A stretch of 64,000 nucleotides of DNA, taken from the IMG/VR virus record IMGVR_UViG_3300045988_103857; one strand, given 5' to 3'. The notes beneath the pieces are model-generated. The model was not told where the DNA came from. It saw only the letters and a program-made list of their open reading frames with translations, and made no database searches. This stretch comes from a virus. This document shows positions 1 through 64,000 of this stretch, in pieces. Position numbers and translations under genes: made by a program. Within the stretch, counting starts at the first letter, position 1. Each line of letters opens with the position of its first letter.

Positions 1-2
1 AA

Positions 3-836
3 ATCGGGACAAGACCGGGCTTCGAAAAAGTTCTGACTGAAAAGCTCTTTATTAAGAGAAAAATCAATCAGTCTGAGAGATTACAGCAGGCAATTGAAAA
101 CGGTGTGCCGGATGACGAGAACTTAAAGAGATTTGTATTTGATGATGCAGCTAACCTGTTTGAAGGCGTTGTTGCCAGAGCAAATGTCATGAAAGGACAA
201 TTCCTTTCTACAGGTGCCGTAAAAGTCAAAGAGAACAACGTGGATATGAGCATTGATTATGGCGTTCCGTCCAGCGCAAAGGTAGAAATGTCAGATTGGT
301 CTAAACCGGATGCAGATATCATGGGTGATATCCAGAAGATGGTTGCTGTTGCAGAGGATAATGGTTTTGTGGTAAACAAAGCCCTGACATCCCTTAAAAT
401 GATTAATTACATGAGAAACAACACTGCAATGCAGACAGCAGTCTTAGGAGCAGCAAACAAACGTCTCTTAACAAAACAGGAACTTGCAAATCTGCTTATG
501 CAGGAATACGGAATCACAATTGATCGTTGTGACGAGAAATTCAGATTCAGAAAAGCAGATGGTTCACTCAAAACAGGAAGATACTTCAAAGAGGATGTAT
601 TCACTTTGTATGAAGCAGAGCCGAACGGTTCATTTGGTACTGGACTCTGGGGCGTAACACCAGAGGAACTTGAATACAGACAGTTTATTCAGGAAGAAAA
701 TCGTTCCTTTGTAACACTGTCCATGTGGGCTACACAAGACCCAGTTGCAGTTTGGACTAAAGCATCAGGTATGTTTGTTCCAGTAGCAGCAAAAGCTAAT
801 GGCGGTATCGTAATCGGTACCAAAGCGGGGGAATAA
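3..836 (+). CDS. major capsid protein, HK97-fold, lambda gpE / Phage_cap_E-like (5' partial)
   Basis: The frame of ORF 105..836 stays open back to the window edge. Length and sequence pattern resemble gpE-type capsid proteins, and it sits just upstream of a head-tail adaptor gene. Confidence 0.7.
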   Translation: MGTRPGFEKVLTEKLFIKRKINQSERLQQAIENGVPDDENLKRFVFDDAANLFEGVVARANVMKGQFLSTGAVKVKENNVDMSIDYGVPSSAKVEMSDWSKPDADIMGDIQKMVAVAEDNGFVVNKALTSLKMINYMRNNTAMQTAVLGAANKRLLTKQELANLLMQEYGITIDRCDEKFRFRKADGSLKTGRYFKEDVFTLYEAEPNGSFGTGLWGVTPEELEYRQFIQEENRSFVTLSMWATQDPVAVWTKASGMFVPVAAKANGGIVIGTKAGE

Positions 837-919
837 ACGGGCATAGTCTCGACGAGAACAGCCAGTCACCATCTGTAGCAAGTGTTAAACACAAGTATAC
901 AGAAAACGAGCTGTCAAGC

Positions 920-1024
920 ATGACAGTGGTTCAACTGAAACAGCTCGCAAGTGACAATGGCTATGCCCTGACATCGACAAATAAGGCTGGTATTATCTCT
1001 GAAATTTTATCTCAGCAAGGGTAG
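920..1024 (+). CDS. HeH/SAP (Rho_N-like) domain peptide; either a 34-aa ORF or a -1 frameshift extension of the capsid protein
   Basis: Sequence MTVVQLKQLASDNGYALTSTNKAGIISEILSQQG fits the helix-extended-helix Rho_N/SAP pattern. The frame is open from 800, overlaps the capsid 3' end in the -1 frame, and the ATG has no good RBS. Confidence 0.35.
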   Translation: MTVVQLKQLASDNGYALTSTNKAGIISEILSQQG

Positions 1025-1034
1025 GTGATCTTGA

Positions 1035-1361
1035 ATGAACGAAGAACTTGTGAATGATCTGAAAGAATATCTATCCGATGATGCGGAAACTGACGGTATG
1101 ATTTCTTTGTCTGTGAAGCGTGCAATTCGTTCATTCAAAAAGAAACGCAACTATCCGTCTGGATATACAGACGAAAAAATCAATACCGATATGGAATGCT
1201 GTTATGATTGCATATTTGATCTGGCTCTTTATTTCCTTGTGAAGCAGGGAGCCGAGTTCCAAGAATCGCACTCTGAAAATTCAGTAAGTCGAAACTGGGA
1301 ATCCGAAACAGAAATATATATTAATCATGGCGTTTTTCCATTTGCAGGAAGTTTAATTTAA
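1035..1361 (+). CDS. head-tail connector/adaptor (phage gp6-like, SPP1 gp15-like)
   Basis: 108 aa, positioned after the capsid gene. Its sequence style is typical of the Phage_connect_1 family. Confidence 0.55.
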   Translation: MNEELVNDLKEYLSDDAETDGMISLSVKRAIRSFKKKRNYPSGYTDEKINTDMECCYDCIFDLALYFLVKQGAEFQESHSENSVSRNWESETEIYINHGVFPFAGSLI

Positions 1362-1474
1362 CTAAGATGGTTGGGTCACGTGGCACGGTATTTTTGTCCT
1401 CCCGGAGTGCCGCTGGGTTGCTTATATTCAGTAGGGAAAAGCAAATGTTAAGGGAGTGAAGAAAGGAACTGGCG

Positions 1475-1786
1475 ATGGGATGTGAACATGAATGTTTTAA
1501 TGAACACCGCATAGAAGAACTGGAAAAGAATTTTCAGCTGATGCAAGAGAAGCAATCTGATCGTAGTAAAGAGTTTTATGAGCGTATCGGGGAACTGGAA
1601 AGAAAGACAGCATTAAGTGAGAATGACTTGAACCATATCAAGTCAACTGTGGATGAGATGAATAACAATATAAAGACTCTCATGGCAGTCCCGGGAAAGC
1701 GTTACGATACAATCATTGTATGCGTTATTACAGCGATTGTCAGCGCAGTTATCGGTTTTATGTTAAGCGGTATTCTTCCAGTTTGA
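1475..1786 (+). CDS. XhlA-like (hemolysin XhlA family) membrane protein
   Basis: N-terminal coiled coil followed by a single C-terminal TM segment (IIVCVITAIVSAVIGFMLSGILPV), the architecture of PBSX XhlA. Confidence 0.5.
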   Translation: MGCEHECFNEHRIEELEKNFQLMQEKQSDRSKEFYERIGELERKTALSENDLNHIKSTVDEMNNNIKTLMAVPGKRYDTIIVCVITAIVSAVIGFMLSGILPV

Positions 1787-1815
1787 TTCCACTTGTAAGG
1801 GAGGACGGTGGAAAT

Positions 1816-2070
1816 ATGAATTATACAGACTTTTCAGAAGATGAAAGAAAATTTTATTTAAAAGAAGCAGGCTTTGATTCCAGAGAAGAAAAACTGTTTC
1901 GATTACGGGCCTATGGCGAAAAGACACTATGGGAAGCATCTGAACTTATGGGGTATAGTCCGAGAACCATAGACCGAATTAACAAAAGAATAAAGAAGAA
2001 AATTTCCAAAGTTGCCCCGATGTATTGTCGGGGCTTTTCTTTGTATTATGGCGAAAACGTGGCGAAATAG
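1816..2070 (+). CDS. small sigma-70 region-4-like HTH protein (possible late-gene regulator)
   Basis: An ATG with a GGGAGG RBS lies inside ORF 1720..2070. The segment EASELMGYSPRTIDRINKRIKKKI resembles a region-4 HTH. Confidence 0.45.
   Translation: MNYTDFSEDERKFYLKEAGFDSREEKLFRLRAYGEKTLWEASELMGYSPRTIDRINKRIKKKISKVAPMYCRGFSLYYGENVAK
2014..2042 (+). terminator. rho-independent terminator overlapping the 3' end of the HTH gene
   Basis: Stem GCCCCGA/TCGGGGC with a 7-nt loop, followed by TTTTCTTT. Confidence 0.5.
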
Positions 2071-2225
2071 TGACGTTCAAAAACAGAGTTCCTTCCTATA
2101 TAATATAATCATAGGAGAAAACACAATGATTATGTTAAGGAACCCTTACGAGGGTATATGGGAAAAGCATCGTTCCATAGATGATATGGATATGATTCTT
2201 GAATCCCGGACAGGAGGAACAGATT

Positions 2226-2723
2226 ATGGCAGGTTATCCGTATTATCCGCAACAGCCAATGATAAACAACCCATACGGACAAATACAGCCGTATCAGGAC
2301 AGGCTGGCACAATTGCAGAATAATTACCAACAGGCAATGCCTTATGGTCAAATGCAGATGCAACAGTTACAGTCAATTCCACAATCCCCTATGCTTCAAG
2401 GACAGATGGTGGATGGGATTGATACTGTAAAGGCTAAAGATGTGGATATGTCCGGCAATCCTGTTTACTATCCAAAAACAGACGGAACTGAAATTTACAG
2501 AAAACAGCTTCAATCCGATGGAAGGAGCAGGATTTTTGTTTACCGACTTGCAAACCCAGACGAACAACAGCCAAAGCAAGATGAAAAGCAGATTGACATT
2601 GAAGCAATGTTTAATCAGCTTCGGAATGATGTTTGTTCGGAGATTTCTGAAATAAAGAATATGTTTCCGACGCAGATGTCGGGAACACCAGAACCTAAGC
2701 AGAACGGAGGTAGGCAGAGATGA
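2226..2723 (+). CDS. hypothetical protein with Q/P/Y-rich low-complexity N-terminus
   Basis: ATG with a GGAGG RBS. N-terminus MAGYPYYPQQPMINNPYGQIQPYQ...QMQMQQLQ, followed by a globular C-terminal half. Confidence 0.5.
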   Translation: MAGYPYYPQQPMINNPYGQIQPYQDRLAQLQNNYQQAMPYGQMQMQQLQSIPQSPMLQGQMVDGIDTVKAKDVDMSGNPVYYPKTDGTEIYRKQLQSDGRSRIFVYRLANPDEQQPKQDEKQIDIEAMFNQLRNDVCSEISEIKNMFPTQMSGTPEPKQNGGRQR

Positions 2724-2959
2724 TGAACCCTATGCAACTTATGCAGATGATACGTAACGGTGGAAATCCACAGCAAGCTATCATCAATATTATGAAAAAT
2801 CAGTCTGGGAACAGCCCAGTTATAAACAATGCTATCAATATGATGGAAAAAGGCGACAGTGCAGGTCTTGAAAAACTTGCAAGAAACCTTTGCAAAGAAA
2901 AAGGAATTAATCCTGATGATATGTTATCGCAGGTTAAGAACCAGTTTGGAATAAAATAA
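2720..2959 (+). CDS. hypothetical protein
   Basis: ATGA overlap with the preceding gene, 79 aa, no family recognised. Confidence 0.45.
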   Translation: MMNPMQLMQMIRNGGNPQQAIINIMKNQSGNSPVINNAINMMEKGDSAGLEKLARNLCKEKGINPDDMLSQVKNQFGIK

Positions 2960-2968
2960 GCGGATAAA

Positions 2969-3529
2969 TTATTTATCCGCATATCTCCAACCAAATCCGT
3001 GTGTTTGAGAAAAAATGCCTTTGCAACATTTCCCTATTTTGGACTCCGAACATCCAGTCGCTCTGGAAGCTTCACCTATACTTCCAAAAGTGGCAATAAT
3101 ATTCCCAGTGTTTAAATCAATTTGGCTCACTGGAATAGAAGATGCGTTTTGGAATCCGGTTTTCCCTAGCCACGGTTTAGAACCTTTGTTTATTCCGATT
3201 TTGTAAGCGTGCAAATTGTTTTCGGAAGACGTGCACCATTCAAGGTTATTTACACAATTATCTTTTTTGTTTCCGTTAATGTGGTTAACTTGAGGCTTGT
3301 TTTCCGGATTTGGAATAAACGCTATTGCAACAAGACGATGTACCATAAAATACGCAGGCTTTTTATTCCGATATAAACTGACTCGCAAATATCTCCCGTC
3401 AGCGCAGATTGGACTTAATATTTTGATTTTGGAATGATGGTTTCCTGATTGCAAACTTTTTACATTCCCTAGATTGCTTACTTGATAAACACCTTCGTAT
3501 TTTGGAATGTCTTTCCATATTTCTTTCAT
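2969..3529 (-). CDS. free-standing HNH homing endonuclease (NUMOD4 + HNH_3 type)
   Basis: N-terminal [21 protein letters not shown] (NUMOD4), HRLVAIAF...[18 protein letters not shown] (HNH), and a C-terminal IENR/NUMOD1-like HTH. It is oriented against the surrounding operon. Confidence 0.8.
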
Positions 3530-3728
3530 AAAAATAACACCTTGCCTTTCTGATGTACGCCTTTATTGGTTGTGGGAAAATCACTAAGGCATGTGACTTT
3601 CGGGTCGCGAATCCCTATTCCCACATAAATATTATACTATATTTCATTTAACATTGCTACAAAATTGAGCTGAAAGCCCGGGATTTCTACTTGATTTGTA
3701 AAATAAATCAAATAGGAGGTTTGAATTT

Positions 3729-4535
3729 ATGATGAATTCAGGCGGATATAGCCTTGCTGACATTGCGGCAGCAACAGGCTCTAATAATCATGCAGATGAT
3801 GGCTACGGCTTCGGCGGTGGATGGGCATGGTGGATCATTATACTTCTCATCTTTGGTTGGGGAGGCAATGGCTGGGGCTTCGGCGGAAACAGAGGAAATG
3901 GAAGCACAGATTTCTTAGACTCTGCTTTACAACGTGGCTTCGATAACCAGTCCGTAATTAGCAAGCTCGATGGTATCAGCAATGGTATCTGTAACCTTGG
4001 TTATGACCAGTTGGCTCAGCTGAATGGAATCAATCAGAATATTTCTAATGGATTCCACGGCGTAGATAATGCTATCTGCAATCTTGGCTATCAGACCCAG
4101 CAGGGATTTAATAGTACAAACATTGCACTTATGCAGGGACAGAATGCATTACAGTCTCAGTTAGCTCAGTGTTGCTGTGACAACAGGGAAGGACAGGCTC
4201 AGATCAGATATGATATGGCTACCAACGCTTGTGCAATCCAGAACTCAATGAACAACAATACCAGAGATATTCTGGAAAATCAGAACAGCAACACCCGTGC
4301 CATTCTTGATTATCTTTGCCAGAAGGAAACAGCAGACCTTAGAGCAGAGAATCAGGCACTTAAACTGGCGGCTTCACAGTCCGACCAGAATGCGGTATTA
4401 CAGGCGGCTATGAACGCAAATACAGCAGAAATTCTCAGACGCACTGCACCACTTCCGGTTCCGGCATATCCGGCAAGTAATTTGTATGGATATTACGGAA
4501 ACAACGGATGTGGATGCAACAGTGGATGCTGCTAA
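3729..4535 (+). CDS. membrane-anchored Gly/Trp- and Cys-rich protein
   Basis: GGAGG RBS, TM segment WAWWIIILLIFGW flanked by GGxG runs, a repeated NxICNLGY motif, a CCC triplet and a C-terminal GCGCNSGCC. Confidence 0.55.
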   Translation: MMNSGGYSLADIAAATGSNNHADDGYGFGGGWAWWIIILLIFGWGGNGWGFGGNRGNGSTDFLDSALQRGFDNQSVISKLDGISNGICNLGYDQLAQLNGINQNISNGFHGVDNAICNLGYQTQQGFNSTNIALMQGQNALQSQLAQCCCDNREGQAQIRYDMATNACAIQNSMNNNTRDILENQNSNTRAILDYLCQKETADLRAENQALKLAASQSDQNAVLQAAMNANTAEILRRTAPLPVPAYPASNLYGYYGNNGCGCNSGCC

Positions 4536-4614
4536 GTAACTCACCCTTAGAGGTTGACTAATTCTAAGAGGTGGGTTACGGCTCACCTCTTATTTTGATT
4601 GAGAGGTATAAAAT

Positions 4615-5040
4615 ATGAGTTGTAAAAATGTTTGTAAGCTCTGCAACCATCTTGTAATCAGCCAAGCCGTTGCGTTTACAGGAGGTAATCTTGTAATCAC
4701 ACTTCCAGCAGGCAGTTACAATAACGGAGAGAAATATTGTATTGTTGTTGCACAAAGCATACCGGAAACAACCACAATTTCTGCTCCGGTAGTAATCCAG
4801 GTAGGCACGGGAACAACCTTGTATCCATTACAGAATCGTTGCTGTGCACAGGTTACGGCTTGCGGAATAAGAACCAGAACGAAGTACGCAACCAGAGTAG
4901 CTACAAGTGCAACTGGCGGAGTATTCAAGATGTTAGGAAATCCAGCTTGTAGTCCGAGTAACAATTTGACAGCAATTAATGGTACAGCCCCAACAACAGA
5001 CACACCTGTTACACAGGCTGCCAGAAAGGGGGCAATGTAA
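4615..5040 (+). CDS. Cys/Thr-rich hypothetical protein
   Basis: Starts MSCKNVCKLCN, contains 9 Cys, and shares an ATGTAATG junction with the next gene. Confidence 0.5.
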   Translation: MSCKNVCKLCNHLVISQAVAFTGGNLVITLPAGSYNNGEKYCIVVAQSIPETTTISAPVVIQVGTGTTLYPLQNRCCAQVTACGIRTRTKYATRVATSATGGVFKMLGNPACSPSNNLTAINGTAPTTDTPVTQAARKGAM

Positions 5041-5672
5041 TGCATAAAGTTGCAATGGAAATGGGAAAATGGGCCATGGAGAAAGCTAAAGCACATGGCT
5101 TTGATAATCTCAGTGCTCAAGACTGGGACGATTTGAAAGACTGCATGGAAGCTGTAAAGTGTGCGATTTGCGCAGATAAGGATTACAGAATCGTAGAAGC
5201 TATGGACGAATGCGAACAGGAAGAGAAATATCTTGGACGCATGGGATATGACAGATATCGTTATGCAAACGGCAGATTTGCACCAAAAGGCAGAGGAAGT
5301 CGTATGGGATACAAGCCATATCTGTACATGGAAGATGATGACTGGATGAATGAATATCTGAATAATCCAGAATTTGAACGCAATATGTACCGCATGGGAT
5401 ATCACCCAGAATATTCAGACAGGAATATGGGGAATGATGGCATGAATCGTCAGCAGTCCAGATATGGTGAAACCTACGACAGGTACAGTGAGAATCGCAG
5501 ACATTACCATGATTCCAAAGACGCTGAATCAAAGAGAAAAATGGATGATTCCATGAAAGAGTACACAGAAGATATCATCCGCAATATGAAAGAAATGTGG
5601 GACGATGCAGACGCATCAATCAGACAGCAGATGAAAACTGATCTGACACGTTTCATACAGCAGATGAACTGA
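5040..5672 (+). CDS. hypothetical protein with three RMGY repeats
   Basis: Contains GRMGYDRYRY, SRMGYKPYLY and YRMGYHPEYS. It is translationally coupled to the preceding gene. Confidence 0.5.
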   Translation: MHKVAMEMGKWAMEKAKAHGFDNLSAQDWDDLKDCMEAVKCAICADKDYRIVEAMDECEQEEKYLGRMGYDRYRYANGRFAPKGRGSRMGYKPYLYMEDDDWMNEYLNNPEFERNMYRMGYHPEYSDRNMGNDGMNRQQSRYGETYDRYSENRRHYHDSKDAESKRKMDDSMKEYTEDIIRNMKEMWDDADASIRQQMKTDLTRFIQQMN

Positions 5673-5688
5673 ATATGAAATGAATTTT

Positions 5689-5721
5689 GCCCTTGTTACA
5701 GGAATGTAGCAGGGGCTTTTT
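5689..5721 (+). terminator. rho-independent terminator
   Basis: Stem GCCCTTGT/GCAGGGGC (two G-U pairs) followed by TTTTT. Confidence 0.5.
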
Positions 5722-5740
5722 AGTTATGGAGGTACATAAT

Positions 5741-5902
5741 ATGCCGAGAAAAAAAGCGGAAGTCAAAATTAAAATGATTTGTGAGAAATGCGGAAAACCA
5801 CAGAAACCAAGTGCTGACAAATCAACAACTAATTGGAATGTATATGACTGTCATGAAAAATGTGAATGTGGTGGAAAATTCGTAATGAAATTCGAGGATT
5901 GA
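5741..5902 (+). CDS. small zinc-ribbon protein
   Basis: GGAGG RBS and CxxC...CxC motifs (CEKCG, CHEKCECGG). Confidence 0.45.
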   Translation: MPRKKAEVKIKMICEKCGKPQKPSADKSTTNWNVYDCHEKCECGGKFVMKFED

Positions 5903-5904
5903 TT

Positions 5905-6255
5905 ATGGAAAATTTGACTGTAAATATTTTAGGAACCGAGTACAAAATATATTTCAGGAATGAAAAAGACGACGATTTACTTGATGGAAAAGGCAGAGAT
6001 GGATACACGGATATGTCCGCGCACGAAATTATAGTGTGTAACAAAAAAGATGATTGTGAATTAATAGATTACGAAAATTGGAAGAAAAACATTCTACGTC
6101 ATGAAATTGTTCATGCTTTTTTATTTGAAAGTGGACTTGATTCTTCGTCTGCCAATTTTTATGGAGCATGGGCTACGAACGAAGAAATGGTTGATTGGTT
6201 TGCAATTCAATCTCCAAAGATTTTTAAAGTATTCCAAGAACTTGATTTAATTTGA
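5905..6255 (+). CDS. HExxH zinc-metallopeptidase-like protein
   Basis: Contains the HEIVHAF motif. It is a distant paralogue of the next gene. Confidence 0.5.
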   Translation: MENLTVNILGTEYKIYFRNEKDDDLLDGKGRDGYTDMSAHEIIVCNKKDDCELIDYENWKKNILRHEIVHAFLFESGLDSSSANFYGAWATNEEMVDWFAIQSPKIFKVFQELDLI

Positions 6256-6273
6256 AAAGGATGGTGATAAGCC

Positions 6274-6660
6274 ATGATAAGACAATTTTACATGAACGGC
6301 GACCTATGGAGAGTGCAGTTCGTATCTCCGCACGACAGCGTGTTAATTGATCGTACAGGCAATAGAACGCTTGGGGTATCGGATTATTCCACCCATATTA
6401 TTTCAATCGCAAATAACCTGCACGGAGAGCTTCTGAATCGTGTGTTTATTCATGAGTTAGGGCATTGCGTAATGTTTAGCTACGGTCTATTACCAGAACT
6501 TCATCACATGGTCAAGAAACGGTATTGGGTGGATGCAGAAGAATGGTGCTGCAATCTTCTGGCCGACTATTCTTGTTTCGTGATTGGCACAGCTAGAGAT
6601 ATTTTAGGAAACCAGTTCACATATGTAGCTCCTATCGGGGCAGAAAGGATGATTGCATAG
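6274..6660 (+). CDS. HExxH zinc-metallopeptidase-like protein (ImmA/SprT-like)
   Basis: Contains the HELGHCV motif. Confidence 0.5.
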   Translation: MIRQFYMNGDLWRVQFVSPHDSVLIDRTGNRTLGVSDYSTHIISIANNLHGELLNRVFIHELGHCVMFSYGLLPELHHMVKKRYWVDAEEWCCNLLADYSCFVIGTARDILGNQFTYVAPIGAERMIA

Positions 6661-6903
6661 ATGGCAAAAGCAGAAAACACAGTTATTTTTGATGGAATCA
6701 AGTACAATCCCGGTGATGAATTGCCAGATTTAGGCAGTTGGGTGTGTACAGATGCAAAAGGCATGGTTCGTGATTACGAAGGGCTTTCAAAGGACGTATC
6801 GAAGCTTCCACATTATGTAGAGAGTGGTTCTTCGGCGTTGTGCCTTGATACTTCTGAATTATACGAATATCACAAACCTACCGATACATGGTACAAACTG
6901 TAA
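6661..6903 (+). CDS. hypothetical protein
   Basis: Abuts the preceding stop codon, 80 aa. Confidence 0.45.
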   Translation: MAKAENTVIFDGIKYNPGDELPDLGSWVCTDAKGMVRDYEGLSKDVSKLPHYVESGSSALCLDTSELYEYHKPTDTWYKL

Positions 6904-6916
6904 AGGAGAATCGCAT

Positions 6917-8821
6917 ATGGCATTAACAGCAAAGAAAGTATATGCAATATTAAAACGCCAGATTTCCGATATGGAAGCAAAAATAAAAACGCCTATTATT
7001 TACCGTGGTACAGTTGCAACCGCTGATTTGCTTCCATTAAATCCAGATATCGGAGATATGTACAATATCGAGTCTAAATCTGTCTATGGCGAAGCAGGAA
7101 TGAACGTGGCATGGAACGGTGTAGTATGGGATACTATGGGCGCCCCGATTGATATGTCGCTTTACATTAAATCAAGCGAATTGGCGGATTGGGTAAAACA
7201 GCAGAACAAGCCGACATATACGGCTGAAGAAGTTGGAGCGTTGCCGGCTGATACAAAGATTCCAAGCAAAACTAGTGACTTGCAGAATGACTCTGGATTC
7301 TTGACTAAAATTCCAGACAATTATCTTTCTGGAACAGACAAAACTCTGAGCGTATCTGGAAAAGCTGCTGACGCAAAGGCTGTTGGAGATAAAAACGTAG
7401 AATTATTAGCTGATATATCAAATAAGTTAAATAAGAACCAAGGCTCGGAGAACTCTGGCAAGATTGCCGGAATTAACGAATCTGGTGATATTGTTCCAAT
7501 GTTTCCAGTAAGCGTAGATTACAACGAAGAAACAAATTGTCTTGAGTTTGGCTCTGATCAGAAAATGGAACTGAACCAAGGTATCGGTCTTGATAGCACT
7601 CTCACAAAGACGGGATATGCCGCTGATGCGGGCGTAGTTGGAGAAATAACTAATTCACTAAAGGAAGATATAGGTGACTTAGAAAATTTAAAGTATAGAG
7701 AATTATATGATAATCTTTTTTATGATTTTTTTGATATTGCCACTAATAAAAGCGGTAATATTAATGAATATGGAAATGCTCAGCATATATTTGTAGAGAA
7801 TGTCTATTCAAATGGTGCCAAACTTGAAAGTGGAAATTATTTAGTTGCGCTCAAACTTACAAATATCAGTTTAAAAAGACAGGTTAATGTGGACGCAAGT
7901 TTTGCACTTTGTATTATAGACGGTTGGAATAAAAAATACTTGGGAGATATTCAATATTATAATGGTGAAAAAGAGTTATTTGTTTATTCCATTATAAATT
8001 TTACAAATGACAATAATATAAAAGTTTCTCCAGCTTTAATTTTAAATGGTGGCTTTGAGTCAAACTCCGAATATTCCTTTGATGTAGATACCATTGCTAT
8101 CATAAAAAATAACACAAATGGATTACCTGAATCAATCTTTCATTATGGAAATAACAAGATATATCCTGTTTTTAATATGTATGGCAATCTATCTAATTTT
8201 AAAAATGCCTATATTCTGAATAAAAAATTGGTTGCTAATGACACAAGTGGAACATCCGATGTTTCGGCTCAATATACTGTTGCGAAGATGGGAAATACTG
8301 TAAATAAAATTATGTTAAAAGGTATTTTTGATACAAATACCACAATAGCTATTATTACAGAGCCTAACGGAATGACAAATGTTACAGATGTTACAAATAG
8401 GTCTATTCATGTTACGTTTAGTGCAAATGGTTGCTCGGTTGGTTATTTTGATAATAAAGCATTAACGAACATAAAAAATATATCTTGGGATGGAGACTAT
8501 ATAGGCAAAGAAGTAACTATTGGCTTTGAAATAAGTGGAAATGTTATTACAGTTTATCTGCCAAACGGAAACACTTTAACGGTAACTAATGAAAAGTTAA
8601 TATCTTGTGGTGGAAAATATGCTTTGTGGGAGCATTATATGGGAGGGCTTAATAAAAGAATTTTCCATTCTGCACAATTTACAAAAATTTATGCAGAGGA
8701 TGCTGACGGAAATGTTCTTTGTGATGATTTTAACAGAGAAAATGGTAGCATTGGGATTTCTCCGCAAGGTTATGTTTATGCTCAATTTACAAATGAAAAT
8801 CAAACTGGATGGACATTTTAA
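6917..8821 (+). CDS. fibre / receptor-binding-like protein
   Basis: AGGAG RBS at the 6917 ATG. Contains fibre motifs GDMYNI and two copies of L[ST]x[ST]GxAADAxxVG (LSVSGKAADAKAVGD, LTKTGYAADAGVVGE). Confidence 0.6.
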   Translation: MALTAKKVYAILKRQISDMEAKIKTPIIYRGTVATADLLPLNPDIGDMYNIESKSVYGEAGMNVAWNGVVWDTMGAPIDMSLYIKSSELADWVKQQNKPTYTAEEVGALPADTKIPSKTSDLQNDSGFLTKIPDNYLSGTDKTLSVSGKAADAKAVGDKNVELLADISNKLNKNQGSENSGKIAGINESGDIVPMFPVSVDYNEETNCLEFGSDQKMELNQGIGLDSTLTKTGYAADAGVVGEITNSLKEDIGDLENLKYRELYDNLFYDFFDIATNKSGNINEYGNAQHIFVENVYSNGAKLESGNYLVALKLTNISLKRQVNVDASFALCIIDGWNKKYLGDIQYYNGEKELFVYSIINFTNDNNIKVSPALILNGGFESNSEYSFDVDTIAIIKNNTNGLPESIFHYGNNKIYPVFNMYGNLSNFKNAYILNKKLVANDTSGTSDVSAQYTVAKMGNTVNKIMLKGIFDTNTTIAIITEPNGMTNVTDVTNRSIHVTFSANGCSVGYFDNKALTNIKNISWDGDYIGKEVTIGFEISGNVITVYLPNGNTLTVTNEKLISCGGKYALWEHYMGGLNKRIFHSAQFTKIYAEDADGNVLCDDFNRENGSIGISPQGYVYAQFTNENQTGWTF

Positions 8822-8924
8822 TCAATTAACAAAAGAGGGCTTTAGTTAACCATTAAAACTGCAGGCACAACGCATTTAATTATTATAAACAGTTGACAAT
8901 AAATAACAGATATGGAGGAATCAC

Positions 8925-10688
8925 ATGAAAACGCAGAAAACAAAAGGATTTTATGACCGTGAAAATGATACGGTACATATTTTTATCCCACCTGCTCCGA
9001 CAGAATCGGAGAGAGGTGGAATTACTGCAAAAGAAAAAACAACGGAATCTCTTGAGGTTGCAGTTGACCCAGGAACAGGAAAAGCGTATGTGGCGCTGGA
9101 CGCTACTCTTTCCAAAACAGGAGAAGCGGCAGACTCAGCAGAAGTAGGGAAAAAGATTAGTGTCCTAAACGACATTATCTGCGGCACACCACATACAGAT
9201 ACCGTAGAAGAATATCTTAACCGCCAGAAAACAGGCGTGGTGTACCAGTCAAAAGAGTGGAAATCAGCGGTAAATCCGACAACTACGATTGAGAAGTTAG
9301 GCGTAAACAAGCTGATTCCATACGAACCGTCCACAGATACCGTAGAGGGTGCAGACGGATATGCGAACCGTCCAGAATTTCAGTGGTGGTACGGAAATTA
9401 TATCCGCCACGACAATGAAGACTATGAACTGACCGCAATCGAGGGCGAGGATGGATATTCAGAGGCTGACACCGTAGACGTGTGCTCTTTCGGGCCTATG
9501 TTCTATTACCGGAAAGAAAATAAAGGAGATTATTTCCTCTGGTCTTGGTCTGATACACCGCATGAGGAACTGGGATTAAAGCCATTTCAGAAGAATGCTG
9601 ATGGCTCCGTACCTGCTTATTGGCTTCTGTCTGCATTTCCATCTGTAGCCGGTTCTGACGGATTGCCACACTCGCAGCCCGGAAAGAAGATTTTAAGAAA
9701 CCAGAGTTACGGAAATATCCATCAGAATTACCAGAGGAAAGGAGCCGGATACTTAGGATGCGGCAAAGAACGTCAGACTTTCTGTATGATTTTCAATGCG
9801 ATCAAAGGCGGGCAGAAGAGTTCCAGAAAGATTTCACAGGGTGTAAACAACTGGAACTTCCAGCTCGATGCAGCAGAGCAGAGGTCGGAGAAGGCAACTT
9901 ACTTCCCGGTAACAGCAGCACAGGCAGCAAACCTGGAAGTTGGATTATGTGTTTCTGTTGGATATGGTTCTAACAACAATGGTGCAGTAAATAAAGACCG
10001 CGGAGTCGGAACTATGCATTCCTACGCGGACGACGTAAAGATTCTTCGTATTGAAGACCTTGCAAGCGGAAACAAAGCAGTGTATCTGGATATTTCAGAA
10101 GGATTTACTACAGTACCTGTAAAACTTACGGATACCTTAAATGCGCCGATCACAATGTCTTCTATGCACATTCACACTGGCGAGACGAAGAAAGTAATTG
10201 GAAAGCATGACGGTGCAGCTGTATCAAACACATCAGCAAGACATCCATACAGAATTCAGGGTGTCGAATATCAGGTAGGTGCTTATCATGTAGCTGCAAA
10301 TACAGTGATGGTATTCAAAAGTGATTACAGCAAAGATGTATATATCCGTGAAAAAGGAACTGCATGGAGTGATAACGAGAATATTGTCAAGAGTACATAT
10401 AAACTTGTTGGAAACATACCTGCCAGTGCAGATGGCAAAGGAAGTGACTGGTGGGTTGGTGATGTAGAAATTGATGAAGAAACAGGTGCATGGTGGCCAA
10501 TAGCCGCAACCGATTCTTCTGATCGAGGAATGGGAAGCAGAGTTTACGCCGGAGGAACAGCCACATCTGGAACCAGAGAATCACTTGAAGCCGGGCTCCT
10601 CTGGGATGGGGCGTTCTCCGGTTCCGCGTTCGTGGGTTGCTGGGGCGGGCTCTGGAATGACTGGTGGAGCTTCGGCTCCTGCGATTAA
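8925..10688 (+). CDS. DGR target protein: fibre-like protein with C-terminal variable region (putative C-type-lectin fold)
   Basis: Carries the same fibre motif LSKTGEAADSAEVGK near the N-terminus. The last 31 codons constitute the VR, matched by a downstream TR. Confidence 0.8.
   Translation: MKTQKTKGFYDRENDTVHIFIPPAPTESERGGITAKEKTTESLEVAVDPGTGKAYVALDATLSKTGEAADSAEVGKKISVLNDIICGTPHTDTVEEYLNRQKTGVVYQSKEWKSAVNPTTTIEKLGVNKLIPYEPSTDTVEGADGYANRPEFQWWYGNYIRHDNEDYELTAIEGEDGYSEADTVDVCSFGPMFYYRKENKGDYFLWSWSDTPHEELGLKPFQKNADGSVPAYWLLSAFPSVAGSDGLPHSQPGKKILRNQSYGNIHQNYQRKGAGYLGCGKERQTFCMIFNAIKGGQKSSRKISQGVNNWNFQLDAAEQRSEKATYFPVTAAQAANLEVGLCVSVGYGSNNNGAVNKDRGVGTMHSYADDVKILRIEDLASGNKAVYLDISEGFTTVPVKLTDTLNAPITMSSMHIHTGETKKVIGKHDGAAVSNTSARHPYRIQGVEYQVGAYHVAANTVMVFKSDYSKDVYIREKGTAWSDNENIVKSTYKLVGNIPASADGKGSDWWVGDVEIDEETGAWWPIAATDSSDRGMGSRVYAGGTATSGTRESLEAGLLWDGAFSGSAFVGCWGGLWNDWWSFGSCD
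10589..10681 (+). repeat. DGR variable repeat (VR)
   Basis: Ungapped 93-nt alignment to 10788..10880. There are 16 mismatches, all opposite TR adenines. Confidence 0.9.
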
Positions 10689-10787
10689 AAAGGCCCTTAG
10701 GGGTGAATTTTCCGAAGGAAAAGAGGGGGCTTCCCCTTAATTCCTTCCAAACACATACAAAAATAAAAGCATAAGGACTCATGGTGC

Positions 10788-10880
10788 AGCCGGGAACCTC
10801 AGGAATGGGACGAACTCCGGTTCCGCGTACGTGAATTGCAGGAACGGGCTCTGGAATGACAGGTGGAACTACGGCTCCTG
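10788..10880 (+). repeat. DGR template repeat (TR)
   Basis: Non-coding copy of the VR, rich in AAC/AAT/AGG codons when read in the VR frame. It lies between the target gene and the RT. Confidence 0.9.
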
Positions 10881-11081
10881 ATATTATTTATATCAAAACC
10901 AGTATTATTTGCATCATGTTTCACACCTGAAAAGGGTGTAGCCGAAAGGTTCTTTACGCATAAGCGTTAAAATAAGCAAGAAAGGCCAGCTGAAAGCCGG
11001 GGACGGCAAGTAAGGAATACAGTGTATGAGACTGTATTCGGGGCTAGTAGAAAAACCGGAAACCCTCTTTAAAATAATCGA

Positions 11082-12257
11082 ATGAAAAGATATTGCAAGG
11101 CCATTGATATAACAGACCGCGGATTAATCAGCACAGCGGTATATAAATGTCTGAAGAAAAAGTACAAAAGAAATGATGTACTGAGATTACTTAGTACATA
11201 TACGACTTTGGATGTTAATCAAATTTAATGCATTTTCAGAAGAAACGGAAAGAATGCCATTCGTTTTCTGGTGGAAGCAGTGATTGATGATATCCAGAAT
11301 GAAATCATTAACTGGGACATTAAATTCCCTCCGGTATGGTACCGGGAAAAAGTAGACCCATCGTCCGGGAAAATCCGTAGAATCGGAATCCAGAATATAA
11401 AGCATCAGTTGTATGATTACATAGCAGTTATAGCATTGCAGCCTATTCTGAAACGCATTGGAGAGCATCAGTACGCTTCCATCAAAGGGCGTGGGACTCT
11501 AAAAGGTGCAAGGGACGTAAGAAGATGGTTGAGAAACCATAAGCTCACATTCGTTGCTCAGGCAGACGTAAAGAAATGTTATGAGAGCATAGATAGGGAT
11601 AAGCTTATGCAATTCCTGGAATGCCACATCAAGAACGATCTGCTGATTAAATTGATCAGAAAATTGATTTACAGTTTTGAGAAAGGCCTGAGTATAGGCT
11701 CATATCTTAGCCAGTTTCTCTGCAATCTGTATATGAGCATCCTGTATCATCATGTTGCCGAAGGAATGTACCGTACCAGAAAGCACCGGAATGGATGCAG
11801 TGAGCGGATTAATCTTGTTAAGAAGCAAACGTTTTATATGGATGATACGCTGTTTGCCGGAACAAATAAGAAAGACATCAAGAAAGCAATGAAAATGTTC
11901 ATTAGAAAAGCAAAAGATATGGGGCTGACCATTAAGAACACCTTCCGTATCTACAAAATAACTGGAACATTCGTGGATATGATGGGATACCGGATATATC
12001 AGCATAAAATGACTGTTCGCAGAAGAAACTTCCGTAGAATCAGAAGGGCATATAAAAAGGCCCTAAAATGTTATGAGACACATAAACCAATTCCATTTAA
12101 ACTGGCAAAACGATGTAGTAGTTTCTATGGATTCCTGAAGAATACAAATAGTAAGCACATCCGGAAGAAATGGAAAGTAAAGAAGATTATGAAGATATGT
12201 AAAGGGGTGATAAAACGTGAAGAAAGTAAAATTTACACAGAAACAGCCATTGCTTAA
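11082..12257 (+). CDS. DGR reverse transcriptase; frame interrupted by in-frame TAA at 11226..11228 (uninterrupted ORF from GTG 11271)
   Basis: Contains YMDD (FYMDDTLF), SIGSYLSQ (the [LIV]GxxxSQ signature of DGR RTs) and RT motif 1/2 (GKIRRIGIQ). The N-terminal 48 codons from ATG 11082 are in the same frame. Confidence 0.85.
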
Positions 12258-12588
12258 GACGTTTGATTCCGGAGACGGAATTTATGTATTTATCTGTGCA
12301 AACGAAAAAGAAATCACAGAAGAAATACAGCAAGGAAATATATCAGAAGAATCACAGAGCCACACAGAAACAGTATACGAATATGACTGTAATGAATTTG
12401 TGACATCTGCAGATCGGCTTCCTGATATTGAGCAGAAGCCAAAAAAGTATCTTGACTATGTTCCAGAAACTAAAAAGAGCACAGAACAGCTTCTGGCAGA
12501 ACAGTCAGAACAGATCACAGCGCAGGCAAAACAGATTGAGATGCTAAAAGAGTGCCTGTTAGAAATGAGTGAACAGGTTTATGCGTAG
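12217..12588 (+). CDS. acidic hypothetical protein with C-terminal coiled coil (XkdW-like position after fibre genes)
   Basis: GTG start overlapping the RT 3' end. The C-terminal heptad region is EQLLAEQSEQITAQAKQIEMLKECLLEM. Confidence 0.4.
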   Translation: MKKVKFTQKQPLLKTFDSGDGIYVFICANEKEITEEIQQGNISEESQSHTETVYEYDCNEFVTSADRLPDIEQKPKKYLDYVPETKKSTEQLLAEQSEQITAQAKQIEMLKECLLEMSEQVYA

Positions 12589-12628
12589 GAATTTAATCAT
12601 TATGTTATTAAGCAAAGGAGATAAAGAA

Positions 12629-12775
12629 ATGATGGCAAAATTATGGGTTACAGAAATCTTAAGCAAAGAAACAATTGAAGAAGCAAAAGAAGAATACAAG
12701 AGAACACCGAGACTCCTGAAAGAAAAGGTAAAAAAGCTTCTCGTTGATGCAGGCATGGAGGAAATTACTGAATAA
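12629..12775 (+). CDS. small hypothetical protein (XkdX-like position)
   Basis: AAAGGAG RBS, 48 aa. Confidence 0.4.
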   Translation: MMAKLWVTEILSKETIEEAKEEYKRTPRLLKEKVKKLLVDAGMEEITE

Positions 12776-12931
12776 ATGACGAAGCTTCAGATCATTTCAA
12801 AACTCTGGCCTGTAATCTATGATATGCAATTAGCTACGAAGCCCTGGGAAGAGATAGACAAAGAGCTAGATATTCTGGAGTATAAATGCCGGAAATATGT
12901 GGATACAGACGATTTGGAGGAAATGCCATGA
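12776..12931 (+). CDS. small hypothetical protein
   Basis: 51-aa ORF below the track cutoff, with an ATGA overlap with the next gene. Confidence 0.3.
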   Translation: MTKLQIISKLWPVIYDMQLATKPWEEIDKELDILEYKCRKYVDTDDLEEMP

Positions 12932-13326
12932 GAGGATTAAAACGGCAAAAACAAACAATATACTGGTCCAGAGCAACAGAAGACCTTGACGGGATAGACA
13001 CAATCAAAACGTACCAAAAGCCAGAATTATATCACTTCTCCGTATCTGCGACCGCCGGAACGCCAGAGGAATTATCCGCCGGTTATATCCCGGACTACGA
13101 CAGGTATATCACAAACTTCGACCGCAGCTTCAAGCCACAGACCGCCGATGTATTCTGGATTGATCGCAAGCCGGAACTGACCGGTGCAGGCGAACTTGTT
13201 TTAGGTGAAGACGGAGAGCCTACAGTACCGCCAGATTACCGTCTGAAAAAGATTCTCGATACCCAGAAAGGCAATGTGGCACGATATGGCATCAAGTATA
13301 TAGGAGATGGTTCAGATGGCGAATAA
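12928..13326 (+). CDS. putative head-closure / head-tail joining protein
   Basis: GGAGG RBS at the internal ATG. Its position precedes the HK97 gp10-like gene; similarity was judged by eye only. Confidence 0.4.
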   Translation: MRGLKRQKQTIYWSRATEDLDGIDTIKTYQKPELYHFSVSATAGTPEELSAGYIPDYDRYITNFDRSFKPQTADVFWIDRKPELTGAGELVLGEDGEPTVPPDYRLKKILDTQKGNVARYGIKYIGDGSDGE

Positions 13327-13834
13327 GACTATCAAAATGGAATTGTCGCATAAATCTATACAGGACACAATAAAGCAGCTCAGAGCGTATCAGAAGTCAC
13401 TTGCAAGCAAGAATGAAGAGTTTGTCCGCAGGCTGGTAGAACTTGGAATCCCGGTCATAGATGAAAACATAGCATTGGCACAAGGCGATTCTGACAAAAA
13501 CCATAACACCTATATCAGAATCAATAACTTTGGCGATTATTCTCAGGCGACGCTTGTGTGTGAAGGCTCTGACCTCTTGTTCATTGAGTTCGGGTCTGGC
13601 ATTTACTACAACACTCCTGCAGGAACCAGCCCACATCCTAAGGGGCAAGATTTCGGTTACACAATCGGTTCATACGGACAGGGGAACGGAAAGAATGAAT
13701 CGTGGGTTTATTTTGCCGATTCTGGCGAATGGGTACGCTCTTACGGTACCGAAGCCACCATGCCGGTATATAAGGCAAGCGTAGAAATCATGCAGAGCAT
13801 CAGAAAAATTGCAAAAGAAGTGTTTGCATCATGA
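13316..13834 (+). CDS. HK97 gp10-family neck/tail-joining protein
   Basis: Size, position and the FIEFGSG motif are typical of the HK97 gp10 family. Confidence 0.6.
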   Translation: MANKTIKMELSHKSIQDTIKQLRAYQKSLASKNEEFVRRLVELGIPVIDENIALAQGDSDKNHNTYIRINNFGDYSQATLVCEGSDLLFIEFGSGIYYNTPAGTSPHPKGQDFGYTIGSYGQGNGKNESWVYFADSGEWVRSYGTEATMPVYKASVEIMQSIRKIAKEVFAS

Positions 13835-13895
13835 AAGTTAATACCTGATAATACTGAATAATACCTCTGTCTTTGATATACTATAACATATAAAA

Positions 13896-13924
13896 GCATC
13901 TACCTGAGCGGTGGGTGCTTTTTT
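13896..13924 (+). terminator. rho-independent terminator
   Basis: 9-bp stem GCATCTACC/GGTGGGTGC (two G-U pairs) followed by TTTTTT. Confidence 0.5.
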
Positions 13925-13958
13925 CATGCAAAAAAACATAGAAAAGGAGAATGTAAGC

Positions 13959-14597
13959 ATGTTAGTAGAAACAATGATTATCAAAAAAGTAGAAACGAGC
14001 ATTGTCACAAGCCTAGATGTCGCAGAAACTTTTGAAAAAGAACATAAAAGAGTATTGCAGGACATTAGAAATTTAGGATGCAGTGAAGAATTCGGACAGC
14101 ACAATTTCGTGCTTTCCTCATACACAAGCATCCAGAATAAAAAACAACCTATGTACTGCATGACGAGAGATGGATTTACGCTTCTTGTTATGGGATACAC
14201 TGGCGAAAAAGCCATGAAGTTCAAAGAAGGATACATTCGCCAATTCAATGCAATGGAAAAAGTTCTTTTAGGAAAAATCAGAGAACGAGACAAAGGCATT
14301 GCAGTAAGACAAGCGTTGACCAATGCACTTAAAGAATCTCAAGAAAACGAGAGAATGCACGGTCATGCATATTCGACATACACAGATATGGTATATCGTA
14401 CATTGTTTGGCAAAACTGCAAAACAACTTAGAGAAGAAAAAGAAATTTCTACTAAAGACAATCTAAGAGATTTCCTTACCGAAGAAGAGCTAAAAGCTGT
14501 CCAGTCAAAGGAAATGCTTGTTAGTGGTTTGATTGACTGCGGATGGGGATATTCTCAAATAAGAGATTTCCTTAATACCAGTCTCAGAATATGTTAG
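13959..14597 (+). CDS. Rha-family phage regulatory protein
   Basis: The segment VTSLDVAETFEKEHKRVLQDIRNL...MTRDGFTLLVMGYTGEKAMKFKEGYIRQFNAME matches the Phage_pRha pattern. AAGGAG RBS. Confidence 0.75.
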   Translation: MLVETMIIKKVETSIVTSLDVAETFEKEHKRVLQDIRNLGCSEEFGQHNFVLSSYTSIQNKKQPMYCMTRDGFTLLVMGYTGEKAMKFKEGYIRQFNAMEKVLLGKIRERDKGIAVRQALTNALKESQENERMHGHAYSTYTDMVYRTLFGKTAKQLREEKEISTKDNLRDFLTEEELKAVQSKEMLVSGLIDCGWGYSQIRDFLNTSLRIC

Positions 14598-14617
14598 AAC
14601 AGGCGGTGTGATATAAA

Positions 14618-15025
14618 ATGCCAGACACGATTAACAACCCAGTATCAGAAGTATTTTCTAGGTGGAGCAAAGATATTCAACCAACAGTCGGCAAAGGCAA
14701 TTTTTCCATGGAAAAAAGCCAGACAATAGCATCTGGTAAAACAAAATACGCCAGATTGTTCATGATGGGGAATCCCACGCAGTCAACAAGTCTTGAAGGT
14801 CACGAATGCGCAACAGTTCTTTCATTTCAAACGGAAAGTTACGCATCTGGGACAAAGGCTTTATCGACTGCATACGAAATCGACAGCAAAAGTCATCAGG
14901 CTATGGTTTCGATGGGCTTTCGCCGGACATACGGGCCGGAAGAAGTCGCAAACTCCGAAAAGAGTTTCAAACGAATCATAAGCCGGTACAGCAGAATTTA
15001 CACCGGGCAATTATTGGAAGTGTAA
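14618..15025 (+). CDS. putative tail-terminator / tail-completion protein
   Basis: Called from its position between the neck genes and the major tail gene. No family was recognised with certainty. Confidence 0.35.
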   Translation: MPDTINNPVSEVFSRWSKDIQPTVGKGNFSMEKSQTIASGKTKYARLFMMGNPTQSTSLEGHECATVLSFQTESYASGTKALSTAYEIDSKSHQAMVSMGFRRTYGPEEVANSEKSFKRIISRYSRIYTGQLLEV

Positions 15026-15066
15026 CAGCTTCTATTTTTTATACCAAAAAGAAAGGAGAGTGTCCT

Positions 15067-15279
15067 ATGAGTAAAGATAAATTACAATGGCTGAAAGCTG
15101 CGGGAATCAGAGCTGTTAAGACAATTGCTCAGACAGCAGTTGCGACAATCGGAACCGCAACAGTCCTTGGAAGCGTTGACTGGAAGATGGTCGTATCCGC
15201 GTCCGTTCTTTCCGGCGTTTTATCCTTGCTTACATCTGTAGCAGGGCTTCCAGAACTGAAAACAGGCACAGATGAATAG
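15067..15279 (+). CDS. holin-like protein (r1t-holin-like, two TM segments)
   Basis: AAGGAG RBS. The sequence AVKTIAQTAVATIGTATVLGSVDW...VLSGVLSLLTSVAGLPE matches the pattern of r1t-type holins. Confidence 0.5.
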   Translation: MSKDKLQWLKAAGIRAVKTIAQTAVATIGTATVLGSVDWKMVVSASVLSGVLSLLTSVAGLPELKTGTDE

Positions 15280-15324
15280 AAAGGACGGTGATCCTTTTAT
15301 CTCCCGGATGCAGGGTTACGCATC

Positions 15325-15346
15325 AGAGCCATGTGGCTCTTTTTTA
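15325..15346 (+). terminator. rho-independent terminator
   Basis: AGAGCC-ATGT-GGCTCT followed by TTTTTT. Confidence 0.55.
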
Positions 15347-15384
15347 TTGTGATTTTATAGCTGAAAAGCAGAAAGGAGCCGAAT

Positions 15385-15879
15385 ATGGCAGAAAAAGGAA
15401 ATATAGCAGGCGTAAGTACCGTTGGTTCGCTTACTGGATATGCAGTCGAAACAACAGCAGGTACTAAACCGACAACATTTAAACTTCTTCACAGAATCAA
15501 TGCTTCTGATGAAATCAAAATTGACGTGGAGACAATCGACGCTTCCGCACTTGAAGATGAAGTCGAAAGAACTATTGCAGGACGTGGTTCTACAGGTGGT
15601 ACATTCAACGTAACTGTGAATGTAACTGATGAAACTATCACTGAATGGGAAACCTTAATCAGCGAATATAAAACAGGAAAAACAGATGGAAAATCTATGT
15701 GGTATGAAGAATATTTCCCGTCTCTTAAGAAAGCATTCTTCACAAAAATCGAGCCACCGACAATCATTCCTAAACCGGCGAGAGATCAGAATGGCCTGTT
15801 AACCGTTGAAATGTCTCTTACTATCAATGAATATGTCGGCCCGAGTGAAGCAGTAGTTCCAACTGACAGCGGCCTTTAA
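15385..15879 (+). CDS. major tail protein
   Basis: 164 aa, positioned directly upstream of the chaperone pair and tape measure. Sequence style resembles siphovirus major tail proteins. Confidence 0.65.
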   Translation: MAEKGNIAGVSTVGSLTGYAVETTAGTKPTTFKLLHRINASDEIKIDVETIDASALEDEVERTIAGRGSTGGTFNVTVNVTDETITEWETLISEYKTGKTDGKSMWYEEYFPSLKKAFFTKIEPPTIIPKPARDQNGLLTVEMSLTINEYVGPSEAVVPTDSGL

Positions 15880-15902
15880 ACACATTTGGGAGGACAAATA
15901 AT

Positions 15903-16388
15903 ATGTATAAAGTTTTAAAAATCGGCGGCAAAGACTACAAACTTGAATATGGAATTGAAGCATCACTGTTTGATGATTGTGTGAAATCCGTAATGAATAT
16001 GCTGGTTTCCACAAGCGGTGGAACGGACAGGAGTCTTAAGGAAATGGTTTCTGGAATGAGTAGTATTCCAAATACTGCACTCAATGCGTTCTATGCCGGA
16101 TTACTTCAATATCACGGCAACCATTCTGACGGTGATGGCACTGTCCCGGACTTAGATACCGCCAAAAAACTTGCAACACAGTATATGACCGAACATAAAG
16201 ATGATGAGCAGGGTAACTTCTATGGCCTTTTCGCCATGTGCATTGAACAGATGGAGGAAGATGGTTTTTTCAAGTTAACCGGTCTGGAAACCTTCATGGA
16301 CAACATGAATGCGGCAATGGACTCTGTGAAAGCGAAGAAAGCGCCGAAGAAGCCAACAGATCACCTGAAAAAAGCTACAGTGAAATAA
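15903..16388 (+). CDS. tail assembly chaperone (gpG-like)
   Basis: Sits between the major tail gene and the tape measure, with an acidic C-terminus and a slippery site near its 3' end. Confidence 0.65.
   Translation: MYKVLKIGGKDYKLEYGIEASLFDDCVKSVMNMLVSTSGGTDRSLKEMVSGMSSIPNTALNAFYAGLLQYHGNHSDGDGTVPDLDTAKKLATQYMTEHKDDEQGNFYGLFAMCIEQMEEDGFFKLTGLETFMDNMNAAMDSVKAKKAPKKPTDHLKKATVK
16367..16373 (+). promoter_or_regulatory. -1 programmed frameshift slippery site G_AAA_AAA
   Basis: Zero frame reads CTG AAA AAA GCT. The -1 frame is open from at least 16322 and continues into ORF 16409..16789. Confidence 0.6.
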
Positions 16389-16789
16389 TCTGGGATGAAT
16401 TATATCCAATGGCTGTGCGCATTGGGATGTCAAAAAAAGAATTTCTTAGGAGCACTCTTAAGGACCTGAGAATCCGTATAGAACAATATGGAATCTTAAA
16501 GAACGAAGAAATTCAGTCGCAGTTGATAAACATGGACTATCAGTCGTGGCTGACCGGATTGTACGTGAAAACAAGTGTTTTGTGTACATTGTTCCCGAGA
16601 AAGGTTAGCTATCCGAGCAAACCAATTACGCAGGAAAAACAGAATAATTGGGTTGAACACAATCCAGATATGCCAAAGAAATCAGAAGCAGAACTAAGAC
16701 AAGAAGAACGTTACTACGAACTTCTTATCAGGCAGGCAAATGCAAATATATCTGAAATAGGTAATGAAAAGGGCAAGCAGGATGAATAG
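16370..16789 (+). CDS. gpT-like -1 frame extension of the tail assembly chaperone (G-T fusion product)
   Basis: The ORF is in the -1 frame relative to 15903..16388 and overlaps its 3' end, matching the conserved G/GT arrangement. Confidence 0.6.
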   Translation, partial: KSYSEIIWDELYPMAVRIGMSKKEFLRSTLKDLRIRIEQYGILKNEEIQSQLINMDYQSWLTGLYVKTSVLCTLFPRKVSYPSKPITQEKQNNWVEHNPDMPKKSEAELRQEERYYELLIRQANANISEIGNEKGKQDE

Positions 16790-16836
16790 TAGTCTTGCTT
16801 GCCCTTTATTTTTTTTGAAATAAAGGAGGTGCTTAT

Positions 16837-19800
16837 ATGCCTGACAACACAATAGATAGCCTTGCGATAGAGGTCAGCAGTAACGTATCAAATGCAAGTA
16901 AATCCATTGATGATTTATGCAATAAACTGAATCGCCTGAGCAGTCGTATGTCTGAGAGCATCAAGTATCTCAGAGACTTTTCAGCTTCCGTCGGTACGGT
17001 CAACTCTGCTGTTCAAGCACTTAAATTGGACAGGCTTGATTTATCAACGATAAACAGTCAATTGCAACAGTTTACGCAGTCCATGAGTGCGCTCGGTAGC
17101 CTGAACTTGAGAAACAACGGATTAAACTCATTCGTAAATGCAATCCGCAGATTGAACGAAACATTAAATTCCACAGGTGATGTGTCTGGAAAGATTCAGA
17201 GCATGATTTCTGAGCTATCCACGCTTGGCAGTATTCCAGACGTATCAAACAACGTGAACCGGTTTATTTCTTCGTTGGCAAGATTGGCGAATGCAGGCAG
17301 CTCTATTGATGCAGTTACATCAAAACTTCCAAATCTTGGTGAAGAACTTAGAAAAATCATAGTTTCATTCTCTGGAATAGGTAATATTTCTCAGCCAATT
17401 AATACATTTGTTCAGTCAATATCTCAGTTGGCAAATGCAGGAGATAAAACCGGAAAGACAGCAACTCAGCTTAATGATCTGGCAAATAGCCTAAAATCAT
17501 TCTTCCAGACGATGAGTACCGCTCCTAGAATCAGTAGCAGTACAATTCAAATGACTCAGGCTGTTGCTCAGTTGGCAAATTCTGGGGCGAATGCCGGTAG
17601 AGCGGCAAGGTCTACTGCAAGTGCATTTTCAGGATTGGGACAGGGTGCGGCCACTTCGACAGGAAAGGTCAGAAAACTTGCAAACGCCGTTGGAAGTGTA
17701 GGAAGCAAGGCAAAGAAAAGTTTGCCTAGCATCATGTCTCTGGTGGCAAAATTCTGGACGTTGAAATTTGTTGTTGGAAAATTTGGAAGCGCAATTGAAA
17801 GTTCCATGAATTTTCTCGAAGATTACAACTACTTTCAAGCGGCGTTTCGTCAGGTAGCAGATAAAGCAGGAGAAACTTGGTCAGAGGCAGGCTATGATTC
17901 TGCGGAAGCTTATGCAAATTCATTTAGTAATAGAGCTAGAGAACTTACATCCAAAATGTCTGGGTTCAATGTTTCCGATAATGCGATTTTGACCGCAAAT
18001 AAATCAGGTAAATCACTCGGTATGGACCCGTCCATGCTCTTGAATTATCAAGGCCAGTTTGCACAGTTGTCGTCCTCCATGGGAACAACTTCTGAACAGG
18101 CATTAAAACTGTCGAATGCACTGACTATGATCGGTGCTGACCTTGCATCTGTTAAGAATCTTGATTTTAGCACAGTTTATGAGAACTTATCCTCTGGATT
18201 AGTAGGTATGAGCCGTGCTGTAGACAAATATGGTGCAAACATTCGTGTGGCAAACTTACAGCAATATGCGGCAAATCTTGGTATACAAACGTCTGTTTCT
18301 AATATGGACCAGGCAAGTAAGGCAATGCTGAGAACGATAGTAATACTGGATTCCACCCGGTACGCATGGGCGGATATGGCAAATACGATAAATATGCCAG
18401 CCAACCAGTTACGTATACTTCGTGCAAACTTAGTATCCTGTGCCAGAGCATTAGGTAACATCTTTATGCCTGTAGTTGCGGCAGTGCTTCCATACATCAA
18501 TGGTCTTGTGATCGCATTCCAGAGACTTTTGACATACATTGGTTCGCTTCTTGGAGTTGATACCAAAATCGGAAAAATGTTCGGTTCTATCGGTGGTGGA
18601 AGTGAAAATCTCTCGAATGCACTTGATTCCATAGACGATTCTGGAATTTCGGACGTAAATGATGCTACAAAAGATACAGACAATAATCTGAAAAATGCAA
18701 CCAAGAGCGCAAAAAAATTAAAACAGTTCCTCGCATCCTATGATGAACTTGAAATTATGAGCAAAGACGATAGTTCTCTGTCAGACCTTGCAAATTCTAA
18801 AATTAAAACGCCAAAAATTGACACATCTGCAATTGATGCAGGAATCCTCAACGATGCACTGGATAAACTTTTGAACGAATACCAGAAGAAATGGGATGCT
18901 GCCTACAACTCCATGGAAAACAAGGCTATGGCGTTCGCTAATAAGGTCACAGACACATTTAAGAAACTTGCAAAAGCCGCAGAACCTACCACAAAAGCAC
19001 TGAAAAATCTTTGGAACAATGGATTGAAGCAGCTCAGAGATTTCACATGGACAGCATTAAAAGATTTCTGGAATCATTTTTTAGTTCCGCTTGGCAAGTG
19101 GACGCTTGGGGAAAAAGGATTACCACGACTAATCAATGCTTTTAACGATTTTCTTGTGAAAATCAACTGGGACAAAATCAATGCTTCCCTTGTACAGTTA
19201 TGGGGTGTATTAGAGCCATTTGCTGAGAATGTCGGAACTGGCTTACTTGATTTCTTCGATGATTTCTTTGACAAGGCGGCAGATGGAGTTAATAAACTTC
19301 CTGATCTGATTGACAGGTTCAAAGAGTTTATCGCAGCATTCTCACCGAAGCAAGCACAGTCTATCGGATATTTCCTCGGACAGCTCCTGACAGCTTTTGT
19401 AGCATTTAAAGGGCTTACATGGTTTGGAAGTATTTTCGGTAAAGATGGAGCGATAGGCAAAGGAATCACCATGTTAGCAACGCATCCATATGCTTCGATA
19501 GCGGTAGGATTAGGCCTTACCGTTGCTGCACTTGATAAATTTGGAGTAATTGATGTTGATTGGGACGGGTTATGGACAAGAATCGGGAATCTCAAAGACG
19601 TAATTGTGAATTTCATCAAAAACATTGATTGGGATTCGTTAATAAAAACAATCGGCGATGTATGGGATGTATTCCAGCCATTTGCTGAAGGATTCGCAGA
19701 TGGATTTATCAGCTTTTTCGATATAATGCTGAACGATATTGGTGCCCCACTGATTAATACATTAGTAAGCGTCTTAGATGCTTTCGCAAAAGCCTTAGGA

Positions 19801-21813
19801 AAGCTTGACGATAAGCAGATAGAAGCTCTTGGCGAAGCTCTAGCACGGTTTTTTATTATAAGGGGAAGCATTAAGTTTGCCCGAAATATATACAATGTAG
19901 TCAGTTCTATCAGCGCACTCAGAACAATCTTCGGTGGGTTAGGAACGGTTCTTTCCACAGCCAGTGGTGCATTGCAGACATTCTTTGGCTCTGGACTTGG
20001 TTCTACGCTTGCGGCAGGATTCGCAGACAGCATGGTTGTCTTAGGAACTGCAATGGCAGGTTTCAACCTCGGAAAGTGGATAAGTGTTAATCTGTTCGGC
20101 GGCGAAGATAAAACTTTTGGAGAGTTTTTGGAAGATAATGTATTCGGATATCAAAAAGGAGATTTTACCGGTGCTATCAACGAATGGATGAAAGATATAT
20201 TCGGAGTCGGTAATAAACTTACAGAGGATGATTTAAAGGTATTTCAGGAATATGAAGATGCTATTCTAGGTTTGGTTCACGCAAGCCAGATTTCAGGCGA
20301 ACAAGCATATCCTTTATTAACATTCCTTTCCGAATTGAAAGATAACGGATATAGCACAGAACAGGCGTTGTTTGAACTTGAACTCAAACTCAATAATCTT
20401 GGAGTTTCATCAGAGGACTTCGAGAATGCGATAGCAGGAGTAAACAAACCAGTCAAAGACCTTGGAGATACAGCGGAAACATCCTCTAATCAGTTTTCAA
20501 ATATGGCTGATCGGATTAACAATGTGTCGTTTGAGGATATCTCAGAACAGCTTACAGGATTCCAGACGCTTATCCAGACCGTTGACTTTGCAACTCTGGT
20601 AACAGATACGGCAAACGCAATTGATGAGATGGGCGGCATCTGGGAAAATGGAAAACAGATTCTCGGAGAAAAAGCATTACAGATTTATCAGGAAATTTCA
20701 AAGGGATTAGAACCGGATGATAACGGCTACTATACTTTAGCAAACGGACAGATGGTGCAGTTTGGAAAAGGTATTTCTGATTATGAAAGCACTCTACAAA
20801 GTACAATGGATTCAACTTTACAGGGGGCAATCAACGGCGTTCTGGATAACAATTCTGGTTTTGAATTAGTCACAGAACTCGGAAAGAATCAGATTCTTGC
20901 CGTAGGTAGTGGGATTGAGCAAAACGGCAGTAAAGTCACTGAAAAGCTTAACTCAACAATTCAATCATCTGCGAAAGGTGCAGAAGAAACTGCGAAATCA
21001 AGCGGCAAAACCCTTGGAAGCAACATTGCAGAGGGATTACAGACTGGAATTAACGGGAAGAAAGAAAGCACAAAGACTTCGATTCTTGATCTAATGAATA
21101 ACAGCGTAAAAGCCCCTGCACAGGAAGCAGTAGACTCCCATTCTCCGTCCAGATGGTTCAAGCAGCTTGCAGAGTACTGCGGTCAAGGATTCCGAAACGG
21201 ATTAGAGCCGGGCTTTTCTGCGTCGTTCACATGGTTCGGAAGAATCCGAAGCAGAATCAGCAATTCCATTGGAAACCTGTATAATATCGGTTGGAACTCT
21301 ATTATTGGCTTAAATAATGGAATTGTAGGCGCGGCACAACAGCTTTATGCAAATGTGCAAAAAATCGCACAAAATATATCAAATACGTTCCGCAAAGTTC
21401 TTAAGATTCATAGCCCGTCGCAGGTAATGATGGAACTCGGTGGATTTACCGTTGAGGGATTCCAACTCGGTATGCAGAATATGCTTCCGAAAGTTGAATC
21501 CACCATCAATGATATAAGCGCCGAAGTGCAAAAAATTAATACACCAACCGCAGACATTATCACAAAGAGTGCATCCTATCAGGAAATAAAGAGCAGAATG
21601 TCAGTTGATACAGATGATTTTGTGGATGATATGCGAAAAGAAATCATGGCAATCAGCAGTAACACGTTTGACAATAATCAGATGATCGGGCAGGCGGTCA
21701 AAAACGCTCTGAACGGTATGGCAATATATGCAGACGGGCATCTGATTGGGTATCTGAAAGAAGAAAATCAGCAGTTCAGAAACCGTAATGGCTACGGACT
21801 GTTTGAAGGGTAG
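16837..21813 (+). CDS. tail tape measure protein
   Basis: 1658 aa with long helical repeats and internal hydrophobic segments, positioned after the chaperone pair. Confidence 0.9.
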   Translation: MPDNTIDSLAIEVSSNVSNASKSIDDLCNKLNRLSSRMSESIKYLRDFSASVGTVNSAVQALKLDRLDLSTINSQLQQFTQSMSALGSLNLRNNGLNSFVNAIRRLNETLNSTGDVSGKIQSMISELSTLGSIPDVSNNVNRFISSLARLANAGSSIDAVTSKLPNLGEELRKIIVSFSGIGNISQPINTFVQSISQLANAGDKTGKTATQLNDLANSLKSFFQTMSTAPRISSSTIQMTQAVAQLANSGANAGRAARSTASAFSGLGQGAATSTGKVRKLANAVGSVGSKAKKSLPSIMSLVAKFWTLKFVVGKFGSAIESSMNFLEDYNYFQAAFRQVADKAGETWSEAGYDSAEAYANSFSNRARELTSKMSGFNVSDNAILTANKSGKSLGMDPSMLLNYQGQFAQLSSSMGTTSEQALKLSNALTMIGADLASVKNLDFSTVYENLSSGLVGMSRAVDKYGANIRVANLQQYAANLGIQTSVSNMDQASKAMLRTIVILDSTRYAWADMANTINMPANQLRILRANLVSCARALGNIFMPVVAAVLPYINGLVIAFQRLLTYIGSLLGVDTKIGKMFGSIGGGSENLSNALDSIDDSGISDVNDATKDTDNNLKNATKSAKKLKQFLASYDELEIMSKDDSSLSDLANSKIKTPKIDTSAIDAGILNDALDKLLNEYQKKWDAAYNSMENKAMAFANKVTDTFKKLAKAAEPTTKALKNLWNNGLKQLRDFTWTALKDFWNHFLVPLGKWTLGEKGLPRLINAFNDFLVKINWDKINASLVQLWGVLEPFAENVGTGLLDFFDDFFDKAADGVNKLPDLIDRFKEFIAAFSPKQAQSIGYFLGQLLTAFVAFKGLTWFGSIFGKDGAIGKGITMLATHPYASIAVGLGLTVAALDKFGVIDVDWDGLWTRIGNLKDVIVNFIKNIDWDSLIKTIGDVWDVFQPFAEGFADGFISFFDIMLNDIGAPLINTLVSVLDAFAKALGKLDDKQIEALGEALARFFIIRGSIKFARNIYNVVSSISALRTIFGGLGTVLSTASGALQTFFGSGLGSTLAAGFADSMVVLGTAMAGFNLGKWISVNLFGGEDKTFGEFLEDNVFGYQKGDFTGAINEWMKDIFGVGNKLTEDDLKVFQEYEDAILGLVHASQISGEQAYPLLTFLSELKDNGYSTEQALFELELKLNNLGVSSEDFENAIAGVNKPVKDLGDTAETSSNQFSNMADRINNVSFEDISEQLTGFQTLIQTVDFATLVTDTANAIDEMGGIWENGKQILGEKALQIYQEISKGLEPDDNGYYTLANGQMVQFGKGISDYESTLQSTMDSTLQGAINGVLDNNSGFELVTELGKNQILAVGSGIEQNGSKVTEKLNSTIQSSAKGAEETAKSSGKTLGSNIAEGLQTGINGKKESTKTSILDLMNNSVKAPAQEAVDSHSPSRWFKQLAEYCGQGFRNGLEPGFSASFTWFGRIRSRISNSIGNLYNIGWNSIIGLNNGIVGAAQQLYANVQKIAQNISNTFRKVLKIHSPSQVMMELGGFTVEGFQLGMQNMLPKVESTINDISAEVQKINTPTADIITKSASYQEIKSRMSVDTDDFVDDMRKEIMAISSNTFDNNQMIGQAVKNALNGMAIYADGHLIGYLKEENQQFRNRNGYGLFEG

Positions 21814-21821
21814 GTGATAGA

Positions 21822-22247
21822 ATGAGTGACTTTATTGCAGGAAGTAGTTTCCAAGGTTATTTTTTAAAGTTCGGGGGAAGCGTTCTCCCGAACAAATTCT
21901 TAGCCTACGATGATTATTCTGCAACTCCAAACCAGAGAACAGAGATAGAAGCATACAGGGACTTGAATAATCTCTTGCATAGGGACACAAGCCCGAATTT
22001 CAAGACAAAAATAGACTTCAACACGCGCCCTATGTGGTTGCCAGATAAAATTAAAATGCAGTCTGTTTTCAAATCAGGCTTAGTCAACAAGGCGCAGCGG
22101 AAATACAAAGTTACATACTGGGACGATGAAGAAAACACCTATAAAACAGGTGTTTTTTATATGCCTGATATTGAGTATAAACCTATCAGAGTTGTAGGAA
22201 ATAACATTTTGTATAACAAAATCAGAATCGCACTGATTGAATACTAA
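21822..22247 (+). CDS. putative distal tail protein
   Basis: Called from its position directly after the tape measure. At 141 aa it is short for a Dit. Confidence 0.35.
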   Translation: MSDFIAGSSFQGYFLKFGGSVLPNKFLAYDDYSATPNQRTEIEAYRDLNNLLHRDTSPNFKTKIDFNTRPMWLPDKIKMQSVFKSGLVNKAQRKYKVTYWDDEENTYKTGVFYMPDIEYKPIRVVGNNILYNKIRIALIEY

Positions 22248-22310
22248 CAACCAGAGTGCATGGGTGTCACAGCTCATGTGCTCTTTTATTTTATAGACGG
22301 GAGGAAAACT

Positions 22311-25300
22311 ATGGCTACACCTGTAAGCATTGTGGCAAAAAGTTACTCTAATACATGCTATTTTGTTGGAGATACAAGCAATGTAAGAGTAAAAAGTATA
22401 AAAGTAACTTATGATGATGAAACAGTAGAAACAATAACAGATGGCTATACGGTATCTCAAATAGACACATCTGAAGCGGGAGAAAAAAAAGCAAAGGTCG
22501 AATATTTGGGATTAACCGCAGAAATTTCCGTTATAGTATTGGATTCATATAATGTTCAGGCAGGTACTCCAAATTTAGAAGATGTAACAATTACACTTAA
22601 TCTTGACACAGGGATTATGAATATATCGGGCATAGGAGAATTTTTAAGTTTATATAATATTGATAATACCCCAAATTCAATAAGTTCTCGTATAAAATCA
22701 TTAAATATCGGATACGGCATTACTAAAATCCCGAGCGGATGCTTTAGCGGAAATGAAAATCTCGAAGAAATTTTATTTCCAGACACTTTAGTTGAAATTG
22801 AAGGAGGAAATTTTTATAATTCTCCTAAAATAAACAAACTTACATTTCCAGAATCTCTAAAGAGAATAAATGGTGGATGTTTTGGATCACTTCCCAGTTT
22901 GGAAACAATAATATTTAACGAGGGACTTGAAACGATAGATGGCGGATCGTTTATTGGGTGCCCATTGATTACGGATTTAATTCTTCCGTCTACATTAAAA
23001 AATATGCCATATAGTTTTCAAGGAAATACTCTTGAAAATTTGGTAATAGGTGGAGAAGGCGCGCCTTTTCTGCATAGTGGTGAGAATGGAATAATTGGCA
23101 TTTCTGCAAAAAATATGACCATTCGCGGAGGCACAATAGGCATTAGCGCATTTTATGGAAAAACAGACATAGAGACTGTTACTTTAAATGGAGGGGTAAA
23201 GTTTGATAGCACTGGTCAATTTCAAGGATGTTCTAATTTATCAAATATAACTATAGACAATGGAGTCGCAAATATTCCGGCAAATTGTTTTTCTAATTGC
23301 GCTATTGAAAACGTTATTCTTCCTGACAGTGTTTTAGAATTAGGGCAAAATTCTTTTTCTGGATGCACATCTTTAAAGAATATAACATTATCTAAAAATA
23401 TAAAAAAGATTCCAAATAGTTGTTTTAGCGGTTGCGGATTTGAGACTTTTACAATTTCTGATGATTTGGAAATTGAAGAACTTGAAAATGTTGTATTTCA
23501 GGGATGCTCCAATTTAAAAATGGTGTATATCGGGAAGAATGTAAAAACAATCGGACCGGGTTGCTTTGCTTCTATTGGCTCCCCTTCGACTATAATTCAA
23601 ATTAATCAGAAAAAAGATGCTATTTCTGGTTCTCCATGGGCGGCTTCAAATGCGACGGTGGAATGGATAGCCAAGGAAGTTGTTAAAATAGAATTGACAT
23701 CATTACCAGATAAATTGAAATACAAAGATGGAGAATCTTTTGATAGCTCTGGCTTAATTGTGACAGTAACTTATGATGACGGAACAGTGCAGGAAACGAC
23801 AAATTATACGCTTTCTTTGCCGGATATGTCAACTGCCGGAACTAAGACTGTTACTGTAACATGTGGTAGTCAGACAGCTACATTTGATATAACGGTTATT
23901 TCTATATCTAAAATCGAAGTCACCACACCGCCAACCAAACTAGAATATCACAAAGGTGATGCCTTAGACACAACCGGAATGGTAATTTCTGCAGTCTGGA
24001 CAGACGGCTCAAAAGAGGTTCTGACAGATGGATATACGGTGTCAGACTTAGACAGCACTGAAACAGGCGAAAAAACTATCACGATCACATATCAGACATT
24101 CACAGCAACATTCACTGTAGAAGTCGTGGCAGATACTACCGGAATCCGAATCACAAGTTTTCCGTCCAAGGTCTACTATAAAATCGGAGAAGCATTCGAC
24201 CCGTCTGGGCTGACTGTCGCAGAAGTAAGACAGGATGGAACCGAGAAAGAAATCACAGATTATGATATTTCTGGCTTCGATAGTTCCACCGCAGGTTCCA
24301 AGACTATCACGGTTTCTTATAATACAACAACCAACGGTGTTTCCAAATTTGTCGGTTCTGATAGCTTTCAAATTAAAGTCACAAACGATGGAAAAAACCC
24401 ATTTGACGACAGTTCAAGTGGTGACTCTGGCGGTGGTTCTGGTGAAATCGAAGAAGAAAAAACCGAGCCAATAAATGTAACAGTACACTGGATTAACGGT
24501 GAATTTGCTGACCTTACAAATGAAAATATCGACCAGAATACACTTACTTTGCAGGAGTCTATTTGTTCTGAAAGCTATTTCATTTTCGGCGGTTGCGTCT
24601 GCAATCAGATAACATTTCAGGCTCATCACGATCAGTTCAATGGTACTTCGGAAGAATTTTATCCCTCTGGAAAAATCGAAGTCTACATTGAGCGAAAAAA
24701 AACAAAAATCAAAATTTTCACAGGTGAAATCGACAGTGCAGAGCGGAAAGCAAATTCCCTGACGCGTAATTTTATTGCATATGATTATCTGTATAAATTA
24801 CGAAATACTGACATTGCAAGGTGGTATAAGAACCAGACGACTGATAAGAAGAAAAAGCTGACCCAAAAGCAATTCAGAGATAAATTATTTGAGTTTTTAG
24901 GGCTTGAACAAGTCAGTACAAAGTTACATTGGGACGACACCTATGTCCCTGATACAAATAACTCAAATGAAATGAACGTAGTAAATATTCTGAAAGATTT
25001 ATGCTTGCAGAATGACCGTTTTGGATGGATGAACAGGGATGGCAAGTTTGAGTATCTGAAACTTCGCCAGAACAGTTACAGATACGGGCAGACCACCGGT
25101 AATCAGAACATTTATAAATACTACAACAACGAAGAAATTCACCTCGATACATTTAAAAGTTTTACCGCAAAAGAGGGCAGAATCTGGTTCCCAAATATTA
25201 TATTTTGTGACCCTGACCCGAATAGAGCCTTTGGCTTTACACAAGGCGACTATACAGCGCAAGAAGCGTATGATAACAACGTTTATTACAATAGAAATAG

Positions 25301-25946
25301 CTTCTTTGTAGGAAATGAAGACTGGCTGAATTACGTTTGGAACGCTGACGAATATGGCGGTATTTCAAGGTCTGAACCAATTATGAAGATTTGCTATGGC
25401 GTATTCGTAAATCAAGATTTGCGGAAATATTATCGTGCGCAGGGATATACCGCCGAGGTTCAGGGAAACCCACTGAACATGGTTGGACAGGCAGTCGAAC
25501 TCTACTATAAAAAGCAGATTCAGCACGACAATCAGGAGCCTACAGAACTGCAATGGTACGTTCATTCATACATCATGAGCAGGACACTCAAAATCGGCGC
25601 TACAGACATGATTGACACCTATTCTGCCAATAATGCACCGTTCAACAGCAATAGCCGACAACTTGGAAAAGACACGCCTGAGATATCCGCAACCGTCAAC
25701 CGCACCCGATCAGAAATGCCGACAATCAGCTATGCGGAATTTACGGACGGTTCGGATTCTGAATTTTCACCGGCAATGATTTACGATTTTACGGATGGTT
25801 CTGGCGGTTCTGGAAGCGCTTCTGAGCAATTAAAAAAGGCACAATTAAGGTGTGTAAAGCGAATAAAAAAAGCTGATTACGACGCTCTTGTAGCCGCAGG
25901 AACTGACCGAGCAGATACATTGTATTTCACATTTGAGGAGAAATGA
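22311..25946 (+). CDS. tail-associated protein: Ig-like domain, BspA-type LRR domain, three further Ig-like (Big_3-like) repeats, and a C-terminal tail-hub/Tal-like domain
   Basis: GGGAGG RBS at 22311. LRR_5-like repeats (CFSGCxxLxxIxxP), four ~70-aa Ig-like repeats (YTVS..D.S..G.KT.TV) and a C-terminal 480 aa resembling prophage tail proteins. Confidence 0.6.
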   Translation: MATPVSIVAKSYSNTCYFVGDTSNVRVKSIKVTYDDETVETITDGYTVSQIDTSEAGEKKAKVEYLGLTAEISVIVLDSYNVQAGTPNLEDVTITLNLDTGIMNISGIGEFLSLYNIDNTPNSISSRIKSLNIGYGITKIPSGCFSGNENLEEILFPDTLVEIEGGNFYNSPKINKLTFPESLKRINGGCFGSLPSLETIIFNEGLETIDGGSFIGCPLITDLILPSTLKNMPYSFQGNTLENLVIGGEGAPFLHSGENGIIGISAKNMTIRGGTIGISAFYGKTDIETVTLNGGVKFDSTGQFQGCSNLSNITIDNGVANIPANCFSNCAIENVILPDSVLELGQNSFSGCTSLKNITLSKNIKKIPNSCFSGCGFETFTISDDLEIEELENVVFQGCSNLKMVYIGKNVKTIGPGCFASIGSPSTIIQINQKKDAISGSPWAASNATVEWIAKEVVKIELTSLPDKLKYKDGESFDSSGLIVTVTYDDGTVQETTNYTLSLPDMSTAGTKTVTVTCGSQTATFDITVISISKIEVTTPPTKLEYHKGDALDTTGMVISAVWTDGSKEVLTDGYTVSDLDSTETGEKTITITYQTFTATFTVEVVADTTGIRITSFPSKVYYKIGEAFDPSGLTVAEVRQDGTEKEITDYDISGFDSSTAGSKTITVSYNTTTNGVSKFVGSDSFQIKVTNDGKNPFDDSSSGDSGGGSGEIEEEKTEPINVTVHWINGEFADLTNENIDQNTLTLQESICSESYFIFGGCVCNQITFQAHHDQFNGTSEEFYPSGKIEVYIERKKTKIKIFTGEIDSAERKANSLTRNFIAYDYLYKLRNTDIARWYKNQTTDKKKKLTQKQFRDKLFEFLGLEQVSTKLHWDDTYVPDTNNSNEMNVVNILKDLCLQNDRFGWMNRDGKFEYLKLRQNSYRYGQTTGNQNIYKYYNNEEIHLDTFKSFTAKEGRIWFPNIIFCDPDPNRAFGFTQGDYTAQEAYDNNVYYNRNSFFVGNEDWLNYVWNADEYGGISRSEPIMKICYGVFVNQDLRKYYRAQGYTAEVQGNPLNMVGQAVELYYKKQIQHDNQEPTELQWYVHSYIMSRTLKIGATDMIDTYSANNAPFNSNSRQLGKDTPEISATVNRTRSEMPTISYAEFTDGSDSEFSPAMIYDFTDGSGGSGSASEQLKKAQLRCVKRIKKADYDALVAAGTDRADTLYFTFEEK

Positions 25947-25950
25947 TAGG

Positions 25951-26934
25951 ATGATATATAAGGCATTTTTGAACAGACAGGAAATCACTGGGTTTCCTGT
26001 CAAAGGCAAGGAAACGAGTGAGATATGGGGTGGCGATACATTGTTGTGGAAGAAATCGGGAGCTCAGGATTATTTCAAATTTGAATATGAGGGCACGATT
26101 ATTTTTGGAATTAAAGGGACAAACATTTCTATTGATTGGGGCGACGGCAAGAAAGAAACATTTTCCAATGAATATGAAAATGCCAAATTAAGCAACAAAG
26201 ATAATTACATTACCCATATTCCTATAAGTGACGGTAGACATATAACAGAGATATACGGAACAAACTTAGAGGTTCAGTTTGGATATAACTGGATTAGCAC
26301 TACCTTTGGAGCATTAGCACTTACAAAAGTTTTGTCCCCACTTCCTAGAAGCTCAAGTAAACTCTTAGCGTATAAGTTTTATGAATGCGAAAATCTCGAA
26401 AGCGTTCCAGAAGATTTATTTAAAAATTGTGGAGACGCGACAGGCGCTCTTCAAACTTTTATGGATACGCCTAAGTTGAAAACCATATCTGAAAAATTGT
26501 TTGATTATACTCCTAAATTACAAACTGCAACATGGACTTTTAGAGAATCAGGAATAGAAATAATTCCGGGAAAACTTTTTTCAAAGTGTGAAGAACTGAA
26601 TGGCGCGACATCTTGTTTTGAAGATTGTACTGGCTTAAAAACAGCAGGCGACGGTTTTTTGTCAAAGCAGAAAATGATTGTTATGCACGGAATTTTCACA
26701 GGATGTTCAAGCCTAACTAAAGTGGGAGAAGATTTCTTCAAGAATGCCGATCCCCTTTCAAGTGAAAATGCATGGGGATTTAACAGTGTTTTTTCTGGAT
26801 GCACTGAGCTGACTCAGGCTCCTAATTTCTATGCAAAATTTCCTACATTAACTAACACACAAAGGACTGGTCGATGCTATTACAAATGCGAAAAATTGCC
26901 GTTTTATTCATCTCTTCCTGATAGATGGAAATAA
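25951..26934 (+). CDS. LRR (BspA-like) tail accessory / receptor-binding candidate
   Basis: GAGGAG RBS. The C-terminal half has repeated F..C..L units (FYECENLESVPEDLFKNC..., FSKCEELNGATSCFEDCTGL..., FTGCSSLTKVGEDFF). Confidence 0.5.
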   Translation: MIYKAFLNRQEITGFPVKGKETSEIWGGDTLLWKKSGAQDYFKFEYEGTIIFGIKGTNISIDWGDGKKETFSNEYENAKLSNKDNYITHIPISDGRHITEIYGTNLEVQFGYNWISTTFGALALTKVLSPLPRSSSKLLAYKFYECENLESVPEDLFKNCGDATGALQTFMDTPKLKTISEKLFDYTPKLQTATWTFRESGIEIIPGKLFSKCEELNGATSCFEDCTGLKTAGDGFLSKQKMIVMHGIFTGCSSLTKVGEDFFKNADPLSSENAWGFNSVFSGCTELTQAPNFYAKFPTLTNTQRTGRCYYKCEKLPFYSSLPDRWK

Positions 26935-27012
26935 CTAAAATCATTGAGTTTTCACCCCAAATATGCTGTAATAAACCCATAAAAATTCGCATCTGATTCT
27001 TAAAAGAATTCG

Positions 27013-27065
27013 GAGTCGAGCGGAACGAGTCAATCTGAAATGGACTCAATCCCTCGGCTCTTTTT
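27013..27065 (+). terminator. terminator of the tail operon
   Basis: Long imperfect stem GAGTCGAGCGG.../CCCTCGGCTC followed by TTTTT. Confidence 0.5.
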
Positions 27066-27341
27066 GCTTATTTAGATATTAATTTCAGCAAATAAGAAGC
27101 TTAAAATTGCAAATAAGAGCATGATTTTTCGAAAATATGAAATAAGCCCTTATTCGCCAAAATAATCTCAAAATCTCAGTCCCGAACGTACTAAAATGTA
27201 ACTATATTAAAAATAAAAAATGAATAATTTGTAAACGTAAATTTTACTTGTTTTCAGAATAAATCAATCATCTGAGAAAATAATAAAATCCAGAAATAAA
27301 TATTCTGTCAAAGAGCAATTTTCGTTTACATAATATCTCAA

Positions 27342-27468
27342 TGTAACGTTACAATAACGTTACCAGTAACGCAATGTAACGCGATAGAATAAGAATAAGA
27401 AATAGAATAAGAATATAATTAATATATATACGAGATATATATTAATCGTCGAATAAGCACTATTCGAC
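27342..27468. repeat. cluster of palindromes and AT-rich short repeats in the tail-lysin intergenic island
   Basis: TGTAACGTTACA (27342..27353) with further GTAACG copies, AATAAGA tandem units, an 11-bp inverted repeat TTAATATATAT/ATATATATTAA (27419..27445), and GTCGAATA-AGCAC-TATTCGAC (27448..27468). Confidence 0.8.
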
Positions 27469-27647
27469 CCTGACATTCTTAACTCGTTTCAGCCCAAGGC
27501 AAACCATTTTTATTAGCAACCTTGTATTTGACTCATATAGCGATTTTATGTGCGATTCGATAAAATCCTAGAATAACATATAAAAATTGATTTTAGTGGC
27601 AAATACGGAGCTTACAAGGCATATTTAACAGAAAGGAGCAACGCGAT

Positions 27648-29075
27648 ATGACAAACGAACAGAAAACAGTTCTCAGGAAGATTATTTATGCGGTCGAAAC
27701 TGGCGGACAGGTTTACGGACAACAGGATTATTCGGACTTCACGGAAGCCTATACGAATAACTCAGATGAACACGCAATTACAATCGGTGCAGGAGCGTGG
27801 TACGGAACCGAAGCCAAGGCACTTTTGGAACGAATTTACGATGCCGACCCGGAACAGTGGGAGAAGATAGACGAAGTCAGACTTTTGGAACAAGTTCAGA
27901 CCGCTAATTGGGAATGCTTCAATATTTCCAGACTATCACAACTTGCCGACACTATAGTTGCCCTTATTTCGTCCGATTTGGGCGTTAAATGCCAAGATAG
28001 CCTTATGGATGAACAATTAGCCATCTATGCAGACGAAGCCATTAAACAGGGCGTTACGGACGCTAGAGCGCAAGCTATGTGTGTGAACTTTAGACACCAA
28101 GGCGGACAGGGAGCAGTAACGAGGATTCTGGCAAAGACTCAGAAGCCATATACGCTCGATAATCTCTATGCAGCTTGTCAGACGGACACAGGGAATCAAG
28201 TCGGGGCATATGAGAGCAGGCAGAGATTTGTTTATGGCGCATTAAAGACATATTTTCCAGAAAGTGAGGAGACAGACATGAACGCAATTGATAAATTAAT
28301 CCAGATCGCAAAGAATGAAACCGGATATCTTGAAAAGGCAAGTAATAGTCAGCTTGATAGTAAGACAGCAAATGCCGGAGAAAATAATTATACGAAATAT
28401 TGGCGTGATATTAAGCCGGATTATCAAGGACAGCCATGGTGTGCTGCATTTGTTTCGTGGTGCATGATGAAAGCATTCGGCTTAGACACAGCGAAGAAAC
28501 TTTTGAAACACTGGCCATACGTTTATTGCCCGACAATGGCGGATTTGTTTACTCTGAACGGCAATCCAAAAGTCGGAGACATTGTTATTTTCTACAGAAA
28601 CGGAGAATTTACGCATACTGGAATCGTAATAAAAGTGTCAGGAGATCGGTTCTGGACAGTCGAAGGAAATACTTCTGGTGGCTCTACAATTATCGCAAAT
28701 GGTGGTGGTGTATGCCAGAAAAGTTACTACAACAGCAACCTTCCCGGAACAAAATTCTGCACTCCAAATTACAGTTTAGTTAAAAATACAACGTCAGTTT
28801 CAGACTCAGATACAGTCAAAAAACAGAACACTAGAGCCTACATTGCGCAGATTAAAAAAGGCACAAAATGTTATACAAAATCAAACAAAAACAGCCCATC
28901 TAAACTGTTCCCAAAACTGAAAAAAGGTGCAGTTGTAGAGGTGATGAAGTACACGGAAACCGACAGTTCAGGGCTGAAATGGTACTTCATCCGCATCCCG
29001 CATCCGACAGAAGGGTTTGTTTTTGAATTTGTTCCAAAGGGAACGTTTACCAGAATCACAGAAATTTCTAAATGA
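27648..29075 (+). CDS. endolysin: N-terminal domain of unclear type + CHAP amidase/peptidase + C-terminal SH3-like binding domain
   Basis: CHAP signature QPWCAAFVSWC ... FTHTGIVI ... TVEGNTS. The C-terminal segment AQIKKGTKCYTK...GAVVEVMKY...WYFIRIP is SH3-like. Confidence 0.8.
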   Translation: MTNEQKTVLRKIIYAVETGGQVYGQQDYSDFTEAYTNNSDEHAITIGAGAWYGTEAKALLERIYDADPEQWEKIDEVRLLEQVQTANWECFNISRLSQLADTIVALISSDLGVKCQDSLMDEQLAIYADEAIKQGVTDARAQAMCVNFRHQGGQGAVTRILAKTQKPYTLDNLYAACQTDTGNQVGAYESRQRFVYGALKTYFPESEETDMNAIDKLIQIAKNETGYLEKASNSQLDSKTANAGENNYTKYWRDIKPDYQGQPWCAAFVSWCMMKAFGLDTAKKLLKHWPYVYCPTMADLFTLNGNPKVGDIVIFYRNGEFTHTGIVIKVSGDRFWTVEGNTSGGSTIIANGGGVCQKSYYNSNLPGTKFCTPNYSLVKNTTSVSDSDTVKKQNTRAYIAQIKKGTKCYTKSNKNSPSKLFPKLKKGAVVEVMKYTETDSSGLKWYFIRIPHPTEGFVFEFVPKGTFTRITEISK

Positions 29076-29169
29076 CAGTTGTAATATGACTTTTATAATG
29101 CTATAATAAAATGTGTTTGATATAGTAGTTCGTATTGCAAACCTTTTATTTATTAAGTGTTAACAATGA

Positions 29170-29210
29170 GAATGACCGCCAATTACTCCTTCCCGGGTTG
29201 GCGGTCATTC
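29170..29210. terminator. bidirectional terminator between convergent endolysin and LytTR genes
   Basis: 13-bp perfect stem GAATGACCGCCAA/TTGGCGGTCATTC. Confidence 0.6.
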
Positions 29211-29217
29211 TTCACTG

Positions 29218-29916
29218 TCAACTTATGTAATTTTCATATTTTTCTTTGATTTCTTTTGACCCATTCTGTCTTATCTGGACAATGTCCCCAGAATCCATGA
29301 CGAAATTATCACCTGCCGACTGAATATGATCCATGTTCACCAGATAACTCTGATGGCAACGTAAGAATCGCTTATCAGACAGCTTTTCTTCCAGATCGTT
29401 CAGCTTGCAAGTGGTCACGAAACATCGGTTATTTGTAGCGAAAATATGGCAAACTCTTGCCTGACTTTCGACGTACTCAATTTCATCGTATTTGAGCCGG
29501 TTTATCTGCCTACGGAATTTGAACGTCAATGTTTCATCCCTCATCTGTGACAGAATCTCGTCAATAGCCCGGTATATTCTGCCGTATTCCTTGCCCTTGA
29601 CCGCATACTGCATAGCGCCGACGTCAAACGCTTCTTGCAGATGAGAATCGTCGGCTGTCCAGAATATAATCTTTCCATCATATCCAATATCCCGGAGCCG
29701 GTTCGCAATCTCCAAACCGTTCTCATTTTCCAGAATCATATCCAGTACAATTACATCGTACCATTTACCCTCTTTCACATCTTCAACAAGCGGATAACCT
29801 GCCGAATACTCGCTAATTTCATACCGGTAATCTCCTTTGCGCCGCAAGAATCCCGATATGTGCTCTTTAAACAAGTCAACTTCAAGCTGATTATCGTCAC
29901 ATATGGCTATTCTCAT
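29218..29916 (-). CDS. LytTR-family response regulator (orphan; no adjacent histidine kinase)
   Basis: Receiver domain MRIAICDDNQ...VIVLDMIL with a C-terminal LytTR pattern (YVESQARVCHIFATNN...FLRCHQSYLVNMDHI). AGGAGG RBS before the ATG at 29916. Confidence 0.8.
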   Translation of the reverse strand: MRIAICDDNQLEVDLFKEHISGFLRRKGDYRYEISEYSAGYPLVEDVKEGKWYDVIVLDMILENENGLEIANRLRDIGYDGKIIFWTADDSHLQEAFDVGAMQYAVKGKEYGRIYRAIDEILSQMRDETLTFKFRRQINRLKYDEIEYVESQARVCHIFATNNRCFVTTCKLNDLEEKLSDKRFLRCHQSYLVNMDHIQSAGDNFVMDSGDIVQIRQNGSKEIKEKYENYIS

Positions 29917-30167
29917 ATGCGCGCCCTCCTTTCGTAGTCTCAATTTTGCCAAAATACGCAATGATTTTGACAGCACACACATTTTTCTTCCTGTTCGTGG
30001 TATTATTGTCCCACAAACAAAGTGTAGCACTTAAAATTGTTAGTGTAAAGCGCTAAAGTTTGACATAATTCGCAAAATATGGTTTCTGTGTCCGGGAGGA
30101 TGTGTGGATAGAGAGACTGCCTGCGAGAACGACAGGCAAAAGAAAGAGGGGCGGTTGCCCCTCTTGT

Positions 30168-30968
30168 TTATTTCGCTAAATACAAAACTGAAACAGTATC
30201 TATTTTTACGCACATTCCATTCTCTAACGGTAGATTCCCAATTTCACTGGAATACAAAGAATTAATGCTTTCTAAGTCAGAATCAAGACTTTCTTTATAT
30301 TTTTTTGAAGCGACATGGTATTCTTCTGAATGTTCGTAATCATCATTCTTATAATCATCGTAGCTGTCATATACGCTGATAATTCCTGCTCCGTCGGTTA
30401 TTGAAAAGGTGTACTTTCCGGCAGGAATATCTTCGCCAATAATATAAACACCTGGATTTAGCCTGCCGGTATTATCAAGAGAATCGTTTTCCTGAGAATT
30501 AGAATTTTCGCTTTCCACGTCTTTTAAAACAGCTTCTTTTAATTTAGTTCCGTCTGAAAGACGCGTGATTGATAGCGAATCATCCCAAATTGAGCAAGCC
30601 AGAGTATCATTTTTGAAATTCCAAACGTTTGTTAGAACTACTCCATCATAACCGCTCTTATAGAAATCATCGGTAACATAATCATAATCATACCAATCCT
30701 GCTGAGATGCTTCCGACAATACACTGGAAACCTTTGAAGCAAATGTGCCAACTTCATCATCTGGCACGTTCTCACTTATAACGATGCTTAGATGCAAGGA
30801 TTTAGTGTTTTTGTCAATCACACATTCAGATGCTTCGACAAACCCATCTTCACCATTGATCTTATTAAGCATTTCATTAATGTTGTCAAAGGAAGTAGCA
30901 CTGGCATTGACAGGCGAAATGCATAAAAAAGCACACATCGTTATAATTCCGCAAACTCTCTTTTTCAT
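30168..30968 (-). CDS. secreted protein of unknown function
   Basis: Signal peptide MKKRVCGIITMCAFLCISPVNASA. The C-terminal PGVYIIGEDIPAGKYTF motif is common in Firmicutes extracellular proteins. Confidence 0.55.
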   Translation of the reverse strand: MKKRVCGIITMCAFLCISPVNASATSFDNINEMLNKINGEDGFVEASECVIDKNTKSLHLSIVISENVPDDEVGTFASKVSSVLSEASQQDWYDYDYVTDDFYKSGYDGVVLTNVWNFKNDTLACSIWDDSLSITRLSDGTKLKEAVLKDVESENSNSQENDSLDNTGRLNPGVYIIGEDIPAGKYTFSITDGAGIISVYDSYDDYKNDDYEHSEEYHVASKKYKESLDSDLESINSLYSSEIGNLPLENGMCVKIDTVSVLYLAK

Positions 30969-30984
30969 AAAACCCTCTTTTCTG

Positions 30985-31233
30985 CTAAAGAAATCTCATA
31001 TACTGCACTGCAATAAAAACTACTTCAATAATTCCGACAATAATTCCGAACCATGAGCCAATATGCCTATATTCCTCTTTCTTTGTGCCAATATCTACTA
31101 ATCCTACAATTGCTCCTGCCAGAGCCAGTGGAAACGACAGGATAATTGGCAATGGAAGAATGAATGCCACACCTGCCAGAATACAGGAAATGACGCTCAG
31201 GGTTGAATCTTTCTTCTTTTCGCCTTTGCTCAT
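30985..31233 (-). CDS. small integral membrane protein
   Basis: Three predicted hydrophobic helices. GGGAGGGG RBS. Confidence 0.5.
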   Translation of the reverse strand: MSKGEKKKDSTLSVISCILAGVAFILPLPIILSFPLALAGAIVGLVDIGTKKEEYRHIGSWFGIIVGIIEVVFIAVQYMRFL

Positions 31234-31413
31234 ACAATCCCCTCCCTTGTTAAAATTTTATAATATTATACCACCTCATACAAACTGTGCATAGTAAAAT
31301 ATTAAAAAAGTAGATTATTTTTGTAGAAAAACTCCATGATTTTACACTTCCCGGAAAAATCACACAAGTTTGTGCTATAATGCGTGATATATTTTTAGAA
31401 AGAGTTGGTAATA

Positions 31414-31776
31414 ATGAAGAAGAACAGATACAGGATAGTCGTACTCATCCTGATATTTTACGAAATATTCTGTGCGGTGCATATACCGTCACATGATATA
31501 GCAGAACGGCACCGCAGAGATGTGCAGATCACAAAGGAAGTTACGGAACAAATTTGTTCCGCCCAGATGCAGGAGTTGAACGAGATCAAAGAAATTTGCA
31601 ATGTCAGATGTTATATTTGTGAAAGCGCAATTTTCTTTGGAATTGAGAAGTTTGCCTATGAAATAACAAAAGTCCATGTGTATATTTGGCAGTTGCCACG
31701 GGGAAATATTGATGGTATAATGTTGAAAACGAACTTATGTTCGGTTCTATTTCCCACAGCCGGACATATACTGTGA
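31414..31776 (+). CDS. hypothetical protein with N-terminal TM segment
   Basis: ATG inside ORF 31405..31776, with the segment RIVVLILIFYEIFCAV. Confidence 0.35.
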   Translation: MKKNRYRIVVLILIFYEIFCAVHIPSHDIAERHRRDVQITKEVTEQICSAQMQELNEIKEICNVRCYICESAIFFGIEKFAYEITKVHVYIWQLPRGNIDGIMLKTNLCSVLFPTAGHIL

Positions 31777-31809
31777 TGTAGGTGGTAGTTGTGACAGGGA
31801 GGGCTATTT

Positions 31810-31920
31810 ATGGATTATAAGAAAGAGATTATTGAAATGGTGCAAAAGATAGATAGTGAAAAATTTATGAAATTCTTGTACAACATGATTGTTTCATTCA
31901 AGAGTCAATGGGGATATTAG
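31810..31920 (+). CDS. 36-aa hypothetical peptide
   Basis: ORF below the track cutoff (MDYKKEIIEMVQKIDSEKFMKFLYNMIVSFKSQWGY), convergent with the repressor gene. Confidence 0.3.
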   Translation: MDYKKEIIEMVQKIDSEKFMKFLYNMIVSFKSQWGY

Positions 31921-31936
31921 AAAAAAAGACAGGGAA

Positions 31937-32290
31937 TTAATCCCTGCCTTTTTTGTGAAGAAATTCAATCATGTCGAAAACGCTTTTCTGATCAGATTCG
32001 CTTAATTCAATTAGTAACTTAACATGTTCAACGATATTTGAATTTGACATCAATTTTGGAATAAAATCTGTGTCTGTTTCTAAATTATTTTCCCAACCCA
32101 TTAGATAAGCCGGAGTAGTACGAAGTGCTTTGGATAATACATTCATATATTCGGCAGGAACTTTATCAATATCGCCTTTTTCATATCTGAATATAGTAGA
32201 CCTTGACACTCCCAATTTTTCTGCTAACTCATCAGCACTCATATTAAGTTGTTTTCTTCTTTCTTTTATTCGTTCGCCAGTTTCCGACAT
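31937..32290 (-). CDS. CI-like XRE-family phage repressor
   Basis: HTH segment IKERRKQLNMSADELAEKLGVSRSTIFRYEKG. It is divergent from a cro-like gene across an operator-rich intergenic region. Confidence 0.85.
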   Translation of the reverse strand: MSETGERIKERRKQLNMSADELAEKLGVSRSTIFRYEKGDIDKVPAEYMNVLSKALRTTPAYLMGWENNLETDTDFIPKLMSNSNIVEHVKLLIELSESDQKSVFDMIEFLHKKGRD

Positions 32291-32330
32291 TTTTCACACC
32301 TCCTTTCTGAATACATAATAACACTAATGA

Positions 32331-32429
32331 TGCAAAAATGCAACAAAAATAATTGCAAAAATGCGATTTTATATATTGACATATGCGACACTTTGGCGTA
32401 ATATATAATCACAAAGTTGCATTAATGCT
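32331..32429. promoter_or_regulatory. lysis-lysogeny switch: three TGCAnnAATGC operator-like sites and a rightward promoter TTGACA-17-TAATAT (32376..32404)
   Basis: TGCAAAAATGCA at 32331, TGCAAAAATGCG at 32354 and TGCATTAATGCT at 32418. The consensus -35 and near-consensus -10 are spaced 17 nt apart. Confidence 0.6.
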
Positions 32430-32449
32430 ACTGGAAAGGAGGAACGCGA

Positions 32450-32662
32450 ATGGTTGTTAATATAGCTAGACTTAAAGGAAAAATCGTTGAACGTGGAAAC
32501 ACTCAGGAAGCTGTTGCAAATGCAATTGGAATGGACAGAAGCACATTCTACAGAAAACTAAAAGATGGCGGAGAGAAATTTACAATCGGAGAAATCCACG
32601 GAATCGTAAATGCAGTTCCTTTAAGCAAAGAGGAAGCTATAGATATTTTTTTTACATCATAG
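32450..32662 (+). CDS. Cro-like HTH regulator
   Basis: 70 aa with HTH segment QEAVANAIGMDRSTFYRKL. It is the first gene of the rightward early operon. Confidence 0.65.
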   Translation: MVVNIARLKGKIVERGNTQEAVANAIGMDRSTFYRKLKDGGEKFTIGEIHGIVNAVPLSKEEAIDIFFTS

Positions 32663-32704
32663 TCGCATTATTGCGACTTAAATATATTACACGAAAGGAG
32701 ACAA

Positions 32705-33397
32705 ATGAACAGCTTACAGATTTTTAACTCAGAAGAGTTCGGAGAAATCCGAACAATAGAAATTGACGGGAAACCGTATTTTGTTGGAACAGATGTTGCG
32801 AAAGCACTTGGATACAGCAATCCGAGAAAAGCCATTCTTGACCATTGCAAGGGAGTAACGAAACGTGACACCCCTACATCTAGTGGCGTTCAGTCAATGT
32901 CATACATAAATGAGGGAGATTTGTACCGCCTGATTATGAAATCAAAACTTCCGTCAGCGGAGAAATTCGAGTCATGGGTTATGGACGAAGTTCTCCCGGC
33001 AATCCGCAAGACGGGTTCATACCAGAAACCGATGACCGTAGCAGAACAGATTCAGTTACTGGCTCAGGGCAATCAAGACCATGAGGAACGAATCGAGAAA
33101 CTTGAGAACACAATGACCATCGACTACGGGCAGCAGAAATATCTTGGAGATTTAGTTTCCAGAGTAGTAATCGAAGTGCTAGGTGGCAAGAAATCCAATG
33201 CTTACGACGAGATCGGCAAGAAAGTATTTGCAGAATGCAACCGGGATGTCAAAACTTACTTTGATGTAAATGCCCGGAATAACATTCCAAAACTGAGGTA
33301 TCAGGAAGCAGTTGAATATATCAAGGAATGGACGCCATGTGCAAATACAAAGATTATGATTCGAGACTGCAATGCACAGGGAAGATTAGCTGAGTAG
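32705..33397 (+). CDS. antirepressor (BRO-N domain + C-terminal ORF6C/KilAC-like domain)
   Basis: The segment IFNSEEFGEIRTIEIDGKPYFVGTDVAKALGY...EGDLYRLIMKSKLPSAEKFESWVMDEVLPAIRKTG is a classic BRO-N pattern. Confidence 0.8.
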   Translation: MNSLQIFNSEEFGEIRTIEIDGKPYFVGTDVAKALGYSNPRKAILDHCKGVTKRDTPTSSGVQSMSYINEGDLYRLIMKSKLPSAEKFESWVMDEVLPAIRKTGSYQKPMTVAEQIQLLAQGNQDHEERIEKLENTMTIDYGQQKYLGDLVSRVVIEVLGGKKSNAYDEIGKKVFAECNRDVKTYFDVNARNNIPKLRYQEAVEYIKEWTPCANTKIMIRDCNAQGRLAE

Positions 33398-33408
33398 GAG
33401 GAAAACAA

Positions 33409-33651
33409 ATGAAAAATATTGATAGCCGATTACACATACCTGGTGACAATGATGAAATTTTTCATTCTATTATCGGCTTTAAACTTGTCGATATATCAGC
33501 AGGCACAAGTGGAAGTCAAGAAGAACCGACGCTTTTATTAAAGTTTGTGAATGAACACCATGTTGAGATTGATGTCGTTATTCAAGAATCTGGCGTGTTT
33601 GTCACTGAACCATTTGCAGTAAAAGAAGATTTAACCGTTGTTGATGATTGA
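33409..33651 (+). CDS. hypothetical protein
   Basis: GGAGG RBS, 80 aa. Confidence 0.4.
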   Translation: MKNIDSRLHIPGDNDEIFHSIIGFKLVDISAGTSGSQEEPTLLLKFVNEHHVEIDVVIQESGVFVTEPFAVKEDLTVVDD

Positions 33652-33971
33652 AAAGGAGAATGCAAGTCGAACATTTTAAACGCCATTCCCCTGTCAGCAA
33701 TGTTGGTTATTTGCAGTTATGTTTCTTAACGGCACGGGAACAGTAAATGCGGCGGAAGAAAGACAGGACTGGTTTGCACAATCACACTTGGAATTGTTGC
33801 TATGATTCTTGCAGTTCGGAAACTTTTTCACCGTGTTGATGAAAACCATCAATATGCGGTAATAATTGCAAAATTTTATCTCATTTCATTTTACCCGGCA
33901 TGGCGGTACCTGTAAGGACATTATAAGGAGATACAGAATAAAACTCAATATCATATCGGAGGGATATAAAA

Positions 33972-34145
33972 ATGGCAAAAGCATTAATCCTATCAGCTCT
34001 GATCGGCGGTATGTCACCGTACCTGCCGTTCTGGAGATTTGACAGTGCATCACAGCCGGTTGCAGTAGCAATCGTAATGTTTATCTTATCATTCGTGGTT
34101 ATTTACCCGGATGAAATTAAAAGAATCGGAGGGAAAGAAAGATGA
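33972..34145 (+). CDS. 57-aa membrane peptide
   Basis: GGAGGG RBS, two hydrophobic segments, ATGA overlap with the next gene. It is below the track cutoff. Confidence 0.4.
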   Translation: MAKALILSALIGGMSPYLPFWRFDSASQPVAVAIVMFILSFVVIYPDEIKRIGGKER

Positions 34146-34414
34146 TTGAGACAAAAATGGGAGAAATCAAACTTAAAGGCAGTAAAGCAGAATTAATAGC
34201 TGACTTAGCTGTTATCGTTCGTGGAATCAAAGAAACCATTATGGAAGACGGCAAAGAAACAGAGGAATCTGTGAAGCAGGAGATTAACGAAGCGGTCAAA
34301 ATCGGACTGATGAACGAAGAAGAATTTAAAACTATTCAAAAAGAAAAAATCAAAGAAGTTGTAAAAACATTATTTGGTGATTTACTTGGAGGGCTTTTCG
34401 ATGAAGATAAATGA
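34142..34414 (+). CDS. hypothetical protein
   Basis: Coupled ORF, 90 aa, E/K-rich. Confidence 0.4.
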   Translation: MIETKMGEIKLKGSKAELIADLAVIVRGIKETIMEDGKETEESVKQEINEAVKIGLMNEEEFKTIQKEKIKEVVKTLFGDLLGGLFDEDK

Positions 34415-34697
34415 ATTTGATAAGACCGTAGATGAGCTGTACCAGTTGTGCAGGAGAGTTCAGAAAGAAACCGGCAGAACGGTAGCATTTCATTTCGCAA
34501 ACTACAAGATCGGATGCAGCTTGCACATCAACATATATAAGAAAGAATCCTTAAGAGAGTTTGATATGTACAGCATTGTAGAGGGCGGTTGTCAGCAGGA
34601 AGAAAATGTGAAGAAAGTAACTGACCATTTGAACAAAATTTTGATGGACAACAAATGCCCGTATTGTGAGGGAGATTGCAATGAAGAAAGAAAATAA
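34401..34697 (+). CDS. hypothetical protein with C-terminal CxxC..C motif
   Basis: GGAGGG RBS before the internal ATG of ORF 34374..34697. Confidence 0.4.
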   Translation: MKINEFDKTVDELYQLCRRVQKETGRTVAFHFANYKIGCSLHINIYKKESLREFDMYSIVEGGCQQEENVKKVTDHLNKILMDNKCPYCEGDCNEERK

Positions 34698-34845
34698 GAT
34701 GGATTTCAGAGCAGAGACCGTAGCCGAGGAATACGCCGAATTAGTTGGCAGACTAAAGGCGTTCAAAGCATACCTCAACTCTGGCGAGAGCATAATCATC
34801 GACAAGAAAATATGTATCGCCATGTTAGGTCTCGACTCAGATTAA
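34681..34845 (+). CDS. 54-aa hypothetical protein
   Basis: ORF below the track cutoff, overlapping the previous gene's 3' end. Confidence 0.3.
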   Translation: MKKENKMDFRAETVAEEYAELVGRLKAFKAYLNSGESIIIDKKICIAMLGLDSD

Positions 34846-34976
34846 AAGTTGGCTCCATGGGTACCGGAAATACCACATGGAGCCGCGTATCTAACTTAAT
34901 TTGGCTAAGTTAAATACAGGACAAGTATAACACACCTTCCTGTATTTATCAAATAAATAATTAGGAGGGCATTTTT

Positions 34977-35174
34977 ATGTCTAAAACACACACATCCAAC
35001 GAACAGAAACCACTTGCAAGCGAGATTATTTGTGATCTGGAAGCAGAAAACGCAAAACTCGAAGCGAGAAACAAGAAACTCAGTAACATTATTTTGAAGC
35101 AGGCAGCAGTTCTTGTGGAGACATTATTGCTGTTGAATGAAGAAGGTGATTTAGGAAATGAAGATGCGAGATGA
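34977..35174 (+). CDS. small coiled-coil protein
   Basis: AGGAGG RBS, 65 aa. Confidence 0.4.
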   Translation: MSKTHTSNEQKPLASEIICDLEAENAKLEARNKKLSNIILKQAAVLVETLLLLNEEGDLGNEDAR

Positions 35175-35775
35175 GAACCAGGTGCTTTTATCAGGTGACA
35201 TTCCGGCAGGGTTCGTATTCTCACATGAAGAATACGGTGGAACCAAGATGTACGAGGGAAGAATGACAATATTCAGAAAGAATGCATCCTATGACATTCT
35301 TCCAATTATTGCACCAGAGCACATGATTTCAAGAGAAACAGAGCTGATTGCTAGTGTATATGGTGAAATGCGAAGCCGTACAGTCCGAGAAGATGGAAAG
35401 AAAAGCCTTACAGCGTATGTAAGAGCAATGGACATTCAGTATCTTGAAAGACTGGAAGAACACGATGCGAACGAAGTTTATCTGACTGGATATCTGATTA
35501 AAAAGCCGACAATAAAGATGATTGGCGCGAACAACTACAGGAAGCTGGCAAGAATACTTCTGGCAGTAAACAGAAAGAAGAAAGCCGGATATACCAGATC
35601 AGATGCAATCAGTTGTTTATGCTGGGAGGAAAACGCAGATGCCGTAGAAAATCTGAAAAAGGGAGCAAAAATCAAACTCTGCGGAAGATTCCAAAGCCGG
35701 GAACTGTGGTCTGATCAGAGTCAATCATGGGTAACCGCGTTGGAGGTATCAGTAAAAAGATTGGAGATTTTGTAA
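35158..35775 (+). CDS. single-stranded DNA-binding protein-like (OB-fold)
   Basis: The pattern LLAVNRKKK...SDAISCLCWEENA...GAKIKLCGRFQSRE resembles Clostridia phage SSB-like proteins. It sits at the head of the recombination module. Confidence 0.6.
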   Translation: MKMRDENQVLLSGDIPAGFVFSHEEYGGTKMYEGRMTIFRKNASYDILPIIAPEHMISRETELIASVYGEMRSRTVREDGKKSLTAYVRAMDIQYLERLEEHDANEVYLTGYLIKKPTIKMIGANNYRKLARILLAVNRKKKAGYTRSDAISCLCWEENADAVENLKKGAKIKLCGRFQSRELWSDQSQSWVTALEVSVKRLEIL

Positions 35776-35776
35776 T

Positions 35777-37804
35777 ATGAAGAAAATCGAAGTAAGAGAA
35801 ATTAGATTGACCGATTTTAAAGGCCAGTCAGAAAAGAAAATAGAGTTCGGACACAGAACAGTCGTTTCCGGGAAGAACGGATGCGGAAAAACCACACTGG
35901 CAGACGCTCATATGTGGGAGTTTTGCGACAAAGACTACAGTTTAAAGAGCAACCCGGATATCAGACCGGATGATGGCAGAGAATGTCTGCCAAGAGTTGA
36001 TATTGGCCTTGTAATTGATGGAAAGCCAGTAAGCGTAGCGAAGTTCCAGAAACGCACAGAAAGTAAGCCAAAGGACGGAAAACCGGGAAAGGTTGCATTA
36101 TCAAACAAGTACGAAATCAACGGCGTTCCGAAAGCTGAAAGAGATTTTAAAGCTGATTTGAAAGAACGGGGGTTTGACTTTGATAATTTCCTTATGCTGT
36201 CTCACATGGAAATCTTCACATATCTGAAAGATACAGATGCCAGAAAGATTCTGTTTTCCATGTCAGACGGTGCCGGGAAATCAGATTTAGAGATTGCCAA
36301 GACGGTTCCAGATTGTGCCGAGTTGGTACCACTTCTGGAAACCTACAAGGCAGACGAAATCAAAGCCATGAACAGTGCAACACTGAAAAAGGCAGAAGAA
36401 CAACTAAAAGCCATTCCAAACCAGATTATCGGCATGGAGCAGTCGAAAGTTGATGCTGATACCGCTGAATTGGAATTGCAGAAGAATGCCTTGCAGGAAC
36501 AGATTTCTGACCTTGAAACGCAGATTGCACAGTCAGGAAACGAGCGTAGCAGCAAACTCAGAGCAGAACTTTCAGATTTAGGTGTTAGAAAATATTCTTT
36601 CGAGTCAAAAGCACATGAAGAAATCTCGACAAGGAAAACTGCAATTCAAATTAAAATCAATGAGTTGCGGACAGAAAGAAATCTGAAAGCAGCCGAATTA
36701 AACAGGGAGACTTCTGCTTTGGTAATTCTGAGAGCGCAGAAGAAAGAACTTCTCGAAAAGTTACAGAACGCCAGAACACAGTATCCCAAAATCAAAGATA
36801 CAGAATGGGACAACACAGCTCTGGACAACATTGAATCTGAGACATTCAAGGATGCAGAGACCATTTGCCCGACTTGCGGTCAGAATCTTCCGCCAGAGCA
36901 GATTGAGCAGTTAAAGAGCAGATTTGAACAGAAAAAGCAGGAAAGAATCAATCAGCAGTTAAAGGCTAAGGAAGAATGGGAACAGGACAAGAAACGCAAA
37001 CTTGATGAAGTTATTCAGGCTGGAAACAAAGCGTCTGTCGATATGAAAGAAGCGCATAAGCAGGAAGAAACTCTTACATCCGAGATTTCCAAGCTGACAG
37101 GGGAATTAGAACAGATCAAAACTTCTCTGGATGCAGAAAACAAGAATCTGGAAGCCATACCGACAGAACCAGACTTCTCAGGAAATGCCGAATATCAGCA
37201 GATTCTTGCATCAATCAAAGAGAAACAGCAGGAGCTTAATTCTCTGGACAATGGAGAAGAAGCGAAGAAACAGCTTTCAGAGCAGTTATCCGACAAAAAA
37301 CAGGAATTGGCAGCAGTCAATCAGAGAATCGGAGAAGCCAACAACAACGTCCGAATCGACGAACAGATCGAGAAGCTTCAGGAAAGCCAGAAACAGTACG
37401 CACAGAAGAAAGCTGATGCACAGATGATTCTGGACGAATTGAAATCACTGAGTATGGCAAAGAATACAGCCCTTGAAGATGCGGTAAACCAGTATTTTGA
37501 CGGTGTTAAGGTGAAGTTATTTGATACGCAGAAAAATGGTGAAGTAGTAGATGCTTGCATCTGGTACGTGCAGGACAAGGACGGCGACTGGAAGAAACTG
37601 ATTGGGAACGCCAATACAGCCCTGATGATGAAAGGAAAAATTGCCATCATGGACGGCTTGCAGAAGTTTTATGGCGTGAGCTATCCGATTTTCGTTGACT
37701 GTGCAGCAGAACTGGATAACAGCAGTCTGGCAGGCATTAAGGCAGATGCGCAGTTGATATTCTTGAAAGTTTCTGAGGGGGATATGACGGTAACGGAAAT
37801 TTGA
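35777..37804 (+). CDS. Rad50/SbcC-like AAA ATPase with coiled coil and CxxC hook
   Basis: Walker A GKNGCGKTT, a ~400-aa coiled coil with a central CPTCGQ, and a C-terminal signature/Walker B region. Confidence 0.7.
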   Translation: MKKIEVREIRLTDFKGQSEKKIEFGHRTVVSGKNGCGKTTLADAHMWEFCDKDYSLKSNPDIRPDDGRECLPRVDIGLVIDGKPVSVAKFQKRTESKPKDGKPGKVALSNKYEINGVPKAERDFKADLKERGFDFDNFLMLSHMEIFTYLKDTDARKILFSMSDGAGKSDLEIAKTVPDCAELVPLLETYKADEIKAMNSATLKKAEEQLKAIPNQIIGMEQSKVDADTAELELQKNALQEQISDLETQIAQSGNERSSKLRAELSDLGVRKYSFESKAHEEISTRKTAIQIKINELRTERNLKAAELNRETSALVILRAQKKELLEKLQNARTQYPKIKDTEWDNTALDNIESETFKDAETICPTCGQNLPPEQIEQLKSRFEQKKQERINQQLKAKEEWEQDKKRKLDEVIQAGNKASVDMKEAHKQEETLTSEISKLTGELEQIKTSLDAENKNLEAIPTEPDFSGNAEYQQILASIKEKQQELNSLDNGEEAKKQLSEQLSDKKQELAAVNQRIGEANNNVRIDEQIEKLQESQKQYAQKKADAQMILDELKSLSMAKNTALEDAVNQYFDGVKVKLFDTQKNGEVVDACIWYVQDKDGDWKKLIGNANTALMMKGKIAIMDGLQKFYGVSYPIFVDCAAELDNSSLAGIKADAQLIFLKVSEGDMTVTEI

Positions 37805-38217
37805 GAAAAGTGGAACAGCTAGGAACTTGTTTGGCGACAGCCTAGCTGCTCCACACAAAATATAGAGCAAACTATATTTGCTAATAGCATAACAGATAAT
37901 TTTAGCTTAATCAAGCTACAGGTGATTTTGCACCTGCAAAGTGAGGAACGTGTTCACTCACTAGAATCCATGTAAATTTAATATTTGAGGTTTGACAGAC
38001 CTGTGAATTTGCATGGGTACAAAACGGTTCGAGAATGGACTTGACATTGGCTTTGGGTTTGGAGCCCTGAAAAATAGCGTAGGTACGAAACTAAGGATCT
38101 GATCAGGAAGTGTATCCAGAGCGGTTTGGGAACCTACAAAACAACAAACAGTACAGATGCAATCACGCAAATAGCGTGTTGGCAAATATATAAAAAATAT
38201 AGAAAAGGAGAATTGTT

Positions 38218-39168
38218 ATGGCAAACAAAACACAGTTAGCAACAGCAGGAGAACAGCAGGCGGCAATCGTAATCAACAACTCATTCATTGATGGGTTGGT
38301 TAAGCAGCTTGAAAAAAAATGCGAATACGGTCTTTCATTCCCAAAAGACTACAACCTCAGTAATGCGCTCATGGGGGCATATTTGACTCTGAAAGAGACA
38401 AAAGACAGAAATAATAAGCCAATTCTGGAATCTTGCACAGCTACAAGCATTGCAAACAGCCTTATGAACATGGCAACGCTCGGACTTTCAGTTCAGAAAA
38501 AACAGGGTTATTTCATTGCCTACGGCGGTCAGTGCCAGTTCCAAAGGTCTTACTTCGGAAACATTACAATCGCCAGAAGATATGGAATGAAAGATATCCA
38601 TGCCGAGATCATCTACGATGGTGATAAGTTCAAATACCACATCGAAGATGGAAACAAGGTTCTGGATTCTCACGAACAGGATTTTATGGACATTGACAAC
38701 GATCAGATTCTTGGGGCATATGCAGTAGTGCTGATGGAAGATGGAACAAAGCATCTGGAAGTAATGAACATAAAACAGATCAAACAGGCTTGGTCACAGG
38801 GCTATGGTTACAAGGAAAGCGGTAATGGAACACACCAGAAGTTTACTGACCAGATGGCAAAGAAAACAGTTATCAATCGTGCGTTAAAGCAGATTATCAA
38901 TAGTCATGGTGATATTTTCATTCAGGAAGTTGAGGAAGCCACAGAAGAAATTCCAAAGCAGGACATTATTGAGCACGAAGTTGCTTATGAAATCGAGCAG
39001 AACGCCAATGCAGAAGAGTTTGTCCCAGATGAGCCGGCAGCAATCGAAGAACAGCCTAAACAGTCAACAGTCGCAGAAGTCGTAAAGACTGCCGAGAAAG
39101 AACCAGTTCCGGCAGCAGACAAACAGGAAACAGAGATTCCAGATTTTATGAAGCCAGAAGAGATGTGA
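38218..39168 (+). CDS. recT: RecT-family single-strand annealing recombinase
   Basis: The sequence pattern SIANSLMNMATLGLSVQKKQGYFIAYGGQCQFQRSYFG...AKKTVINRALK is typical of RecT. Confidence 0.8.
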   Translation: MANKTQLATAGEQQAAIVINNSFIDGLVKQLEKKCEYGLSFPKDYNLSNALMGAYLTLKETKDRNNKPILESCTATSIANSLMNMATLGLSVQKKQGYFIAYGGQCQFQRSYFGNITIARRYGMKDIHAEIIYDGDKFKYHIEDGNKVLDSHEQDFMDIDNDQILGAYAVVLMEDGTKHLEVMNIKQIKQAWSQGYGYKESGNGTHQKFTDQMAKKTVINRALKQIINSHGDIFIQEVEEATEEIPKQDIIEHEVAYEIEQNANAEEFVPDEPAAIEEQPKQSTVAEVVKTAEKEPVPAADKQETEIPDFMKPEEM

Positions 39169-39174
39169 TCGCAT

Positions 39175-39357
39175 ATGATGTACGGCGACTGCATCAATTT
39201 CGACCGATGTGACTGCGGTAAATTCGGTCACGGTATGACTCAGATCGGGCGGTGTGAAAACTGCCCGTACTATGAGTCGGTAAAAGGCTATTTCGAAAAA
39301 AGAGGTGAGAACTATGAGGATTATATCACAGGATGGAAAAATCAATCTTCCGTATGA
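39175..39357 (+). CDS. small Cys-rich protein
   Basis: 60 aa with 5 Cys. Confidence 0.35.
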   Translation: MMYGDCINFDRCDCGKFGHGMTQIGRCENCPYYESVKGYFEKRGENYEDYITGWKNQSSV

Positions 39358-39547
39358 AATGACAGCGTTGCTTGTTTCGGACAACTACATACAGGCGGTA
39401 TTTGCCGGAGGGATACAGCAAAGTCCGTATGTGATGGCAATGTACTCGACGCAGGATAAATTGCAGGATGCACTTGATGTGCTTGATAGAAGATTTGTCG
39501 GCATGGGTGATGGGATTTTTAGATTTCCAAAGGATGACAAAGTATGA
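39314..39547 (+). CDS. hypothetical protein
   Basis: GAGGTGAG RBS before the ATG at 39314. Confidence 0.4.
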   Translation: MRIISQDGKINLPYEMTALLVSDNYIQAVFAGGIQQSPYVMAMYSTQDKLQDALDVLDRRFVGMGDGIFRFPKDDKV

Positions 39548-40113
39548 AAGAAGAATGGAAATGGGTAAATGGTTTCGAGGGATTATACCAAATTTCAAAT
39601 ACAGGGAAGCTGAAAAGTTTTAGAAAAGATTCAAGTGGACACATAATGTCGAATAAGGATAAAAACGGATGGTATTTTACGGTAAACCTATATGACGAAA
39701 GAAATAAATGTCATACAACTAGAATACATACATTAGTTGCTAAACATTTCATAGGGGAAATTCCGAAAGGATACCACGTACATCATATAGATGGCAATAA
39801 GCAGAACAACGTAGTTACCAACTTGAAAATAATGCATCCGTCAGAACATAGAAAAGAGACTGCTAAAATGCTCCCGCAGATAGATACGGGGATGATTCAT
39901 TATAACCAGTATGAACGCCCGAAAACAATATATATGTATGATACGAACGGAAACTATTTAGCTTCTTTTCCAAATGCAATGACAGCGTCAATTATTACTG
40001 GCATATGTTCCAGAAATATACTTCAAGTTGCAAATAAAAATGAATATAAACCGGGGAGAGTAAGGAAAACAGCCGGAGGGTTTGTGTGGAAGTTTGAAAG
40101 AGAGGTGGTTTGA
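39544..40113 (+). CDS. free-standing HNH homing endonuclease (NUMOD4 + HNH_3)
   Basis: Contains WKWVNGFEGLYQISNTGKLKS and HTLVAKHF...VHHIDGNKQNNVVTNL. It is a paralogue in type of 2969..3529. Confidence 0.8.
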   Translation: MKEEWKWVNGFEGLYQISNTGKLKSFRKDSSGHIMSNKDKNGWYFTVNLYDERNKCHTTRIHTLVAKHFIGEIPKGYHVHHIDGNKQNNVVTNLKIMHPSEHRKETAKMLPQIDTGMIHYNQYERPKTIYMYDTNGNYLASFPNAMTASIITGICSRNILQVANKNEYKPGRVRKTAGGFVWKFEREVV

Positions 40114-40114
40114 A

Positions 40115-40291
40115 ATGTTCATGAAAATAATAAATACAGGTAGCCAGCCGGGAAACTGCTACGCACTTAAATCTGAATCTGGCGAAATCTTGCTTATGGA
40201 TTGCGGATGTAGATACTCGGAAATCCTGAAAGGAATTTCTTATAGGATATCAGAAGTTTCGGGGTGCTTATTAAGTCATGAACATGGTTAA
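40115..40291 (+). CDS. MBL-fold metallo-hydrolase, N-terminal fragment ending inside the HxHxDH motif
   Basis: GAGAGGTGG RBS. The fragment reads ...LLMDCGCRYSE...CLLSHEHG and is then stopped by a TAA. Confidence 0.7.
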   Translation: MFMKIINTGSQPGNCYALKSESGEILLMDCGCRYSEILKGISYRISEVSGCLLSHEHG

Positions 40292-40295
40292 TTAA

Positions 40296-40862
40296 GGCGA
40301 CCATAAGAAGTCGTACAAAGAAATATTGAATGCCGGCATTCAAATTTACACCAATGACGAGACAGTTAAGAGTGTAAACACAATCTCTGGTGAGCTGATG
40401 ATCGGCTTACCAGAAAAGAAATCGAAGGACATAGGTTCGTTCCGGGCAACGCCTTTCTACGTCCCGCACGACAAGACACCAAACTTTGCATACCTGATAT
40501 CTCACGAAGAATGCGGACGACTGATATATGCGACAGACTTCTCATATTTGTCGTTCACATTCAAGAACATGAGAATAAATCACTTCCTTATAGAATGTAA
40601 TCATCTTGATGAATCGCCGGAGCAGGATTCATTTAAGTTTGAACACTCCATCCGGGGGCACAGCAGTTTATCTACTGTAAAAGAGATTATCCGAGTGAAC
40701 AAGACCGCTTCACTCAGGACTATAACGCTGTGTCACCTGTCAGAGGAATGGGGAGACCCGGAAGTGATGCAGAAAGAGATACAGGACGTTGCCGGGGATG
40801 ATGTTCTGGTGCAAATCGCAAGACCGGGATTGGAAGTCGACTTGAACTTATGCCCGTTTTGA
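40296..40862 (+). CDS. MBL-fold metallo-hydrolase, remainder of gene in +1 frame (begins GDH...; no canonical start before TTG 40326)
   Basis: The frame opens at 40296 with GGC GAC CAT (G-D-H), completing HEHGDH. The downstream sequence FYVPHD...YATDFSY is MBL-like. Confidence 0.7.
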   Translation, partial: GDHKKSYKEILNAGIQIYTNDETVKSVNTISGELMIGLPEKKSKDIGSFRATPFYVPHDKTPNFAYLISHEECGRLIYATDFSYLSFTFKNMRINHFLIECNHLDESPEQDSFKFEHSIRGHSSLSTVKEIIRVNKTASLRTITLCHLSEEWGDPEVMQKEIQDVAGDDVLVQIARPGLEVDLNLCPF

Positions 40863-40873
40863 AAGGAGAAGAA

Positions 40874-41440
40874 ATGGAAATTGATAAATCAAAATTAAAG
40901 TTGGGAATTTGGTATGAGGATGAAAACGGAAATTTAATTAAGTCAGAAGATGATTTGGCATGTGAAGCACCAGAAGGAGCGAGAACGTACCATTCCTGCT
41001 TTCCGTTACAAATAACAGAACACGTTTATGTAGTGCATGGCAAAGCTGAGAAAGAAGCGTGCAAGCACAAACGGAAATATTGGAAAAAGGATACAGGTCT
41101 GATAAAGGGATTGAAAGGCCATATATGCACTAATTGTGGGTCTAGCCAAACAAGAAAGTGGTGGCAGCCATGGGGAAGAAAATGGGATTATGGAACGGAT
41201 ACTACACCACTTATTGACTTTCATACAAGTATTGGAGGTGGAAATCAAGATGTCATAATGGCAATGGTAAACAGCGGAGATTATACATTACAGGAAGCAC
41301 TTGTTGTTTTTTCTACGGCCTGCGAAAGATGTATGAATGTGCTTGCATACAAGTATTTGAACGGAGCAGATGGGTACGAAGAATATTCAGATGAGTGGAA
41401 AAAATGCAATACTGAATGCGATTTTTGCAAGAATAGTTAA
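40874..41440 (+). CDS. hypothetical Cys-rich protein
   Basis: AAGGAG RBS before the ATG at 40874. Confidence 0.4.
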   Translation: MEIDKSKLKLGIWYEDENGNLIKSEDDLACEAPEGARTYHSCFPLQITEHVYVVHGKAEKEACKHKRKYWKKDTGLIKGLKGHICTNCGSSQTRKWWQPWGRKWDYGTDTTPLIDFHTSIGGGNQDVIMAMVNSGDYTLQEALVVFSTACERCMNVLAYKYLNGADGYEEYSDEWKKCNTECDFCKNS

Positions 41441-41475
41441 ATTGAGATTCACGAACCATACAGGGAGGAAACAAA

Positions 41476-41877
41476 ATGAAACAGTGGACAGAAGAAGAAC
41501 TTATTAACGACGGAAACAGATTAAGAAATGCTGAAATTACAAATGTATCATTGAATTTTAAAGATCACGGAGTACTCACCCTTGACCTCACTCTTTCTGG
41601 CGGCGGATGGGGAGTTGTATTCGGAGGATATGTTTTAGGACATGGTTACCTTGGCTCGGAAAACTTTAAAGGTTCAAAGGCAGGGCTTGAAGCGATTATG
41701 AGAATCATGGACGTTGTTGGCGTAGATGACCTGATAGAAATGAAAGGAAAGCATGTTAGAGTTGCTACGAAAGGACTTGGACATTCAGTGAAAATTATTG
41801 GAAATTTCATTAAAGATGAATGGTTTGATTACGAAAGTTTCTTCGAGGATGAGAAACCACCATTTGTGGAGGATTAA
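41476..41877 (+). CDS. hypothetical protein
   Basis: GGGAGG RBS. Confidence 0.4.
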   Translation: MKQWTEEELINDGNRLRNAEITNVSLNFKDHGVLTLDLTLSGGGWGVVFGGYVLGHGYLGSENFKGSKAGLEAIMRIMDVVGVDDLIEMKGKHVRVATKGLGHSVKIIGNFIKDEWFDYESFFEDEKPPFVED

Positions 41878-41879
41878 GC

Positions 41880-42149
41880 ATGGTATCAGCAAATTTAAAA
41901 GACTGGAAAGAAGTCACCAAAGGCATTTACAGATATGTGATCTCTGCAAATGTGGCATACGAAATCCACATTAAATATTGGGATATGGACACAGACATTT
42001 TAAGTGCGAATGCAAGTCTATACATTGTTGGCGATTGGCGCTCAAATGATGGTAAAAATACCAGAGAAAGAGAATGCTTACTTGAGTCAGGACCGGTTAT
42101 GGCTTGCCTTGGGAAAGCTATAGAGGATGATAGAGAGAATAACAGGTAA
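41880..42149 (+). CDS. hypothetical protein
   Basis: Closely packed ORF, 89 aa. Confidence 0.4.
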   Translation: MVSANLKDWKEVTKGIYRYVISANVAYEIHIKYWDMDTDILSANASLYIVGDWRSNDGKNTRERECLLESGPVMACLGKAIEDDRENNR

Positions 42150-42165
42150 TTAAAAAAAGCACCGA

Positions 42166-42318
42166 CTATTTATCGGCACTTTTTACAAAATCTTGGAGAA
42201 CAGTAATGACCAGATTATTAAAACTCCTGTTCTCCTGCTTGGCAATCTGCTCAAGCTGTTCTTTAAGCTGTATCGGGAACGTGATGTTAGTTCTGGTCTT
42301 ATCAGACTTGACGGTCAT
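42166..42318 (-). CDS. ribbon-helix-helix (Arc/CopG-like) DNA-binding protein, 50 aa
   Basis: Not in the ORF track because it is under 60 aa. Sequence MTVKSDKTRTNITFPIQLKEQLEQIAKQENRSFNNLVITVLQDFVKSADK has a beta-alpha-alpha pattern. GGGAGGG RBS, and a terminator hairpin plus T-run on the minus strand at 42150..42180. Confidence 0.6.
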   Translation of the reverse strand: MTVKSDKTRTNITFPIQLKEQLEQIAKQENRSFNNLVITVLQDFVKSADK

Positions 42319-42378
42319 GTGAAATCCCTCCCTTGTTTTTTAGAATATTGTAGCATTTTTGCCTGTCGGTGTCAATCA

Positions 42379-42442
42379 GATACCAAAGTGGTATCATTTT
42401 TATCTTGCAATACAGGTATCGAAGTGGTATCATAATGGTATC
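42379..42442. promoter_or_regulatory. operator-like GGTATC/GATACC repeats between the RHH gene and the GIY-YIG gene
   Basis: Inverted repeat GATACCAAAGTGGTATC (42379..42395) and three direct GGTATC copies (42415..42442). Confidence 0.55.
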
Positions 42443-42457
42443 AAAGGCACACTGAAA

Positions 42458-43075
42458 ATGAATCGAGGTGATAAGTCTTTGAATAGTAACTATAAAAATT
42501 TTGTAAAAGCTAAGGCGATTGAAGCCGAGAACCGAAAGAGATGGCTCAAGCTCAATCCAAATTTGAATGATAATTCGGGAGTCTATATTTTACGCAGAGT
42601 TGATGAAGACGGATTCAAGTTTGGGTATGCAGGGCAGGCAAAACATATACTCACCAGATTGTGCCAGCACAGTGCAGGACATCAGCAACACATTGATTTG
42701 AGCCTTAAGAAACATGGCTTATATTCAGAAAACAATCCCTACGGATGGACAGTGATCTGTGAGAATTTTTCCGAAGCTAGCCTTGATAGAGCCGAACAGT
42801 TTTACATCAAATGGCTTGCAGATCAGGGATATCAGCTTAGAAATAAGACTGGTGGCTCTCAGGGAGCAGGAAAGAAACAGATTGATGAGTACAGACTGGC
42901 AAAAGGTTATTACGATGGTTTGAAGCAGGGCAAAAAATCCCTCGCCAGAGAACTTTCACACATCATAGATACACACTTGCAAGTTTCACTGAAACCAGAG
43001 AAGCAGAATAATAAAGTATCAATCCGGGCTTTTGAAAGGTTTCAGAACTTGATTGATGAGAAAACGTACGAATAA
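42458..43075 (+). CDS. GIY-YIG domain nuclease
   Basis: Contains GVYILRR...FKFGYAGQAKHILTRLCQH...RAEQFYIKWL (GIY..YxG..R..H..E). Confidence 0.65.
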   Translation: MNRGDKSLNSNYKNFVKAKAIEAENRKRWLKLNPNLNDNSGVYILRRVDEDGFKFGYAGQAKHILTRLCQHSAGHQQHIDLSLKKHGLYSENNPYGWTVICENFSEASLDRAEQFYIKWLADQGYQLRNKTGGSQGAGKKQIDEYRLAKGYYDGLKQGKKSLARELSHIIDTHLQVSLKPEKQNNKVSIRAFERFQNLIDEKTYE

Positions 43076-43132
43076 AAAATGAAAGGAGCTTGCCTTCATG
43101 TGACGTAAGGGTGCACCGGGCTTCTTTGAAAT

Positions 43133-43966
43133 ATGAAATTAAAATGTGAAATATACAGAGACTCAATGCAAAATTACAAGAAATATGCAATTCCAAGAGC
43201 ACAGCTCGTTATAGCTGATGTTCCGTATAATGTAGCGAATAATTTTTACGGGAGCAACCCTATGTGGTATGTAGGGGGGGATAATAAAAATGGTGAAAGT
43301 AAACTAGCAGGAAAAGCTGCCTTTAATTCAGATTTTAATTTTAACTTATATGAATACTTTCACTTTTGTTCAAGAATGTTAAAAAAAGAAGATACAACAC
43401 CTGTGCCAAGAGGAAGAAGTAGCAATTCTCCATGCATGATTGTATTTTGCTCGTTTGAACAAACACAAACATTGATTAAAGCTGCTGAAAAACATGGTTT
43501 TGTACATTATATCCCACTTGTTTTCATAAAAAATTACAGCCCTCAAGTATTAAAAGCAAATATGCGTGTGGTTGGAGCTACGGAATACGCATTATTGTTT
43601 TACAGAGACAGGCTTCCTAAGTTTAGGAACGGCGTTCAGACTGACGAAAATGGAAAAACAATCAGAGGTACAGGGCACATGGTTTTTAACTGGTTCGATT
43701 GGGAGAAAGATGGAAAAGATATTCCTAAAATTCATCCGGCACAAAAGCCAGTCAAACTTTTAAAAAGATTGATTGAAACGTTTACTGATCCCGGAGATGT
43801 AGTAATAGACCCATGTTGCGGAAGCGGGACAACGTTAAGAGCTGCACATGAAATAGGAAGAAATGCTTTCGGATTTGAAATTGATAGAAATTTCTTTAAG
43901 AGAGCAAAAGAAGAAATGCTTGTTTTTGAGGAAAACAGTCAGATAAGCATAGAAGATTTTTTGTAA
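43133..43966 (+). CDS. N6-adenine/N4-cytosine DNA methyltransferase (N6_N4_Mtase, beta class)
   Basis: Catalytic DVPY (DPPY-like) at the N-terminus, and HPAQKP...VVIDPCCGSGTT AdoMet motif near the C-terminus. Confidence 0.8.
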   Translation: MKLKCEIYRDSMQNYKKYAIPRAQLVIADVPYNVANNFYGSNPMWYVGGDNKNGESKLAGKAAFNSDFNFNLYEYFHFCSRMLKKEDTTPVPRGRSSNSPCMIVFCSFEQTQTLIKAAEKHGFVHYIPLVFIKNYSPQVLKANMRVVGATEYALLFYRDRLPKFRNGVQTDENGKTIRGTGHMVFNWFDWEKDGKDIPKIHPAQKPVKLLKRLIETFTDPGDVVIDPCCGSGTTLRAAHEIGRNAFGFEIDRNFFKRAKEEMLVFEENSQISIEDFL

Positions 43967-43979
43967 AGGAATCGTGAAT

Positions 43980-44237
43980 ATGGACGCATTACGGTATCAA
44001 AAACACATGCAATGGATGCAGAACCGTAAGGATATTTATTATTTCATCCGTAAATACGCAATGTCTCACAAAGGGACTCCAACAACCAAGAAGATATCTG
44101 AGGAACTAGATATCAGTATGAGCGCTGTTCAAAGGCATCTAAGGCAGTTCGAGGACGATGGACTGATTGTATTTCACGGAACTGGTTCGCACAGGACATA
44201 CGAACTGATAGGAGTAAAGAAACATGAAACTGTATGA
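43980..44237 (+). CDS. winged-HTH protein
   Basis: Contains TKKISEELDISMSAVQRHLRQFEDDGLIV. Confidence 0.45.
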   Translation: MDALRYQKHMQWMQNRKDIYYFIRKYAMSHKGTPTTKKISEELDISMSAVQRHLRQFEDDGLIVFHGTGSHRTYELIGVKKHETV

Positions 44238-44487
44238 CGTATACGACGGTTCAAAGTATATCGGGGAGCTGACGCTTGCTGAAATATCAGAATTGACAGG
44301 AAAGACAAGAAGTCAGATATCGCAGGCAATCAGCGGGGCATATGACATTAACGGAAGATATGCGGTCATATATGATGGGCAGCAAACAATCGCATACTCA
44401 AACAAGAATGATCGTAGGATGTTGATGGAATTTGACATTCTGACTCAGAACATAAGGAGGGCTGTCAGTGGGAAAACTGAAGATTAA
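44224..44487 (+). CDS. hypothetical protein
   Basis: Coupled ORF, 87 aa. Confidence 0.4.
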   Translation: MKLYDVYDGSKYIGELTLAEISELTGKTRSQISQAISGAYDINGRYAVIYDGQQTIAYSNKNDRRMLMEFDILTQNIRRAVSGKTED

Positions 44488-44911
44488 AAAGCCAAAAAAT
44501 CAAAGAAGCTTAATCCCGGCGCCACTTAACATAACTGGTTTTACAATGGAGCAGGCTTCCAGGCAGACTGGCGTAAGAATCGAATCTCTTAAAGCGTATT
44601 TGGATTCAAAAGAACAGGAGATTAGAGAACAGACAGTTAAAGAATTTCAGGAAAAGCTGTGGAAAGCAGAAGATTATATTGCTGTGGCAAATATTTTAAT
44701 TTCTGTTATTGCAATCAAGAAAGCATGGGGATTCAAGAAAGCAAACCAGAATTTCATTGATAAGATTACCGAAGCCGAAAGATATGTTGAGGAAATCGGC
44801 GTTGAATCAGCATACAAGGAAATTAAGGAAGAAATGGGTTTGCAGATTGAATTTGATTCTTTTGATATTAACAAGGAATTTGGGTTTGGAGAAAATGAGG
44901 GGAATGGATAA
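44468..44911 (+). CDS. hypothetical protein
   Basis: GTG start after an AGGAGGG RBS. Confidence 0.4.
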   Translation: MGKLKIKKPKNQRSLIPAPLNITGFTMEQASRQTGVRIESLKAYLDSKEQEIREQTVKEFQEKLWKAEDYIAVANILISVIAIKKAWGFKKANQNFIDKITEAERYVEEIGVESAYKEIKEEMGLQIEFDSFDINKEFGFGENEGNG

Positions 44912-44913
44912 AA

Positions 44914-46296
44914 ATGAAATTCATAGATTTTTTTGCCGGAATCGGAGGTTTTCGCAAAGGAATGGAATTGGCAGGGCATGAGTGCGTAGGGTTTTGCGAG
45001 TTTGATAAATTTGCGACTGCGAGTTATATCTCAATGCACTTGCTGACAGACGAGCAGCGAAAGACATTGGGAGATATTCCTATCAAGAAAAGACAGAAAG
45101 AAATATTAAAGGAGGAATACAGAAATGGAGAATGGTATGCAAATGACATTAGAAGAGTGTATGCCAGAGACATTCCAAAAGCCGACTGCTGGTGTTTCAG
45201 ATTCCCTTGCCAGGACATATCCGTTGCAGGAAAGCAAGCCGGATTTCAAGGAAACCGTTCAAGCCTGTTTTTCAGAGTTATGTACCTTGTCGGACAGCTC
45301 AAAGAAGAAGATAAACCCACTTACCTTTTCATTGAGAACGTTAAAAATCTGCTTAGTGTTAATGGAGGATGGGATTTCGCCAGATTGCTCATTGAAATGG
45401 AGCAGGGAGGGTATGATGCAGAATGGCAGGTGCTCAACTCCAAAGATTTCGGAGTGCCACAAAACCGGGAAAGATGTTTTATTATCGGACATCTTAGAGG
45501 AAGAAGTACCTCAAAAATATTTCCTATCGAAGGAACAGACGGAAAAAATAGTGTTCAAATAATTGCACACAAAGACGGATATAGAAGAAATACACAAGTG
45601 TTTGCACCTGATGGAATTACCGAGACTCTTGATACTGGACAAGGTGGTGGAAGAGGGCATCATGTAGCATTGCCGTGTTTTGTTGATTTGAGTTATCAAA
45701 AAGCAGAGTTGACCAATAAAGCAAGGTGTTTACAAGCCAGATGCAACAAAGGAATCGTAAATCATAAAGCTGAAGTAAGTGGAGTTGCAATTCCAGTATT
45801 GACACCAGACAGGGCAGAGAAACATCAGAACGGAAGAAGGTTCAAAGAAGATGGCGAGCCAATGTTCACACTGACAGGACAGGACCGGCACGGAATCGCG
45901 ATTGAAGTCAAGGAAGCAACGAAGCAAGGTTATACAGAATGCAGAGTGGGAATTGACAGCGTGAACTTCTCAATGCCAAACAGCAAGACAAGAAGAGGAA
46001 GAGTCGGACAAGAAATCGCCAACACACTCGACACGAGCTGCAATCAAGGAATATTCGTGCAGGTATCAGAAGAATTAACGGTATATGCAGTCTGGTATGA
46101 AAAATATCAGTGTTACATAGCAATCAGAAAGCTGACACCGAAAGAATGTTTTCGGCTGCAAGGTTGGCCTGATGATTATTTTGAAAAAGCACAGTTCGTA
46201 AATTCTGACAGCCAGTTATACAAGCAGGCAGGAAACGGCGTAACAGTGACAGTTATAGAAGCCATGGCAAGAAAAATGAACGTAAATCTAAATTGA
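44914..46296 (+). CDS. C-5 cytosine DNA methyltransferase
   Basis: Motif I FFAGIGGF, motif IV FPCQDIS, motif VI ENVKNL, motif VIII QNRERCFIIG and motif X QAGNGV. Confidence 0.85.
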   Translation: MKFIDFFAGIGGFRKGMELAGHECVGFCEFDKFATASYISMHLLTDEQRKTLGDIPIKKRQKEILKEEYRNGEWYANDIRRVYARDIPKADCWCFRFPCQDISVAGKQAGFQGNRSSLFFRVMYLVGQLKEEDKPTYLFIENVKNLLSVNGGWDFARLLIEMEQGGYDAEWQVLNSKDFGVPQNRERCFIIGHLRGRSTSKIFPIEGTDGKNSVQIIAHKDGYRRNTQVFAPDGITETLDTGQGGGRGHHVALPCFVDLSYQKAELTNKARCLQARCNKGIVNHKAEVSGVAIPVLTPDRAEKHQNGRRFKEDGEPMFTLTGQDRHGIAIEVKEATKQGYTECRVGIDSVNFSMPNSKTRRGRVGQEIANTLDTSCNQGIFVQVSEELTVYAVWYEKYQCYIAIRKLTPKECFRLQGWPDDYFEKAQFVNSDSQLYKQAGNGVTVTVIEAMARKMNVNLN

Positions 46297-46335
46297 TAGT
46301 GCGTCAGCTACTTACATGGGGAAAGTGAGGATGGA

Positions 46336-46782
46336 ATGAGAAGCTACATAATAAATTTTCCAAGAGGACTGGAAGTAGATATTTTCAACCTGCCAGAGGA
46401 CTTCAAAGAACAGGTTGAGCAGGCATTCAAAGAGTATACATCTGGAACGGCAAAAGCGTATATGTACGTTGACAAGTTAGGATTTATTGACCGTTGCGTA
46501 GAATGTCTGAACGGGGATGAGGATTCAGACGATGTTGTAAATTCATTGGTTGAAGAAACAATGATTGCCGAATGGAGAAACAATGGCGAAATCATCAAGG
46601 AAGATGATATATACAACATTGATTTTATGGAAGATTGCTACAGAAAAGGCAAGGAAGACGCAAGGCTGAACTCTCATTTTGGAACTGACGATCATCACAT
46701 TTACGATCAGATTCAGAAAGTTCTGGTGCAGGTAATTACAATTGTGATGAATTATGAGGATAAGGAGGACGCGAAATGTTAA
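46336..46782 (+). CDS. hypothetical protein
   Basis: GAGGATGG RBS, acidic. Confidence 0.4.
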   Translation: MRSYIINFPRGLEVDIFNLPEDFKEQVEQAFKEYTSGTAKAYMYVDKLGFIDRCVECLNGDEDSDDVVNSLVEETMIAEWRNNGEIIKEDDIYNIDFMEDCYRKGKEDARLNSHFGTDDHHIYDQIQKVLVQVITIVMNYEDKEDAKC

Positions 46783-47123
46783 TCAGAAGTCAGGATAAAG
46801 AGATATTAGTTAATTTTAATGTATCAGCTGGTATCGAAATTGCAGAAGGGACTACAAAAACAGTTGTAACATCATATATCACTGGATGCAGTTATTTACT
46901 CGGAGAATATTCCACCAGAGAAAAAGCTATGAAAGTACTGGACATGATTCAGGATGCATATGCAGATGCAAAATTAAATGAAATTCTTCTTCCTGATGTC
47001 TGCAAATCGGCTAGTGAATCTCAGAGGGGAAAAGATAATACATCAATTGCAAAAACTATTAGAAAAGATTTTATGAAAAAAATGATATTCCAGATGCCAG
47101 AGGATAGTGAGGTGGAAGTATGA
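46776..47123 (+). CDS. hypothetical protein
   Basis: Coupled ORF. Confidence 0.4.
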   Translation: MLIRSQDKEILVNFNVSAGIEIAEGTTKTVVTSYITGCSYLLGEYSTREKAMKVLDMIQDAYADAKLNEILLPDVCKSASESQRGKDNTSIAKTIRKDFMKKMIFQMPEDSEVEV

Positions 47124-47269
47124 GCGACGAAATGACATTTGCGCAGAACGAAGATGGTACGTTTAGTGCATACGATGATACCTATGACATTGTAATACAC
47201 TGCGAGACAGAAGAGGAACAGAAGAAAGTTATCGAGCATTTAAGAGGGATAAAGCTTCAGGAGGACTAA
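47120..47269 (+). CDS. 49-aa hypothetical protein
   Basis: ATGA-coupled ORF below the track cutoff. Confidence 0.3.
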   Translation: MSDEMTFAQNEDGTFSAYDDTYDIVIHCETEEEQKKVIEHLRGIKLQED

Positions 47270-47413
47270 ATGGGAAGATGTAAATTAGAGTGCCCGGACA
47301 GTGAAACAGAGCGCTGTATCTGCTGTACTAAACAGGATTCCTGCCAGTGCAGATGTGATGATATGGACAGTTATGAATATGCGGAGGAGTGTGAAGATTA
47401 TGAGACTGATTGA
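47270..47413 (+). CDS. 47-aa Cys-rich acidic peptide
   Basis: Sequence MGRCKLECPDSETERCICCTKQDSCQCRCDD... It starts one nucleotide after the previous stop. Confidence 0.3.
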   Translation: MGRCKLECPDSETERCICCTKQDSCQCRCDDMDSYEYAEECEDYETD

Positions 47414-47636
47414 TGCGGATGCAATGAATGAAGAGTTATTTTACAAGCAAGTTGTAGGAAAAGACAGTTTAATTACGGCAGAAAGTGCGTTTAAAATGAT
47501 TGACGCGCAGCCGACTGCCTATGATGTGGAAGCAGTTGTGGAGCAGTTGGACACATACATAACAAAACTGGTTGGAAGAAATGCTGCACTATATCAGACG
47601 GTTATGCAAATCGTGAAAGATGGTGGAGTTGAATGA
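47400..47636 (+). CDS. hypothetical protein (MRLIDADA... N-terminus)
   Basis: The internal ATG of ORF 47301..47636 overlaps the previous gene's end. Confidence 0.4.
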   Translation: MRLIDADAMNEELFYKQVVGKDSLITAESAFKMIDAQPTAYDVEAVVEQLDTYITKLVGRNAALYQTVMQIVKDGGVE

Positions 47637-48037
47637 GAGAAATTCTTTTCAAGGCAAAGCGGATTGATAATGGCGAATGGGTTGAAGGATATGTAGTTCG
47701 TAAACATGGATTATACTTTATTTATAGTATTGTAAATTCAGAATCATGCAGACAAAACAATTATGAAATCATTCCAGAAACTCTTTGCCAGTTCACAGGA
47801 CTTTGCGACAGATATGGGAATAAAATCTGGGAAAATGATATTTTGATGGCTCATTTGGACGAATCTTACCCAGAGGATGCGACATATGAAACTATTGAAT
47901 GGGGCGTTGCAGGATGGGTAGGACACGAAACTGGTAGCACGGATAAAGAATATCGTGGCGAGTTTGATCTTGAACATTACGAAGTGGTTGGGAACATTCT
48001 CGACAATAAAGAACTATTGCAGGAGGAACACAAATGA
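47633..48037 (+). CDS. YopX-family protein
   Basis: Contains REILFKAKRIDNGEWVEGY...LCQFTGLCDRYGNKIWENDIL...VGNILDN. Confidence 0.7.
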   Translation: MREILFKAKRIDNGEWVEGYVVRKHGLYFIYSIVNSESCRQNNYEIIPETLCQFTGLCDRYGNKIWENDILMAHLDESYPEDATYETIEWGVAGWVGHETGSTDKEYRGEFDLEHYEVVGNILDNKELLQEEHK

Positions 48038-48276
48038 GTAGTGCAAGCGTAAGATTCGGAACAAAAGCGTATGTATGCGCAAGATATTTTCTTAGACCTG
48101 GAAAGTGCTTCAAATACATCGACCAGTGCGGCGAGGATGTCACAGAACACGTCTATGAGGTCATGGCATTATATCCGTACTGTGTCCTGCTAAGAGATAC
48201 CAGAAACGGGGTCAGGACTTGCCCGGGATACAACACGTTGAGTCTAATGCTGAGAGGAAGTGAAGTGAATGAGTAA
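48034..48276 (+). CDS. hypothetical protein
   Basis: ATGA-coupled ORF. Confidence 0.4.
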   Translation: MSSASVRFGTKAYVCARYFLRPGKCFKYIDQCGEDVTEHVYEVMALYPYCVLLRDTRNGVRTCPGYNTLSLMLRGSEVNE

Positions 48277-48577
48277 ATCAGTATTAGTAATAGATACACC
48301 AGAGAATTGCTATGATTGCCCGTTCGGAACTTCATACTGCGGCGAACTTGAATATGAGGGATACTGTGAATTAGCCGATTGTTTAGATTATGATGTAATT
48401 CTGATGACAGAAGAACATTATGATTACGAAAGCAAATCAAGACCTGATTGGTGTCCGCTTATGGACTTGCCAGAGAAAGACAATGGAAATTATCCGGCTA
48501 ATACATTTGATGCAGGATTTGTGGAGGGTTGGAATCAGTGCATTGATGAGATTGCAGGAGGTGAAGTAGATGATTGA
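48269..48577 (+). CDS. hypothetical protein
   Basis: Coupled ORF. Confidence 0.4.
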   Translation: MSKSVLVIDTPENCYDCPFGTSYCGELEYEGYCELADCLDYDVILMTEEHYDYESKSRPDWCPLMDLPEKDNGNYPANTFDAGFVEGWNQCIDEIAGGEVDD

Positions 48578-48950
48578 TTTAGCGAATAAATGCGTATTAA
48601 TCAGAACGTATGAAGAGTATGAAAATATTCTGAAAGCAGCAAAGAAACAAGGATATAGATGGTACGGCGGAAAAGAAGCGTATCCATATCCCTTTGAAGA
48701 GCAGCAGATCCCGGATATATTAAAGTTCTATGGCAATAAAGAACTAACAAGAAATGCCGACCTTGCACCGGGATATGAATTAGTAGAAGCATCAGACGTA
48801 ATTGAAGATGAGAAGAAGATCAAAGATGCTATAAACCTTGTCAGAGCATTTGCTAAAAACCCAGACAGAACAGCATTGACAGACTCATTTATTGAGTCCT
48901 TGAAGTTACTTGCAGATAATGTAGAAAGTCAGATGGAAGAGGTGAAGTAG
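48570..48950 (+). CDS. hypothetical protein
   Basis: Coupled ORF. Confidence 0.4.
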   Translation: MIDLANKCVLIRTYEEYENILKAAKKQGYRWYGGKEAYPYPFEEQQIPDILKFYGNKELTRNADLAPGYELVEASDVIEDEKKIKDAINLVRAFAKNPDRTALTDSFIESLKLLADNVESQMEEVK

Positions 48951-49397
48951 ATGGAGAGATTAACAGATTATTCAGATAATAGATACGCATATATCATTGA
49001 CGTTGGGTATAAAACTTGTGAAGAATTTTGTAAATGCGTAGTAGATGGATGCAAGAATTGCTATATCCAACAAGCATTTAAAAAACTTGCCACTTATGAA
49101 GACTTAGAAGAACAGGGCTTACTTGTGAGATTGCCGTGTAAGGTTGGAGATGATGTGTATATTATTCCAAGTCCACCTATATACGGATTAAATATTTTTT
49201 ACGGGTGTGAAAATGTTAATAGGGTATATCATCAGCATATCGAATCAATTACATTTGCCGGTAGCCACTGGTATGCGACAGGCCGTAATGAATATAAGGA
49301 AAAAGTGCTTAATGATACTGCTTTTGGAACGACATGGTTCCTCACCCGCGAAGAAGCTGAGAAGAAGTTGGAGGAGGTGAAGAATGACAAGGCCTGA
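48951..49397 (+). CDS. hypothetical protein
   Basis: Abuts the previous stop codon. Confidence 0.4.
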   Translation: MERLTDYSDNRYAYIIDVGYKTCEEFCKCVVDGCKNCYIQQAFKKLATYEDLEEQGLLVRLPCKVGDDVYIIPSPPIYGLNIFYGCENVNRVYHQHIESITFAGSHWYATGRNEYKEKVLNDTAFGTTWFLTREEAEKKLEEVKNDKA

Positions 49398-49872
49398 GAT
49401 TACGGCAGAATTATCAACCATGATTGAAAAGAAAATCAATCCGAACAACGATCCTCGTATCTACTGGGCAAAAGAGGTGACGTTTGATTATTCTACAAAC
49501 CATGCAGTTAGAGTGGACTATATGAAATTTGTTCCAGTGAACAATAGTGTTTCCGGGATAGAAAAAGGTGATTGCTATTGCTATGAAATCAAGTCATCTA
49601 TTGAAGATTTCAAATCTGGCCATGGATTGAATTTCATTGGAGATTACAATTATTTGGTTATGCCAGGGGAATTAGCTGCAACAGTATCTTTGAAAATCCC
49701 GTATCATGTAGGAATATATGTCCCAGAAGGAAACGAACTTATATGTGCCAAGAAAGCCAAACGAGCCAACAGAGCGAGGCCTGTATCTGAAATACTTCTG
49801 ATGATGTTTCGGTCTGCAAACAGAGATTACAGGAAAACGGTAAAGAAACTGGAGGAGATGAAGAATGGCTGA
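49384..49872 (+). CDS. putative PD-(D/E)xK nuclease (MmcB-like)
   Basis: The D...E.K arrangement (VDYMKF ... CYCYEIKSS) was judged by eye. Confidence 0.35.
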   Translation: MTRPEITAELSTMIEKKINPNNDPRIYWAKEVTFDYSTNHAVRVDYMKFVPVNNSVSGIEKGDCYCYEIKSSIEDFKSGHGLNFIGDYNYLVMPGELAATVSLKIPYHVGIYVPEGNELICAKKAKRANRARPVSEILLMMFRSANRDYRKTVKKLEEMKNG

Positions 49873-50029
49873 ATATGTCAAAAAATCAGATGTAATAAAA
49901 ATCATGGAGGATAATTCTTACATTATGGAAGTGTTTGGTGTTAAAAAGAAAATGATTGATGGGTTTGCGATGTGTTGCGATTTTGCAGACTTAAAAATTG
50001 TTGAGATTGATGATGAAGAGGAGAACTAA
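49865..50029 (+). CDS. 54-aa hypothetical protein
   Basis: Coupled ORF below the track cutoff. Confidence 0.3.
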   Translation: MAEYVKKSDVIKIMEDNSYIMEVFGVKKKMIDGFAMCCDFADLKIVEIDDEEEN

Positions 50030-50063
50030 CATGCAGCAGAGAAGAAATTGGATGTGATGAAAA

Positions 50064-50237
50064 ATGAATAAATGTTGCGCTAGCCAAGATGGAATATGTA
50101 GAAACTATATCTTATTCGGTACTAAATGCGATGGATATAAAGAAAAATGCACACTGAGGCCATGTTATAAAAACCTCGAAAAGATGGCAAAAGGTTATCA
50201 ACATAATTTGAGAAAAATGTTTGGAGTGGAGGATTAA
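50064..50237 (+). CDS. 57-aa Cys-rich protein
   Basis: Sequence MNKCCASQDGICRNYILFGTKCDGYKEKCTLRPCYKN... Confidence 0.3.
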   Translation: MNKCCASQDGICRNYILFGTKCDGYKEKCTLRPCYKNLEKMAKGYQHNLRKMFGVED

Positions 50238-50238
50238 T

Positions 50239-50595
50239 ATGAAACCAGAAGAAGCATTAAAAGAATTAAGCTATGATAGCACGGCTTATGGTGGTAAATG
50301 TACGCATGAAGTTAGAATGGTTGCAGTTAAGGCATTAAAAAAGCAGATTCCAATGAAAGTTTTGTACGAAGATGTTGGATATGACTTTCATCGTGATGTA
50401 AACCTGTACGCCTGCATATGCCCGTCATGCGGACTGCATATTATTGAGTTTTCGGATATTGATGTAGATTCTGGGTGTAACAGCGATAGTCCAGAAGATA
50501 TGTTTCGTTCTAGCATGGTGCATCATGCGTATGTTGGCATGAATAATTATTGTAACAGGTGTGGACAGAAATTAGATTGGAGTGAGGAAAAATGA
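50239..50595 (+). CDS. zinc-ribbon hypothetical protein
   Basis: GGAGTGGAGG RBS before the internal ATG. Contains CPSCG and CNRCG. Confidence 0.4.
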   Translation: MKPEEALKELSYDSTAYGGKCTHEVRMVAVKALKKQIPMKVLYEDVGYDFHRDVNLYACICPSCGLHIIEFSDIDVDSGCNSDSPEDMFRSSMVHHAYVGMNNYCNRCGQKLDWSEEK

Positions 50596-50627
50596 TAGAA
50601 ATAATATAAAAACTGATAATATGCCAC

Positions 50628-50876
50628 TTGATCGGAGATTATGTTCTTCAAAACGATTTTATCGCAAAAACTAAAGGAGAAAACTGGTATCACTTACTGG
50701 TTCATTGCCTTCTTTATTCAGTTCCTTTTTACATAGTGTTCGGGTGCTCATGGAAACTTGCTTTTGTAATGGCTATGCATATAGTAATTGACCCTTTAAA
50801 GGCACGATACAACAAGATAAGTTACATGGCAGACCAAATTATACATTATGTGACACTTTTAGTTTATTTATTCTAA
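50628..50876 (+). CDS. DUF3307-like membrane protein
   Basis: The HLIGDYVLQ motif sits at the N-terminus. The only starts available are TTG at 50628, or non-canonical codons upstream (frame open from 50610). Confidence 0.45.
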   Translation: MIGDYVLQNDFIAKTKGENWYHLLVHCLLYSVPFYIVFGCSWKLAFVMAMHIVIDPLKARYNKISYMADQIIHYVTLLVYLF

Positions 50877-50890
50877 AAAAGGCAGGAATT

Positions 50891-51046
50891 ATGGCAGATA
50901 AAACATGCAAAACTTGTATTGAAAACGACAACGGGCTGTGTGACCGCAAAGGCATCCTGATAGAGGAAGATGATAGCTGTGAAAATCACACAAAAAACTG
51001 GATGGACTCTTTAATGGAGAAATTCATCCGAAAATCAATGCGGTAA
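50891..51046 (+). CDS. 51-aa Cys-containing peptide
   Basis: AGGCAGG-type RBS; the ORF is below the track cutoff. Confidence 0.3.
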   Translation: MADKTCKTCIENDNGLCDRKGILIEEDDSCENHTKNWMDSLMEKFIRKSMR

Positions 51047-51083
51047 GGACGGAAATGTCCTTGTCAGACGGGAAGGTGGCTAA

Positions 51084-51905
51084 ATGACAAAGGTGAGTTG
51101 GATTCGATTAGAAATAGATATGTTCGATAACAAAAAAATCCGGCATATCAGAAAACTTCCAGATGGGAACAACATCGTTCTAATCTGGATGATGCTCCTG
51201 ACGATGGCAGGGCGTTGTAATTCAAACGGGATTATTTTTTTGACAGAGAATATTCCATATACAAATAAAATGCTGGCTGACGAGCTGGACTTTGATGAGA
51301 GTGTGATCGAACTTGCACTTACAATTCTTGAAAAATTCGGCATGATAACCAGAGATGGAACATTGCTTTCAATTCCCGGATGGGAAGAGCATCAGAATAT
51401 TGACGGGCTTGAAAGAATCAGAGAGCAGACAAGAAAACGGGTTGCCGAGCACAGAAAACGCCAGAAAGAATTATCAGAGGAAGAACGTACGCCAAAGATT
51501 CCAGAGCAGATTTCTTGCGAAAAAGATTTAGTCAAGCCCGGAGATGTTCAGAAAGTTGTTGATGAATGGAACAAGCTTCAGCAGTTCGGGATTCAGCCAA
51601 TCGCAAGAATGACAGCAAGGCGAACGCAAATGCTGAAAGCAAGAATCCGAGAATATGGCATGGATAAGGTAATGGAAGCTCTGAGGAACGTAAAAAACAG
51701 TGACTTCCTTATGGGGAAGAAAACTGATTTTATGATAAATTTTGAATGGTTTGTGAAACCAAACAACTTCTTAAAGATACTCGAAAACAAATACCACAAC
51801 AGGGAGGATATGCGAAATGGAGCTGACGCAACTCAAAGAAATGTCGAACCAATCATCCCACTTGGAGAATGGAATGGAGAAGAATCAGACACCCCGTTCG
51901 CTTGA
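51084..51905 (+). CDS. phage replisome organizer (Phage_rep_org_N / DnaD-like)
   Basis: The N-terminus WIRLEIDMFDNKKIRHIRKLPDGNNIVLIWMMLLTMAG is typical of replisome organizer proteins. Confidence 0.7.
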   Translation: MTKVSWIRLEIDMFDNKKIRHIRKLPDGNNIVLIWMMLLTMAGRCNSNGIIFLTENIPYTNKMLADELDFDESVIELALTILEKFGMITRDGTLLSIPGWEEHQNIDGLERIREQTRKRVAEHRKRQKELSEEERTPKIPEQISCEKDLVKPGDVQKVVDEWNKLQQFGIQPIARMTARRTQMLKARIREYGMDKVMEALRNVKNSDFLMGKKTDFMINFEWFVKPNNFLKILENKYHNREDMRNGADATQRNVEPIIPLGEWNGEESDTPFA

Positions 51906-52662
51906 ATGCCCTGAATGCGGGGACAGCGGGTGGAGATGGGTAAGAGATGCAAGTGGTATTCCCTATTGCGAGGAATGCCCTTGCGGAATCAGAAAAAGAA
52001 TAATCATTGAAAATCAATTGAAATTTGCAGAGCTTCCAAACGTGTTTAAAGGCTCAAATTTCAACGATTTGAAGTCGAGTGTATATTTGAACGCTGAGAG
52101 CCGAAAAGTATTTTCTCAGGCGGCGCAGGCGGTAAATTACTGGTTTAAAAATCTTCCTGATATGCAGAAGAAAGGAATAGGGCTATACCTTTTCTCAAAT
52201 GCAAAAGGTTCTGGCAAAACTAAAACAGTATGCAGCTTGGCGAATGAAATTATGAAGAAATACCAGAAGCCAGTCAAGTTCACCACATCCCTAAGAATCC
52301 TCGATGAGATCAAGAACACATGGGGAGACAAAGGGAATACGGAGGGAAAGTTGATAGAGGATTTGTCCAGAACAGAAATCCTTATCATTGACGACTTCGG
52401 CGCTGATTCTGGTAAGGAGTGGATTAACGAAAGATTCTATAGCATTATCAACGGGCGGTATGTCGACAGGAAAATCACTATATTCACGAGCAACTGCCAG
52501 ATATCAGAACTGAAATATGACGAGAGAATCACCAACAGGATTCTGGAGCGGTCACTTGAAATCCCATTTCCAGAGGAATCTGTCAGAGAACATATAGCAC
52601 AACATTTGAAAATGAAGATGGTACAAGGAATGCGAGGTAAAGAGAGTGAAAATAGCTGTTAA
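51874..52662 (+). CDS. DnaC/IstB-like helicase loader ATPase with N-terminal zinc finger
   Basis: Contains CPECGDSGW...CEECPCG, Walker A SNAKGSGKT and Walker B ILIIDDFG. An alternative start lies at 51817. Confidence 0.7.
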   Translation: MEKNQTPRSLECPECGDSGWRWVRDASGIPYCEECPCGIRKRIIIENQLKFAELPNVFKGSNFNDLKSSVYLNAESRKVFSQAAQAVNYWFKNLPDMQKKGIGLYLFSNAKGSGKTKTVCSLANEIMKKYQKPVKFTTSLRILDEIKNTWGDKGNTEGKLIEDLSRTEILIIDDFGADSGKEWINERFYSIINGRYVDRKITIFTSNCQISELKYDERITNRILERSLEIPFPEESVREHIAQHLKMKMVQGMRGKESENSC

Positions 52663-52888
52663 GCCATGGGGCGAAATGTCTGTCAGAGAAATTCAGAATT
52701 TAAAAGAAAAGCAATGTAAGCATTGTGATTATTTTTCAAAGAATAATTCTGGAGGGTTATCATATGGAACTTGCGATTACATCCTTATTAACGATCGCAT
52801 GAGAGGATGCCTACCGACGGAATGCGTAATGAAAGGGATTTTTAAAAGAAGAACAGGAACAAAAAGAAGAGCAGCTTTGAGAATTTAA
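52646..52888 (+). CDS. hypothetical Cys-containing protein
   Basis: GTG start, overlapping the loader gene's 3' end. Confidence 0.35.
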   Translation: MKIAVKPWGEMSVREIQNLKEKQCKHCDYFSKNNSGGLSYGTCDYILINDRMRGCLPTECVMKGIFKRRTGTKRRAALRI

Positions 52889-52907
52889 ACCTTTGAAAGG
52901 AAAAGAA

Positions 52908-53120
52908 ATGAGAACAATAAGCGAAATGTATAAACGTTCTGGCGGAACTGCGTATCAGCACAATTGTTCTGAGTGCAGATTTTATAGGGACGGAAAGAGA
53001 GGAAAATGTCTGATGTACGGCGGTAATCGGGACTGGCATGGAAATTTTATTGCCTGTAAATTCTTCAATCTCGAAGACGATATGCCGGAAGGACAGATGA
53101 ATATTTTTGATTATGTGTGA
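52908..53120 (+). CDS. hypothetical Cys-containing protein
   Basis: AAAGGAAAAG RBS before the ATG at 52908. Confidence 0.4.
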   Translation: MRTISEMYKRSGGTAYQHNCSECRFYRDGKRGKCLMYGGNRDWHGNFIACKFFNLEDDMPEGQMNIFDYV

Positions 53121-53183
53121 AAGAAAGGAGGAACGAGGAGCCGCTGGCCAGCGAAAGGATATCCCGGTTCCTCCTTATTTTTT

Positions 53184-54398
53184 ATGAATAATGACGACTT
53201 GAAATATGCAATTGAGAATGGTATCATCAATTTGTCTCACATACAAGAGCAAGTTGAAATGAATAAAAGGGAAGATATATTAAAAGAATACAGGGACAGT
53301 ATATGGAAGGCATCTGACGGATATTGGAAAATTCGTATGACTTATGACGAAACCGGACAGAGGAAAATGTTTAAGCGTCGGTCTAAACAGGATTTAGAGG
53401 ACTTGATTGTAAAGACACACCGTGAGAAAGCAGAGAATCCAAAGATTAAGAGCGTATTCGAAGAATGGGCACAGCGCAAGGTTGAATTGAACAAGATTTC
53501 AATTCAAACATACCAGAGGTATCAGCAGGACTTCAATCGGTTTTTTGGAACCATGGGCGAACGCAGAATCAAAGACCTTGAGTCAGAGGATATCAGCAAC
53601 TTCCTGGAAGAACAGATCAGCGAACACAATCTAACCGCAAAAGCTTTCTGCAATCTTAAGACAATTACCAGAGGTACCCTGAAGTGGGCGAAGCGCAACA
53701 AGCTGATTGATTGGAACGTGCAGGAATTATTCTATGACTTGGATGTCACCGATAAATCTTTCAAAAGAAATATCAAAGAAGATTCAGAAGAAGTATTTAA
53801 TGATGCTGAAATGGACAGGATGATTGATTACTTAAAAGATAATCAGGATATAATAAATCTTGGCATTATGCTTATGTTCGTAACTGGTCTGAGAGTTGGG
53901 GAGCTATGCGCTTTGAAATGGAATGATTGGCTACCACATATCAGTACGATTAAAGTCAGAAGAACGGAAGTAAGGCACTTTGAAAACCATAAAGGCATTT
54001 TTGAAGTCAAAGACTTTCCGAAAACAGAAGCAGGCGTGAGAAATGTAGTAGTTCCTCAGGGATGCATCTGGATATTGCAGAAACTCAGAAATATGTCGGC
54101 ATTCTGCGAATATATATTTTCTAAAGATGGAAAGCGATTAAATACTTATTCGTTCAGGAACCGGTTAAGAACAGTGTGCAAGAAAACTGGTTGTATTCAA
54201 AAATCACCGCATAAAATACGAAAAACATATTGCACGATATTACTCGACCACAGCATAGATAATCAGATGGTCACATCACAGATGGGCCACACAAATATTT
54301 CGTGTTCCGAGAACTACTACCACAGAGATCGAAAGGACCTCAAGAAAAAACAAAAAATCATGGACAGCATAGATGAATTTATGGTAGTATCAAGATAG
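53184..54398 (+). CDS. int: tyrosine site-specific recombinase (phage integrase)
   Basis: SAM-like N-domain, then the catalytic region ...TGLRVGELCAL..., HKIRKTYCT..., GHTNISCSENYYHR. Confidence 0.85.
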   Translation: MNNDDLKYAIENGIINLSHIQEQVEMNKREDILKEYRDSIWKASDGYWKIRMTYDETGQRKMFKRRSKQDLEDLIVKTHREKAENPKIKSVFEEWAQRKVELNKISIQTYQRYQQDFNRFFGTMGERRIKDLESEDISNFLEEQISEHNLTAKAFCNLKTITRGTLKWAKRNKLIDWNVQELFYDLDVTDKSFKRNIKEDSEEVFNDAEMDRMIDYLKDNQDIINLGIMLMFVTGLRVGELCALKWNDWLPHISTIKVRRTEVRHFENHKGIFEVKDFPKTEAGVRNVVVPQGCIWILQKLRNMSAFCEYIFSKDGKRLNTYSFRNRLRTVCKKTGCIQKSPHKIRKTYCTILLDHSIDNQMVTSQMGHTNISCSENYYHRDRKDLKKKQKIMDSIDEFMVVSR

Positions 54399-54494
54399 CT
54401 TTTTTTGAGAGGGAACAGCCAGGGAACAAAAAGGAACACCCTGCAAAAAGTTAGAAGCATTGGTTTTATAGGAAAAATAGCAGTTTAAAGATAC

Positions 54495-54517
54495 GTTCGA
54501 TTCCCGTACTGGCTGCT
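54495..54517 (+). other. tRNA 3'-end fragment (T-loop GTTCGATTC, T-stem 3' half, acceptor 3' half); candidate att core
   Basis: GTTCGATTCCCGTACTGGCTGCT. The upstream sequence cannot form the T-stem or the rest of a cloverleaf. Confidence 0.55.
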
Positions 54518-54521
54518 AACG

Positions 54522-54547
54522 AAAACCTTGTAAAATCAAGGTTTTTT
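54522..54547 (+). terminator. rho-independent terminator directly after the tRNA fragment
   Basis: AAAACCTTG-TAAAAT-CAAGGTTTT followed by TT. Confidence 0.6.
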
Positions 54548-54741
54548 GTGCTTTTTAGAGGTATTTAAAAGTTCGAGGGAACAGGCTAGGGAACAGGTAA
54601 GGAACAAGAACAAATATTCGAATTAAAACCATAGGAGGAAAACTTGTGTGTGAGACACAGGAAAAACCATCGTAGACGGCAGAAATGCGGTCTTTTTTTG
54701 TTTTCCAAATTATGTTAATATGGTTGTATGGAGGTGGTGTT

Positions 54742-55386
54742 GTGATACATACCGCATATGATGTGATGAAAGAATATCTGATAACCAGTGCAGAACTTGA
54801 CGGCCAGTTTCAGATACCAATGCTTCCAAAAGTGGATTTCTCAGCAGGCAAGTCGATTGACTTTGCGTCTTCAAAATCCAGATCATTGAAAGGCCACAAG
54901 GACCTGACCGTAAATTTTTACATTGACGACAAAAGCTTTCTACAGGTATGGAATCAGCCTGACCAGTACATTGGGCACTTAAAATGTTTCAATTCAGTTT
55001 GCAGCCCAGATTTCACAATTGCTTCCGGGATGCCGAGTGCGTTGAACATCTACAACCTGTACAGAAACCATGCTTTAGGCTATTATTGGACGGTTATGGG
55101 CGTTAAAATTATTCCGTCCGTAAATATTATCAGCCCAAAGGAAATGCCATGGATATTTGACGGAACGCCACACAGAAGCACTGTATCATGTTGCACCAAT
55201 GGCAGAGTGCGGTCAAAGTCTGCCAGAATGGAGTTTTGCGAGAATTTTAAGGAAATGTTGGACGCAATAGAGCCGACAAAGGTTGTGATCGTAGGTATCG
55301 TGCCGGATGAACTCAATGTGGATGTGCCAATTATAAACCTCAATTCACGGAGCCAGAACATGAAAGAAGCGTTCAGAAAGGAGTAG
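54742..55386 (+). CDS. DUF4417-like protein
   Basis: GTG start after a GGAGGTGG RBS. The family assignment is from memory of sequence style only. Confidence 0.4.
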   Translation: MIHTAYDVMKEYLITSAELDGQFQIPMLPKVDFSAGKSIDFASSKSRSLKGHKDLTVNFYIDDKSFLQVWNQPDQYIGHLKCFNSVCSPDFTIASGMPSALNIYNLYRNHALGYYWTVMGVKIIPSVNIISPKEMPWIFDGTPHRSTVSCCTNGRVRSKSARMEFCENFKEMLDAIEPTKVVIVGIVPDELNVDVPIINLNSRSQNMKEAFRKE

Positions 55387-55388
55387 GC

Positions 55389-55526
55389 ATGGGAACCATC
55401 AGTAGGGAATCAGCGAAGCGCAGAAGTAAGGAAACGAGCCGACAGAAAAGACGTAGGAGTAAGATTTCTGATATTACAAGAAGAAAGAATACCACTGGAA
55501 AAGACGAATTGAATGTGATGAAATAA
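55389..55526 (+). CDS. 45-aa highly basic peptide
   Basis: AAAGGAG RBS. Sequence MGTISRESAKRRSKETSRQKRRRSKISDITRRK... Confidence 0.35.
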   Translation: MGTISRESAKRRSKETSRQKRRRSKISDITRRKNTTGKDELNVMK

Positions 55527-55587
55527 AAATTTACATCACGCCGAGATACGTTATAGAGAAATATATACAAAATGCACAAAACAAAAA

Positions 55588-55630
55588 AGTCGCAGGTCTG
55601 AATTAGTTCCAGATTTCTGCGATTTTTTTC
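55588..55630 (+). terminator. terminator (A-run / stem / T-run, potentially bidirectional)
   Basis: TCGCAG...CTGCGA stem with an inner TCTG/CAGA helix, followed by TTTTTTT. Confidence 0.5.
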
Positions 55631-56402
55631 AGATTTTTCCAGTTCAAACCAACCTGGTTTTGATGCTGTTTCTGGCTTGTCGTACATTTTCTTGGTGCCT
55701 TTGTCCCTCCCGGAAACCTCCAGCCGATCAGGAATAGACCGCCACATGGAGCCCATGAAAACCACACCGCCCGACATGATCTGATAAAACCAGAGTCAAA
55801 CAACACAGCCCGCTGGGAATAACCCGGGACCAGACCGGGAACAGCTGCGGAAACGTCAGGTACAGCCAGAGCCCAAACTAATTCTAACATAACGTTGTAA
55901 AATACGTTTAAAAACGTTTTTGCGCAACCGTGGTAAAATATACAGGAAACACATAAAACACGCTTAAAAAGCCAAATACGGCGTTATAGAAGCATTTAAG
56001 GCACAACCGCCCAAGTAAAAATGCCTAGAAGCGTACAGAAACAAGACCGCCGGAGCGATCACAAACAAAGTCCGCATAGCTTCGCACAGTCTGGAAGAAT
56101 AAACACCCGATTGCGTCAAACGTCCGTGCAACTATACAGAATAATAATAACCCCGTTGCACTCTGCCGTCAATCCCTGTTGTCAATTCAATATTTGAAGA
56201 TTTAAGACACTTTTATATGCTTATGATAAAATATACCAGAATCACGCTAAAAGCCGTTAAAACGTCAAATAGGAGCTAATACAACTATATATAATTGCCA
56301 ATGTGCATCAAACCGGAGAACAATCCCCGGCGAAGTCCCGGCACAGGTCGCGAACCACCGCCGCCCGGAGCGGATGCAGGACACCAGAAAAAGAGCAGTG
56401 TT

Positions 56403-56567
56403 TTACTGCTCTAAATCAGAATATTTTTCTAAAAAATTCAATAGTTCCGAATCTGTAAGACTTGCAGCTTCTTTGCAGATTTGGTCATATTCTCCAATAT
56501 ATTCCATCGACCCGGCTACAATCTCAATCGCAGCCTGTTCTAATTTTTTCCTTTTAGCTTTTGACAT
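56403..56567 (-). CDS. small hypothetical protein
   Basis: Internal ATG (MSKAKRKK...). A terminator hairpin GAGCAGTAAAACACTGCTC plus T-run follows on the minus strand. Confidence 0.4.
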   Translation of the reverse strand: MSKAKRKKLEQAAIEIVAGSMEYIGEYDQICKEAASLTDSELLNFLEKYSDLEQ

Positions 56568-56584
56568 AATACCGCCCCCCATAT

Positions 56585-56884
56585 TTAACAAATTCCAAGT
56601 GATGCTAAAAAATCAGCATTAACATTTTCCCAGCAACTTGGAACGAGAGAAGAACATCCGCATATATGCATAAGCCCGTATAAGTGCCGCCGCAGGTTTT
56701 TAACGCCGCACCAGACGGACGCGCCACAGCCTGAACCCCCGACAGGAATACTGTAAACAGTTCCGTTATATTCCCATAAATCCCAATTACCACCATCATT
56801 GGCGATAAAAACACCATTTTCGACGATTTCCCGGGCATGATCGCGCCAGATATCGCCCATTTCTGAATAATTATATTTTCTCAT
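56585..56884 (-). CDS. hypothetical protein
   Basis: 99 aa with an AAGAGAAAAATG-type upstream region. Confidence 0.4.
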   Translation of the reverse strand: MRKYNYSEMGDIWRDHAREIVENGVFIANDGGNWDLWEYNGTVYSIPVGGSGCGASVWCGVKNLRRHLYGLMHICGCSSLVPSCWENVNADFLASLGIC

Positions 56885-56927
56885 TTTTCTCTTTTCTTCC
56901 CTTTACCCATGGGAGCCGGGTTATAAA

Positions 56928-56969
56928 AGGCGTTGCCGGGAATCGAACCCGGCGGGAACCGTTACGCCT
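56928..56969 (-). ncRNA. tRNA-like minihelix (acceptor-stem mimic + canonical T-arm) in an intergenic spacer
   Basis: The minus strand reads AGGCGT-AACGGTTCC-CGCCGGG-TTCGATT-CCCGGC-A-ACGCCT, then TTTT. There is no D arm or anticodon arm. Confidence 0.4.
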
Positions 56970-56993
56970 GAAATTATTATTCATTAACCAAGA

Positions 56994-57509
56994 TCATATT
57001 TTTATATCTTCTGCAAAATCTGCGCCGGGGTTGCTGGATTTTAATTGTTTGAACATATCAAAAGCCTTTTTTCTATCTTTTCCGGCGTATTTTATAAAAT
57101 TTGTCTGTTCTTCATGACCATCGTTCAAATTTACATCATAAAAAAATATGTAATAAAACACGTTTTCATGCCGGCGCTGTTGACGCTTTAATACAATTTT
57201 CTTTTTTACAGGTGAAGTTTTTAAAAAATTATAACGGCGTGTCAATTCTGCCTGATATGCTTTTAACTGCAATATAGTTTCTTGCAGTTCGTCTATATCT
57301 TTTTGCGAACGTTCAAAATATCTCAAAATTTCGTTTTCGGTGTGGAGCTGTTCCGGGTGCTGCTCATAAATTCCTATTTTTTTATTGCTTGTATCCTCTC
57401 TGTAATATCCATATTGTGAGAATAATTTTTTAAATAAAACGTCTTGTGAATGTTCACAGGTGCCCAATTTAGGACACCTGCAACAATATTTTACGCATTT
57501 CTCATTCAT
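56994..57509 (-). CDS. hypothetical protein (N-terminal Cys cluster)
   Basis: 171 aa with an ATGA-type overlap with the upstream gene. Confidence 0.45.
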   Translation of the reverse strand: MNEKCVKYCCRCPKLGTCEHSQDVLFKKLFSQYGYYREDTSNKKIGIYEQHPEQLHTENEILRYFERSQKDIDELQETILQLKAYQAELTRRYNFLKTSPVKKKIVLKRQQRRHENVFYYIFFYDVNLNDGHEEQTNFIKYAGKDRKKAFDMFKQLKSSNPGADFAEDIKI

Positions 57510-58585
57510 GCAATTTTCACCCCTTTCAAAGCTTCTGACGGGTCAGTTTTAAAAATAAAACTGTGCGTAAATCTGGAATAATAACCGCCAATGTTCTTAA
57601 TTTGTGCAGATAATTCTTTGTAACTTTCCCTGCTGAGAGTGTCTAACCATTTAACAAGGTAAATCTTTTCGCCGGTTTTTGTGTGCTGGCTTTCCTGTAC
57701 TGTATACGGTGCGCCAGTTGTGCCGATCTGCTCAGATGTTTCTTTTTCGGCGCTCTCTGTCGGCGCCGGGGCTGTATTCTGTTTTTTGATTCTGGCAGTT
57801 TTAGGAACGTATTTGCAATTATCATAATCAACTTTACCGTCGTAAAAATTAACGTCGAAATAGTCAATCATGCCGTCACTGTCGTTATAATTGTATGATG
57901 AAACAAAATCATTTACATCATCAATAACACTCTGAAAATACTCTGTAGGCACTCCGTAATATACTTTGTTTTCTTCAAAAACTGTTTTTTCATAGCATTT
58001 TAAAAGCTCGTCATCTGTCCAACTGTCAGCGGTAAAAATATCATTGTTATATAATTTTCTCCATACGCCCTGAATTTCATCACTGATGTTTTTATAAGTA
58101 TGTTCTTTTCCGTCTTTGTCTTTATACGTGCATTCTTGCCAATAATTTTCCTTTAATTCTTCAGCTGTCTTATACATCCTTTCGGGAAATTCCAAAAGGT
58201 CAACGCTTAATGACTGGCACATACTCGCGTAATGTGTGCGAATGCTAAATTTACAAGTCGGATATTTTTCTTTTACATATCCTCTGACAATTTTTGCAAT
58301 TTCTTTCAATGATAAATGACTATCATATCTGGAACCCTCCCAACCGTTATCAGTGTAGAATGTGCGACGGGTTCCGTTGGCTGTCTCTGTCTTTTCTTCT
58401 TCTGTCAGACTGTCAGCAGTTGCGGCGCGATCTTTCCAGAGCGGGAATAAAATATCATATTCCACATTAATGTCTTTCATTGTGTCCAAGTCTCCGCCGT
58501 TGTCCGGGTGATTCTCTTTCAAAAGTTTCTTATACTGCTCTTTCAAATCTTTGTAGCTTTTTACGTTTTTGAAATATTTGCTCAT
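57506..58585 (-). CDS. J-domain (DnaJ-like) protein with large C-terminal region typical of conjugative-element polyvalent proteins
   Basis: N-terminal YKDLKEQYKKLLKENHPDNGGD carries the HPD motif. Confidence 0.6.
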   Translation of the reverse strand: MSKYFKNVKSYKDLKEQYKKLLKENHPDNGGDLDTMKDINVEYDILFPLWKDRAATADSLTEEEKTETANGTRRTFYTDNGWEGSRYDSHLSLKEIAKIVRGYVKEKYPTCKFSIRTHYASMCQSLSVDLLEFPERMYKTAEELKENYWQECTYKDKDGKEHTYKNISDEIQGVWRKLYNNDIFTADSWTDDELLKCYEKTVFEENKVYYGVPTEYFQSVIDDVNDFVSSYNYNDSDGMIDYFDVNFYDGKVDYDNCKYVPKTARIKKQNTAPAPTESAEKETSEQIGTTGAPYTVQESQHTKTGEKIYLVKWLDTLSRESYKELSAQIKNIGGYYSRFTHSFIFKTDPSEALKGVKIA

Positions 58586-58662
58586 ATTCTCTTACCTCTC
58601 TTTTTATTTTTTTGAAGTCCGGCGGTTGCGTTGGGGCTACGGCTTGACCGCCGCCGGAGGAA

Positions 58663-59127
58663 TTAATCTAAATAATTAACTTTAGATATGCTGTATTCTG
58701 TTTTTAGTTTCTCAAAAGCGTGTTCCGTAACTATATAATAATTTGTATCGTTTTCCGTTTTATCAAGACGAACCCCGCGCCCTTTTAAACTCAATTTAGT
58801 TGTTAAAAACCAGTGGTCACCGTAATAACTCAGACTTGCGTCAATCTGACATTCTGGTTTTTCCTGCCCCATTTCCGGCGTGTACATATACAACCCGGGA
58901 GCGGCAACCGGGGCGGCTGTCTGGCTCTCCAATGCCTTTAATTTTTGGCGCCCGATTCTGCGAAGCGTAAGCAGTTCGGACTGTGTTATTTTATTTTGTT
59001 TTGCTAATTCTTCAGCGGTTCCAAGGTAAAACTCTGTAGTTTTTACAGTTCCAGAAACCTCGAAGAACTGTTTTAAATTTATGAACCCGGTTGACTCCTG
59101 AACCGGGAAAGGGATGATTTTACACAT
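58663..59127 (-). CDS. hypothetical protein
   Basis: 154 aa, same-strand operon. Confidence 0.4.
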   Translation of the reverse strand: MCKIIPFPVQESTGFINLKQFFEVSGTVKTTEFYLGTAEELAKQNKITQSELLTLRRIGRQKLKALESQTAAPVAAPGLYMYTPEMGQEKPECQIDASLSYYGDHWFLTTKLSLKGRGVRLDKTENDTNYYIVTEHAFEKLKTEYSISKVNYLD

Positions 59128-59229
59128 TGATTTTTCTCCTTTTCTGTGATATTCTGTTTTTGCTGATATTTTAATGATTTACAATTTATACTGTGGGGGA
59201 ATCCGGGCTTTTCGTCCGGATTCTTTTTT

Positions 59230-59385
59230 TTATGCAGCCATTTTGTACAGAATCAGAAACTTTAATTCTTCATACTGTCGGGAGTTAATCCCGGCGAAGT
59301 CGCTCCCGATCAGGTCCAGGAGCTTTTCTAATTTTCTTTTTGTGCGGGCCTTTTCTATCTGGCCCAGATAGATGTTATATCTCAT
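59230..59385 (-). CDS. 51-aa hypothetical protein
   Basis: ATGA overlap with 59382..59600. The ORF is below the track cutoff. Confidence 0.3.
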   Translation of the reverse strand: MRYNIYLGQIEKARTKRKLEKLLDLIGSDFAGINSRQYEELKFLILYKMAA

Positions 59386-59600
59386 TTTTTTATTTCCTCC
59401 AGTCTAATAACAAGCCCTAACTCATTATTCTTGTTTGATCTTGTGATATAGAAATCAATCACCCAATCATCAAAATATTTTTTGCAGGTCTGAAGCATTT
59501 TCCCGCTCATTTCCCATTCTACAAATTCACTTTTTCTGCCTTTCTGGATTTCAAAGAAATCACAGTGCATTGTGTTGAATAAGTCTAAAAATTTAATCAT
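59382..59600 (-). CDS. hypothetical protein
   Basis: First gene of the leftward operon. Confidence 0.4.
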   Translation of the reverse strand: MIKFLDLFNTMHCDFFEIQKGRKSEFVEWEMSGKMLQTCKKYFDDWVIDFYITRSNKNNELGLVIRLEEIKK

Positions 59601-59670
59601 GTTTTTTTCTCCGTTCTCCCGGCTTTGCGTCCGGGCTGTTGTTCTCTGTTGATGGTTATATAATACACTA

Positions 59671-60050
59671 ATTAAGCACTAATAGCAATTGACATAATGT
59701 ACAAATTAAGCACTAATTATTTATGGCAAATTGTGCATTATGATTAAGCACTAAAATTGTTGACAATTAAGCACGCGCATATTATAATGAAGAAAAATAA
59801 AGGAGGAATAAACATGGCAGAATTAACAGTAGAAGAAAAAGCAATAAAGAATAGAGAAGCAGTAAAGAAATGTATGAAAAATAAGGATAGAATAAATGTG
59901 ATCTTACCGCAGGGAACACTCGACAGAATAAACGCATACGGATTAAAAACCAACGCTTTCGCAAGGGAATTAATTCTTGCAGAACTTGATAAAATGGATA
60001 GAATGAAAAAAATGTAAATTAAGCACAAATAACTATTGACAATTAAGCAC
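59671..60050. promoter_or_regulatory. six copies of ATTAAGCAC; two sit inside consensus promoters TTGACA-17-TATAAT (59760..59788) and TTGACA-17-TATACT (60036..60064)
   Basis: Copies start at 59671, 59705, 59743, 59766, 60018 and 60042. The 59766 and 60042 copies lie immediately 3' of a -35 hexamer. Confidence 0.7.
59814..60017 (+). CDS. RHH-type (CopG/Arc-like) small DNA-binding protein, candidate autoregulator
   Basis: AAAGGAGG RBS. The segment DRINVILPQGTLDRINAYGLKTNAFARELILAELDK fits a beta-alpha-alpha pattern. Confidence 0.5.
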   Translation: MAELTVEEKAIKNREAVKKCMKNKDRINVILPQGTLDRINAYGLKTNAFARELILAELDKMDRMKKM

Positions 60051-60092
60051 TAATAATATATACTGTAACCATAGAAAGGAAGTGGTTACAGA

Positions 60093-60611
60093 ATGAGTGA
60101 TTTATTCAATATTCCAGATAAAGACCGATGCGGAGTATACACAATAACAAATAGAAGAACCGGAAAGAAATATATAGGTTCTTCTACACAATTAAAAAAG
60201 CGCGCGGAAGTCCACAAGGGAGAAATCGCAAGAAGAAAACACAATAACAGGTCAATACAACAAGATATTTTGAAAAATGATGACTTTGATTTTAAAATTG
60301 TAAAAGTTATTGATGAATCAAACTATTTGTATTATGACGAAATTCGAAATAAAATGTATTTAGTAGAGTACAAATTAATAAAATCCGGAATTTTGAACGG
60401 TGAAGATTTGTACAATCTCGAAACATTAAAAGTAGTTGATGCAAGGTTGAAAAGGGTACAGGAAGATCAAGAAAAAATATCAAAGAGAAAGCAAGAAGTT
60501 TACGATATGCTGAAGCTTTCAAACGAAAAGTTGCTTTATGAATATGCGACTAATAATGATTTTTTTGAATCCAGACTGTTAAAAGAAGAAATCTTAAAAA
60601 GAATGAGTTGA
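60093..60611 (+). CDS. GIY-YIG domain nuclease
   Basis: Contains CGVYTITNRRTGKKYIGSSTQLKKRAEVHK...YLVEYKLI. Confidence 0.7.
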   Translation: MSDLFNIPDKDRCGVYTITNRRTGKKYIGSSTQLKKRAEVHKGEIARRKHNNRSIQQDILKNDDFDFKIVKVIDESNYLYYDEIRNKMYLVEYKLIKSGILNGEDLYNLETLKVVDARLKRVQEDQEKISKRKQEVYDMLKLSNEKLLYEYATNNDFFESRLLKEEILKRMS

Positions 60612-60653
60612 ACCAATCACACAGCCCCGGGGAGGGGCGGAACGGAGGACAAA

Positions 60654-60986
60654 ATGAGAAAAGAGGATTTGCTTAACAAGAAAAATGAAACTGCCGAAAA
60701 CTTGCAGTGGTACGTTAGAGACGTCATCACAGACGAGGACTTGAAATGTTTTTCAATTCCTCAGCTTGAAAGATTAATTAATCTTGTCGAGCGGGCTGAG
60801 GCATTTCGCGAAAAATGCGAAAGTTTTTGCACATTATCAGTAAATGAAGTGGTACAGAAGAGCACCGGACGAATTGCATATTTTGAAAACTCTGGAGAAA
60901 TCCGGGAAGAAACTCCCGAAGAGTGTATGCAGGGAGCTGCTCGACAAGGGTATATCAATTACCTGAATGGCAACGAAAAGGCGTAA
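60654..60986 (+). CDS. hypothetical protein
   Basis: ACGGAGG RBS, 110 aa. Confidence 0.4.
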   Translation: MRKEDLLNKKNETAENLQWYVRDVITDEDLKCFSIPQLERLINLVERAEAFREKCESFCTLSVNEVVQKSTGRIAYFENSGEIREETPEECMQGAARQGYINYLNGNEKA

Positions 60987-61170
60987 CTAAAACAGTTACG
61001 CCCCGCTTGATAAGACCTTACAATCTTATTTTAACATATTTCAACTCAACGTCCCGCCGTTGATCGGGACGACTCCCAGTGAAATCATGGAACACCGGGA
61101 AACAACAATAAAAATTGCTGATATCGAAATTATATGTCAGCGCAGGGAAAAAGTCAAGGAGAAAATAAAC

Positions 61171-61401
61171 ATGAAATTAAACACATTGTCATATGTCCTC
61201 TGTTCCGAGGACACAATTGAAGCTGGTAAAGAATATTTCTTCGGTCAGCTCTGGGATGGAAACGGGGACGGCGAGGAACTTTTGGAGTCCGGAGCAATCG
61301 CCGTATACCAGAACGGTGAGGAGTACATTGTTGATTTCGAGATTCTGGAAGCTGCGGAAGATATTTTACAAACCCGTGTTAAAGTTACCGGGATTAACTA
61401 G
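61171..61401 (+). CDS. small acidic protein
   Basis: AAGGAG RBS, 76 aa, D/E-rich. Confidence 0.4.
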   Translation: MKLNTLSYVLCSEDTIEAGKEYFFGQLWDGNGDGEELLESGAIAVYQNGEEYIVDFEILEAAEDILQTRVKVTGIN

Positions 61402-61411
61402 GAGGAGAAAA

Positions 61412-61615
61412 ATGAAAGAATTTGAATTAAAACAGGTGGCGCGGAACAATTCCGAAAACTTCGGATGTTCCAAAGTCACAGCAGCTTGGCTGTGCGGCAC
61501 AGAAGCCCAGAAAGAGAATTTTATAAGTTCTCTGGGTGAGAACTGGGTGAGAATCCCGGCGGAACTTGTTGACGAAACCGCCGAGCAGAATTTTATTTCA
61601 TATGCTCGGGCATAA
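61412..61615 (+). CDS. small acidic protein
   Basis: GGAGGAG RBS, 67 aa. Confidence 0.4.
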   Translation: MKEFELKQVARNNSENFGCSKVTAAWLCGTEAQKENFISSLGENWVRIPAELVDETAEQNFISYARA

Positions 61616-61632
61616 GGAGGAGGAAAAAGAAG

Positions 61633-61836
61633 ATGTTAGAAAGAAAAATTGATCGAGCAATTGAGAAAGAAGCAATGAAAACCGGGAAGATGGGAACCGA
61701 ACCGGTGACCGTAGAAATGGCACTGACAAGCGGAGAAATCGAGGAGTTTAGAAACCTCGAAAAATATGACAGTAAAAATTATTTCTGGGAAATTGAGGGC
61801 AATACTCTTAGAATTTCCTACACAGAAGAAATTTAA
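61633..61836 (+). CDS. small acidic protein
   Basis: GGAGGAGG RBS, 67 aa. Confidence 0.4.
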   Translation: MLERKIDRAIEKEAMKTGKMGTEPVTVEMALTSGEIEEFRNLEKYDSKNYFWEIEGNTLRISYTEEI

Positions 61837-61856
61837 GAAAATGGAGGAAAAAGAAG

Positions 61857-62051
61857 ATGAAAAAAACAATTGATCTATTAAACGAAGTTACAGAAATGGG
61901 ATTCGGCAGAGAGCAGGCGCTTGCAGACATCGATGCAAGCCTCGACTCAGAACTTGAAGAAAGAAAGCCACTGATGGAGGAAGAAATACCAGAAAGTCTG
62001 TATGATGATATCCTTGAAGGTTTTCGAGCAGACAAGGAAATGAACGCATGA
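61857..62051 (+). CDS. small acidic protein
   Basis: GGAGG RBS, 64 aa, strongly D/E-rich. Confidence 0.4.
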   Translation: MKKTIDLLNEVTEMGFGREQALADIDASLDSELEERKPLMEEEIPESLYDDILEGFRADKEMNA

Positions 62052-62737
62052 AAGCGGTAATGATACAAGGACATATGGACATCGCCGGGTTTTTAATTCC
62101 GGGATGGAACGGCAAGCGGGGCGAAACGTACCCGCTTCCGCCTTTTTCTACAGTTGCTGGGATGGTTCATTTTCTTTGTCGGTGGGACAGTTGGCACGAT
62201 ATGAAGATATCCGTATCCGGCAATGGAGTCATGAATAAGCCGGAAATTTGCATGAGGTGGCGCGGCGGAGCTGTCGCAGGATCAGAGACAGAGGAGTTTA
62301 AACAGCGTTTTCCGGTCAGGGTAAAATCCGGGAATTCTTTTGTGGGCTGGGTTAATACACCGATTTATGAAAGCGTGGTGTCTGATCTGGACCTGCGGCT
62401 GCATATTATGCCGGATAACCAGGAAGAAGTTGACGTAATTTACAGAAAAATCTTAAATCCCCGGACATTTCCAAGTCTGGGACGGCATGAGGACTTGATA
62501 AGAATTGACAACGTGCAGGTTGTTGACGTTTTGCCAGCACAGGAAATGACACTTGATATGTGTGCTTATGCACCGGCTACAGTAGAAACGCCCGGAACTG
62601 TGTACACAGTTCACAAAGATTATACGATCAGTAAGGGAAAGCGAAGATTTAATGATGTTCGAGCAAAATATTTAGATAGAGGAACGAAAGTAATTACAGA
62701 TTGTGATAATTTAAACAATCCTTGTTTTTTCATCTGA
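62048..62737 (+). CDS. cas5: Cas5-like protein (type I-B Cas5t-like), solitary
   Basis: The N-terminal ...GETYPLPPFSTVAGMVHFLC and internal FPSLGRHEDLIRIDNVQVV match my memory of the Cas5 (Tneap/I-B) family. No cas7, cas8 or cas3 gene lies next to it. Confidence 0.6.
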   Translation: MKAVMIQGHMDIAGFLIPGWNGKRGETYPLPPFSTVAGMVHFLCRWDSWHDMKISVSGNGVMNKPEICMRWRGGAVAGSETEEFKQRFPVRVKSGNSFVGWVNTPIYESVVSDLDLRLHIMPDNQEEVDVIYRKILNPRTFPSLGRHEDLIRIDNVQVVDVLPAQEMTLDMCAYAPATVETPGTVYTVHKDYTISKGKRRFNDVRAKYLDRGTKVITDCDNLNNPCFFI

Positions 62738-62743
62738 TTTATA

Positions 62744-62792
62744 GTATTATTTAGACAACAATTACTGATGTAATTGAATGTAAATTTGAAAT
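62744..62792 (+). repeat. single CRISPR-repeat-like sequence in the cas5 3' untranslated region
   Basis: The sequence GTATTATTTAGACAACAATTACTGATGTAATTGAATGTAAATTTGAAAT ends like type I-B repeats (..GAATGTAAAT / ..TTGAAAT). There is only one copy, so this is not an array. Confidence 0.25.
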
Positions 62793-62845
62793 AGTACTGA
62801 ATAAGTGCAAATTTTAATATCTCCATTTTGGAAAGACGCAAAATA

Positions 62846-62875
62846 AGCCCCCGGGACTATCTCCCGGGGGCTTTT
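62846..62875 (+). terminator. strong rho-independent terminator closing the rightward operon
   Basis: 11-bp stem AGCCCCCGGGA/TCCCGGGGGCT running into TTTT. Confidence 0.75.
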
Positions 62876-63270
62876 GCTGTCTTATTCTGGCGGCGTAACG
62901 ACGGCGCGGCACTCAGCCGGTAAACAGCCCCACCGCCGAAGCTGTTAAAATACATTTATCACAAAACCGCCGAAGTTGTCAAGCAAAAATTTTTTTTATT
63001 TTGGGACTTGATTTTTAAAACCGACGTGGATAAAATAAAATCAACGACAGGCGACGGAACTCAGGAGGGGAGCGGTAGCCAGAGCACGAAAAGAATAAGA
63101 TTTTAACAGCCAGATCACGCCGGACAAGGTGCCGGAAGGTCTGGCTTTTTGTGCGCTATATGCCGGAAAATTTCCGTATTACAAGACGTATAAATATATA
63201 ATAACTGTTTATATAATCCCCTCCAAGATTTTAGAGACCTAGAGCGTGTCTGAAAAACATTTTAAATTGT

Positions 63271-63708
63271 TTATTTTAACCAAATTAATATTGAGGCGAT
63301 ACAAATAAATCCCAAGTAGGTTGCAGCTAATTTGTCATAACGTGTAGCGATTCGTCGGAATGCTTTTAATTTCAGAAAATACTTTTCTACTAAATGGCGT
63401 TCTTTGTATAACCACCAATCACAATGACGTTCAAATTTAGCTCCCTTTCGGGATGGAATGGTTGGCTCTCCACCGCGGGCGTACACATAATCAAGTAATT
63501 TATTACTGTCGTATCCTCGGTCAGCTAACACATTGCTTCCGTTTATTTCAATTTGATCGAGCAAAGGGATTGCATAATTGATATCATTACGCTGTCCCTC
63601 ACTGATCATTAAATAAACTGGATATCCATAGGCATCTACTGCCGCATGGATTTTGGTGCTGGCTCCTCCACGGCTATGCCCGATTTCATTTGAAGGCCCC
63701 CTTTTTTT
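63271..63708 (-). CDS. IS5-family transposase orfB, reached by -1 frameshift on an A7 run (plus-strand T7 at 63702..63708)
   Basis: After GCA AAA AAA G, the -1 frame reads GPSNEIGHSRGGASTKIHAAVDAYGYPVYLMISEGQRND...ADRGYDS... Confidence 0.7.
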   Translation of the reverse strand, partial: KKRGPSNEIGHSRGGASTKIHAAVDAYGYPVYLMISEGQRNDINYAIPLLDQIEINGSNVLADRGYDSNKLLDYVYARGGEPTIPSRKGAKFERHCDWWLYKERHLVEKYFLKLKAFRRIATRYDKLAATYLGFICIASILIWLK

Positions 63709-64000
63709 GCACCGGCACTATGCTGGTGCGCCTGGATAATAGAAGCATCAATGGATAATTCTTCCAATTCTGCTTCAAGACTTAAAATACGGAAAATATT
63801 ATCAAGGATACCATCATCGATCCATTTTCGGAATCGGCTATAGACAGTTTTCCATGAACCATAACGTTCAGGAAGATCGCGCCAAGGTGCCCCACTACGT
63901 GCAAGCCATACAATTCCATTCATAATGATACGATTGTCTTTCCTTGGACGTCCTTGTTTTCCAGTATTTTCAGGAGGTAATAAAGGTTCAATGCGAAGCC
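63636..64000 (-). CDS. IS5-family transposase orfA (N-terminus beyond the window)
   Basis: The frame stays open to the window edge (..GRPRKDNRIIMNGIVWLARSGAPWRDLPERYG..). Confidence 0.75.
   Translation of the reverse strand, partial: LRIEPLLPPENTGKQGRPRKDNRIIMNGIVWLARSGAPWRDLPERYGSWKTVYSRFRKWIDDGILDNIFRILSLEAELEELSIDASIIQAHQHSAGAKKGGLQMKSGIAVEEPAPKSMRQ

What the first reader, a model, noticed from the sequence alone, without database searches (positions are those of the whole stretch)
8925..12257. Complete diversity-generating retroelement targeting the C-terminus of a fibre-like protein
VR (10589..10681) and TR (10788..10880) align without gaps over 93 nt. I count 16 mismatches. Every one lies at an adenine of the TR copy: 16 of 22 TR adenines are substituted, and there is no mismatch at any C, G or T.

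In the target reading frame the variable adenines occupy first or second positions of 12 codons:
- TR AAC x4 becomes VR CTC, TTC, GGC and AGC.
- TR AAT x2 becomes GAT and GGT.
- TR AGG x3 becomes TGG in all three cases.
- TR ACG becomes GCG.
- TR TAC x2 becomes TTC in both cases.

This is the classic AAY-rich design of DGR templates. The TR copy is non-coding, since the aligned frame ends in TGA. The next ORF has RT motifs, including FYMDDTLF and the SIGSYLSQ ([LIV]GxxxSQ) signature of DGR RTs. The target shares the fibre motif LSKTGEAADSAEVGK with the preceding fibre gene.
Basis: seen in the sequence. Interest (0 to 1): 0.75.

Follow-up and report, generated by a model that had tools for sequence, protein, structure and literature searches.

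The report
Gut-phage DGR with broken reverse transcriptase
This is a genuine diversity-generating retroelement that rewrites the tip of a tail-fibre-like protein in a temperate phage of the gut bacterium Blautia. It is an ordinary member of a well-known kind, except that this strain's reverse transcriptase gene has a premature stop and the element has no Avd helper protein but a large conserved folded RNA.

Summary
**Observation: confirmed.** VR 10589-10681 and TR 10788-10880 align without gaps over 93 nt. All 16 mismatches lie at TR adenines (16 of 22; p = 2e-13).

**Population evidence.** In 13 related phage contigs the TR is nearly invariant. Each VR differs, almost only at TR-adenine columns.

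**RT class.** The RT has IGSYLSQ and YMDD. Its best solved relative by family profile is the Bordetella phage DGR RT (4e-19).

**What "complete" gets wrong:**
- The RT frame starts at ATG 11082 and has an in-frame TAA at codon 49 (11226-11228).
- All 14 close relatives have Tyr there.
- The TAA allele recurs in at least 35 independent contigs, so it is real. This strain's DGR is probably disabled.
- No Avd or HRDC gene lies within about 5 kb. This is the known accessory-less "architecture A" layout.
- The C-type-lectin fold is only weakly supported.

**New detail.** The 201-nt TR-RT spacer is a conserved RNA with eight covariation-supported helices. A further duplex brackets the TR, like the BPP-1 "stop duplex". 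It occurs upstream of this RT lineage in 43 distinct sequences and has no Rfam family.

**Verdict:** new member of a known kind; moderate interest.

The parts
8925..10688 (+). Target gene (587 aa), a tail-fibre-like variable protein. The VR encodes its last ~33 residues.
   Evidence: ORF. Matches phrog_17147 at 1.9e-52. More than 1800 homologues, none with a Pfam domain; its 90% cluster has 575 members. BFVD fold matches include 'tail collar fiber' proteins and proteins of crAss-like phages. Best PDB fold match is TaqVP, a DGR variable protein.
10589..10681 (+). Variable repeat (VR)
   Evidence: 93-nt ungapped match to the TR with 16 mismatches, all at TR adenines. It differs at A columns in every related contig.
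10673..10681 (+). A-free, G+C-rich 3' end of the VR (CGGCTCCTG), identical in TR and VR. An IMH-like anchor (inferred).
   Evidence: Invariant in the window VR and the 12 other VRs compared. Homology ends immediately after it. Its function is inferred by analogy with BPP-1.
10700..10710 (+). Conserved post-VR motif GGGGTGAATTT
   Evidence: Present downstream of the VR in the window clade, the second clade (L021, L025) and L004; L003 keeps GGGGTG only. Function unknown; possibly target-site recognition.
10714..10747 (+). Imperfect hairpin downstream of the target gene. Outer stem GAAGGAA/TTCCTTC, inner stem GAGGGG/CCCCTT, loop GCTT. It could be a terminator or a DGR target-site hairpin.
   Evidence: DNA fold (not better than shuffles, z = -0.88). 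The terminator scan hits 10724-10737 on the minus strand. The inner stem is conserved while the loop varies among relatives.
10782..10789 (+). 5' strand of the TR-bracketing duplex (TGGTGCAG). It pairs with 10909-10916 in the spacer.
   Evidence: Complementarity of 8-11 bp lies at a near-constant offset in 20 lineages with different sequences. Matched lineages average 7.7 bp against 5.6 bp for mismatched ones; 0 of 5000 permutations reach the observed mean.
10788..10880 (+). Template repeat (TR), non-coding
   Evidence: Nearly invariant across the 14 related contigs. 22 adenines; 14 variable codons; adenine substitution can never create a stop codon.
10881..11081 (+). Structured spacer (Sp-like) RNA between the TR and the RT.
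- Stop-duplex 3' strand: 10909-10916
- P0: 10883-10889 / 11072-11078
- P1a: 10917-10921 / 10970-10974
- P1: 10923-10928 / 10934-10939
- P2: 10940-10943 / 10948-10951
- P3: 10956-10959 / 10964-10967
- P4: 10996-10999 / 11004-11007
- P5: 11016-11023 / 11031-11038
- Conserved GGGGCTAGTAG: 11040-11050
- P6: 11041-11043 / 11063-11065
   Evidence: Covariance model R1 finds it directly upstream of the RT in 43 distinct sequences. 94.3% of pair cells are paired against 67.2% in shuffles; 39 of 42 pairs change on both sides; covariation score 0.547 against at most 0.089 for slid controls. RNAalifold, run on the same model-fitted alignment, recovers seven of the eight helices, all but P1a. No Rfam match.
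11082..12257 (+). Reverse transcriptase reading frame (391 codons), interrupted in this genome
   Evidence: Pfam RVT_1 at 8.4e-19. phrog_1423 aligns residues 1-384 across the stop. Contains IGSYLSQ and YMDD. The family profile hits BPP-1 bRT (8ub7) at 4.4e-19, and hhalign gives 98.9%.
11226..11228 (+). In-frame TAA (codon 49) that truncates the RT
   Evidence: The codon is TAC or TAT (Tyr) in all 14 close relatives, Tyr, Lys or His in more distant ones. The same allele occurs in independent assemblies: L051, L052, L132-L134. The truncated product is on 32 + 3 contigs.
6824..8821 (+). Preceding fibre-like gene (context). It carries two copies of the D-x-T-L-x-x-x-G-x-AAD-x-x-x-V-G motif that is also present in the target.

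Best explanation
**What it is.** Window 8925-12257 is a diversity-generating retroelement of a temperate siphovirus-like phage or prophage of Blautia (Lachnospiraceae). Its layout is target(VR)-TR-spacer RNA-RT, with no Avd or HRDC accessory gene.

**How it most likely works.**
1. An RNA is transcribed that runs from about 10 nt upstream of the TR through the TR and the 201-nt spacer.
2. The spacer folds into an eight-helix structure. A further duplex (10782-10789 with 10909-10916) brackets the TR.
3. The RT binds this RNA and copies the TR into cDNA, misincorporating opposite adenines.
4. Synthesis ends at the bracketing duplex, which coincides with the 5' limit of VR/TR homology.
5. The cDNA replaces the VR, anchored by the A-free G+C-rich 3' end CGGCTCCTG.
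6. This recodes up to 14 codons at the C-terminal tip of a tail-fibre-like receptor-binding protein. About 1.2e12 protein variants are possible and none contains a stop codon.

**State in this strain.** The RT gene carries a nonsense codon at position 49. The cassette is therefore most likely inactive and the VR frozen in its last diversified state. Sister lineages with an intact RT keep diversifying.

**Shown versus inferred.**
- Shown: the A-specific TR/VR relationship, the population pattern, the RT class, the nonsense allele, and RNA conservation with covariation.
- Inferred by analogy with BPP-1: priming, the stop function of the duplex, the homing anchor, loss of activity, and receptor binding.
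For: **TR/VR pair and population pattern**
- 93 nt, 16 of 16 mismatches at TR adenines, p = 2e-13.
- Across 13 related IMG/VR contigs the TR is nearly invariant. Each VR carries 9-19 substitutions at A columns and 0-2 elsewhere.
- In the protein cluster, the last 33 residues hold 8-15 of 22-47 differences.
- Adenines sit at codon positions 1 and 2, and no stop codon is reachable.

**RT class**
- RVT_1 and phrog_1423; IGSYLSQ and YMDD.
- Its best solved relative is BPP-1 bRT. The profile E-value is 4.4e-19, against 2.5e-11 or worse for every other RT in the PDB. The identity of 8ub7 was verified.
- It scores far below threshold for group II maturase, Drt3a and the defence RTs.

**RNA**
- CM hits sit directly upstream of the RT in 43 distinct sequences.
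- All eight helices show covariation.
- The bracketing duplex covaries at a fixed offset.
- Handa et al. (bioRxiv 10.1101/2023.10.23.563531) describe the analogous elements in BPP-1.

**Nonsense allele:**

**Host and context**
- Cluster members lie in Blautia massiliensis and B. wexlerae genomes.
- The window carries capsid, tape-measure, holin, CHAP lysin, integrase and RecT genes.
Against: - Activity in this strain cannot be read from one assembly. The VR is fully diversified, so homing happened before, or despite, the nonsense mutation.
- One contig with the same truncated RT (L133) carries a repeat with different A-site substitutions. That could mean diversification after the mutation, trans-complementation, recombination or misassembly.
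- Identical VRs on many contigs are also seen for lineages with an intact RT. The 'frozen VR' is therefore not demonstrated.
- No promoter-like site was found between the VR and the TR.
- The C-type-lectin fold of the target is only weakly supported.
- The pair counts were made on an alignment fitted to the model, which favours the model's structure.
Confidence: 0.8

Rival explanations
1. The DGR is still active in this strain. The RT could be supplied by reinitiation at GTG 11271/11280 (an N-terminally truncated enzyme), by stop-codon readthrough, or in trans by another DGR RT in the host or a co-resident prophage.
For: - The VR is diversified at 16 of 22 sites.
- The TAA allele is widespread, in 57 index blocks, so it is not strongly counter-selected.
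- L133 has the same truncated RT but different A-site substitutions in its single repeat.
- The part of the RT that aligns with bRT begins at residue 70, after the possible restart.
Against: - The first 48 residues are conserved across the family: nine invariant positions among sequences as low as 34% identical.
- In BPP-1 the N-terminal extension contacts the RNA (Handa et al., section 8).
- Among the contigs read that carry the truncated RT, L132, L134 and those grouped with L132 (same neighbouring proteins, 21 not shown) have the identical 587-aa target despite occasional SNPs elsewhere.
- No stop-codon reassignment is seen. Large ORFs across the window read normally with code 11.
- L133 is a low-coverage contig with a disrupted target gene.
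Confidence: 0.17
2. The TAA is a sequencing or assembly error and the RT is really intact.
For: It is a single-base difference (TAC to TAA) from the closest relatives.
Against: - The same truncated product is recorded on 32 contigs, plus 3 contigs with the 328-aa call, from ENA, Logan, NCBI and JGI assemblies.
- L051, L052, L132 and L134, from different samples, are 99.98-100% identical to the window across the site.
Confidence: 0.02
3. The repeat pair is not a retroelement product. It is an ordinary duplication that diverged by some A-biased mutation process, and the RT belongs to another system such as a group II intron, a retron or a defence RT.
For: The RT gives weak hits to group II maturase and DRT models.
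Against: - p = 2e-13 for A-only mismatches.
- Directionality: the TR is invariant and the VR varies across lineages.
- The hits to other RT classes are far below threshold: TIGR04416 scores 65 bits against a cutoff of 300, and Drt3a 31 bits against 200.
- The best profile match in the PDB is the BPP-1 DGR RT.
- There is no intron RNA or any other Rfam family in the window.
Confidence: 0.01

Closest known systems
Bordetella phage BPP-1 DGR (mtd-VR, avd, TR, Sp RNA, brt)
   Same: - Adenine-specific TR-to-VR information flow.
- VR at the C-terminal tip of a tail-fibre receptor-binding protein.
- RT with the IGSxxSQ and YMDD motifs; it is the best PDB profile match.
- TR followed by a structured spacer RNA.
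- A duplex that pairs sequence upstream of the TR with the spacer (Handa et al., bioRxiv 10.1101/2023.10.23.563531).
   Different: - No Avd gene.
- RT of 391 rather than 328 residues, with a longer conserved N-terminal extension.
- Spacer of 201 nt (144 nt between TR and brt in the BPP-1 record), with eight helices and an outer closing helix (P0) running from just after the TR to just before the RT start codon.
- The VR and TR are only 106 nt apart.
- The RT is interrupted in this strain.
- Only 22% identity over the aligned RT core.
Accessory-less DGRs ('Architecture A', target-TR-RT; Wu et al. 2018, PMC5758913)
   Same: The gene order is target(VR)-TR-RT with no Avd, HRDC, MSL or CH1. That survey counted 75 DGRs as accessory-less (Architecture A) and proposed an Avd-independent mechanism.
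   Different: - Whether this RT belongs to that survey's avd-less 'Lineage 3' was not tested.
- The conserved spacer RNA described here is not part of that classification.
- A related locus (L001) has an RNase H ORF between the VR and the TR.
TaqVP, Thermus aquaticus DGR variable protein (PDB 5VF4; C-type-lectin fold)
   Same: It is the best PDB fold match of the full-length target model (probability 0.98, E 1.8e-3). In both proteins the variable residues lie at the C-terminal end.
   Different: - Low TM-score (0.28/0.41) and 10-12% identity.
- No sequence-profile match to any PDB chain.
- The isolated C-terminal 146 residues give no match.
- The target has an extra N-terminal fibre-like segment.
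DGRs of gut phages that target tail fibres (Hankyphage, crAss-like phages, Faecalibacterium prophages)
   Same: - Same ecological setting and same kind of target.
- BFVD fold matches include proteins of crAss-like phages cr7_1 and cr130_1. Those two genomes also encode RT relatives.
- DGRs are reported in 19% of inducible gut prophage species (PMC12629997).
   Different: - Different host phylum (Bacillota, Blautia).
- RT only 25-29% identical to those phage RTs.
- No DNA match in the INPHARED phage collection.

Membership tests
Diversity-generating retroelement | A TR/VR repeat pair whose mismatches are (almost) all at TR adenines | tested here: met
   16 of 16 mismatches lie at TR adenines over 93 nt, p = 2e-13.
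Diversity-generating retroelement | An adjacent RT of the DGR class, with [LIV]GxxxSQ in motif 4 and YxDD | tested here: met
   IGSYLSQ and YMDD are present. The family profile's best PDB hit is BPP-1 bRT at 4.4e-19, and hhalign gives 98.9%. No phylogeny with curated DGR RTs was run.
Diversity-generating retroelement | An intact RT open reading frame, needed for a functional element | tested here: not met
   TAA at codon 49 (11226-11228) in the window and in identical contigs. The frame is intact in 14 close relatives.
Diversity-generating retroelement | Directional variation: the TR is conserved while the VR varies between related genomes at A positions | tested here: met
Diversity-generating retroelement | The VR lies at the 3' end of a protein-coding gene, TR adenines sit at codon positions 1 and 2, and no stop codon can arise | tested here: met
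Diversity-generating retroelement | An accessory protein (Avd or HRDC). Typical, but not universal. | tested here: not met
   No Pfam, NCBIfam or PHROG match to Avd or HRDC in ORFs from 4.6 to 16.4 kb. The whole-window Pfam list was only partly visible.
Diversity-generating retroelement | DGR RNA elements: a structured spacer 3' of the TR and a duplex pairing sequences upstream and downstream of the TR | tested here: met
Diversity-generating retroelement | A functional IMH and target-site hairpin, and actual mutagenic homing | not testable with these tools
   Only sequence candidates are available: the G+C-rich 3' end at 10673-10681, the motif at 10700-10710, and the hairpin at 10714-10747.
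C-type-lectin-fold DGR variable proteins (Mtd, TvpA, TaqVP) | A CLec fold that displays the VR residues | tested here: inconclusive
   Full-length model: mean pLDDT 71.7, with TaqVP as the top PDB hit but at TM 0.28/0.41. VR residues have pLDDT below 50. The C-terminal model finds nothing. No Pfam domain and no PDB profile hit.
Group II intron RT/maturase | Score above the TIGR04416 cutoff, plus an intron RNA | tested here: not met
   65.4 bits against a cutoff of 300. No group II intron RNA in Rfam scans.
Defence RTs and retrons (DRT, UG, Drt3a) | A full-length match to a defence RT model | tested here: not met
   Drt3a scores 30.6 bits against a cutoff of 200. The PADLOC hits are weak (at most 67 bits) and mostly cover only part of the RT core.
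Any Rfam RNA family (for the spacer RNA) | A match at or near the gathering score | tested here: not met
   No hit at gathering thresholds in the window. Only chance-level hits (E of 1.2 or more) in 10500-11300.

The most novel reading that the evidence does not exclude
The 201-nt TR-RT spacer is an undescribed RNA family with eight covarying helices, an invariant GGGGYUAGUAG...CCGAAA.CCC core and a TR-bracketing duplex. It may define an Avd-independent branch of DGRs in prophages of gut Bacillota and Actinomycetota. In that reading the enlarged RNA, together with the RT's extended N-terminus, takes over the scaffolding role that the Avd pentamer plays in BPP-1. The window's widespread RT-nonsense allele would then be a natural knockout for measuring what a phage loses when its DGR is switched off.
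Probability: 0.3. Interest if true: 0.65.

Novelty: new member of a known kind. Interest (0 to 1): 0.42.

Why it matters
As a DGR this adds little. Tail-fibre-targeting DGRs are common in gut phages, and near-identical contigs are already in public catalogues.

Two points have some value.

1. **A natural null allele.** A nonsense allele of the RT circulates in many samples, next to sister lineages with an intact RT. That gives a ready-made comparison for asking whether VR diversification stops when the RT is lost, and what that costs the phage.

2. **An RNA for the accessory-less DGRs.** Published surveys left the Avd-less DGRs mechanistically unexplained. Here they carry a large spacer RNA with strong covariation support and a TR-bracketing duplex that marks the 5' end of the transferred segment. 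This gives concrete, testable RNA elements for Avd-independent mutagenic retrohoming. It also gives a covariance model that could help to find and delimit such DGRs.

Tried and rejected
**Searches that found nothing**
- Near-identical DNA in the INPHARED phage collection: no match.
- tRNA or tmRNA in the window: none.
- Rfam at gathering thresholds and at permissive E-values: nothing real.
- A second, remote VR in the window: none.
- Avd or HRDC among neighbouring ORFs, using Pfam, NCBIfam and PHROGs: none. The whole-window Pfam scan showed only the top 25 of 59 families, so absence elsewhere in the window is not proven.
- A sigma-70-like promoter for the TR RNA between the VR and the TR: none.
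- A sequence profile of the target against the PDB: no hit.

**Structure prediction of the C-terminal 146 residues**
- Low confidence in the VR part, and no fold match. The 'CLec in the last 120 residues' idea could not be confirmed this way.

**Ideas tested and dropped**
- The window's G-to-A change at 10923, in the otherwise conserved TTTCGC, as a second disabling mutation. Rejected: it converts a G-U pair to A-U, and L053 has the same base.
- 'Frozen VR' shown by many contigs sharing the exact target protein. Rejected as evidence, because RT-intact variants are also seen on up to 65 contigs.
- Pairing of the spacer's CAGCUG with UAGUAG, and similarity between the post-VR motif and spacer motifs. 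Considered by eye; not supported well enough to report as structure.
- RNAalifold on a plain MAFFT alignment recovered only three short helices, because hairpins were misaligned between clades. This was replaced by a CM-based alignment.


Full report
**1. The observation**

They differ at 16 positions. All 16 are adenines in the downstream copy, which holds 22 adenines in all. An independent repeat search finds the same pair. The hypergeometric probability that 16 random mismatches all fall on the 22 A positions is 2e-13.

In the reading frame of ORF 8925-10688 the substitutions lie at codon positions 1 (nine) and 2 (seven), never at position 3. The downstream copy read in the same frame runs into TGA.

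Substituting every TR adenine by any base can change 14 codons. That gives about 1.2e12 protein variants and never produces a stop codon. No other VR-like copy exists in the window.

**2. Evidence from related genomes**

A search of IMG/VR with the RT found 14 contigs with 84-100% RT identity and about 30 more at 53-57%.

- In the 14 close relatives the TR is nearly invariant.
- Each of the 12 that contain the VR has a different one. They carry 9-19 differences from their own TR at adenine columns and only 0-2 elsewhere.
- The target protein belongs to a 90%-identity cluster of 575 distinct sequences. The last 33 residues, 5.6% of the length, carry 8-15 of the 22-47 differences between members.

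Cluster members occur in Blautia massiliensis and B. wexlerae genomes, one on a 2.0-Mb contig. The window holds capsid, tape-measure, holin, CHAP lysin, integrase, RecT and replisome-organiser genes. The element therefore sits in a temperate phage of Blautia.

**3. The reverse transcriptase, and why 'complete' is wrong**

Codon 49 is TAA (11226-11228); the longest ORF after it starts at GTG 11271.

- PHROG family 1423 aligns residues 1-384 straight across the stop.
- More distant homologues are uninterrupted and have Tyr, Lys or His at that position.
- All 14 close relatives have TAC or TAT.

The stop is not an assembly error.

- Contigs from other samples are 99.98-100% identical to the window over 6-8 kb, and gene callers report a 325-aa RT there.
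- That truncated product is recorded on 32 contigs, and a 328-aa call on 3 more, from four data sources.

The missing 48-66 residues include nine positions that are invariant across the family. In the BPP-1 enzyme the N-terminal extension contacts the RNA. I therefore consider the RT of this strain probably non-functional, but that is an inference.

The RT is of the DGR class.

- It has IGSYLSQ and FYMDD.
- A profile of the family hits PDB 8ub7 at 4.4e-19, against 2.5e-11 or worse for every other RT.
- 8ub7 is identical to BPP-1 Brt.
- hhalign gives 98.9% probability over 263 columns, with IGSLTSQ aligned to IGSYLSQ.
- It fails the curated thresholds for group II maturase and Drt3a. It gives only weak, generic matches to defence RTs.

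**4. Accessory genes**

No ORF between 4.6 and 16.4 kb matches Avd, HRDC or any nucleic-acid-binding accessory family. Only 106 nt separate the VR from the TR.

This is the accessory-less 'Architecture A' layout, which Wu et al. counted in 75 DGRs. They suggested that it implies Avd-independent homing (PMC5758913).

**5. The spacer RNA**

The 201 nt between the TR and the RT start are conserved far beyond the close relatives. I modelled eight helices by hand from cross-clade comparison. I then built a covariance model from the window clade and searched 97 loci.

- The model hits 43 distinct sequences. All but one marginal hit (E = 0.77, inside L089) lie directly upstream of the RT on its strand. 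E-values reach 1e-31 outside the seed clade.
- The hits include Lachnospiraceae, other Clostridia and Bacilli MAGs.
- On the resulting alignment 94.3% of pair cells are standard pairs, against 67.2% in shuffles.
- 39 of 42 pairs show changes on both sides.
- The covariation score is 0.547, against at most 0.089 when partners are slid by 1-3 columns.
- RNAalifold on the same alignment recovers seven of the eight helices, all but P1a. 33 of its 35 pairs show compensatory change.

Caveat: this alignment was fitted to the model.

A separate, alignment-free test concerns the TR-bracketing duplex.

- The 8-11 nt just upstream of the TR pair with the spacer segment just upstream of the conserved TTTCGC.
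- In the window this is 10781-10789 ATGGTGCAG pairing with 10909-10917.
- The same pairing lies at a near-constant offset in lineages with quite different sequences, for example ACGGCGCA/TGCGTCGT, ACAGTGCAG/TTGCACTGT, GACGTGC/GCACGTC and ATAGAGCAG/TTGCTCTAT.
- Matched lineages pair better than mismatched ones: mean 7.7 against 5.6 bp, with 0 of 5000 permutations as high.

The duplex edge coincides with the 5' limit of VR/TR homology. This parallels the 'cPRT Stop' duplex and the spacer stem-loops of BPP-1. Handa et al. surveyed those elements only in DGRs that have Avd.

No Rfam family matches the spacer. The one paper the literature search returned for these terms concerns a defence RT, not a DGR RNA.

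**6. The target protein**

- It has no Pfam domain.
- The AlphaFold model is of moderate quality: mean pLDDT 71.7, below 50 in the VR.
- Its best PDB match is TaqVP, a DGR variable protein with a C-type-lectin fold, but only weakly: E 1.8e-3, TM 0.28/0.41.
- In BFVD it matches phage proteins annotated as tail collar fibre, and crAss-like phage proteins, at E down to 1e-19.
- A model of the last 146 residues alone matches nothing.
- A profile search of the PDB finds nothing.
- The N-terminal motif is similar to two motifs in the preceding 665-aa ORF at 47-52% identity over 27-30 residues.

A tail-fibre or receptor-binding role is therefore plausible. The CLec fold is not established.

**7. Downstream of the VR**

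- The A-free end CGGCTCCTG is identical in the TR and in all the VRs compared.
- A motif GGGGTGAATTT (10700-10710) recurs after the VR in the second clade and L004, and in part in L003.
- An imperfect hairpin follows at 10714-10747.

These are candidates for the homing anchor and the target-site structure. Their function is not tested.

**8. Verdict**

The interpretation needs three corrections.

1. The RT is interrupted in this strain.
2. There is no accessory gene.
3. The CLec fold is unproven.

The kind is well known and common in gut phages (PMC12629997). I therefore rate it a new member of a known kind. Two details raise its interest to moderate: the circulating RT-null allele, and the covariation-supported spacer RNA of an Avd-less lineage.

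Noticed in passing
L001:3150-3659 (MT835469, related DGR, RT 53% identical): A 169-aa RNase H ORF (PF00075, 46 bits; also RVT_3) lies between the VR and the TR of a related DGR, in the position where BPP-1 has avd. It may be an unreported DGR accessory gene.
   Followed up: partly
TR copies in L008 (4707-4799), L010 (4706-4798), L016 (81-173): These TRs carry A-to-G or A-to-T changes at TR adenine columns. In L008 and L010 the same bases are present in their own VR (L016 lacks the VR). Possible causes are occasional homing of mutagenised cDNA into the TR, VR-to-TR conversion, or erosion of template adenines.
   Followed up: no
L133 (ENA ERZ1307784 NODE_116), about 2440-2610: This contig has the same truncated RT but only one repeat. 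That repeat is VR-like at its 5' half, with A-site substitutions different from the window's, and joins directly to the TR's 3' flank. The 45 nt before it diverge and the target ORF ends early. It could be a deletion by VR/TR recombination, a decayed element, or a misassembly.
   Followed up: partly
window 10923: The window has A where nearly all relatives have G in the conserved TTTCGC at the base of helix P1. The change turns a G-U pair into A-U. L053 has the same base, so it is probably harmless.
   Followed up: yes
window 11044 with 11062 (next to helix P6), and the same alignment columns in other loci: The pair next to the three G-C pairs of P6 varies as U-G, G-U, U-A and C-A between lineages. 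This would fit a conserved wobble geometry (C-A+), or a contact that is not a simple Watson-Crick pair.
   Followed up: no
window 29218-30030 (-), next to 27648-29075 (+): A phage-borne response regulator with receiver and LytTR DNA-binding domains lies directly after the CHAP-domain lysin gene. The adjacent 266-aa ORF (30168-30968, minus strand) has no Pfam match.
   Followed up: no
window 5866-6255 and 6274-6660 (+): Two tandem small proteins (129 and 128 aa), each with an HExxH motif, lie just upstream of the fibre genes. Both match phrog_1233, and the second gives a weak 'peptidase' PHROG hit.
   Followed up: no
window 6824-16800: Unusual module order. The fibre-like gene, the DGR target and the RT lie upstream of a Rha regulator (13911-14597) and a holin (14806-15279). 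All of these precede the 1658-aa tape-measure gene (16837-21813) and the 1228-aa tail protein gene (22260-25946).
   Followed up: no
P0127 (member of the target's protein cluster): A 649-aa cluster member ends with the TR-encoded peptide (...YVNCRNGLWNDRWNYGS). This suggests an assembly, or a genome, in which the VR carries unmutated TR sequence or in which VR and TR were merged.
   Followed up: no
whole window (coordinates not resolved): Pfam matches among the window's ORFs include two NUMOD4/HNH_3 and two GIY-YIG homing-endonuclease-like genes, and an IS4/5-type transposase (DDE_Tnp_1, DUF4096).
   Followed up: no

What the first reader, a model, noticed from the sequence alone, without database searches (positions are those of the whole stretch)
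39544..40862. HNH homing endonuclease next to an MBL gene split inside its HxHxDH codons by GG-TTAATTAA-GG: a possible translational bypass cassette
The MBL-fold gene starts 1 nt after the HNH gene's stop. It reads ...CLLSHEHG (GGT at 40286..40288) and then hits TAA immediately. The rest of the protein continues in the +1 frame, beginning exactly with GGC GAC CAT (G-D-H, from 40296). Deleting 10 nt restores CAT GAA CAT GGC GAC CAT, which encodes HEHGDH, the universal MBL metal-binding motif.

The extra sequence is the palindrome TTAATTAA flanked by duplicated GG. It places stop codons in two frames (40289 and 40293), so a simple +1 or -1 slip cannot rescue the gene. Both halves are otherwise free of stops (58 and 189 codons).

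The geometry matches phage T4 gene 60 in three respects:
- A Gly take-off codon (GGU) is followed directly by a stop.
- A matching Gly landing codon (GGC) lies 7 nt downstream.
- An HNH homing endonuclease gene is immediately adjacent. In T4, mobA and the bypass insert travel together, and the insert protects the DNA from the nuclease.

A conserved catalytic-motif coding sequence is a typical homing-endonuclease target.
Basis: partly seen in the sequence, partly recalled or inferred. Interest (0 to 1): 0.75.

Follow-up and report, generated by a model that had tools for sequence, protein, structure and literature searches.

The report
Homing-endonuclease mini-insert needing a ribosome hop
A gut-phage enzyme gene is broken inside its metal-binding motif by a 10-base insert carried next to a selfish nuclease gene, and comparison with about 200 relatives suggests that ribosomes hop over the insert, which would make this a second natural family of the rare bypass known from phage T4 gene 60.

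Summary
Removing 10 nt restores a 245-aa MBL-fold hydrolase.

It is not an assembly artefact or a private pseudogene. About 85 related contigs are interrupted at exactly the same point, between the x codon and the Asp codon of HxHxDH. I found 13 insert types of 1, 4, 5, 6, 8, 10, 11 and 12 nt.
- Every type puts a stop codon directly after the x codon.
- Ten of the 13 end in a codon matching the first two bases of the x codon (Gly..Gly, Leu..Leu) or are +1 shifty stops. One of these is CUU UGA C, the prfB shift site.

The downstream part remains under purifying selection in the shifted frame.

HNH homologues of 41-100% identity, plus one at 38%, always sit directly upstream of an MBL gene, and 33 of 37 such genes are interrupted. 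The HNH gene, the first 58 MBL codons and the insert move together as a mosaic block. Many interrupted alleles have lost the HNH gene.

Best reading (about 0.7): an HNH homing cassette whose mini-insert protects the target site and is tolerated because peptidyl-tRNA-Gly hops from GGU to GGC. No gene-60-like RNA structure or peptide signal was found. No protein-level proof exists.

The parts
39544..40113 (+). Free-standing HNH homing-endonuclease gene (189 aa; NUMOD4 + HNH_3 + weak NUMOD1).
   Evidence: Domains come from Pfam and PHROGs. In HNH-less relatives a 69-aa ORF occupies this position. Homologues of 41-100% identity, plus L169 at 38%, are all directly upstream of an MBL gene.
39517..40298 (+). 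Approximate extent of the mobile block: HNH gene, MBL codons 1-58 and the insert.
   Evidence: Sliding identity to L099 is below 0.5 left of 39535, 0.75-0.90 from 39535 to about 40255, and about 0.5 after the junction. Against L098 the left edge lies near 39517. In the second phage group, cassette N-parts are 98-100% identical to each other while native N-parts are about 70% identical to them.
40115..40288 (+). MBL-fold hydrolase gene, segment 1 (codons 1-58, ...CLLSHEHG).
   Evidence: Translation is. It is homologous to the N-termini of intact 245-aa relatives P0001 and P0002.
40286..40288 (+). Proposed take-off codon GGT. It encodes Gly, the x residue of HxHxDH.
   Evidence: Sequence is. GGT or GGC occupies this position in all multi-nucleotide Gly-type inserts, whereas intact alleles of this clade use GGA or GGG.
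40289..40291 (+). TAA stop, which lies in the A site when GGT is in the P site.
   Evidence: Sequence is. A stop (TAA, TGA or TAG) directly follows the x codon in all 13 insert types.
40289..40295 (+). Untranslated 7-nt gap TAATTAA. The 10-nt insert can be written GGTTAATTAA or TTAATTAAGG. A second TAA at 40293-40295 blocks the +1 frame.
   Evidence: Variants are TGATTAA (11 loci), and a single TTAA unit in the 6-nt form GGT TAA GGN (8 loci).
40296..40298 (+). Proposed landing codon GGC (Gly).
   Evidence: Sequence is. The wobble base varies among relatives (GGC, GGA, GGT) while GG is kept. This is the first GG dinucleotide after the take-off codon.
40299..40862 (+). MBL gene, segment 2 (resumes at GAC CAT = DH; 187 codons plus TGA).
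   Evidence: Translation is. dN/dS is 0.08-0.12 in this frame within the interrupted classes, against 1.0-1.7 in the wrong frames.
40299..40332 (+). Block of fixed differences linked to the insert (DHKKSYKEILNAG, against DHLKSFQNLMQSG in intact alleles of the clade).
   Evidence: All nine fixed differences between 53 intact and 28 interrupted alleles fall at CDS positions 174-208. I read this as a short co-conversion tract.

Best explanation
The region 39517-40298 is a homing cassette made of three parts: a free-standing HNH endonuclease gene, the first 58 codons of the adjacent MBL-fold hydrolase gene, and a 10-nt insert placed between the Gly and Asp codons of the HxHGDH metal-binding motif.

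Inferred mechanism at the DNA level:
- The nuclease cuts uninterrupted alleles in co-infecting phages at or near this highly conserved sequence.
- Repair copies the insert, and sometimes the nuclease gene as well.
- The insert changes the spacing of the target and so protects its carrier. The motif cannot accept extra amino acids, so a spacing change can only be made with untranslated bases.

Inferred mechanism at the ribosome:
- Peptidyl-tRNA-Gly sits on GGU (40286-40288) with UAA in the A site.
- It unpairs, the mRNA slides 10 nt, and the tRNA re-pairs with GGC (40296-40298).
- Decoding resumes at GAC CAU. The product is the normal 245-aa enzyme with a single Gly at the junction.
- Efficiency is unknown and may be low. 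Most ribosomes may terminate and release the 58-aa peptide.

What is shown: the anatomy, its recurrence, the rule the inserts follow, the selection pattern, the mosaic block and the HNH association.

What is inferred: cleavage specificity, protection by the insert, and the hop itself.
For: 1. Recurrence. 131 MBL loci were examined, and 78 more. About 85 are interrupted at the identical x|D junction by 13 insert types giving shifts of +1, +4, +5, +6, +8, +10, +11 and +12.

2. The rule the inserts follow. All 13 types place a stop immediately after the x codon. For the 11 multi-nucleotide types the chance expectation is 3/64 each.
- Eight of those 11 end in a codon sharing its first two bases with the x codon. 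Examples are GGU..GGN and CUC UGA CUG. The chance expectation is 1/16 each.
- Within an insert type the landing wobble varies (GGC, GGA, GGT) and TAA alternates with TGA.
- The +1 forms are GGG UGA C and CUU UGA C. The latter is the prfB shift site.
- Sources.

3. Related in-frame and out-of-frame forms. The clade of the window holds both an in-frame form (GGT TAA GGN, +6) and the +10 forms, which differ by one TTAA unit. Readthrough could serve only the first form. A hop serves both.

4. Selection.
- dN/dS of the downstream part is 0.124 (+6 form), 0.105 (+10 TAA form), 0.081 (+10 TGA form) and 0.081 (+1 form), against 0.087 for intact alleles. Wrong frames give 1.0-1.7.
- Variants private to interrupted alleles are 20 synonymous to 22 non-synonymous in this clade and 13 to 18 in a second clade. 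Intact alleles give 44:38 and 53:47. The neutral non-synonymous to synonymous ratio is 3.66.
- Only 1 interrupted allele (L300) has a second lesion. One allele with an intact junction (L301) has a lesion too.

5. Mobility.
- HNH plus the N-part is 83-87% identical to the window in L099-L103, while their C-part is only 49% identical.
- In that group the native N-parts are about 70% identical to the cassette N-part.

6. Association with the HNH gene.
- HNH homologues of 41% identity or more (L097-L115, L158-L168, L216, L238-L240), plus L169 at 38%, are all directly upstream of an MBL gene.
- 33 of 37 such loci are interrupted. The 4 intact ones have a non-Gly x codon.
- Among loci retrieved through the MBL gene alone, HNH lies next to 5 of 35 interrupted and 0 of 59 intact alleles (p = 0.006).

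7. No nearby start codon.
- In the window there is no in-frame start codon near the junction that could initiate a separate C-terminal fragment containing the DH residues.
- The first candidate is TTG at 40326, which has no Shine-Dalgarno sequence.

8. The split is in the core of the fold. A structure model with pLDDT 93 places the junction in the core metal-binding loop, not at a domain boundary.
Against: - No protein-level evidence exists.
- The stop context in the window is UAA-U, which from general knowledge of E. coli is an efficient terminator.
- Unstimulated stop-hops in E. coli are described as low-level in the papers I read.
- No conserved RNA structure was found around the site. Fold z-scores range from -2.2 to +0.7 and the predicted structures differ between classes.
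- There is no cassette-specific nascent peptide.
- Because the insert spreads by recombination, much of the diversity around it may predate its arrival. In the +11 class the N-part has pS = 0 while the C-part has pS = 0.23. Within-class dN/dS is therefore weaker evidence than it looks.
- Three insert types have poorly matched landing codons: GGT TGA GY lands on AGY, TCG TAA CT lands on ACT, and TAT TGA C lands on GAC.
- The duplicated first two bases could be a repair footprint rather than a selected landing site.
- At lineage level the HNH-interruption association is not significant (16 of 20 against 10 of 18; p = 0.16).
- One interrupted allele (L300) is visibly decaying.
Confidence: 0.68

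Rival explanations
1. Selfish knock-out. The insert is only an immunity scar or gene-drive payload of the HNH element. It inactivates a dispensable MBL gene. No full-length protein is made, and the alleles look healthy because they were converted recently and keep recombining with intact alleles.
For: - The cassette spread recently. In the +11 class the N-part has pS = 0 and the C-part pS = 0.23.
- Linkage around the insert decays within about 35 nt.
- The window has a UAA-U stop and no stimulatory structure.
- L300 carries a second lesion.
- Three insert types land on poorly matched codons.
- Private variants in interrupted alleles are slightly richer in non-synonymous changes: 40 N to 33 S, against 85 N to 97 S in intact alleles. 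The difference is not significant.
Against: - A dead gene gives no reason for every insert to begin with a stop, or for most to end in a matched codon.
- It gives no reason for the landing wobble to vary only synonymously, or for TAA to change only to TGA.
- Private variants depart strongly from the neutral ratio (0.55 non-synonymous against 0.785 expected).
- Second lesions are no more frequent than in intact alleles: 1 of about 85 against 1 of about 115.
- No whole-gene deletions were seen at this position in 88 close relatives.
- The +1 class is shared by lineages with saturated dS (2.4) and dN/dS of 0.08.
Confidence: 0.22
2. Two-piece enzyme. Translation terminates at the stop and re-initiates nearby. 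The 58-aa N-fragment and the C-fragment then assemble non-covalently, as the MobA-split Topo II and MobE-split NrdA subunits do.
For: - In the +1 class an ATG overlaps the stop (C ATG GGT GA), and gene callers predicted 191-aa products beginning MNMGDH.
- Homing-endonuclease insertions that split proteins at metal-binding sites are described for MobA and MobE (Manning & Atkins preprint).
Against: - In the window, and in the +6, +10, +11 and +12 forms, no in-frame start codon lies between the stop and the DH codons.
- The first candidate in the window is TTG at 40326. It would remove the Asp and His ligands and has no Shine-Dalgarno sequence.
- The split lies inside the core beta-sandwich.
- A single mechanism should explain all the classes.
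Confidence: 0.05
3. Artefact or a trivial decoding explanation. Candidates are an assembly or sequencing error, an engineered PacI linker, stop-codon reassignment, suppressor readthrough, or transcriptional slippage.
For: TTAATTAA is a PacI site and contains stops. No reads were available to inspect.
Against: - The same insert occurs in 9 IMG/VR contigs by exact pattern search and in 22 by gene search. Variants occur in independent ENA, Logan and MAG assemblies.
- All three stop codons are used at the junction, and most forms also need a frame change, so neither reassignment nor readthrough can rescue them.
- No tRNA gene is present in the window.
- There is no homopolymer run that could support slippage.
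Confidence: 0.02

Closest known systems
Phage T4 mobA / gene 60 bypass cassette (Bonocora et al. 2011, from my own knowledge; Manning & Atkins preprint 10.1101/2022.08.31.505936)
   Same: - An HNH-family homing endonuclease gene lies directly upstream of a short first coding segment (46 codons in T4, 58 here).
- That segment ends in a Gly take-off codon followed by a stop, then an untranslated insert, then a matched Gly landing codon.
- The insert interrupts a metal-binding motif.
- The nuclease gene, the first segment and the insert move as one block.
- The nuclease gene is often lost while the insert stays.
   Different: - The gap is 7 nt (a 10-nt shift) rather than 47-50 nt.
- No take-off stem-loop or 5' stem-loop was detected, and there is no cassette-specific peptide. 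An SD-like UAAGG overlaps the landing codon in some classes only.
- The host gene is an MBL-fold hydrolase of Bacillota gut phages, not Topo II of T4-like myoviruses.
- There are many independent insert lengths (1-12 nt) instead of one homologous cassette.
- The HNH gene lies upstream of the whole target gene and does not split it.
Synthetic 'stop-hops' / tRNA hopping in E. coli (Weiss et al. 1987, as summarised in PMC5009743)
   Same: Matched codons flank a stop, so that 9 nt (here 9-18 nt) specify one amino acid. No stimulatory signal is required. The relatives GGT TAA GGN and CTC TGA CTG have exactly this form.
   Different: Those were engineered, low-efficiency events. The 2016 review states that no natural in-frame stop-hops are known. 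Here the pattern is natural, recurrent and apparently maintained by selection.
prfB (RF2) +1 programmed frameshift, CUU UGA C
   Same: Relative L216 has CAT CTT TGA CCA C, and the +1 class has GGG TGA C. In both, P-site re-pairing at +1 next to a weak UGA-C stop restores the DH codons.
   Different: No upstream Shine-Dalgarno stimulator is visible, and there is no autoregulatory logic. The window itself needs a 10-nt hop, because its +1 frame is blocked by TAA at 40293.
Mitochondrial 'byp' elements of Magnusiomyces (Lang et al. 2014; Nosek et al. 2015; cited in PMC5009743)
   Same: Short mobile inserts in coding sequence are made harmless by translational bypassing with matched take-off and landing codons.
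   Different: Byps are 27-55 nt, GC-rich, structured, occur in mitochondria, and are not linked to a homing endonuclease.
Collaborative homing: a free-standing endonuclease plus an intron that breaks its target site (cyanophage psbA / F-CphI; from my own knowledge)
   Same: A free-standing nuclease gene lies beside a target gene, and the recognition site is disrupted by a separate insertion that preserves the protein product.
   Different: Here the protective insertion is 1-12 nt and must be removed at translation, not by RNA splicing.

Membership tests
T4 gene 60-type programmed bypass cassette | Matched take-off and landing codons flanking an untranslated gap | tested here: met
   GGT at 40286-88 and GGC at 40296-98. 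The GG is conserved and the wobble varies across 28 close alleles.
T4 gene 60-type programmed bypass cassette | Stop or slow-to-decode codon immediately 3' of the take-off codon | tested here: met
   TAA at 40289-91. All 13 insert types have a stop at this position.
T4 gene 60-type programmed bypass cassette | About 50-nt gap with a take-off stem-loop and other mRNA structures | tested here: not met
   The gap is 7 nt. The fold z-score of the window site is -0.09, and no structure is shared between classes.
T4 gene 60-type programmed bypass cassette | Cassette-encoded nascent-peptide signal upstream of the take-off codon | tested here: not met
   The 58 upstream residues are the native N-terminus of the MBL protein, 81-93% identical to those of intact alleles. 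Whether this native peptide helps the hop was not tested.
T4 gene 60-type programmed bypass cassette | Physical and evolutionary linkage to a homing endonuclease as one mobile block | tested here: met
   The mosaic block boundaries lie at about 39535 and at the junction. 33 of 37 HNH-adjacent MBL genes are interrupted.
T4 gene 60-type programmed bypass cassette | Sequence homology to the gene 60 insert, and location in the Topo II large-subunit gene | tested here: not met
   The host gene is an MBL-fold hydrolase. A 7-nt gap cannot be homologous to the 50-nt insert.
T4 gene 60-type programmed bypass cassette | A single polypeptide made from the two ORFs | not testable with these tools
   This needs mass spectrometry or a reporter assay.
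Stop-hop / short-range tRNA hopping | Cognate or near-cognate codons on both sides of a stop, with resumption at the next codon | tested here: met
   The window has GGU UAA UUA A GGC. Relatives have GGU UAA GGN, CUC UGA CUG and GGU UAG GN.
Stop-hop / short-range tRNA hopping | A product that lacks the residues the skipped bases would encode | not testable with these tools
   No proteomic data are available.
Free-standing HNH homing endonuclease (NUMOD-HNH type, I-HmuI / Mob-like) | HNH catalytic domain with NUMOD DNA-binding modules | tested here: met
   PF13392 at 3.8e-12, PF07463 at 2.4e-10, and PF07453 at 0.0019, which is below its cutoff. phrog_59 at 2.8e-28.
Free-standing HNH homing endonuclease (NUMOD-HNH type, I-HmuI / Mob-like) | Presence/absence polymorphism at a fixed genomic position beside a conserved target | tested here: met
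   The gene is present in the window, L076/L097, L098 and L091. It is absent from 83 other close relatives, and the two of those checked (L070, L020) carry a 69-aa ORF in its place.
Free-standing HNH homing endonuclease (NUMOD-HNH type, I-HmuI / Mob-like) | Cleaves the insert-free allele and spares its own | not testable with these tools
   The indirect support is that no HNH-adjacent MBL gene has an uninterrupted GGN-GAY junction (0 of 37), against 56 of 89 HNH-less genes.
MBL-fold phosphodiesterase (ElaC / YhfI / RNase Z branch) | HxHxDH motif and alpha-beta/beta-alpha sandwich fold | tested here: met
   The joined protein contains HEHGDH. The AF2 model of the 90%-identical P0001 has pLDDT 93. 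Its best PDB matches are 1zkp and 6kns (YhfI) at TM about 0.75.
Anti-Pycsar nuclease Apyc1 | Passes the family profile | tested here: not met
   PF23023 scores 15.3 bits against a cutoff of 50, over the motif region only. The structural TM-score to Apyc1 (7u2r) is 0.65, lower than to YhfI. A PDB sequence search gave no hit.
Plain pseudogene | Relaxed selection and accumulating secondary lesions | tested here: not met
   dN/dS is 0.08-0.12. Private variants are 33 synonymous to 40 non-synonymous, against a neutral non-synonymous to synonymous ratio of 3.66. One second lesion was found in about 85 interrupted alleles.

The most novel reading that the evidence does not exclude
Gut phages of Lachnospiraceae and other Clostridia carry a large, diversifying family of natural stop-hop and short-bypass sites, with shifts of 1 to 12 nt. 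These sites arose repeatedly as target-site immunity inserts of one HNH homing-endonuclease lineage inside the HxHxDH codons of an MBL-fold hydrolase gene. If true, this would be the first natural, selected use of stop-hopping. It would also be a second, independent homing-endonuclease/bypass partnership after T4 gene 60. It would show that ribosomes of Bacillota tolerate such hops well enough to keep an enzyme functional without dedicated RNA or peptide signals.
Probability: 0.6. Interest if true: 0.9.

Novelty: new variant of a known kind. Interest (0 to 1): 0.8.

Why it matters
Programmed translational bypassing has essentially one well-studied bacterial example, T4 gene 60.
- A 2022 survey still found all of its homologues in one gene with one nuclease family, and called the cassette unique.
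- The 2016 recoding review says that shorter counterparts were long expected, and that natural in-frame stop-hops are unknown.

This locus and its relatives offer about a dozen natural variants with different gap lengths, stops and landing codons, in a different gene, host phylum and nuclease lineage. Three things become directly testable:
- how little signal a ribosome needs to hop;
- why bypass inserts accompany homing endonucleases (a spacing change in a motif that cannot accept extra residues);
- how such inserts spread without the nuclease gene.

There is also a practical point. Gene callers split these genes into 58-aa and 178-191-aa fragments. Clusters of hundreds of such fragments exist in public protein sets, so an abundant functional enzyme is being annotated as broken.

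Tried and rejected
- **Assembly error or PacI linker.** Rejected. The same insert and related inserts occur in many independent assemblies.
- **TTAATTAA as an enriched word.** Not enriched: 3 observed against 3.8 expected.
- **Strict HNH-insert co-occurrence.** Rejected. Only 3 of 35 interrupted close relatives carry the HNH gene. The link is asymmetric: HNH implies interruption, but interruption does not imply HNH.
- **Gene-60-like RNA structure.** Folds of 12 representative sites show no shared or significant structure.
- **Suppressor tRNA in the phage.** No tRNA gene is present in the window.
- **Apyc1 identity of the MBL protein.** Not supported by the profile score or by sequence search against the PDB. 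Only a general fold similarity was found.
- **Cultured-phage example for experiments.**
  - None was found in the GenBank phage set.
  - The nearest are an unannotated faecal scaffold (MT838995.1) and Polaribacter phage Danklef_2, which has a split HNH gene and an intact MBL gene.
- **Within-class dN/dS as proof of selection after insertion.**
  - Downgraded, because the +11 class shows that flanking diversity can predate the insert.
  - I replaced it with a private-variant test.
- **Lineage-level Fisher test of the HNH-interruption association.** Not significant (p = 0.16).
- **Literature search.** Searches for this system (HNH, MBL, bypass, stop-hop) returned nothing relevant.
Full report
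**1. The observation**

The sequence is exactly as described.
- The HNH ORF is 39544-40113, with its TGA stop at 40111-40113.
- The next gene starts at ATG 40115.
- It reads 58 codons ending ...CLLSHEHG, with GGT at 40286-40288, and then meets TAA at 40289-40291.
- The +1 frame has TAA at 40293-40295, followed by GGC GAC CAT from 40296, and stays open for 189 codons to the TGA at 40860-40862.
- Deleting 10 nt gives a 245-aa protein.
  - It matches phrog_392 (metal-dependent hydrolase) end to end at E = 2e-56.
  - It also matches Pfam Lactamase_B and Lactamase_B_2.
- The upstream ORF has NUMOD4, HNH_3 and a weak NUMOD1 domain.
- TTAATTAA is not over-represented in the window.
- The gene neighbourhood shows a temperate siphovirus-like phage. 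It contains:
  - a RecT gene at 38218-39168 and an SbcC-like ATPase gene at 35777-37804;
  - a tape-measure gene and an endolysin gene;
  - an integrase gene and DNA methyltransferase genes.
- Relatives of the MBL gene occur in MAGs of Blautia, Roseburia, Butyribacter and other Clostridia.

**2. It is real and it is common**

A protein search with the joined sequence found intact 245-aa homologues at 89-90% identity (P0001 and P0002, clusters of 338 and 788 members). It also found many C-terminal fragments of 178-199 aa at 68-96% identity, in clusters of up to 431 members.

An exact-pattern scan found the same 10-nt insert in 9 IMG/VR contigs.

A gene-based scan returned 80 loci. Together with 7 Logan/ENA loci and the window, these gave 88 alleles:

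| Class | Loci | Junction |
|---|---|---|
| A, intact | 53 | CAT GGA CAC GGA GAT CAC |
| B, +6 | 8 | GGT TAA GGC or GGA |
| C, +10 (includes the window) | 9 | GGT TAA TTA AGG C or A |
| C2, +10 | 11 | GGT TGA TTA AGG T |
| D, +1 | 7 | CAT GGG TGA CCA T |

All 88 give a clean 245-codon ORF once the insert is removed.

**3. Following the HNH gene widened the picture**

HNH homologues from IMG/VR, JGI/ENA metagenomes and MAGs with 41% identity or more to the window protein are all directly upstream of an MBL gene. So is L169 at 38%. The other homologues at or below 38% are not.

Their MBL genes show further junction types:

| Junction | Shift |
|---|---|
| GGT TAA CCC ATG GC | +11 |
| GGT TAA ATA CTG GGC | +12, in frame |
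| GGT TAG GN | +5, landing GGA, GGC or GGT |
| GGC TGA AAG GA | +8 |
| GGC TAA CAA AGG T | +10 |
| CTC TGA CTG | +6, Leu-stop-Leu |
| TAT TGA C GAY | +4 |
| CTT TGA C | +1, the prfB site |
| TCG TAA CT | +5 |

A second phage group, whose MBL C-part is 49% identical to the window's, contains 54 intact alleles, 11 GGT TAA GGY, 7 GGT TGA GY and 6 of the +11 form.

In total about 85 of about 200 loci are interrupted, always between the x codon and the Asp codon of HxHxDH.

**4. The rule the inserts follow**
- Every one of the 13 types has a stop codon directly after the x codon. For the 11 multi-nucleotide types the chance is 3/64 each.
- In 8 of those 11, the last three bases of the insert share the first two bases with the x codon. 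The chance is 1/16 each. Allowing for possibly related types, the probability is still about 1e-6.
- When the x residue is Leu instead of Gly, the duplicated codon is also Leu.
- Within a type the third base of the landing codon varies freely (GGC, GGA, GGT), and TAA changes only to TGA.
- Classes B and C differ by one TTAA unit. Closely related alleles therefore carry an in-frame and an out-of-frame version of the same insert. Only a hop from the Gly codon to the next GGN restores HEHGDH in both.
- Readthrough would add residues inside a motif with fixed spacing.
- Exceptions must be stated.
  - GGT TGA GY lands on AGY, TCG TAA CT lands on ACT, and TAT TGA C lands on GAC. Each pairs at only one or two positions.
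  - In the +12 type a GGG precedes the GGC by one base.
  - In CTC TGA CTG an equivalent CUG overlaps the take-off codon at +2.

**5. Selection**
- Pairwise Nei-Gojobori dN/dS of the downstream part is 0.124 (B), 0.105 (C), 0.081 (C2) and 0.081 (D, where dS is saturated), against 0.087 for intact alleles. The same sequences read in the wrong frames give 1.0-1.7.
- The cassette moves, so flanking diversity can predate it. The +11 class shows this: N-part pS is 0 while C-part pS is 0.23.
- I therefore counted variants private to interrupted alleles.
  - Interrupted alleles gave 20 synonymous to 22 non-synonymous in the window's clade and 13 to 18 in the second clade.
  - Intact alleles gave 44:38 and 53:47.
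  - The neutral non-synonymous to synonymous ratio is 3.66.
- Interrupted alleles are therefore far from neutral and only slightly, not significantly, more relaxed than intact ones.
- One interrupted allele (L300) has a second lesion, a 26-nt insertion. One allele with an intact junction (L301) has a 1-nt deletion.

**6. Mobility and the link to the nuclease**
- Against L099, the window is unrelated left of 39535. It is 75-90% identical across the HNH gene and MBL codons 1-58, and about 50% identical after the junction.
- In L099's phage group the native N-part is only about 70% identical to the cassette's N-part. All +11 alleles carry the cassette version at 98-100% identity. This includes L251, which has no HNH gene.
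- Within the window's own clade, the nine fixed differences between intact and interrupted alleles all lie at CDS positions 174-208, which is window 40288-40332. This looks like a short co-conversion tract.
- In the two HNH-less relatives examined (L070, L020), a 69-aa ORF occupies the HNH position.
- Among loci found through the MBL gene alone, HNH is adjacent to 5 of 35 interrupted and 0 of 59 intact alleles (p = 0.006).
- Among all HNH-adjacent MBL genes, 33 of 37 are interrupted. The four intact ones have Phe, Thr or Leu as the x residue, not Gly.
- A lineage-level test is not significant (p = 0.16).
- The pattern is that of a homing element whose protective insert spreads further than the nuclease gene and persists after that gene is lost. 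The same has been described for MobA and gene 60.

**7. Mechanism**

Most likely, peptidyl-tRNA-Gly on GGU, a G-U wobble pair with a GCC anticodon, faces UAA in the A site. It unpairs and re-pairs 10 nt downstream with GGC, which is the first GG in the gap and gives a full Watson-Crick pair. Decoding then resumes at GAC CAU.

I found no conserved RNA structure. The upstream peptide is the native enzyme sequence. The event therefore resembles the unstimulated stop-hops of synthetic E. coli constructs rather than gene 60.

Efficiency is unknown. UAA-U is a strong stop in E. coli (my own knowledge), so the yield may be low. A low yield may be enough for an enzyme.

A separate C-fragment made by re-initiation is not plausible in the window. 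No in-frame start lies before TTG at 40326, which would remove the Asp and His ligands. The split also falls inside the fold core.

**8. What the enzyme is**

The AF2 model of the 90%-identical intact homologue is confident (pLDDT 93). It is closest to B. subtilis YhfI and the B. anthracis ElaC homologue (TM about 0.75), with Apyc1 at 0.65. The Apyc1 Pfam profile scores 15 bits against a cutoff of 50. I therefore file it as an ElaC/YhfI-like MBL phosphodiesterase of the phage recombination module, not as Apyc1.

**9. Novelty**

Full-text searches found no description of this system.
- The 2022 Manning & Atkins survey found gene 60-type cassettes only in Topo II genes with MobA-type elements, and calls the cassette unique.
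- The 2016 review states that no natural in-frame stop-hops are known.

The principle is already known: a homing nuclease plus an untranslated protective insert. The short, signal-free, multi-variant form in a different gene, nuclease lineage and host phylum is new. I rate it a new variant of a known kind, with interest 0.8.

The main uncertainty is whether the hop really occurs, or whether these are selfish knock-outs that have spread recently (about 0.2).

Noticed in passing
window 11271-12257: A 328-aa ORF matches the PHROG reverse-transcriptase family phrog_1423 (E = 2e-57) inside the structural-gene region. It may belong to a diversity-generating retroelement. No template or variable repeats were searched for.
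   Followed up: no
window 42359-43075: A second free-standing homing-endonuclease-like gene (GIY-YIG domain, phrog_19106) lies three ORFs downstream of the MBL gene. Its target and any protective change in neighbouring genes were not examined.
   Followed up: no
L020:3771-3980 and L070:3769-3978, compared with window 39544-40113: HNH-less relatives carry a 69-aa ORF of unknown function exactly where the window has the HNH gene. The nuclease gene therefore replaced a resident small gene rather than inserting into empty intergenic DNA.
   Followed up: partly
window 40391-40868 and 40868-41500, compared with L097: The window and IMG/VR contig 3300045988_101626 are identical from 37544 to 40390 apart from one 11-column patch near 38950. 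They are then 5-6% diverged to the end of the MBL gene, and unrelated over the next gene (40850-41440). This indicates very recent recombination break-points just downstream of the junction.
   Followed up: partly
L300:1300-2150 and L301:790-1620: L300 is a GGT TAA GGT allele with a second lesion in the downstream part, a 26-nt insertion with a diverged patch. It is the only decaying interrupted allele seen. L301 has an intact junction but a 1-nt deletion downstream.
   Followed up: yes
L249 (Polaribacter phage Danklef_2, MT732459.1 24842-26095): A cultured marine Bacteroidota phage has the gene order RecT, then an HNH gene annotated as two overlapping ORFs (apparently degenerate), then an intact MBL gene (SHKHGDH). 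The HNH-MBL partnership therefore extends beyond gut Bacillota phages, here with a decayed nuclease gene and an unprotected target.
   Followed up: partly
L259-L282, L306 (GGT TAA GGY) and L313-L330 region (GGT TGA GY) in the second phage group: The same 6-nt insert, GGT TAA GGN, occurs in two MBL lineages only 49% identical, each within its native flanking sequence. Either short-patch transfer uses the conserved motif codons as homology, or the insert arises repeatedly. The related TGAGY form keeps the stop but loses the first G of the landing codon.
   Followed up: partly
window 40293-40300 and relatives: The inserts of classes B and C create UAAGG(N)GA, which is complementary to the 3' end of 16S rRNA (Shine-Dalgarno-like) and overlaps the landing codon. 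Other insert types (TAACCCATGGC, TGACTG) lack it, so it is not a general feature. Its effect on hopping is unknown.
   Followed up: no
window 40934-40941: A second TTAATTAA lies in the next ORF (40850-41440), in frame as N-L-I-K. This is consistent with chance: 3 copies in the window against 3.8 expected.
   Followed up: yes
window 53184-54398, 43133-43966, 44914-46296: An integrase gene and two DNA methyltransferase genes indicate a temperate phage with anti-restriction methylation. The contigs of relatives are 75-80 kb long.
   Followed up: no

Follow-up and report, generated by a model that had tools for sequence, protein, structure and literature searches.

Why does a phage genome carry a single cas5-like gene with a fragment of CRISPR repeat behind it? 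The window, a 64,000-nucleotide stretch of phage DNA, contains an open reading frame at 62048..62737 on the + strand, which the first-pass annotation had recognized as Cas5 from two motifs, ETYPLPPFSTVAGMVHFLC and FPSLGRHEDLIRIDNVQVV, and from a length of about 230 amino acids. Both motifs are present in the frame, which encodes 229 amino acids, and both profile and fold bore out the assignment. Cas5b profiles matched the protein with E values from 1e-19 to 5e-22 (NCBIfam TIGR01895 cas_Cas5t, E=1.3e-19 and 70.6 bits, with the curated cutoff of 96.7 not reached; PADLOC Cas5b, E=5.4e-22); TIGR02593 gave E=0.019 and Pfam PF09704 a weak E=0.05. The protein thus lies under the curated cutoffs of Cas5b and Pfam. 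The AF2 model (pLDDT 90.9) had Cas5 subunits as its nearest PDB folds: Cascade entries filled all top 16 places of the Foldseek ranking, led by type I-E Cascade (4tvx_H) and the Cas5 of a type I-B CAST (8fcj_A). Variation at codon positions 1, 2 and 3 was 0.045, 0.027 and 0.123, indicating purifying selection. We conclude that 62048..62737 encodes a diverged solitary Cas5 homologue; by analogy, it is a candidate anti-CRISPR that would poison type I-B Cascade.

The solitude of the gene, also asserted at first pass, holds for the whole 64-kb phage genome, of which it is the sole cas gene. In tblastn searches with host Cas6b, Cas8, Cas7, Cas5 and Cas3 as queries, the Cas5-like ORF was the only match, in the window as in 67 related phage loci, and the 64-kb window contains no CRISPR array. 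A survey of relatives showed that family members are always solitary and embedded in phage DNA, where an HTH, RHH-like or GIY-YIG gene lies upstream of them; identity within the family is 46–96%, and its members occur in various phage backbones, one of them a P2-like prophage. The phage is a temperate phage of Lachnospiraceae, and IMG/VR predicts Blautia_A as the host genus of close relatives. Its cas5-like locus sits where the lysogeny and early-gene regions meet, beside another conserved sRNA-like module.

A solitary Cas5 homologue with a known function is AcrIB3 of Listeria seeligeri, which purifies together with Cascade and keeps it from binding DNA, while real Cas5 is not inhibitory (bioRxiv 10.1101/2023.06.24.545427, later Nature 2024). 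AcrIB3 and the window protein are both full-length Cas5b homologues, each encoded by a lone gene on a mobile element amid genes of the acr type, and they share 33% identity over 227 amino acids (E=5e-41). They nevertheless differ in several respects. AcrIB3 is nearer to classical Cas5b (36–43% identical) than to the window protein, and in our tree the latter forms its own clade with 100% bootstrap, with AcrIB3 outside, so that the mechanism of AcrIB3 may not transfer to it. Katz et al. found AcrIB3 homologues in Listeria only (bioRxiv 10.1101/2023.06.24.545427), whereas the window protein belongs to a phage of Clostridia (Lachnospiraceae). AcrIB3 also lacks a downstream repeat-like RNA (the gap is 31 nt in L001). 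The idea of an orphan viral Cas5 in this family is already known: Table S3 of Katz et al. (bioRxiv 10.1101/2023.06.24.545427) lists five close relatives as orphan viral cas5, CAS-I-B, host g__Blautia_A. These are IMG/VR contigs 3300045988_035813, _065832, _101626, _103204 and _117306 (our L053, L068, L064, L028 and L052), whose proteins are 88–95% identical to that of the window. That catalogue is a bare list; the preprint text, Table S2 and the relevant rows of Table S3 do not mention the RNA, the regulator or the targeting spacers of the family.

We then consider the RNA encoded behind the gene. The first-pass annotation had described a 110-nt 3′ untranslated region containing a single repeat-like sequence and ending in a terminator with an 11-bp stem. 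The untranslated region and terminator are real, but the distance from stop codon to terminator is 107 nt and the stem has 12 bp; likewise, the repeat-like end is genuine, but it is part of a degenerate, crRNA-like repeat-spacer-repeat and not of one repeat. The string quoted as repeat-like, ATTGAATGTAAATTTGAAAT at 62773..62792, is accordingly composite: GAATGTAAAT is the exact 3′ end of a large family of Clostridial type I-B repeats, and the TTGAAAT part is spacer-like. The first element, PsiR1 (62759..62785, + strand), consists of a stable 7-bp hairpin, CAATTAC-TGAT-GTAATTG (62759..62776), followed directly by AATGTAAAT (62777..62785), the type I-B repeat 3′ end that encodes the crRNA 5′-handle and is intact here. 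Its GAATGTAAA shows no variation, and a constant offset, in 64 relatives, and the hairpin pairing is maintained by compensatory change across four different stem sequences. The 5′ two-thirds of PsiR1 bears no likeness to a repeat. More than 100 distinct host repeats terminate in GAATGTAAA(T/G/C/A), in most cases after a G or an A; the Racr supplement assigns repeats with the PsiR1 end to I-B, and such repeats adjoin Cas5b genes.

Next to PsiR1 lies PsiS, a 25-nt spacer-like segment, TTGAAATAGTACTGAATAAGTGCAA (62786..62810, + strand). No other stretch of the untranslated region is as conserved: 40 unique clade-A sequences show almost no variation in it, while their cas5 third codon positions vary by 0.12; other clades have different segments of 19–29 nt in its place. 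PsiR2, ATTTTAATATCTCCATTTTGGAA(AG) at 62811..62835 (+ strand), is the counterpart of the initial 23 nt of a type I-B repeat and retains the CCA-nnn-TGG mini-hairpin. It matches a real repeat at 20 of 23 positions, a score reached by none of 300 shuffles (maximum 18), and its 3′ end is replaced relative to that repeat. The operon and the RNA are closed by an intrinsic terminator with a G+C-rich stem (62845..62873, + strand). The terminator scan assigned this element to the − strand; the + strand, too, has a T run (TTTT) behind the stem. In clade C the RNA has its own promoter, TTGACA-17-TATTAT, directly in front, and in the window clade merely a weak one, TTGTTT-17-TATTAT. L004 and L005 carry two tandem copies of the RNA unit; 10 relatives have lost cas5 and PsiR1 and kept PsiS-PsiR2, and a distant solo-cas5 clade (L008–L011, 46% identical) lacks such a downstream RNA. 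The untranslated region is built like a crRNA gene, with a hairpin and intact 5′-handle first, then a short stretch resembling a spacer, and last the 5′ portion of a repeat, the part bound by Cas6.

Viral non-coding RNAs that mimic a host repeat in an anti-defence locus are known as Racrs (Camara-Wilpert et al., Nature 2023, PMC10651486), and in RacrIC1-AcrIC5 the acr and the racr share a single transcript (PMC10651486). That work also catalogued numerous viral solitary repeat units of type I-B that belong to the repeat family of the window RNA; type I-B is unmentioned in its main text, which therefore describes no test of an I-B Racr (PMC10651486). Among the rows listed, the catalogued units are near-full-length with 91–100% repeat identity, whereas all that remains of a repeat in the window RNA is the handle and the initial 23 nt, set apart by the 25-nt spacer-like segment, and the Cas6 hairpin is changed to a longer stem. 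Also, the 5′-handle is dispensable in RacrIF1 but is the invariant part of the window RNA.

The gene and its RNA close an operon. As initially proposed, cas5-like is the last gene, in a span running from a consensus promoter with repeated ATTAAGCAC to the strong terminator. Four copies of this 9-mer (59671, 59705, 59743 and 59766) occupy a regulatory region at 59671..59788 (+ strand), which includes a consensus promoter, TTGACA-17-TATAAT (59760..59788, + strand; 12/12 in the promoter scan), upstream of a small regulator gene. Two more (60018 and 60042) accompany the operon promoter TTGACA-17-TATACT (60036..60064) within 60018..60064 (+ strand). The motif thus occurs six times on the + strand of 59671..60050, across two promoters, and just once elsewhere in the 64 kb. 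The regulator gene (59814..60017, + strand) encodes a basic protein of 67 amino acids (pI 9.6), a putative RHH-type Aca-like repressor that matches phrog_31631, a family of unknown function (E=1.8e-21). The first-pass annotation had called the operon RHH-repressed. A small upstream regulator and a putative operator, ATTAAGCAC, are indeed present, but the RHH fold is unproven: the Pfam match to HicB-like RHH is weak (E=0.12), and the AF2 single-sequence model (helix, extended segment, helix, helix; pLDDT 71) had no fold match. We regard its RHH identity as plausible. By description, the regulator resembles Aca14, an RHH regulator with its own promoter whose motif recurs in an adjacent operon containing AcrIF6 and a Cas5f homologue (NAR 2026, PMC13551039). 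The window regulator is likewise small and non-HTH, with its own promoter and a motif recurring at the promoter of a neighbouring Cas5-homologue operon. However, its motif is a direct 9-mer in six copies and not an inverted repeat, its fold is only putatively RHH, and Aca14 belongs to a different CRISPR subtype (I-F) and a different phylum.

The first operon gene (60093..60611, + strand) encodes a GIY-YIG homing-endonuclease-like protein of 172 amino acids (Pfam GIY-YIG, E=7e-7; TIGR01453, E=2e-9; PHROG homing endonuclease, E=1.6e-10); the same gene also precedes cas5 in the relative L007. It is followed on the + strand by a 110-residue acidic ORF (60654..60986, pI 4.79) with no family match among Pfam, NCBIfam, PADLOC and PHROG profiles. 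The four ORFs preceding cas5-like had been described as strongly acidic proteins of 64–76 amino acids with strong ribosome-binding sites. Their sizes (76, 67, 67 and 64 amino acids) and their GGAG/AGGAGG-type sites agree, but two are strongly and two mildly acidic, since the net charges are −12, −3, −5 and −12 (61171..61401, pI 4.05; 61412..61615, pI 4.80; 61633..61836, pI 4.71; 61857..62051, pI 4.08; all + strand). None matched known Acrs in PADLOC, PHROG and AcrIB4-9 comparisons, and the 76-residue product, a candidate Acr, resembles neither AcrIB4-9 nor host Cas proteins. The stop codon of the 64-residue ORF overlaps the ATG of cas5-like. This ORF adjoins cas5-like in every case of clades A and C, between which its product is about 70% identical. 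The product has 511 homologues, the few source-named ones being Caudoviricetes or bacteriophage records, and a weakly UBA-like N-terminus (Pfam UBA_7, E=0.025).

The phage meets type I-B systems. Two spacers of a metagenomic type I-B array (L242), which adjoins cas6b-cas8(csx8)-cas7b-cas5b-cas3b, match the − strand of the window perfectly: one over 36/36 positions at 47635..47670 with a 5′ CCA PAM, the other over 35/35 at 40368..40402 with a CCG PAM. Many further spacers match relatives, and 5′ CCN is present at 20/20 protospacers. Given these 100% matches with a CCN PAM, the phage is under type I-B attack. Repeats of such metagenomic loci (cas6b-csx8-cas7-cas5-cas3) end in GGAATGTAAAG, and the window RNA reproduces exactly the handle-encoding end of the repeat of these perfectly matching systems. 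The host loci carry a crRNA-like regulator of their own, with a PsiR-short PsiS-PsiR design. This CreR-like gene has an intact handle, a 21-nt PsiS and a 3′-degenerate PsiR2; some 90 nt upstream of cas6b lies a CCA-flanked site that this PsiS pairs with (11-nt seed, 17/21 matches).

The original reading, a mobile-element Cas5 mimic with a repeat-like RNA in an Acr-type operon, is supported by the solitary Cas5 homology, the identity to AcrIB3, the repeat-handle RNA and the operon layout. We put at about 65% the probability that the locus is a two-component anti-CRISPR module. The same mini-array could instead be a true guide in host Cascade, possibly aided by the viral Cas5, whose 25-nt spacer would direct Cas3-independent binding and silence either a competing element or a promoter of the host (that of the cas operon, of a CreT-like toxin or of some other defence). 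Its architecture is identical to that of the host's CreR-like gene, and the conservation of PsiS, the highest in the untranslated region, suggests a sequence-specific role. It also recalls Cracrs, short-spacer PsiR-PsiS-PsiR mini-arrays that are multiplexed in some cases and frequently lie beside acr genes; type I-B candidates have been predicted among them (Liu et al., bioRxiv 10.1101/2024.10.29.618823). The window RNA shares that design, and the clade-specific PsiS and the two units in L004 and L005 resemble published Cracr arrays. The hallmark of a Cracr, however, is a PsiS seed matching host CreR/CreA or a PAM-flanked promoter. A search of the window and of the fetched host type I-B loci with their promoters (L190–L309 and L321–L330) found no CCN-flanked seed match of at least 8 nt for any of three PsiS types; 17 of the loci in the first range, about 100 kb in all, have the targeting repeat. 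The only IMG/VR match was 17 nt long, at chance level. In the fetched host loci, viral PsiS and host CreR-like PsiS have no seed in common, so the RNA falls outside the published operational definition of a Cracr. We therefore consider a guide function rather unlikely.

It is doubtful that the protein is an exapted RAMP-fold RNA-binding protein forming, with a structured RNA, a phage-internal ribonucleoprotein (for example, in lysogeny or early-gene regulation) that does not act on host CRISPR. Its high divergence, seen in scores under the curated cutoffs and in a clade of its own, and the position of the locus beside the sRNA-like module would fit. However, the RNA keeps exactly the repeat parts recognized by host Cas6b and Cas5, the phage is actively targeted by type I-B, the nearest characterized solitary Cas5 homologue is an Acr, and the operon is laid out like acr-aca loci. 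A decayed, truncated or otherwise non-functional type I-B remnant, which the IS4/5-family transposase gene confirmed at 63271..63923 (about 400 nt downstream), the degenerate repeats and the deletions in some relatives might evoke, is extremely improbable, as more than 60 IS-less relatives share the solitary arrangement with no cas6, cas7, cas8 or cas3 within 6–8 kb on either side, the gene has stayed intact under purifying selection, its family spans different phage backbones, and compensatory change keeps the hairpin stem. The suggestion that the IS had disrupted a degraded I-B locus is ruled out by synteny: in IS-less relatives the sequence goes on as non-coding DNA and early phage genes and is free of cas genes, and the element is, by this comparison, a later insertion.

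Judged by sequence, the proposed two-component module would belong to known kinds of anti-CRISPR. The small basic RHH-like protein would be an Aca-type repressor acting on both promoters, and the small acidic ORFs may be further Acr candidates, chiefly the always-adjacent 64-residue one. By analogy with AcrIB3, the viral Cas5 homologue would bind the crRNA 5′-handle or neighbouring Cas7/Cas8 surfaces and take the place of the host Cas5b, leaving a Cascade unable to engage DNA. The Cas5b of the targeting loci has 363–366 amino acids; the viral protein is about 25% identical and about 135 residues shorter, so its substitution into that Cascade is not assured. By analogy with Racrs and Cracrs, host Cas6b would bind and process the mini-array RNA, whose stem, extended to 5–7 bp, may be a stronger Cas6b site. 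The processed RNA would soak up Cas6b, Cas7 and Cas5, or form a short-spacer Cascade unable to license Cas3; by either route, it would compete with the real crRNAs of the host.

Sequence comparison indicates that the 229-aa product of ORF 62048..62737 (+), which the first-pass annotation had called a Cas5 without cas neighbours, is a clear but diverged Cas5 homologue. The PADLOC Cas5b profile matched it with E=5.4e-22 and TIGR01895 with 70.6 bits (E=1.3e-19); the latter score lies under the curated cutoff of 96.7 bits, and PF09704 likewise missed its threshold (14 bits against a cutoff of 23). The Cas5 motifs, N-terminal TYPLPP.ST..G..H and SLGR.ED, were invariant in alignment A2. An AlphaFold2 model made with 38 homologues (pLDDT 90.9) has the predicted Cas5 RAMP fold, the top Foldseek matches in the PDB (4tvx_H, 8fcj_A, 6c66_M and 9cp1_G; TM ~0.5-0.58) all being Cascade entries; the named matches included I-E (4tvx_H), I-B CAST (8fcj_A, an entry named Cas5), I-A, I-C and Cas5-HNH complexes. 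The profile E-values and these Cascade matches bear out the assignment, with the NCBIfam and Pfam scores below their curated cutoffs. The lack of cas neighbours also held: tblastn with host Cas6b, Csx8-type Cas8, Cas7b, Cas5b and Cas3b found no other cas homologue in the window or in 67 related phage loci, the ORF itself being the sole match. No CRISPR array was found in the window or in the 67 loci, and the gene does not belong to a cas6-cas8-cas7-cas5-cas3 operon beside an array.

A survey for solo cas5 genes, as had been proposed from the sequence, returned homologues at 46-96% identity (66 clusters, 58 IMG/VR contigs), all of them solitary and in phage settings. In the related loci L003-L007 the gene lies close to the boundary between integrase and early genes, preceded by an HTH_26 protein or a GIY-YIG gene and small ORFs; in L008-L011 it follows an HTH protein and is flanked by the tail-fibre genes and the lysis genes of a P2-like prophage. 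Identity to genuine Cas5b is only 25-34%, and the solo family forms its own clade in the NJ tree (100% bootstrap). In 40 unique close relatives, the first, second and third codon positions vary by 0.045, 0.027 and 0.123, which points to purifying selection on the protein. Ten IMG/VR relatives (L311-L320) are deletion derivatives that have lost the upstream 64-aa ORF (orf64), cas5 and PsiR1, the first repeat-like part of the RNA described below; their junction runs from the end of a 67-aa ORF through a 15-nt scrap of cas5 into PsiS-PsiR2-terminator, and the module is accessory, since these relatives have deleted it.

The closest precedent is AcrIB3, a solitary Cas5 homologue on Listeria mobile elements, which acts upstream of DNA binding to stop type I-B interference and is recovered together with Cascade on purification, real Cas5 not being inhibitory (Katz et al., 10.1101/2023.06.24.545427). 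The L001 protein has the published AcrIB3 sequence, and the window protein is 33% identical to it. Like AcrIB3, the latter is encoded on a mobile element, apart from CRISPR loci and in the company of acr/aca-type genes; unlike AcrIB3, it falls outside the AcrIB3 clade, AcrIB3 and a pLM33 homologue forming a separate NJ clade (86%). Five related contigs are listed in Table S3 of Katz et al. (10.1101/2023.06.24.545427) as orphan viral cas5, CAS-I-B, host Blautia_A, and the gene family has therefore already been catalogued as a candidate.

The 3′ UTR of the operon carries a crRNA-like RNA. The sequence GAATGTAAA stands at a fixed offset in 64 relatives (38 unique UTRs), the next base varying among T, C, A and G. 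When one genome per species was scanned, over 60 arrays from Clostridia had 30-nt repeats ending (G/A)GAATGTAAA(T/G/C). These arrays adjoin Cas5b genes wherever cas genes fall inside the retrieved stretch; GGAATGTAAA repeats belong to this type I-B family. The same repeats are labelled I-B in the supplement of the paper on Racrs, RNA anti-CRISPRs (Camara-Wilpert et al., PMC10651486). In every phage copy, a hairpin ending in G stands immediately 5′ of AATGTAAAN. Its stems differ by clade with pairing kept (CAATTAC/GTAATTG, CAGTTAC/GTAACTG, CATCAT/ATGATG and, in the second L004 unit, CAGGC/GCCTG), and the four covarying stems give predicted stabilities of -2.6 to -7.2 kcal/mol, where host repeats have only a CCA-nnn-TGG mini-hairpin folding at ~0 kcal/mol.

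The hairpin and handle constitute PsiR1 (62759..62785, +), the handle matching the host repeat at 9/9 positions, with tolerance of the variable base that comes next. They are followed by a 25-nt spacer-like segment, PsiS (62786..62810, +), and by a second repeat-like part, PsiR2 (62811..62835, +). PsiR2, ATTTTAATATCTCCATTTTGGAA, lies 25 nt downstream of the handle and matches the first 23 nt of a real repeat of the family at 20/23 positions, a count reached by 0/300 shuffles (maximum 18), and the repeat of the arrays that target the phage at 16/23. Past its GGAA, AGACGC and the terminator stand in place of the rest of the repeat. Together, PsiR1-PsiS-PsiR2 would be exactly the parts that remain in one mature type I-B crRNA. 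Thus, where the annotation had described a single repeat-like 3′ end, the likeness of the handle to type I-B repeats stood, and the single repeat gave way to a PsiR-PsiS-PsiR mini-array with a shortened spacer (62759..62835). No single contiguous copy in the 3′ UTR reaches the 91-100% identity of catalogued solitary repeat units: the viral type I-B units of the Racr paper are near-full-length copies, whereas the window unit is split and remodelled. The same PsiR-PsiS-PsiR design is found in the viral crRNA-like regulators (Cracrs) of Liu et al. (10.1101/2024.10.29.618823). Rfam searches at the gathering threshold (whole window) and at an E-value threshold (62600..63300) gave only terminator-driven chance matches.

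PsiS is 25 nt long in the window and 19-29 nt, with different sequences, in other clades; real spacers measure 34-37 nt. Within the window's clade, PsiS and the handle are nearly invariant, and the hairpin loop and the middle of PsiR2 vary. A distant solo-cas5 clade has no downstream crRNA-like RNA. Another group of relatives, clade C, has a near-consensus predicted promoter (TTGACA-17-TATTAT) placed after the stop codon of cas5 and ahead of the hairpin. Its window counterpart, TTGTTT-17-TATTAT, is weak, and the window RNA is therefore probably made mainly as the operon 3′ UTR. The unit is virus-borne, away from cas genes and arrays and with a promoter upstream, as Racrs are, and in the window it lies inside the operon transcript. 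We dropped GTATTATTTAGAC as a 5′ part of PsiR1, as it may be the -10 region (TATTAT) of the weak promoter homologous to that of clade C. L004 (6059..6208) and L005 each carry two tandem copies of the entire 75-nt RNA unit, which are ~84% identical and differ in their spacer-like segments; the hairpin of the second unit is CAGGC-GTTTT-GCCTG. An earlier reading of L004 as repeat-spacer-repeat was abandoned for this duplication. These tandem units resemble the multiplexed Cracr arrays of the literature.

Such an RNA could serve as a decoy or as a guide. A precedent for the design lies in the targeting host loci themselves (L242 150..340; also L211, L238 and L321-L323), which have a gene divergent from cas6b that resembles CreR, a host crRNA-like RNA. 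It comprises a promoter, a PsiR1 (..CCACATTGGAATGTAAAA) with an intact handle, a 21-nt PsiS (AGTATTATAAATTTTTACAGA) and a 3′-degenerate PsiR2 (ATTAATAGTTGTTCCACATTGGAA|TTTCTC). The host PsiS pairs with CCA+AGTATTATAAAATTGTACTTA ~90 nt upstream of the cas6b ATG (11-nt seed, 17/21 matches), and this CCA-flanked match suggests that Cascade is autoregulated in this type I-B variant of Lachnospiraceae. Solitary CreR-like units of a similar kind occur in L141, L198 and L243. Because the host gene has the same architecture, the phage RNA copies a native regulatory-RNA design; a guide function is the less likely reading. Against this stands the target search. None of the phage PsiS segments had a CCN-flanked seed match in the fetched host type I-B loci, the window or IMG/VR, and PsiS targets in these and in the GTDB array loci were limited to chance-level seeds, including an intragenic 11-nt match in L083 and a 17-nt match in an unrelated landfill virus. 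Nor does the phage PsiS share a seed with the host CreR-like PsiS; within the fetched host loci, the window and IMG/VR, the Cracr hallmark of a PAM-proximal seed of at least 9 nt shared with CreR/CreA RNAs or with a PAM-flanked host promoter is missing. On present evidence, the phage RNA is best called a crRNA mimic that would compete for Cas6b, Cas7 and Cas5.

The annotation had also raised the possibility that the gene is a fragment of a type I-B locus disrupted by an adjacent IS element; we rejected this degraded-locus reading on synteny. The IS4/5 element (63271..63923) is specific to the window and lies downstream of a second conserved non-coding module, not at the edge of a cas locus. 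Since relatives lack the element at this position, it is a recent insertion. It belongs to an IS4/5-family stretch (63220..64000) that runs off the window end, with a split minus-strand transposase (DDE_Tnp_1, 63271..63609; DUF4096, 63636..63923). The second module (62890..63152), possibly a phage sRNA, lies beyond the operon terminator and is common to phages whose Cas5 is only 59% identical; other sequence takes its place in L038, L056-L063 and L065. It has direct repeats ACCGCCGAAG(C/T)TGT(T/C)AA at 62932 and 62966, an invariant GGAACTCAGGAGGGG, a promoter-like TTGATT-17-TAAAAT (63008..63036), a fold z-score of -3.3 and a stem-loop terminator, scanned at 63131..63145, whose outer stem begins by eye near 63111. 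Farther on, in a region past the window end, L003 and L012-L069 carry a tRNA-like sequence, AGGACTCGAACCTGTGACTTGTCGGTT, ~4.9 kb downstream of the cas5-like gene; a spacer in L189 partially matches it.

The window is the genome of a tailed phage, free or prophage, with a tape-measure protein (16837..21813), an endolysin-like protein (27648..29075) and a tyrosine integrase (53184..54398) followed by DUF4417; an SbcC-like nuclease, a DNA methyltransferase and a reverse transcriptase are further encoded. The reverse-transcriptase gene (11271..12257; RVT_1 E=1.5e-18, PHROG RT E=2e-57) stands among structural genes and may be part of a diversity-generating retroelement. A minus-strand block separates the integrase from the candidate anti-CRISPR locus and includes a 359-aa protein (57506..58585, -) with a weak N-terminal J-domain (DnaJ E=0.0025) and an LPD29 domain. 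The compact plus-strand operon begins ~5 kb beyond the integrase. Of two predicted sigma-70 consensus promoters, the first (59760..59788, +; TTGACA-17-TATAAT) drives the gene of a 67-aa basic protein (59814..60017, +) and the second (60036..60064, +; TTGACA-17-TATACT) drives the operon that ends in the cas5-like gene. Behind the latter promoter follow a GIY-YIG homing-endonuclease-like gene, a 110-aa acidic ORF, ORFs of 76, 67, 67 and 64 aa (pI 4.05, 4.80, 4.71 and 4.08) and the cas5-like gene, whose ATG overlaps the orf64 stop; a terminator with a 12-bp G+C-rich stem (62845..62873) closes the unit. The GIY-YIG gene, first in the window operon (60093..60611), recurs in L007 (181..723) two genes upstream of cas5, at the place of the HTH_26 gene in L004-L006, and might mobilise the cassette between phages. 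The small ORFs matched neither AcrIB4-9, AcrIIA or AcrVIA sequences nor host Cas proteins, and nothing in PADLOC, PHROGs or Pfam profile searches; megablast of the locus against GenBank phages gave no match.

The upstream region has the layout of an anti-CRISPR-associated (Aca) regulator. The 9-mer ATTAAGCAC occurs in six copies within 380 nt (59671-60050), against a single one in the other 63.6 kb, and directly adjoins both -35 boxes (TTGACAATTAAGCAC), so that a recurrent putative binding motif overlaps the promoters of the regulator gene and of the adjacent operon. This parallels Aca14, an RHH repressor that controls its own operon and a neighbouring one encoding AcrIF6 and a Cas5f homologue (NAR 2026, PMC13551039), with the RHH fold of the window 67-aa protein being putative: its match to Pfam HicB_lk_antitox is weak (E=0.12), and a single-sequence AF2 model shows an extended-helix-helix layout at a low-confidence pLDDT of 71. 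Foldseek with this low-confidence model found no match, and a PDB sequence search with the protein found only designed repeat proteins.

Type I-B is a common CRISPR type in Clostridia, and in our array scans this repeat family turned up in numerous genomes of Clostridia and contigs of gut metagenomes. While the matches between the phage and 1,091 spacers of 120 GTDB loci with GAATGTAAA repeats were only chance ones of 16-23 nt, a more specific search of metagenomes for arrays whose repeats read CCAT(W)(K)TGGAATGTAAA (2,404 spacers) then succeeded. Spacers of the metagenomic type I-B locus L242 were identical to window 47635..47670 (36/36) and 40368..40402 (35/35), and ten loci had spacers 88-100% identical to sequence in the window or in its relatives; a 5′ CCN, mostly CCA, was present at 20/20 protospacers. 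The repeat was ATTAAAGTAGAACCATATTGGAATGTAAAG in 9/10 targeting loci and ATTAGAATAGAACCATAGTGGAATGTAAAT in L215. In L242, cas6b, a Csx8-type large subunit, cas7b, a 366-aa cas5b and cas3b lie directly upstream of the array, and the large subunit has its nearest named relatives, at 57% identity, in Oliverpabstia, Roseburia hominis and other Lachnospiraceae; for close relatives of the phage, the host predicted in IMG/VR is Blautia_A. A second complete type I-B variant (L324-L330, with cas4-cas1-cas2) has a spacer against a relative of the phage. Judged by these spacers, the phage is under type I-B attack. Host Cas5b of Csx8-type I-B loci is unusually long (363-366 aa; L242 3433..4533, L324 8168..9259, PADLOC PDLC02094), with a ~135-aa insertion relative to classical Cas5b and the viral homologue. 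The viral protein shares only ~25% identity with the long Cas5b of the systems that target the phage, and has ~135 residues fewer; it would be either a truncated, defective subunit fitting the targeting Cascade or one tuned to classical type I-B systems with the same handle.

Taken as a whole, the original interpretation of a Cas5 mimic with a repeat-like RNA stands, its RNA description sharpened, and the locus is a well-supported anti-CRISPR candidate that would belong both to the Cas-homologue kind of Acr and to the repeat-mimic RNA kind. Solitary-repeat RNAs are themselves inhibitors, one of them co-transcribed with an acr gene (Camara-Wilpert et al., PMC10651486). A bolder and rather unlikely proposal, to which we would give roughly one chance in five, is that mimic and RNA form one co-evolved ribonucleoprotein, not two independent inhibitors. 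The viral Cas5 would cap the perfectly conserved 5′ handle of the viral RNA, the hyper-stabilised hairpin would capture host Cas6b, and both would seed the assembly of host Cas7 (and Cas8) into Cascade complexes that are dead-end or re-targeted, with the always-adjacent 64-aa acidic protein as a possible third component. If this is true, protein and RNA would together mimic an intermediate of Cascade assembly.

In the literature covered, validated type I-B Acrs come from Listeria only (Katz et al., 10.1101/2023.06.24.545427, among the sources). The present family is abundant in human-gut phages, its partner ORF having hundreds of homologues, and the phage, together with a type I-B locus whose spacers match perfectly and whose PAM is CCN, offers a matched natural pair for experiments. 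Such inhibitors would be relevant to phage therapy, to microbiome engineering of Lachnospiraceae and Clostridia and to the control of type I-B genome-editing tools. If active, the locus would extend Cas5-derived anti-CRISPRs beyond Listeria, would provide a candidate type I-B RNA anti-CRISPR and would allow one to ask directly whether mimics of a Cas subunit and of a crRNA work together.
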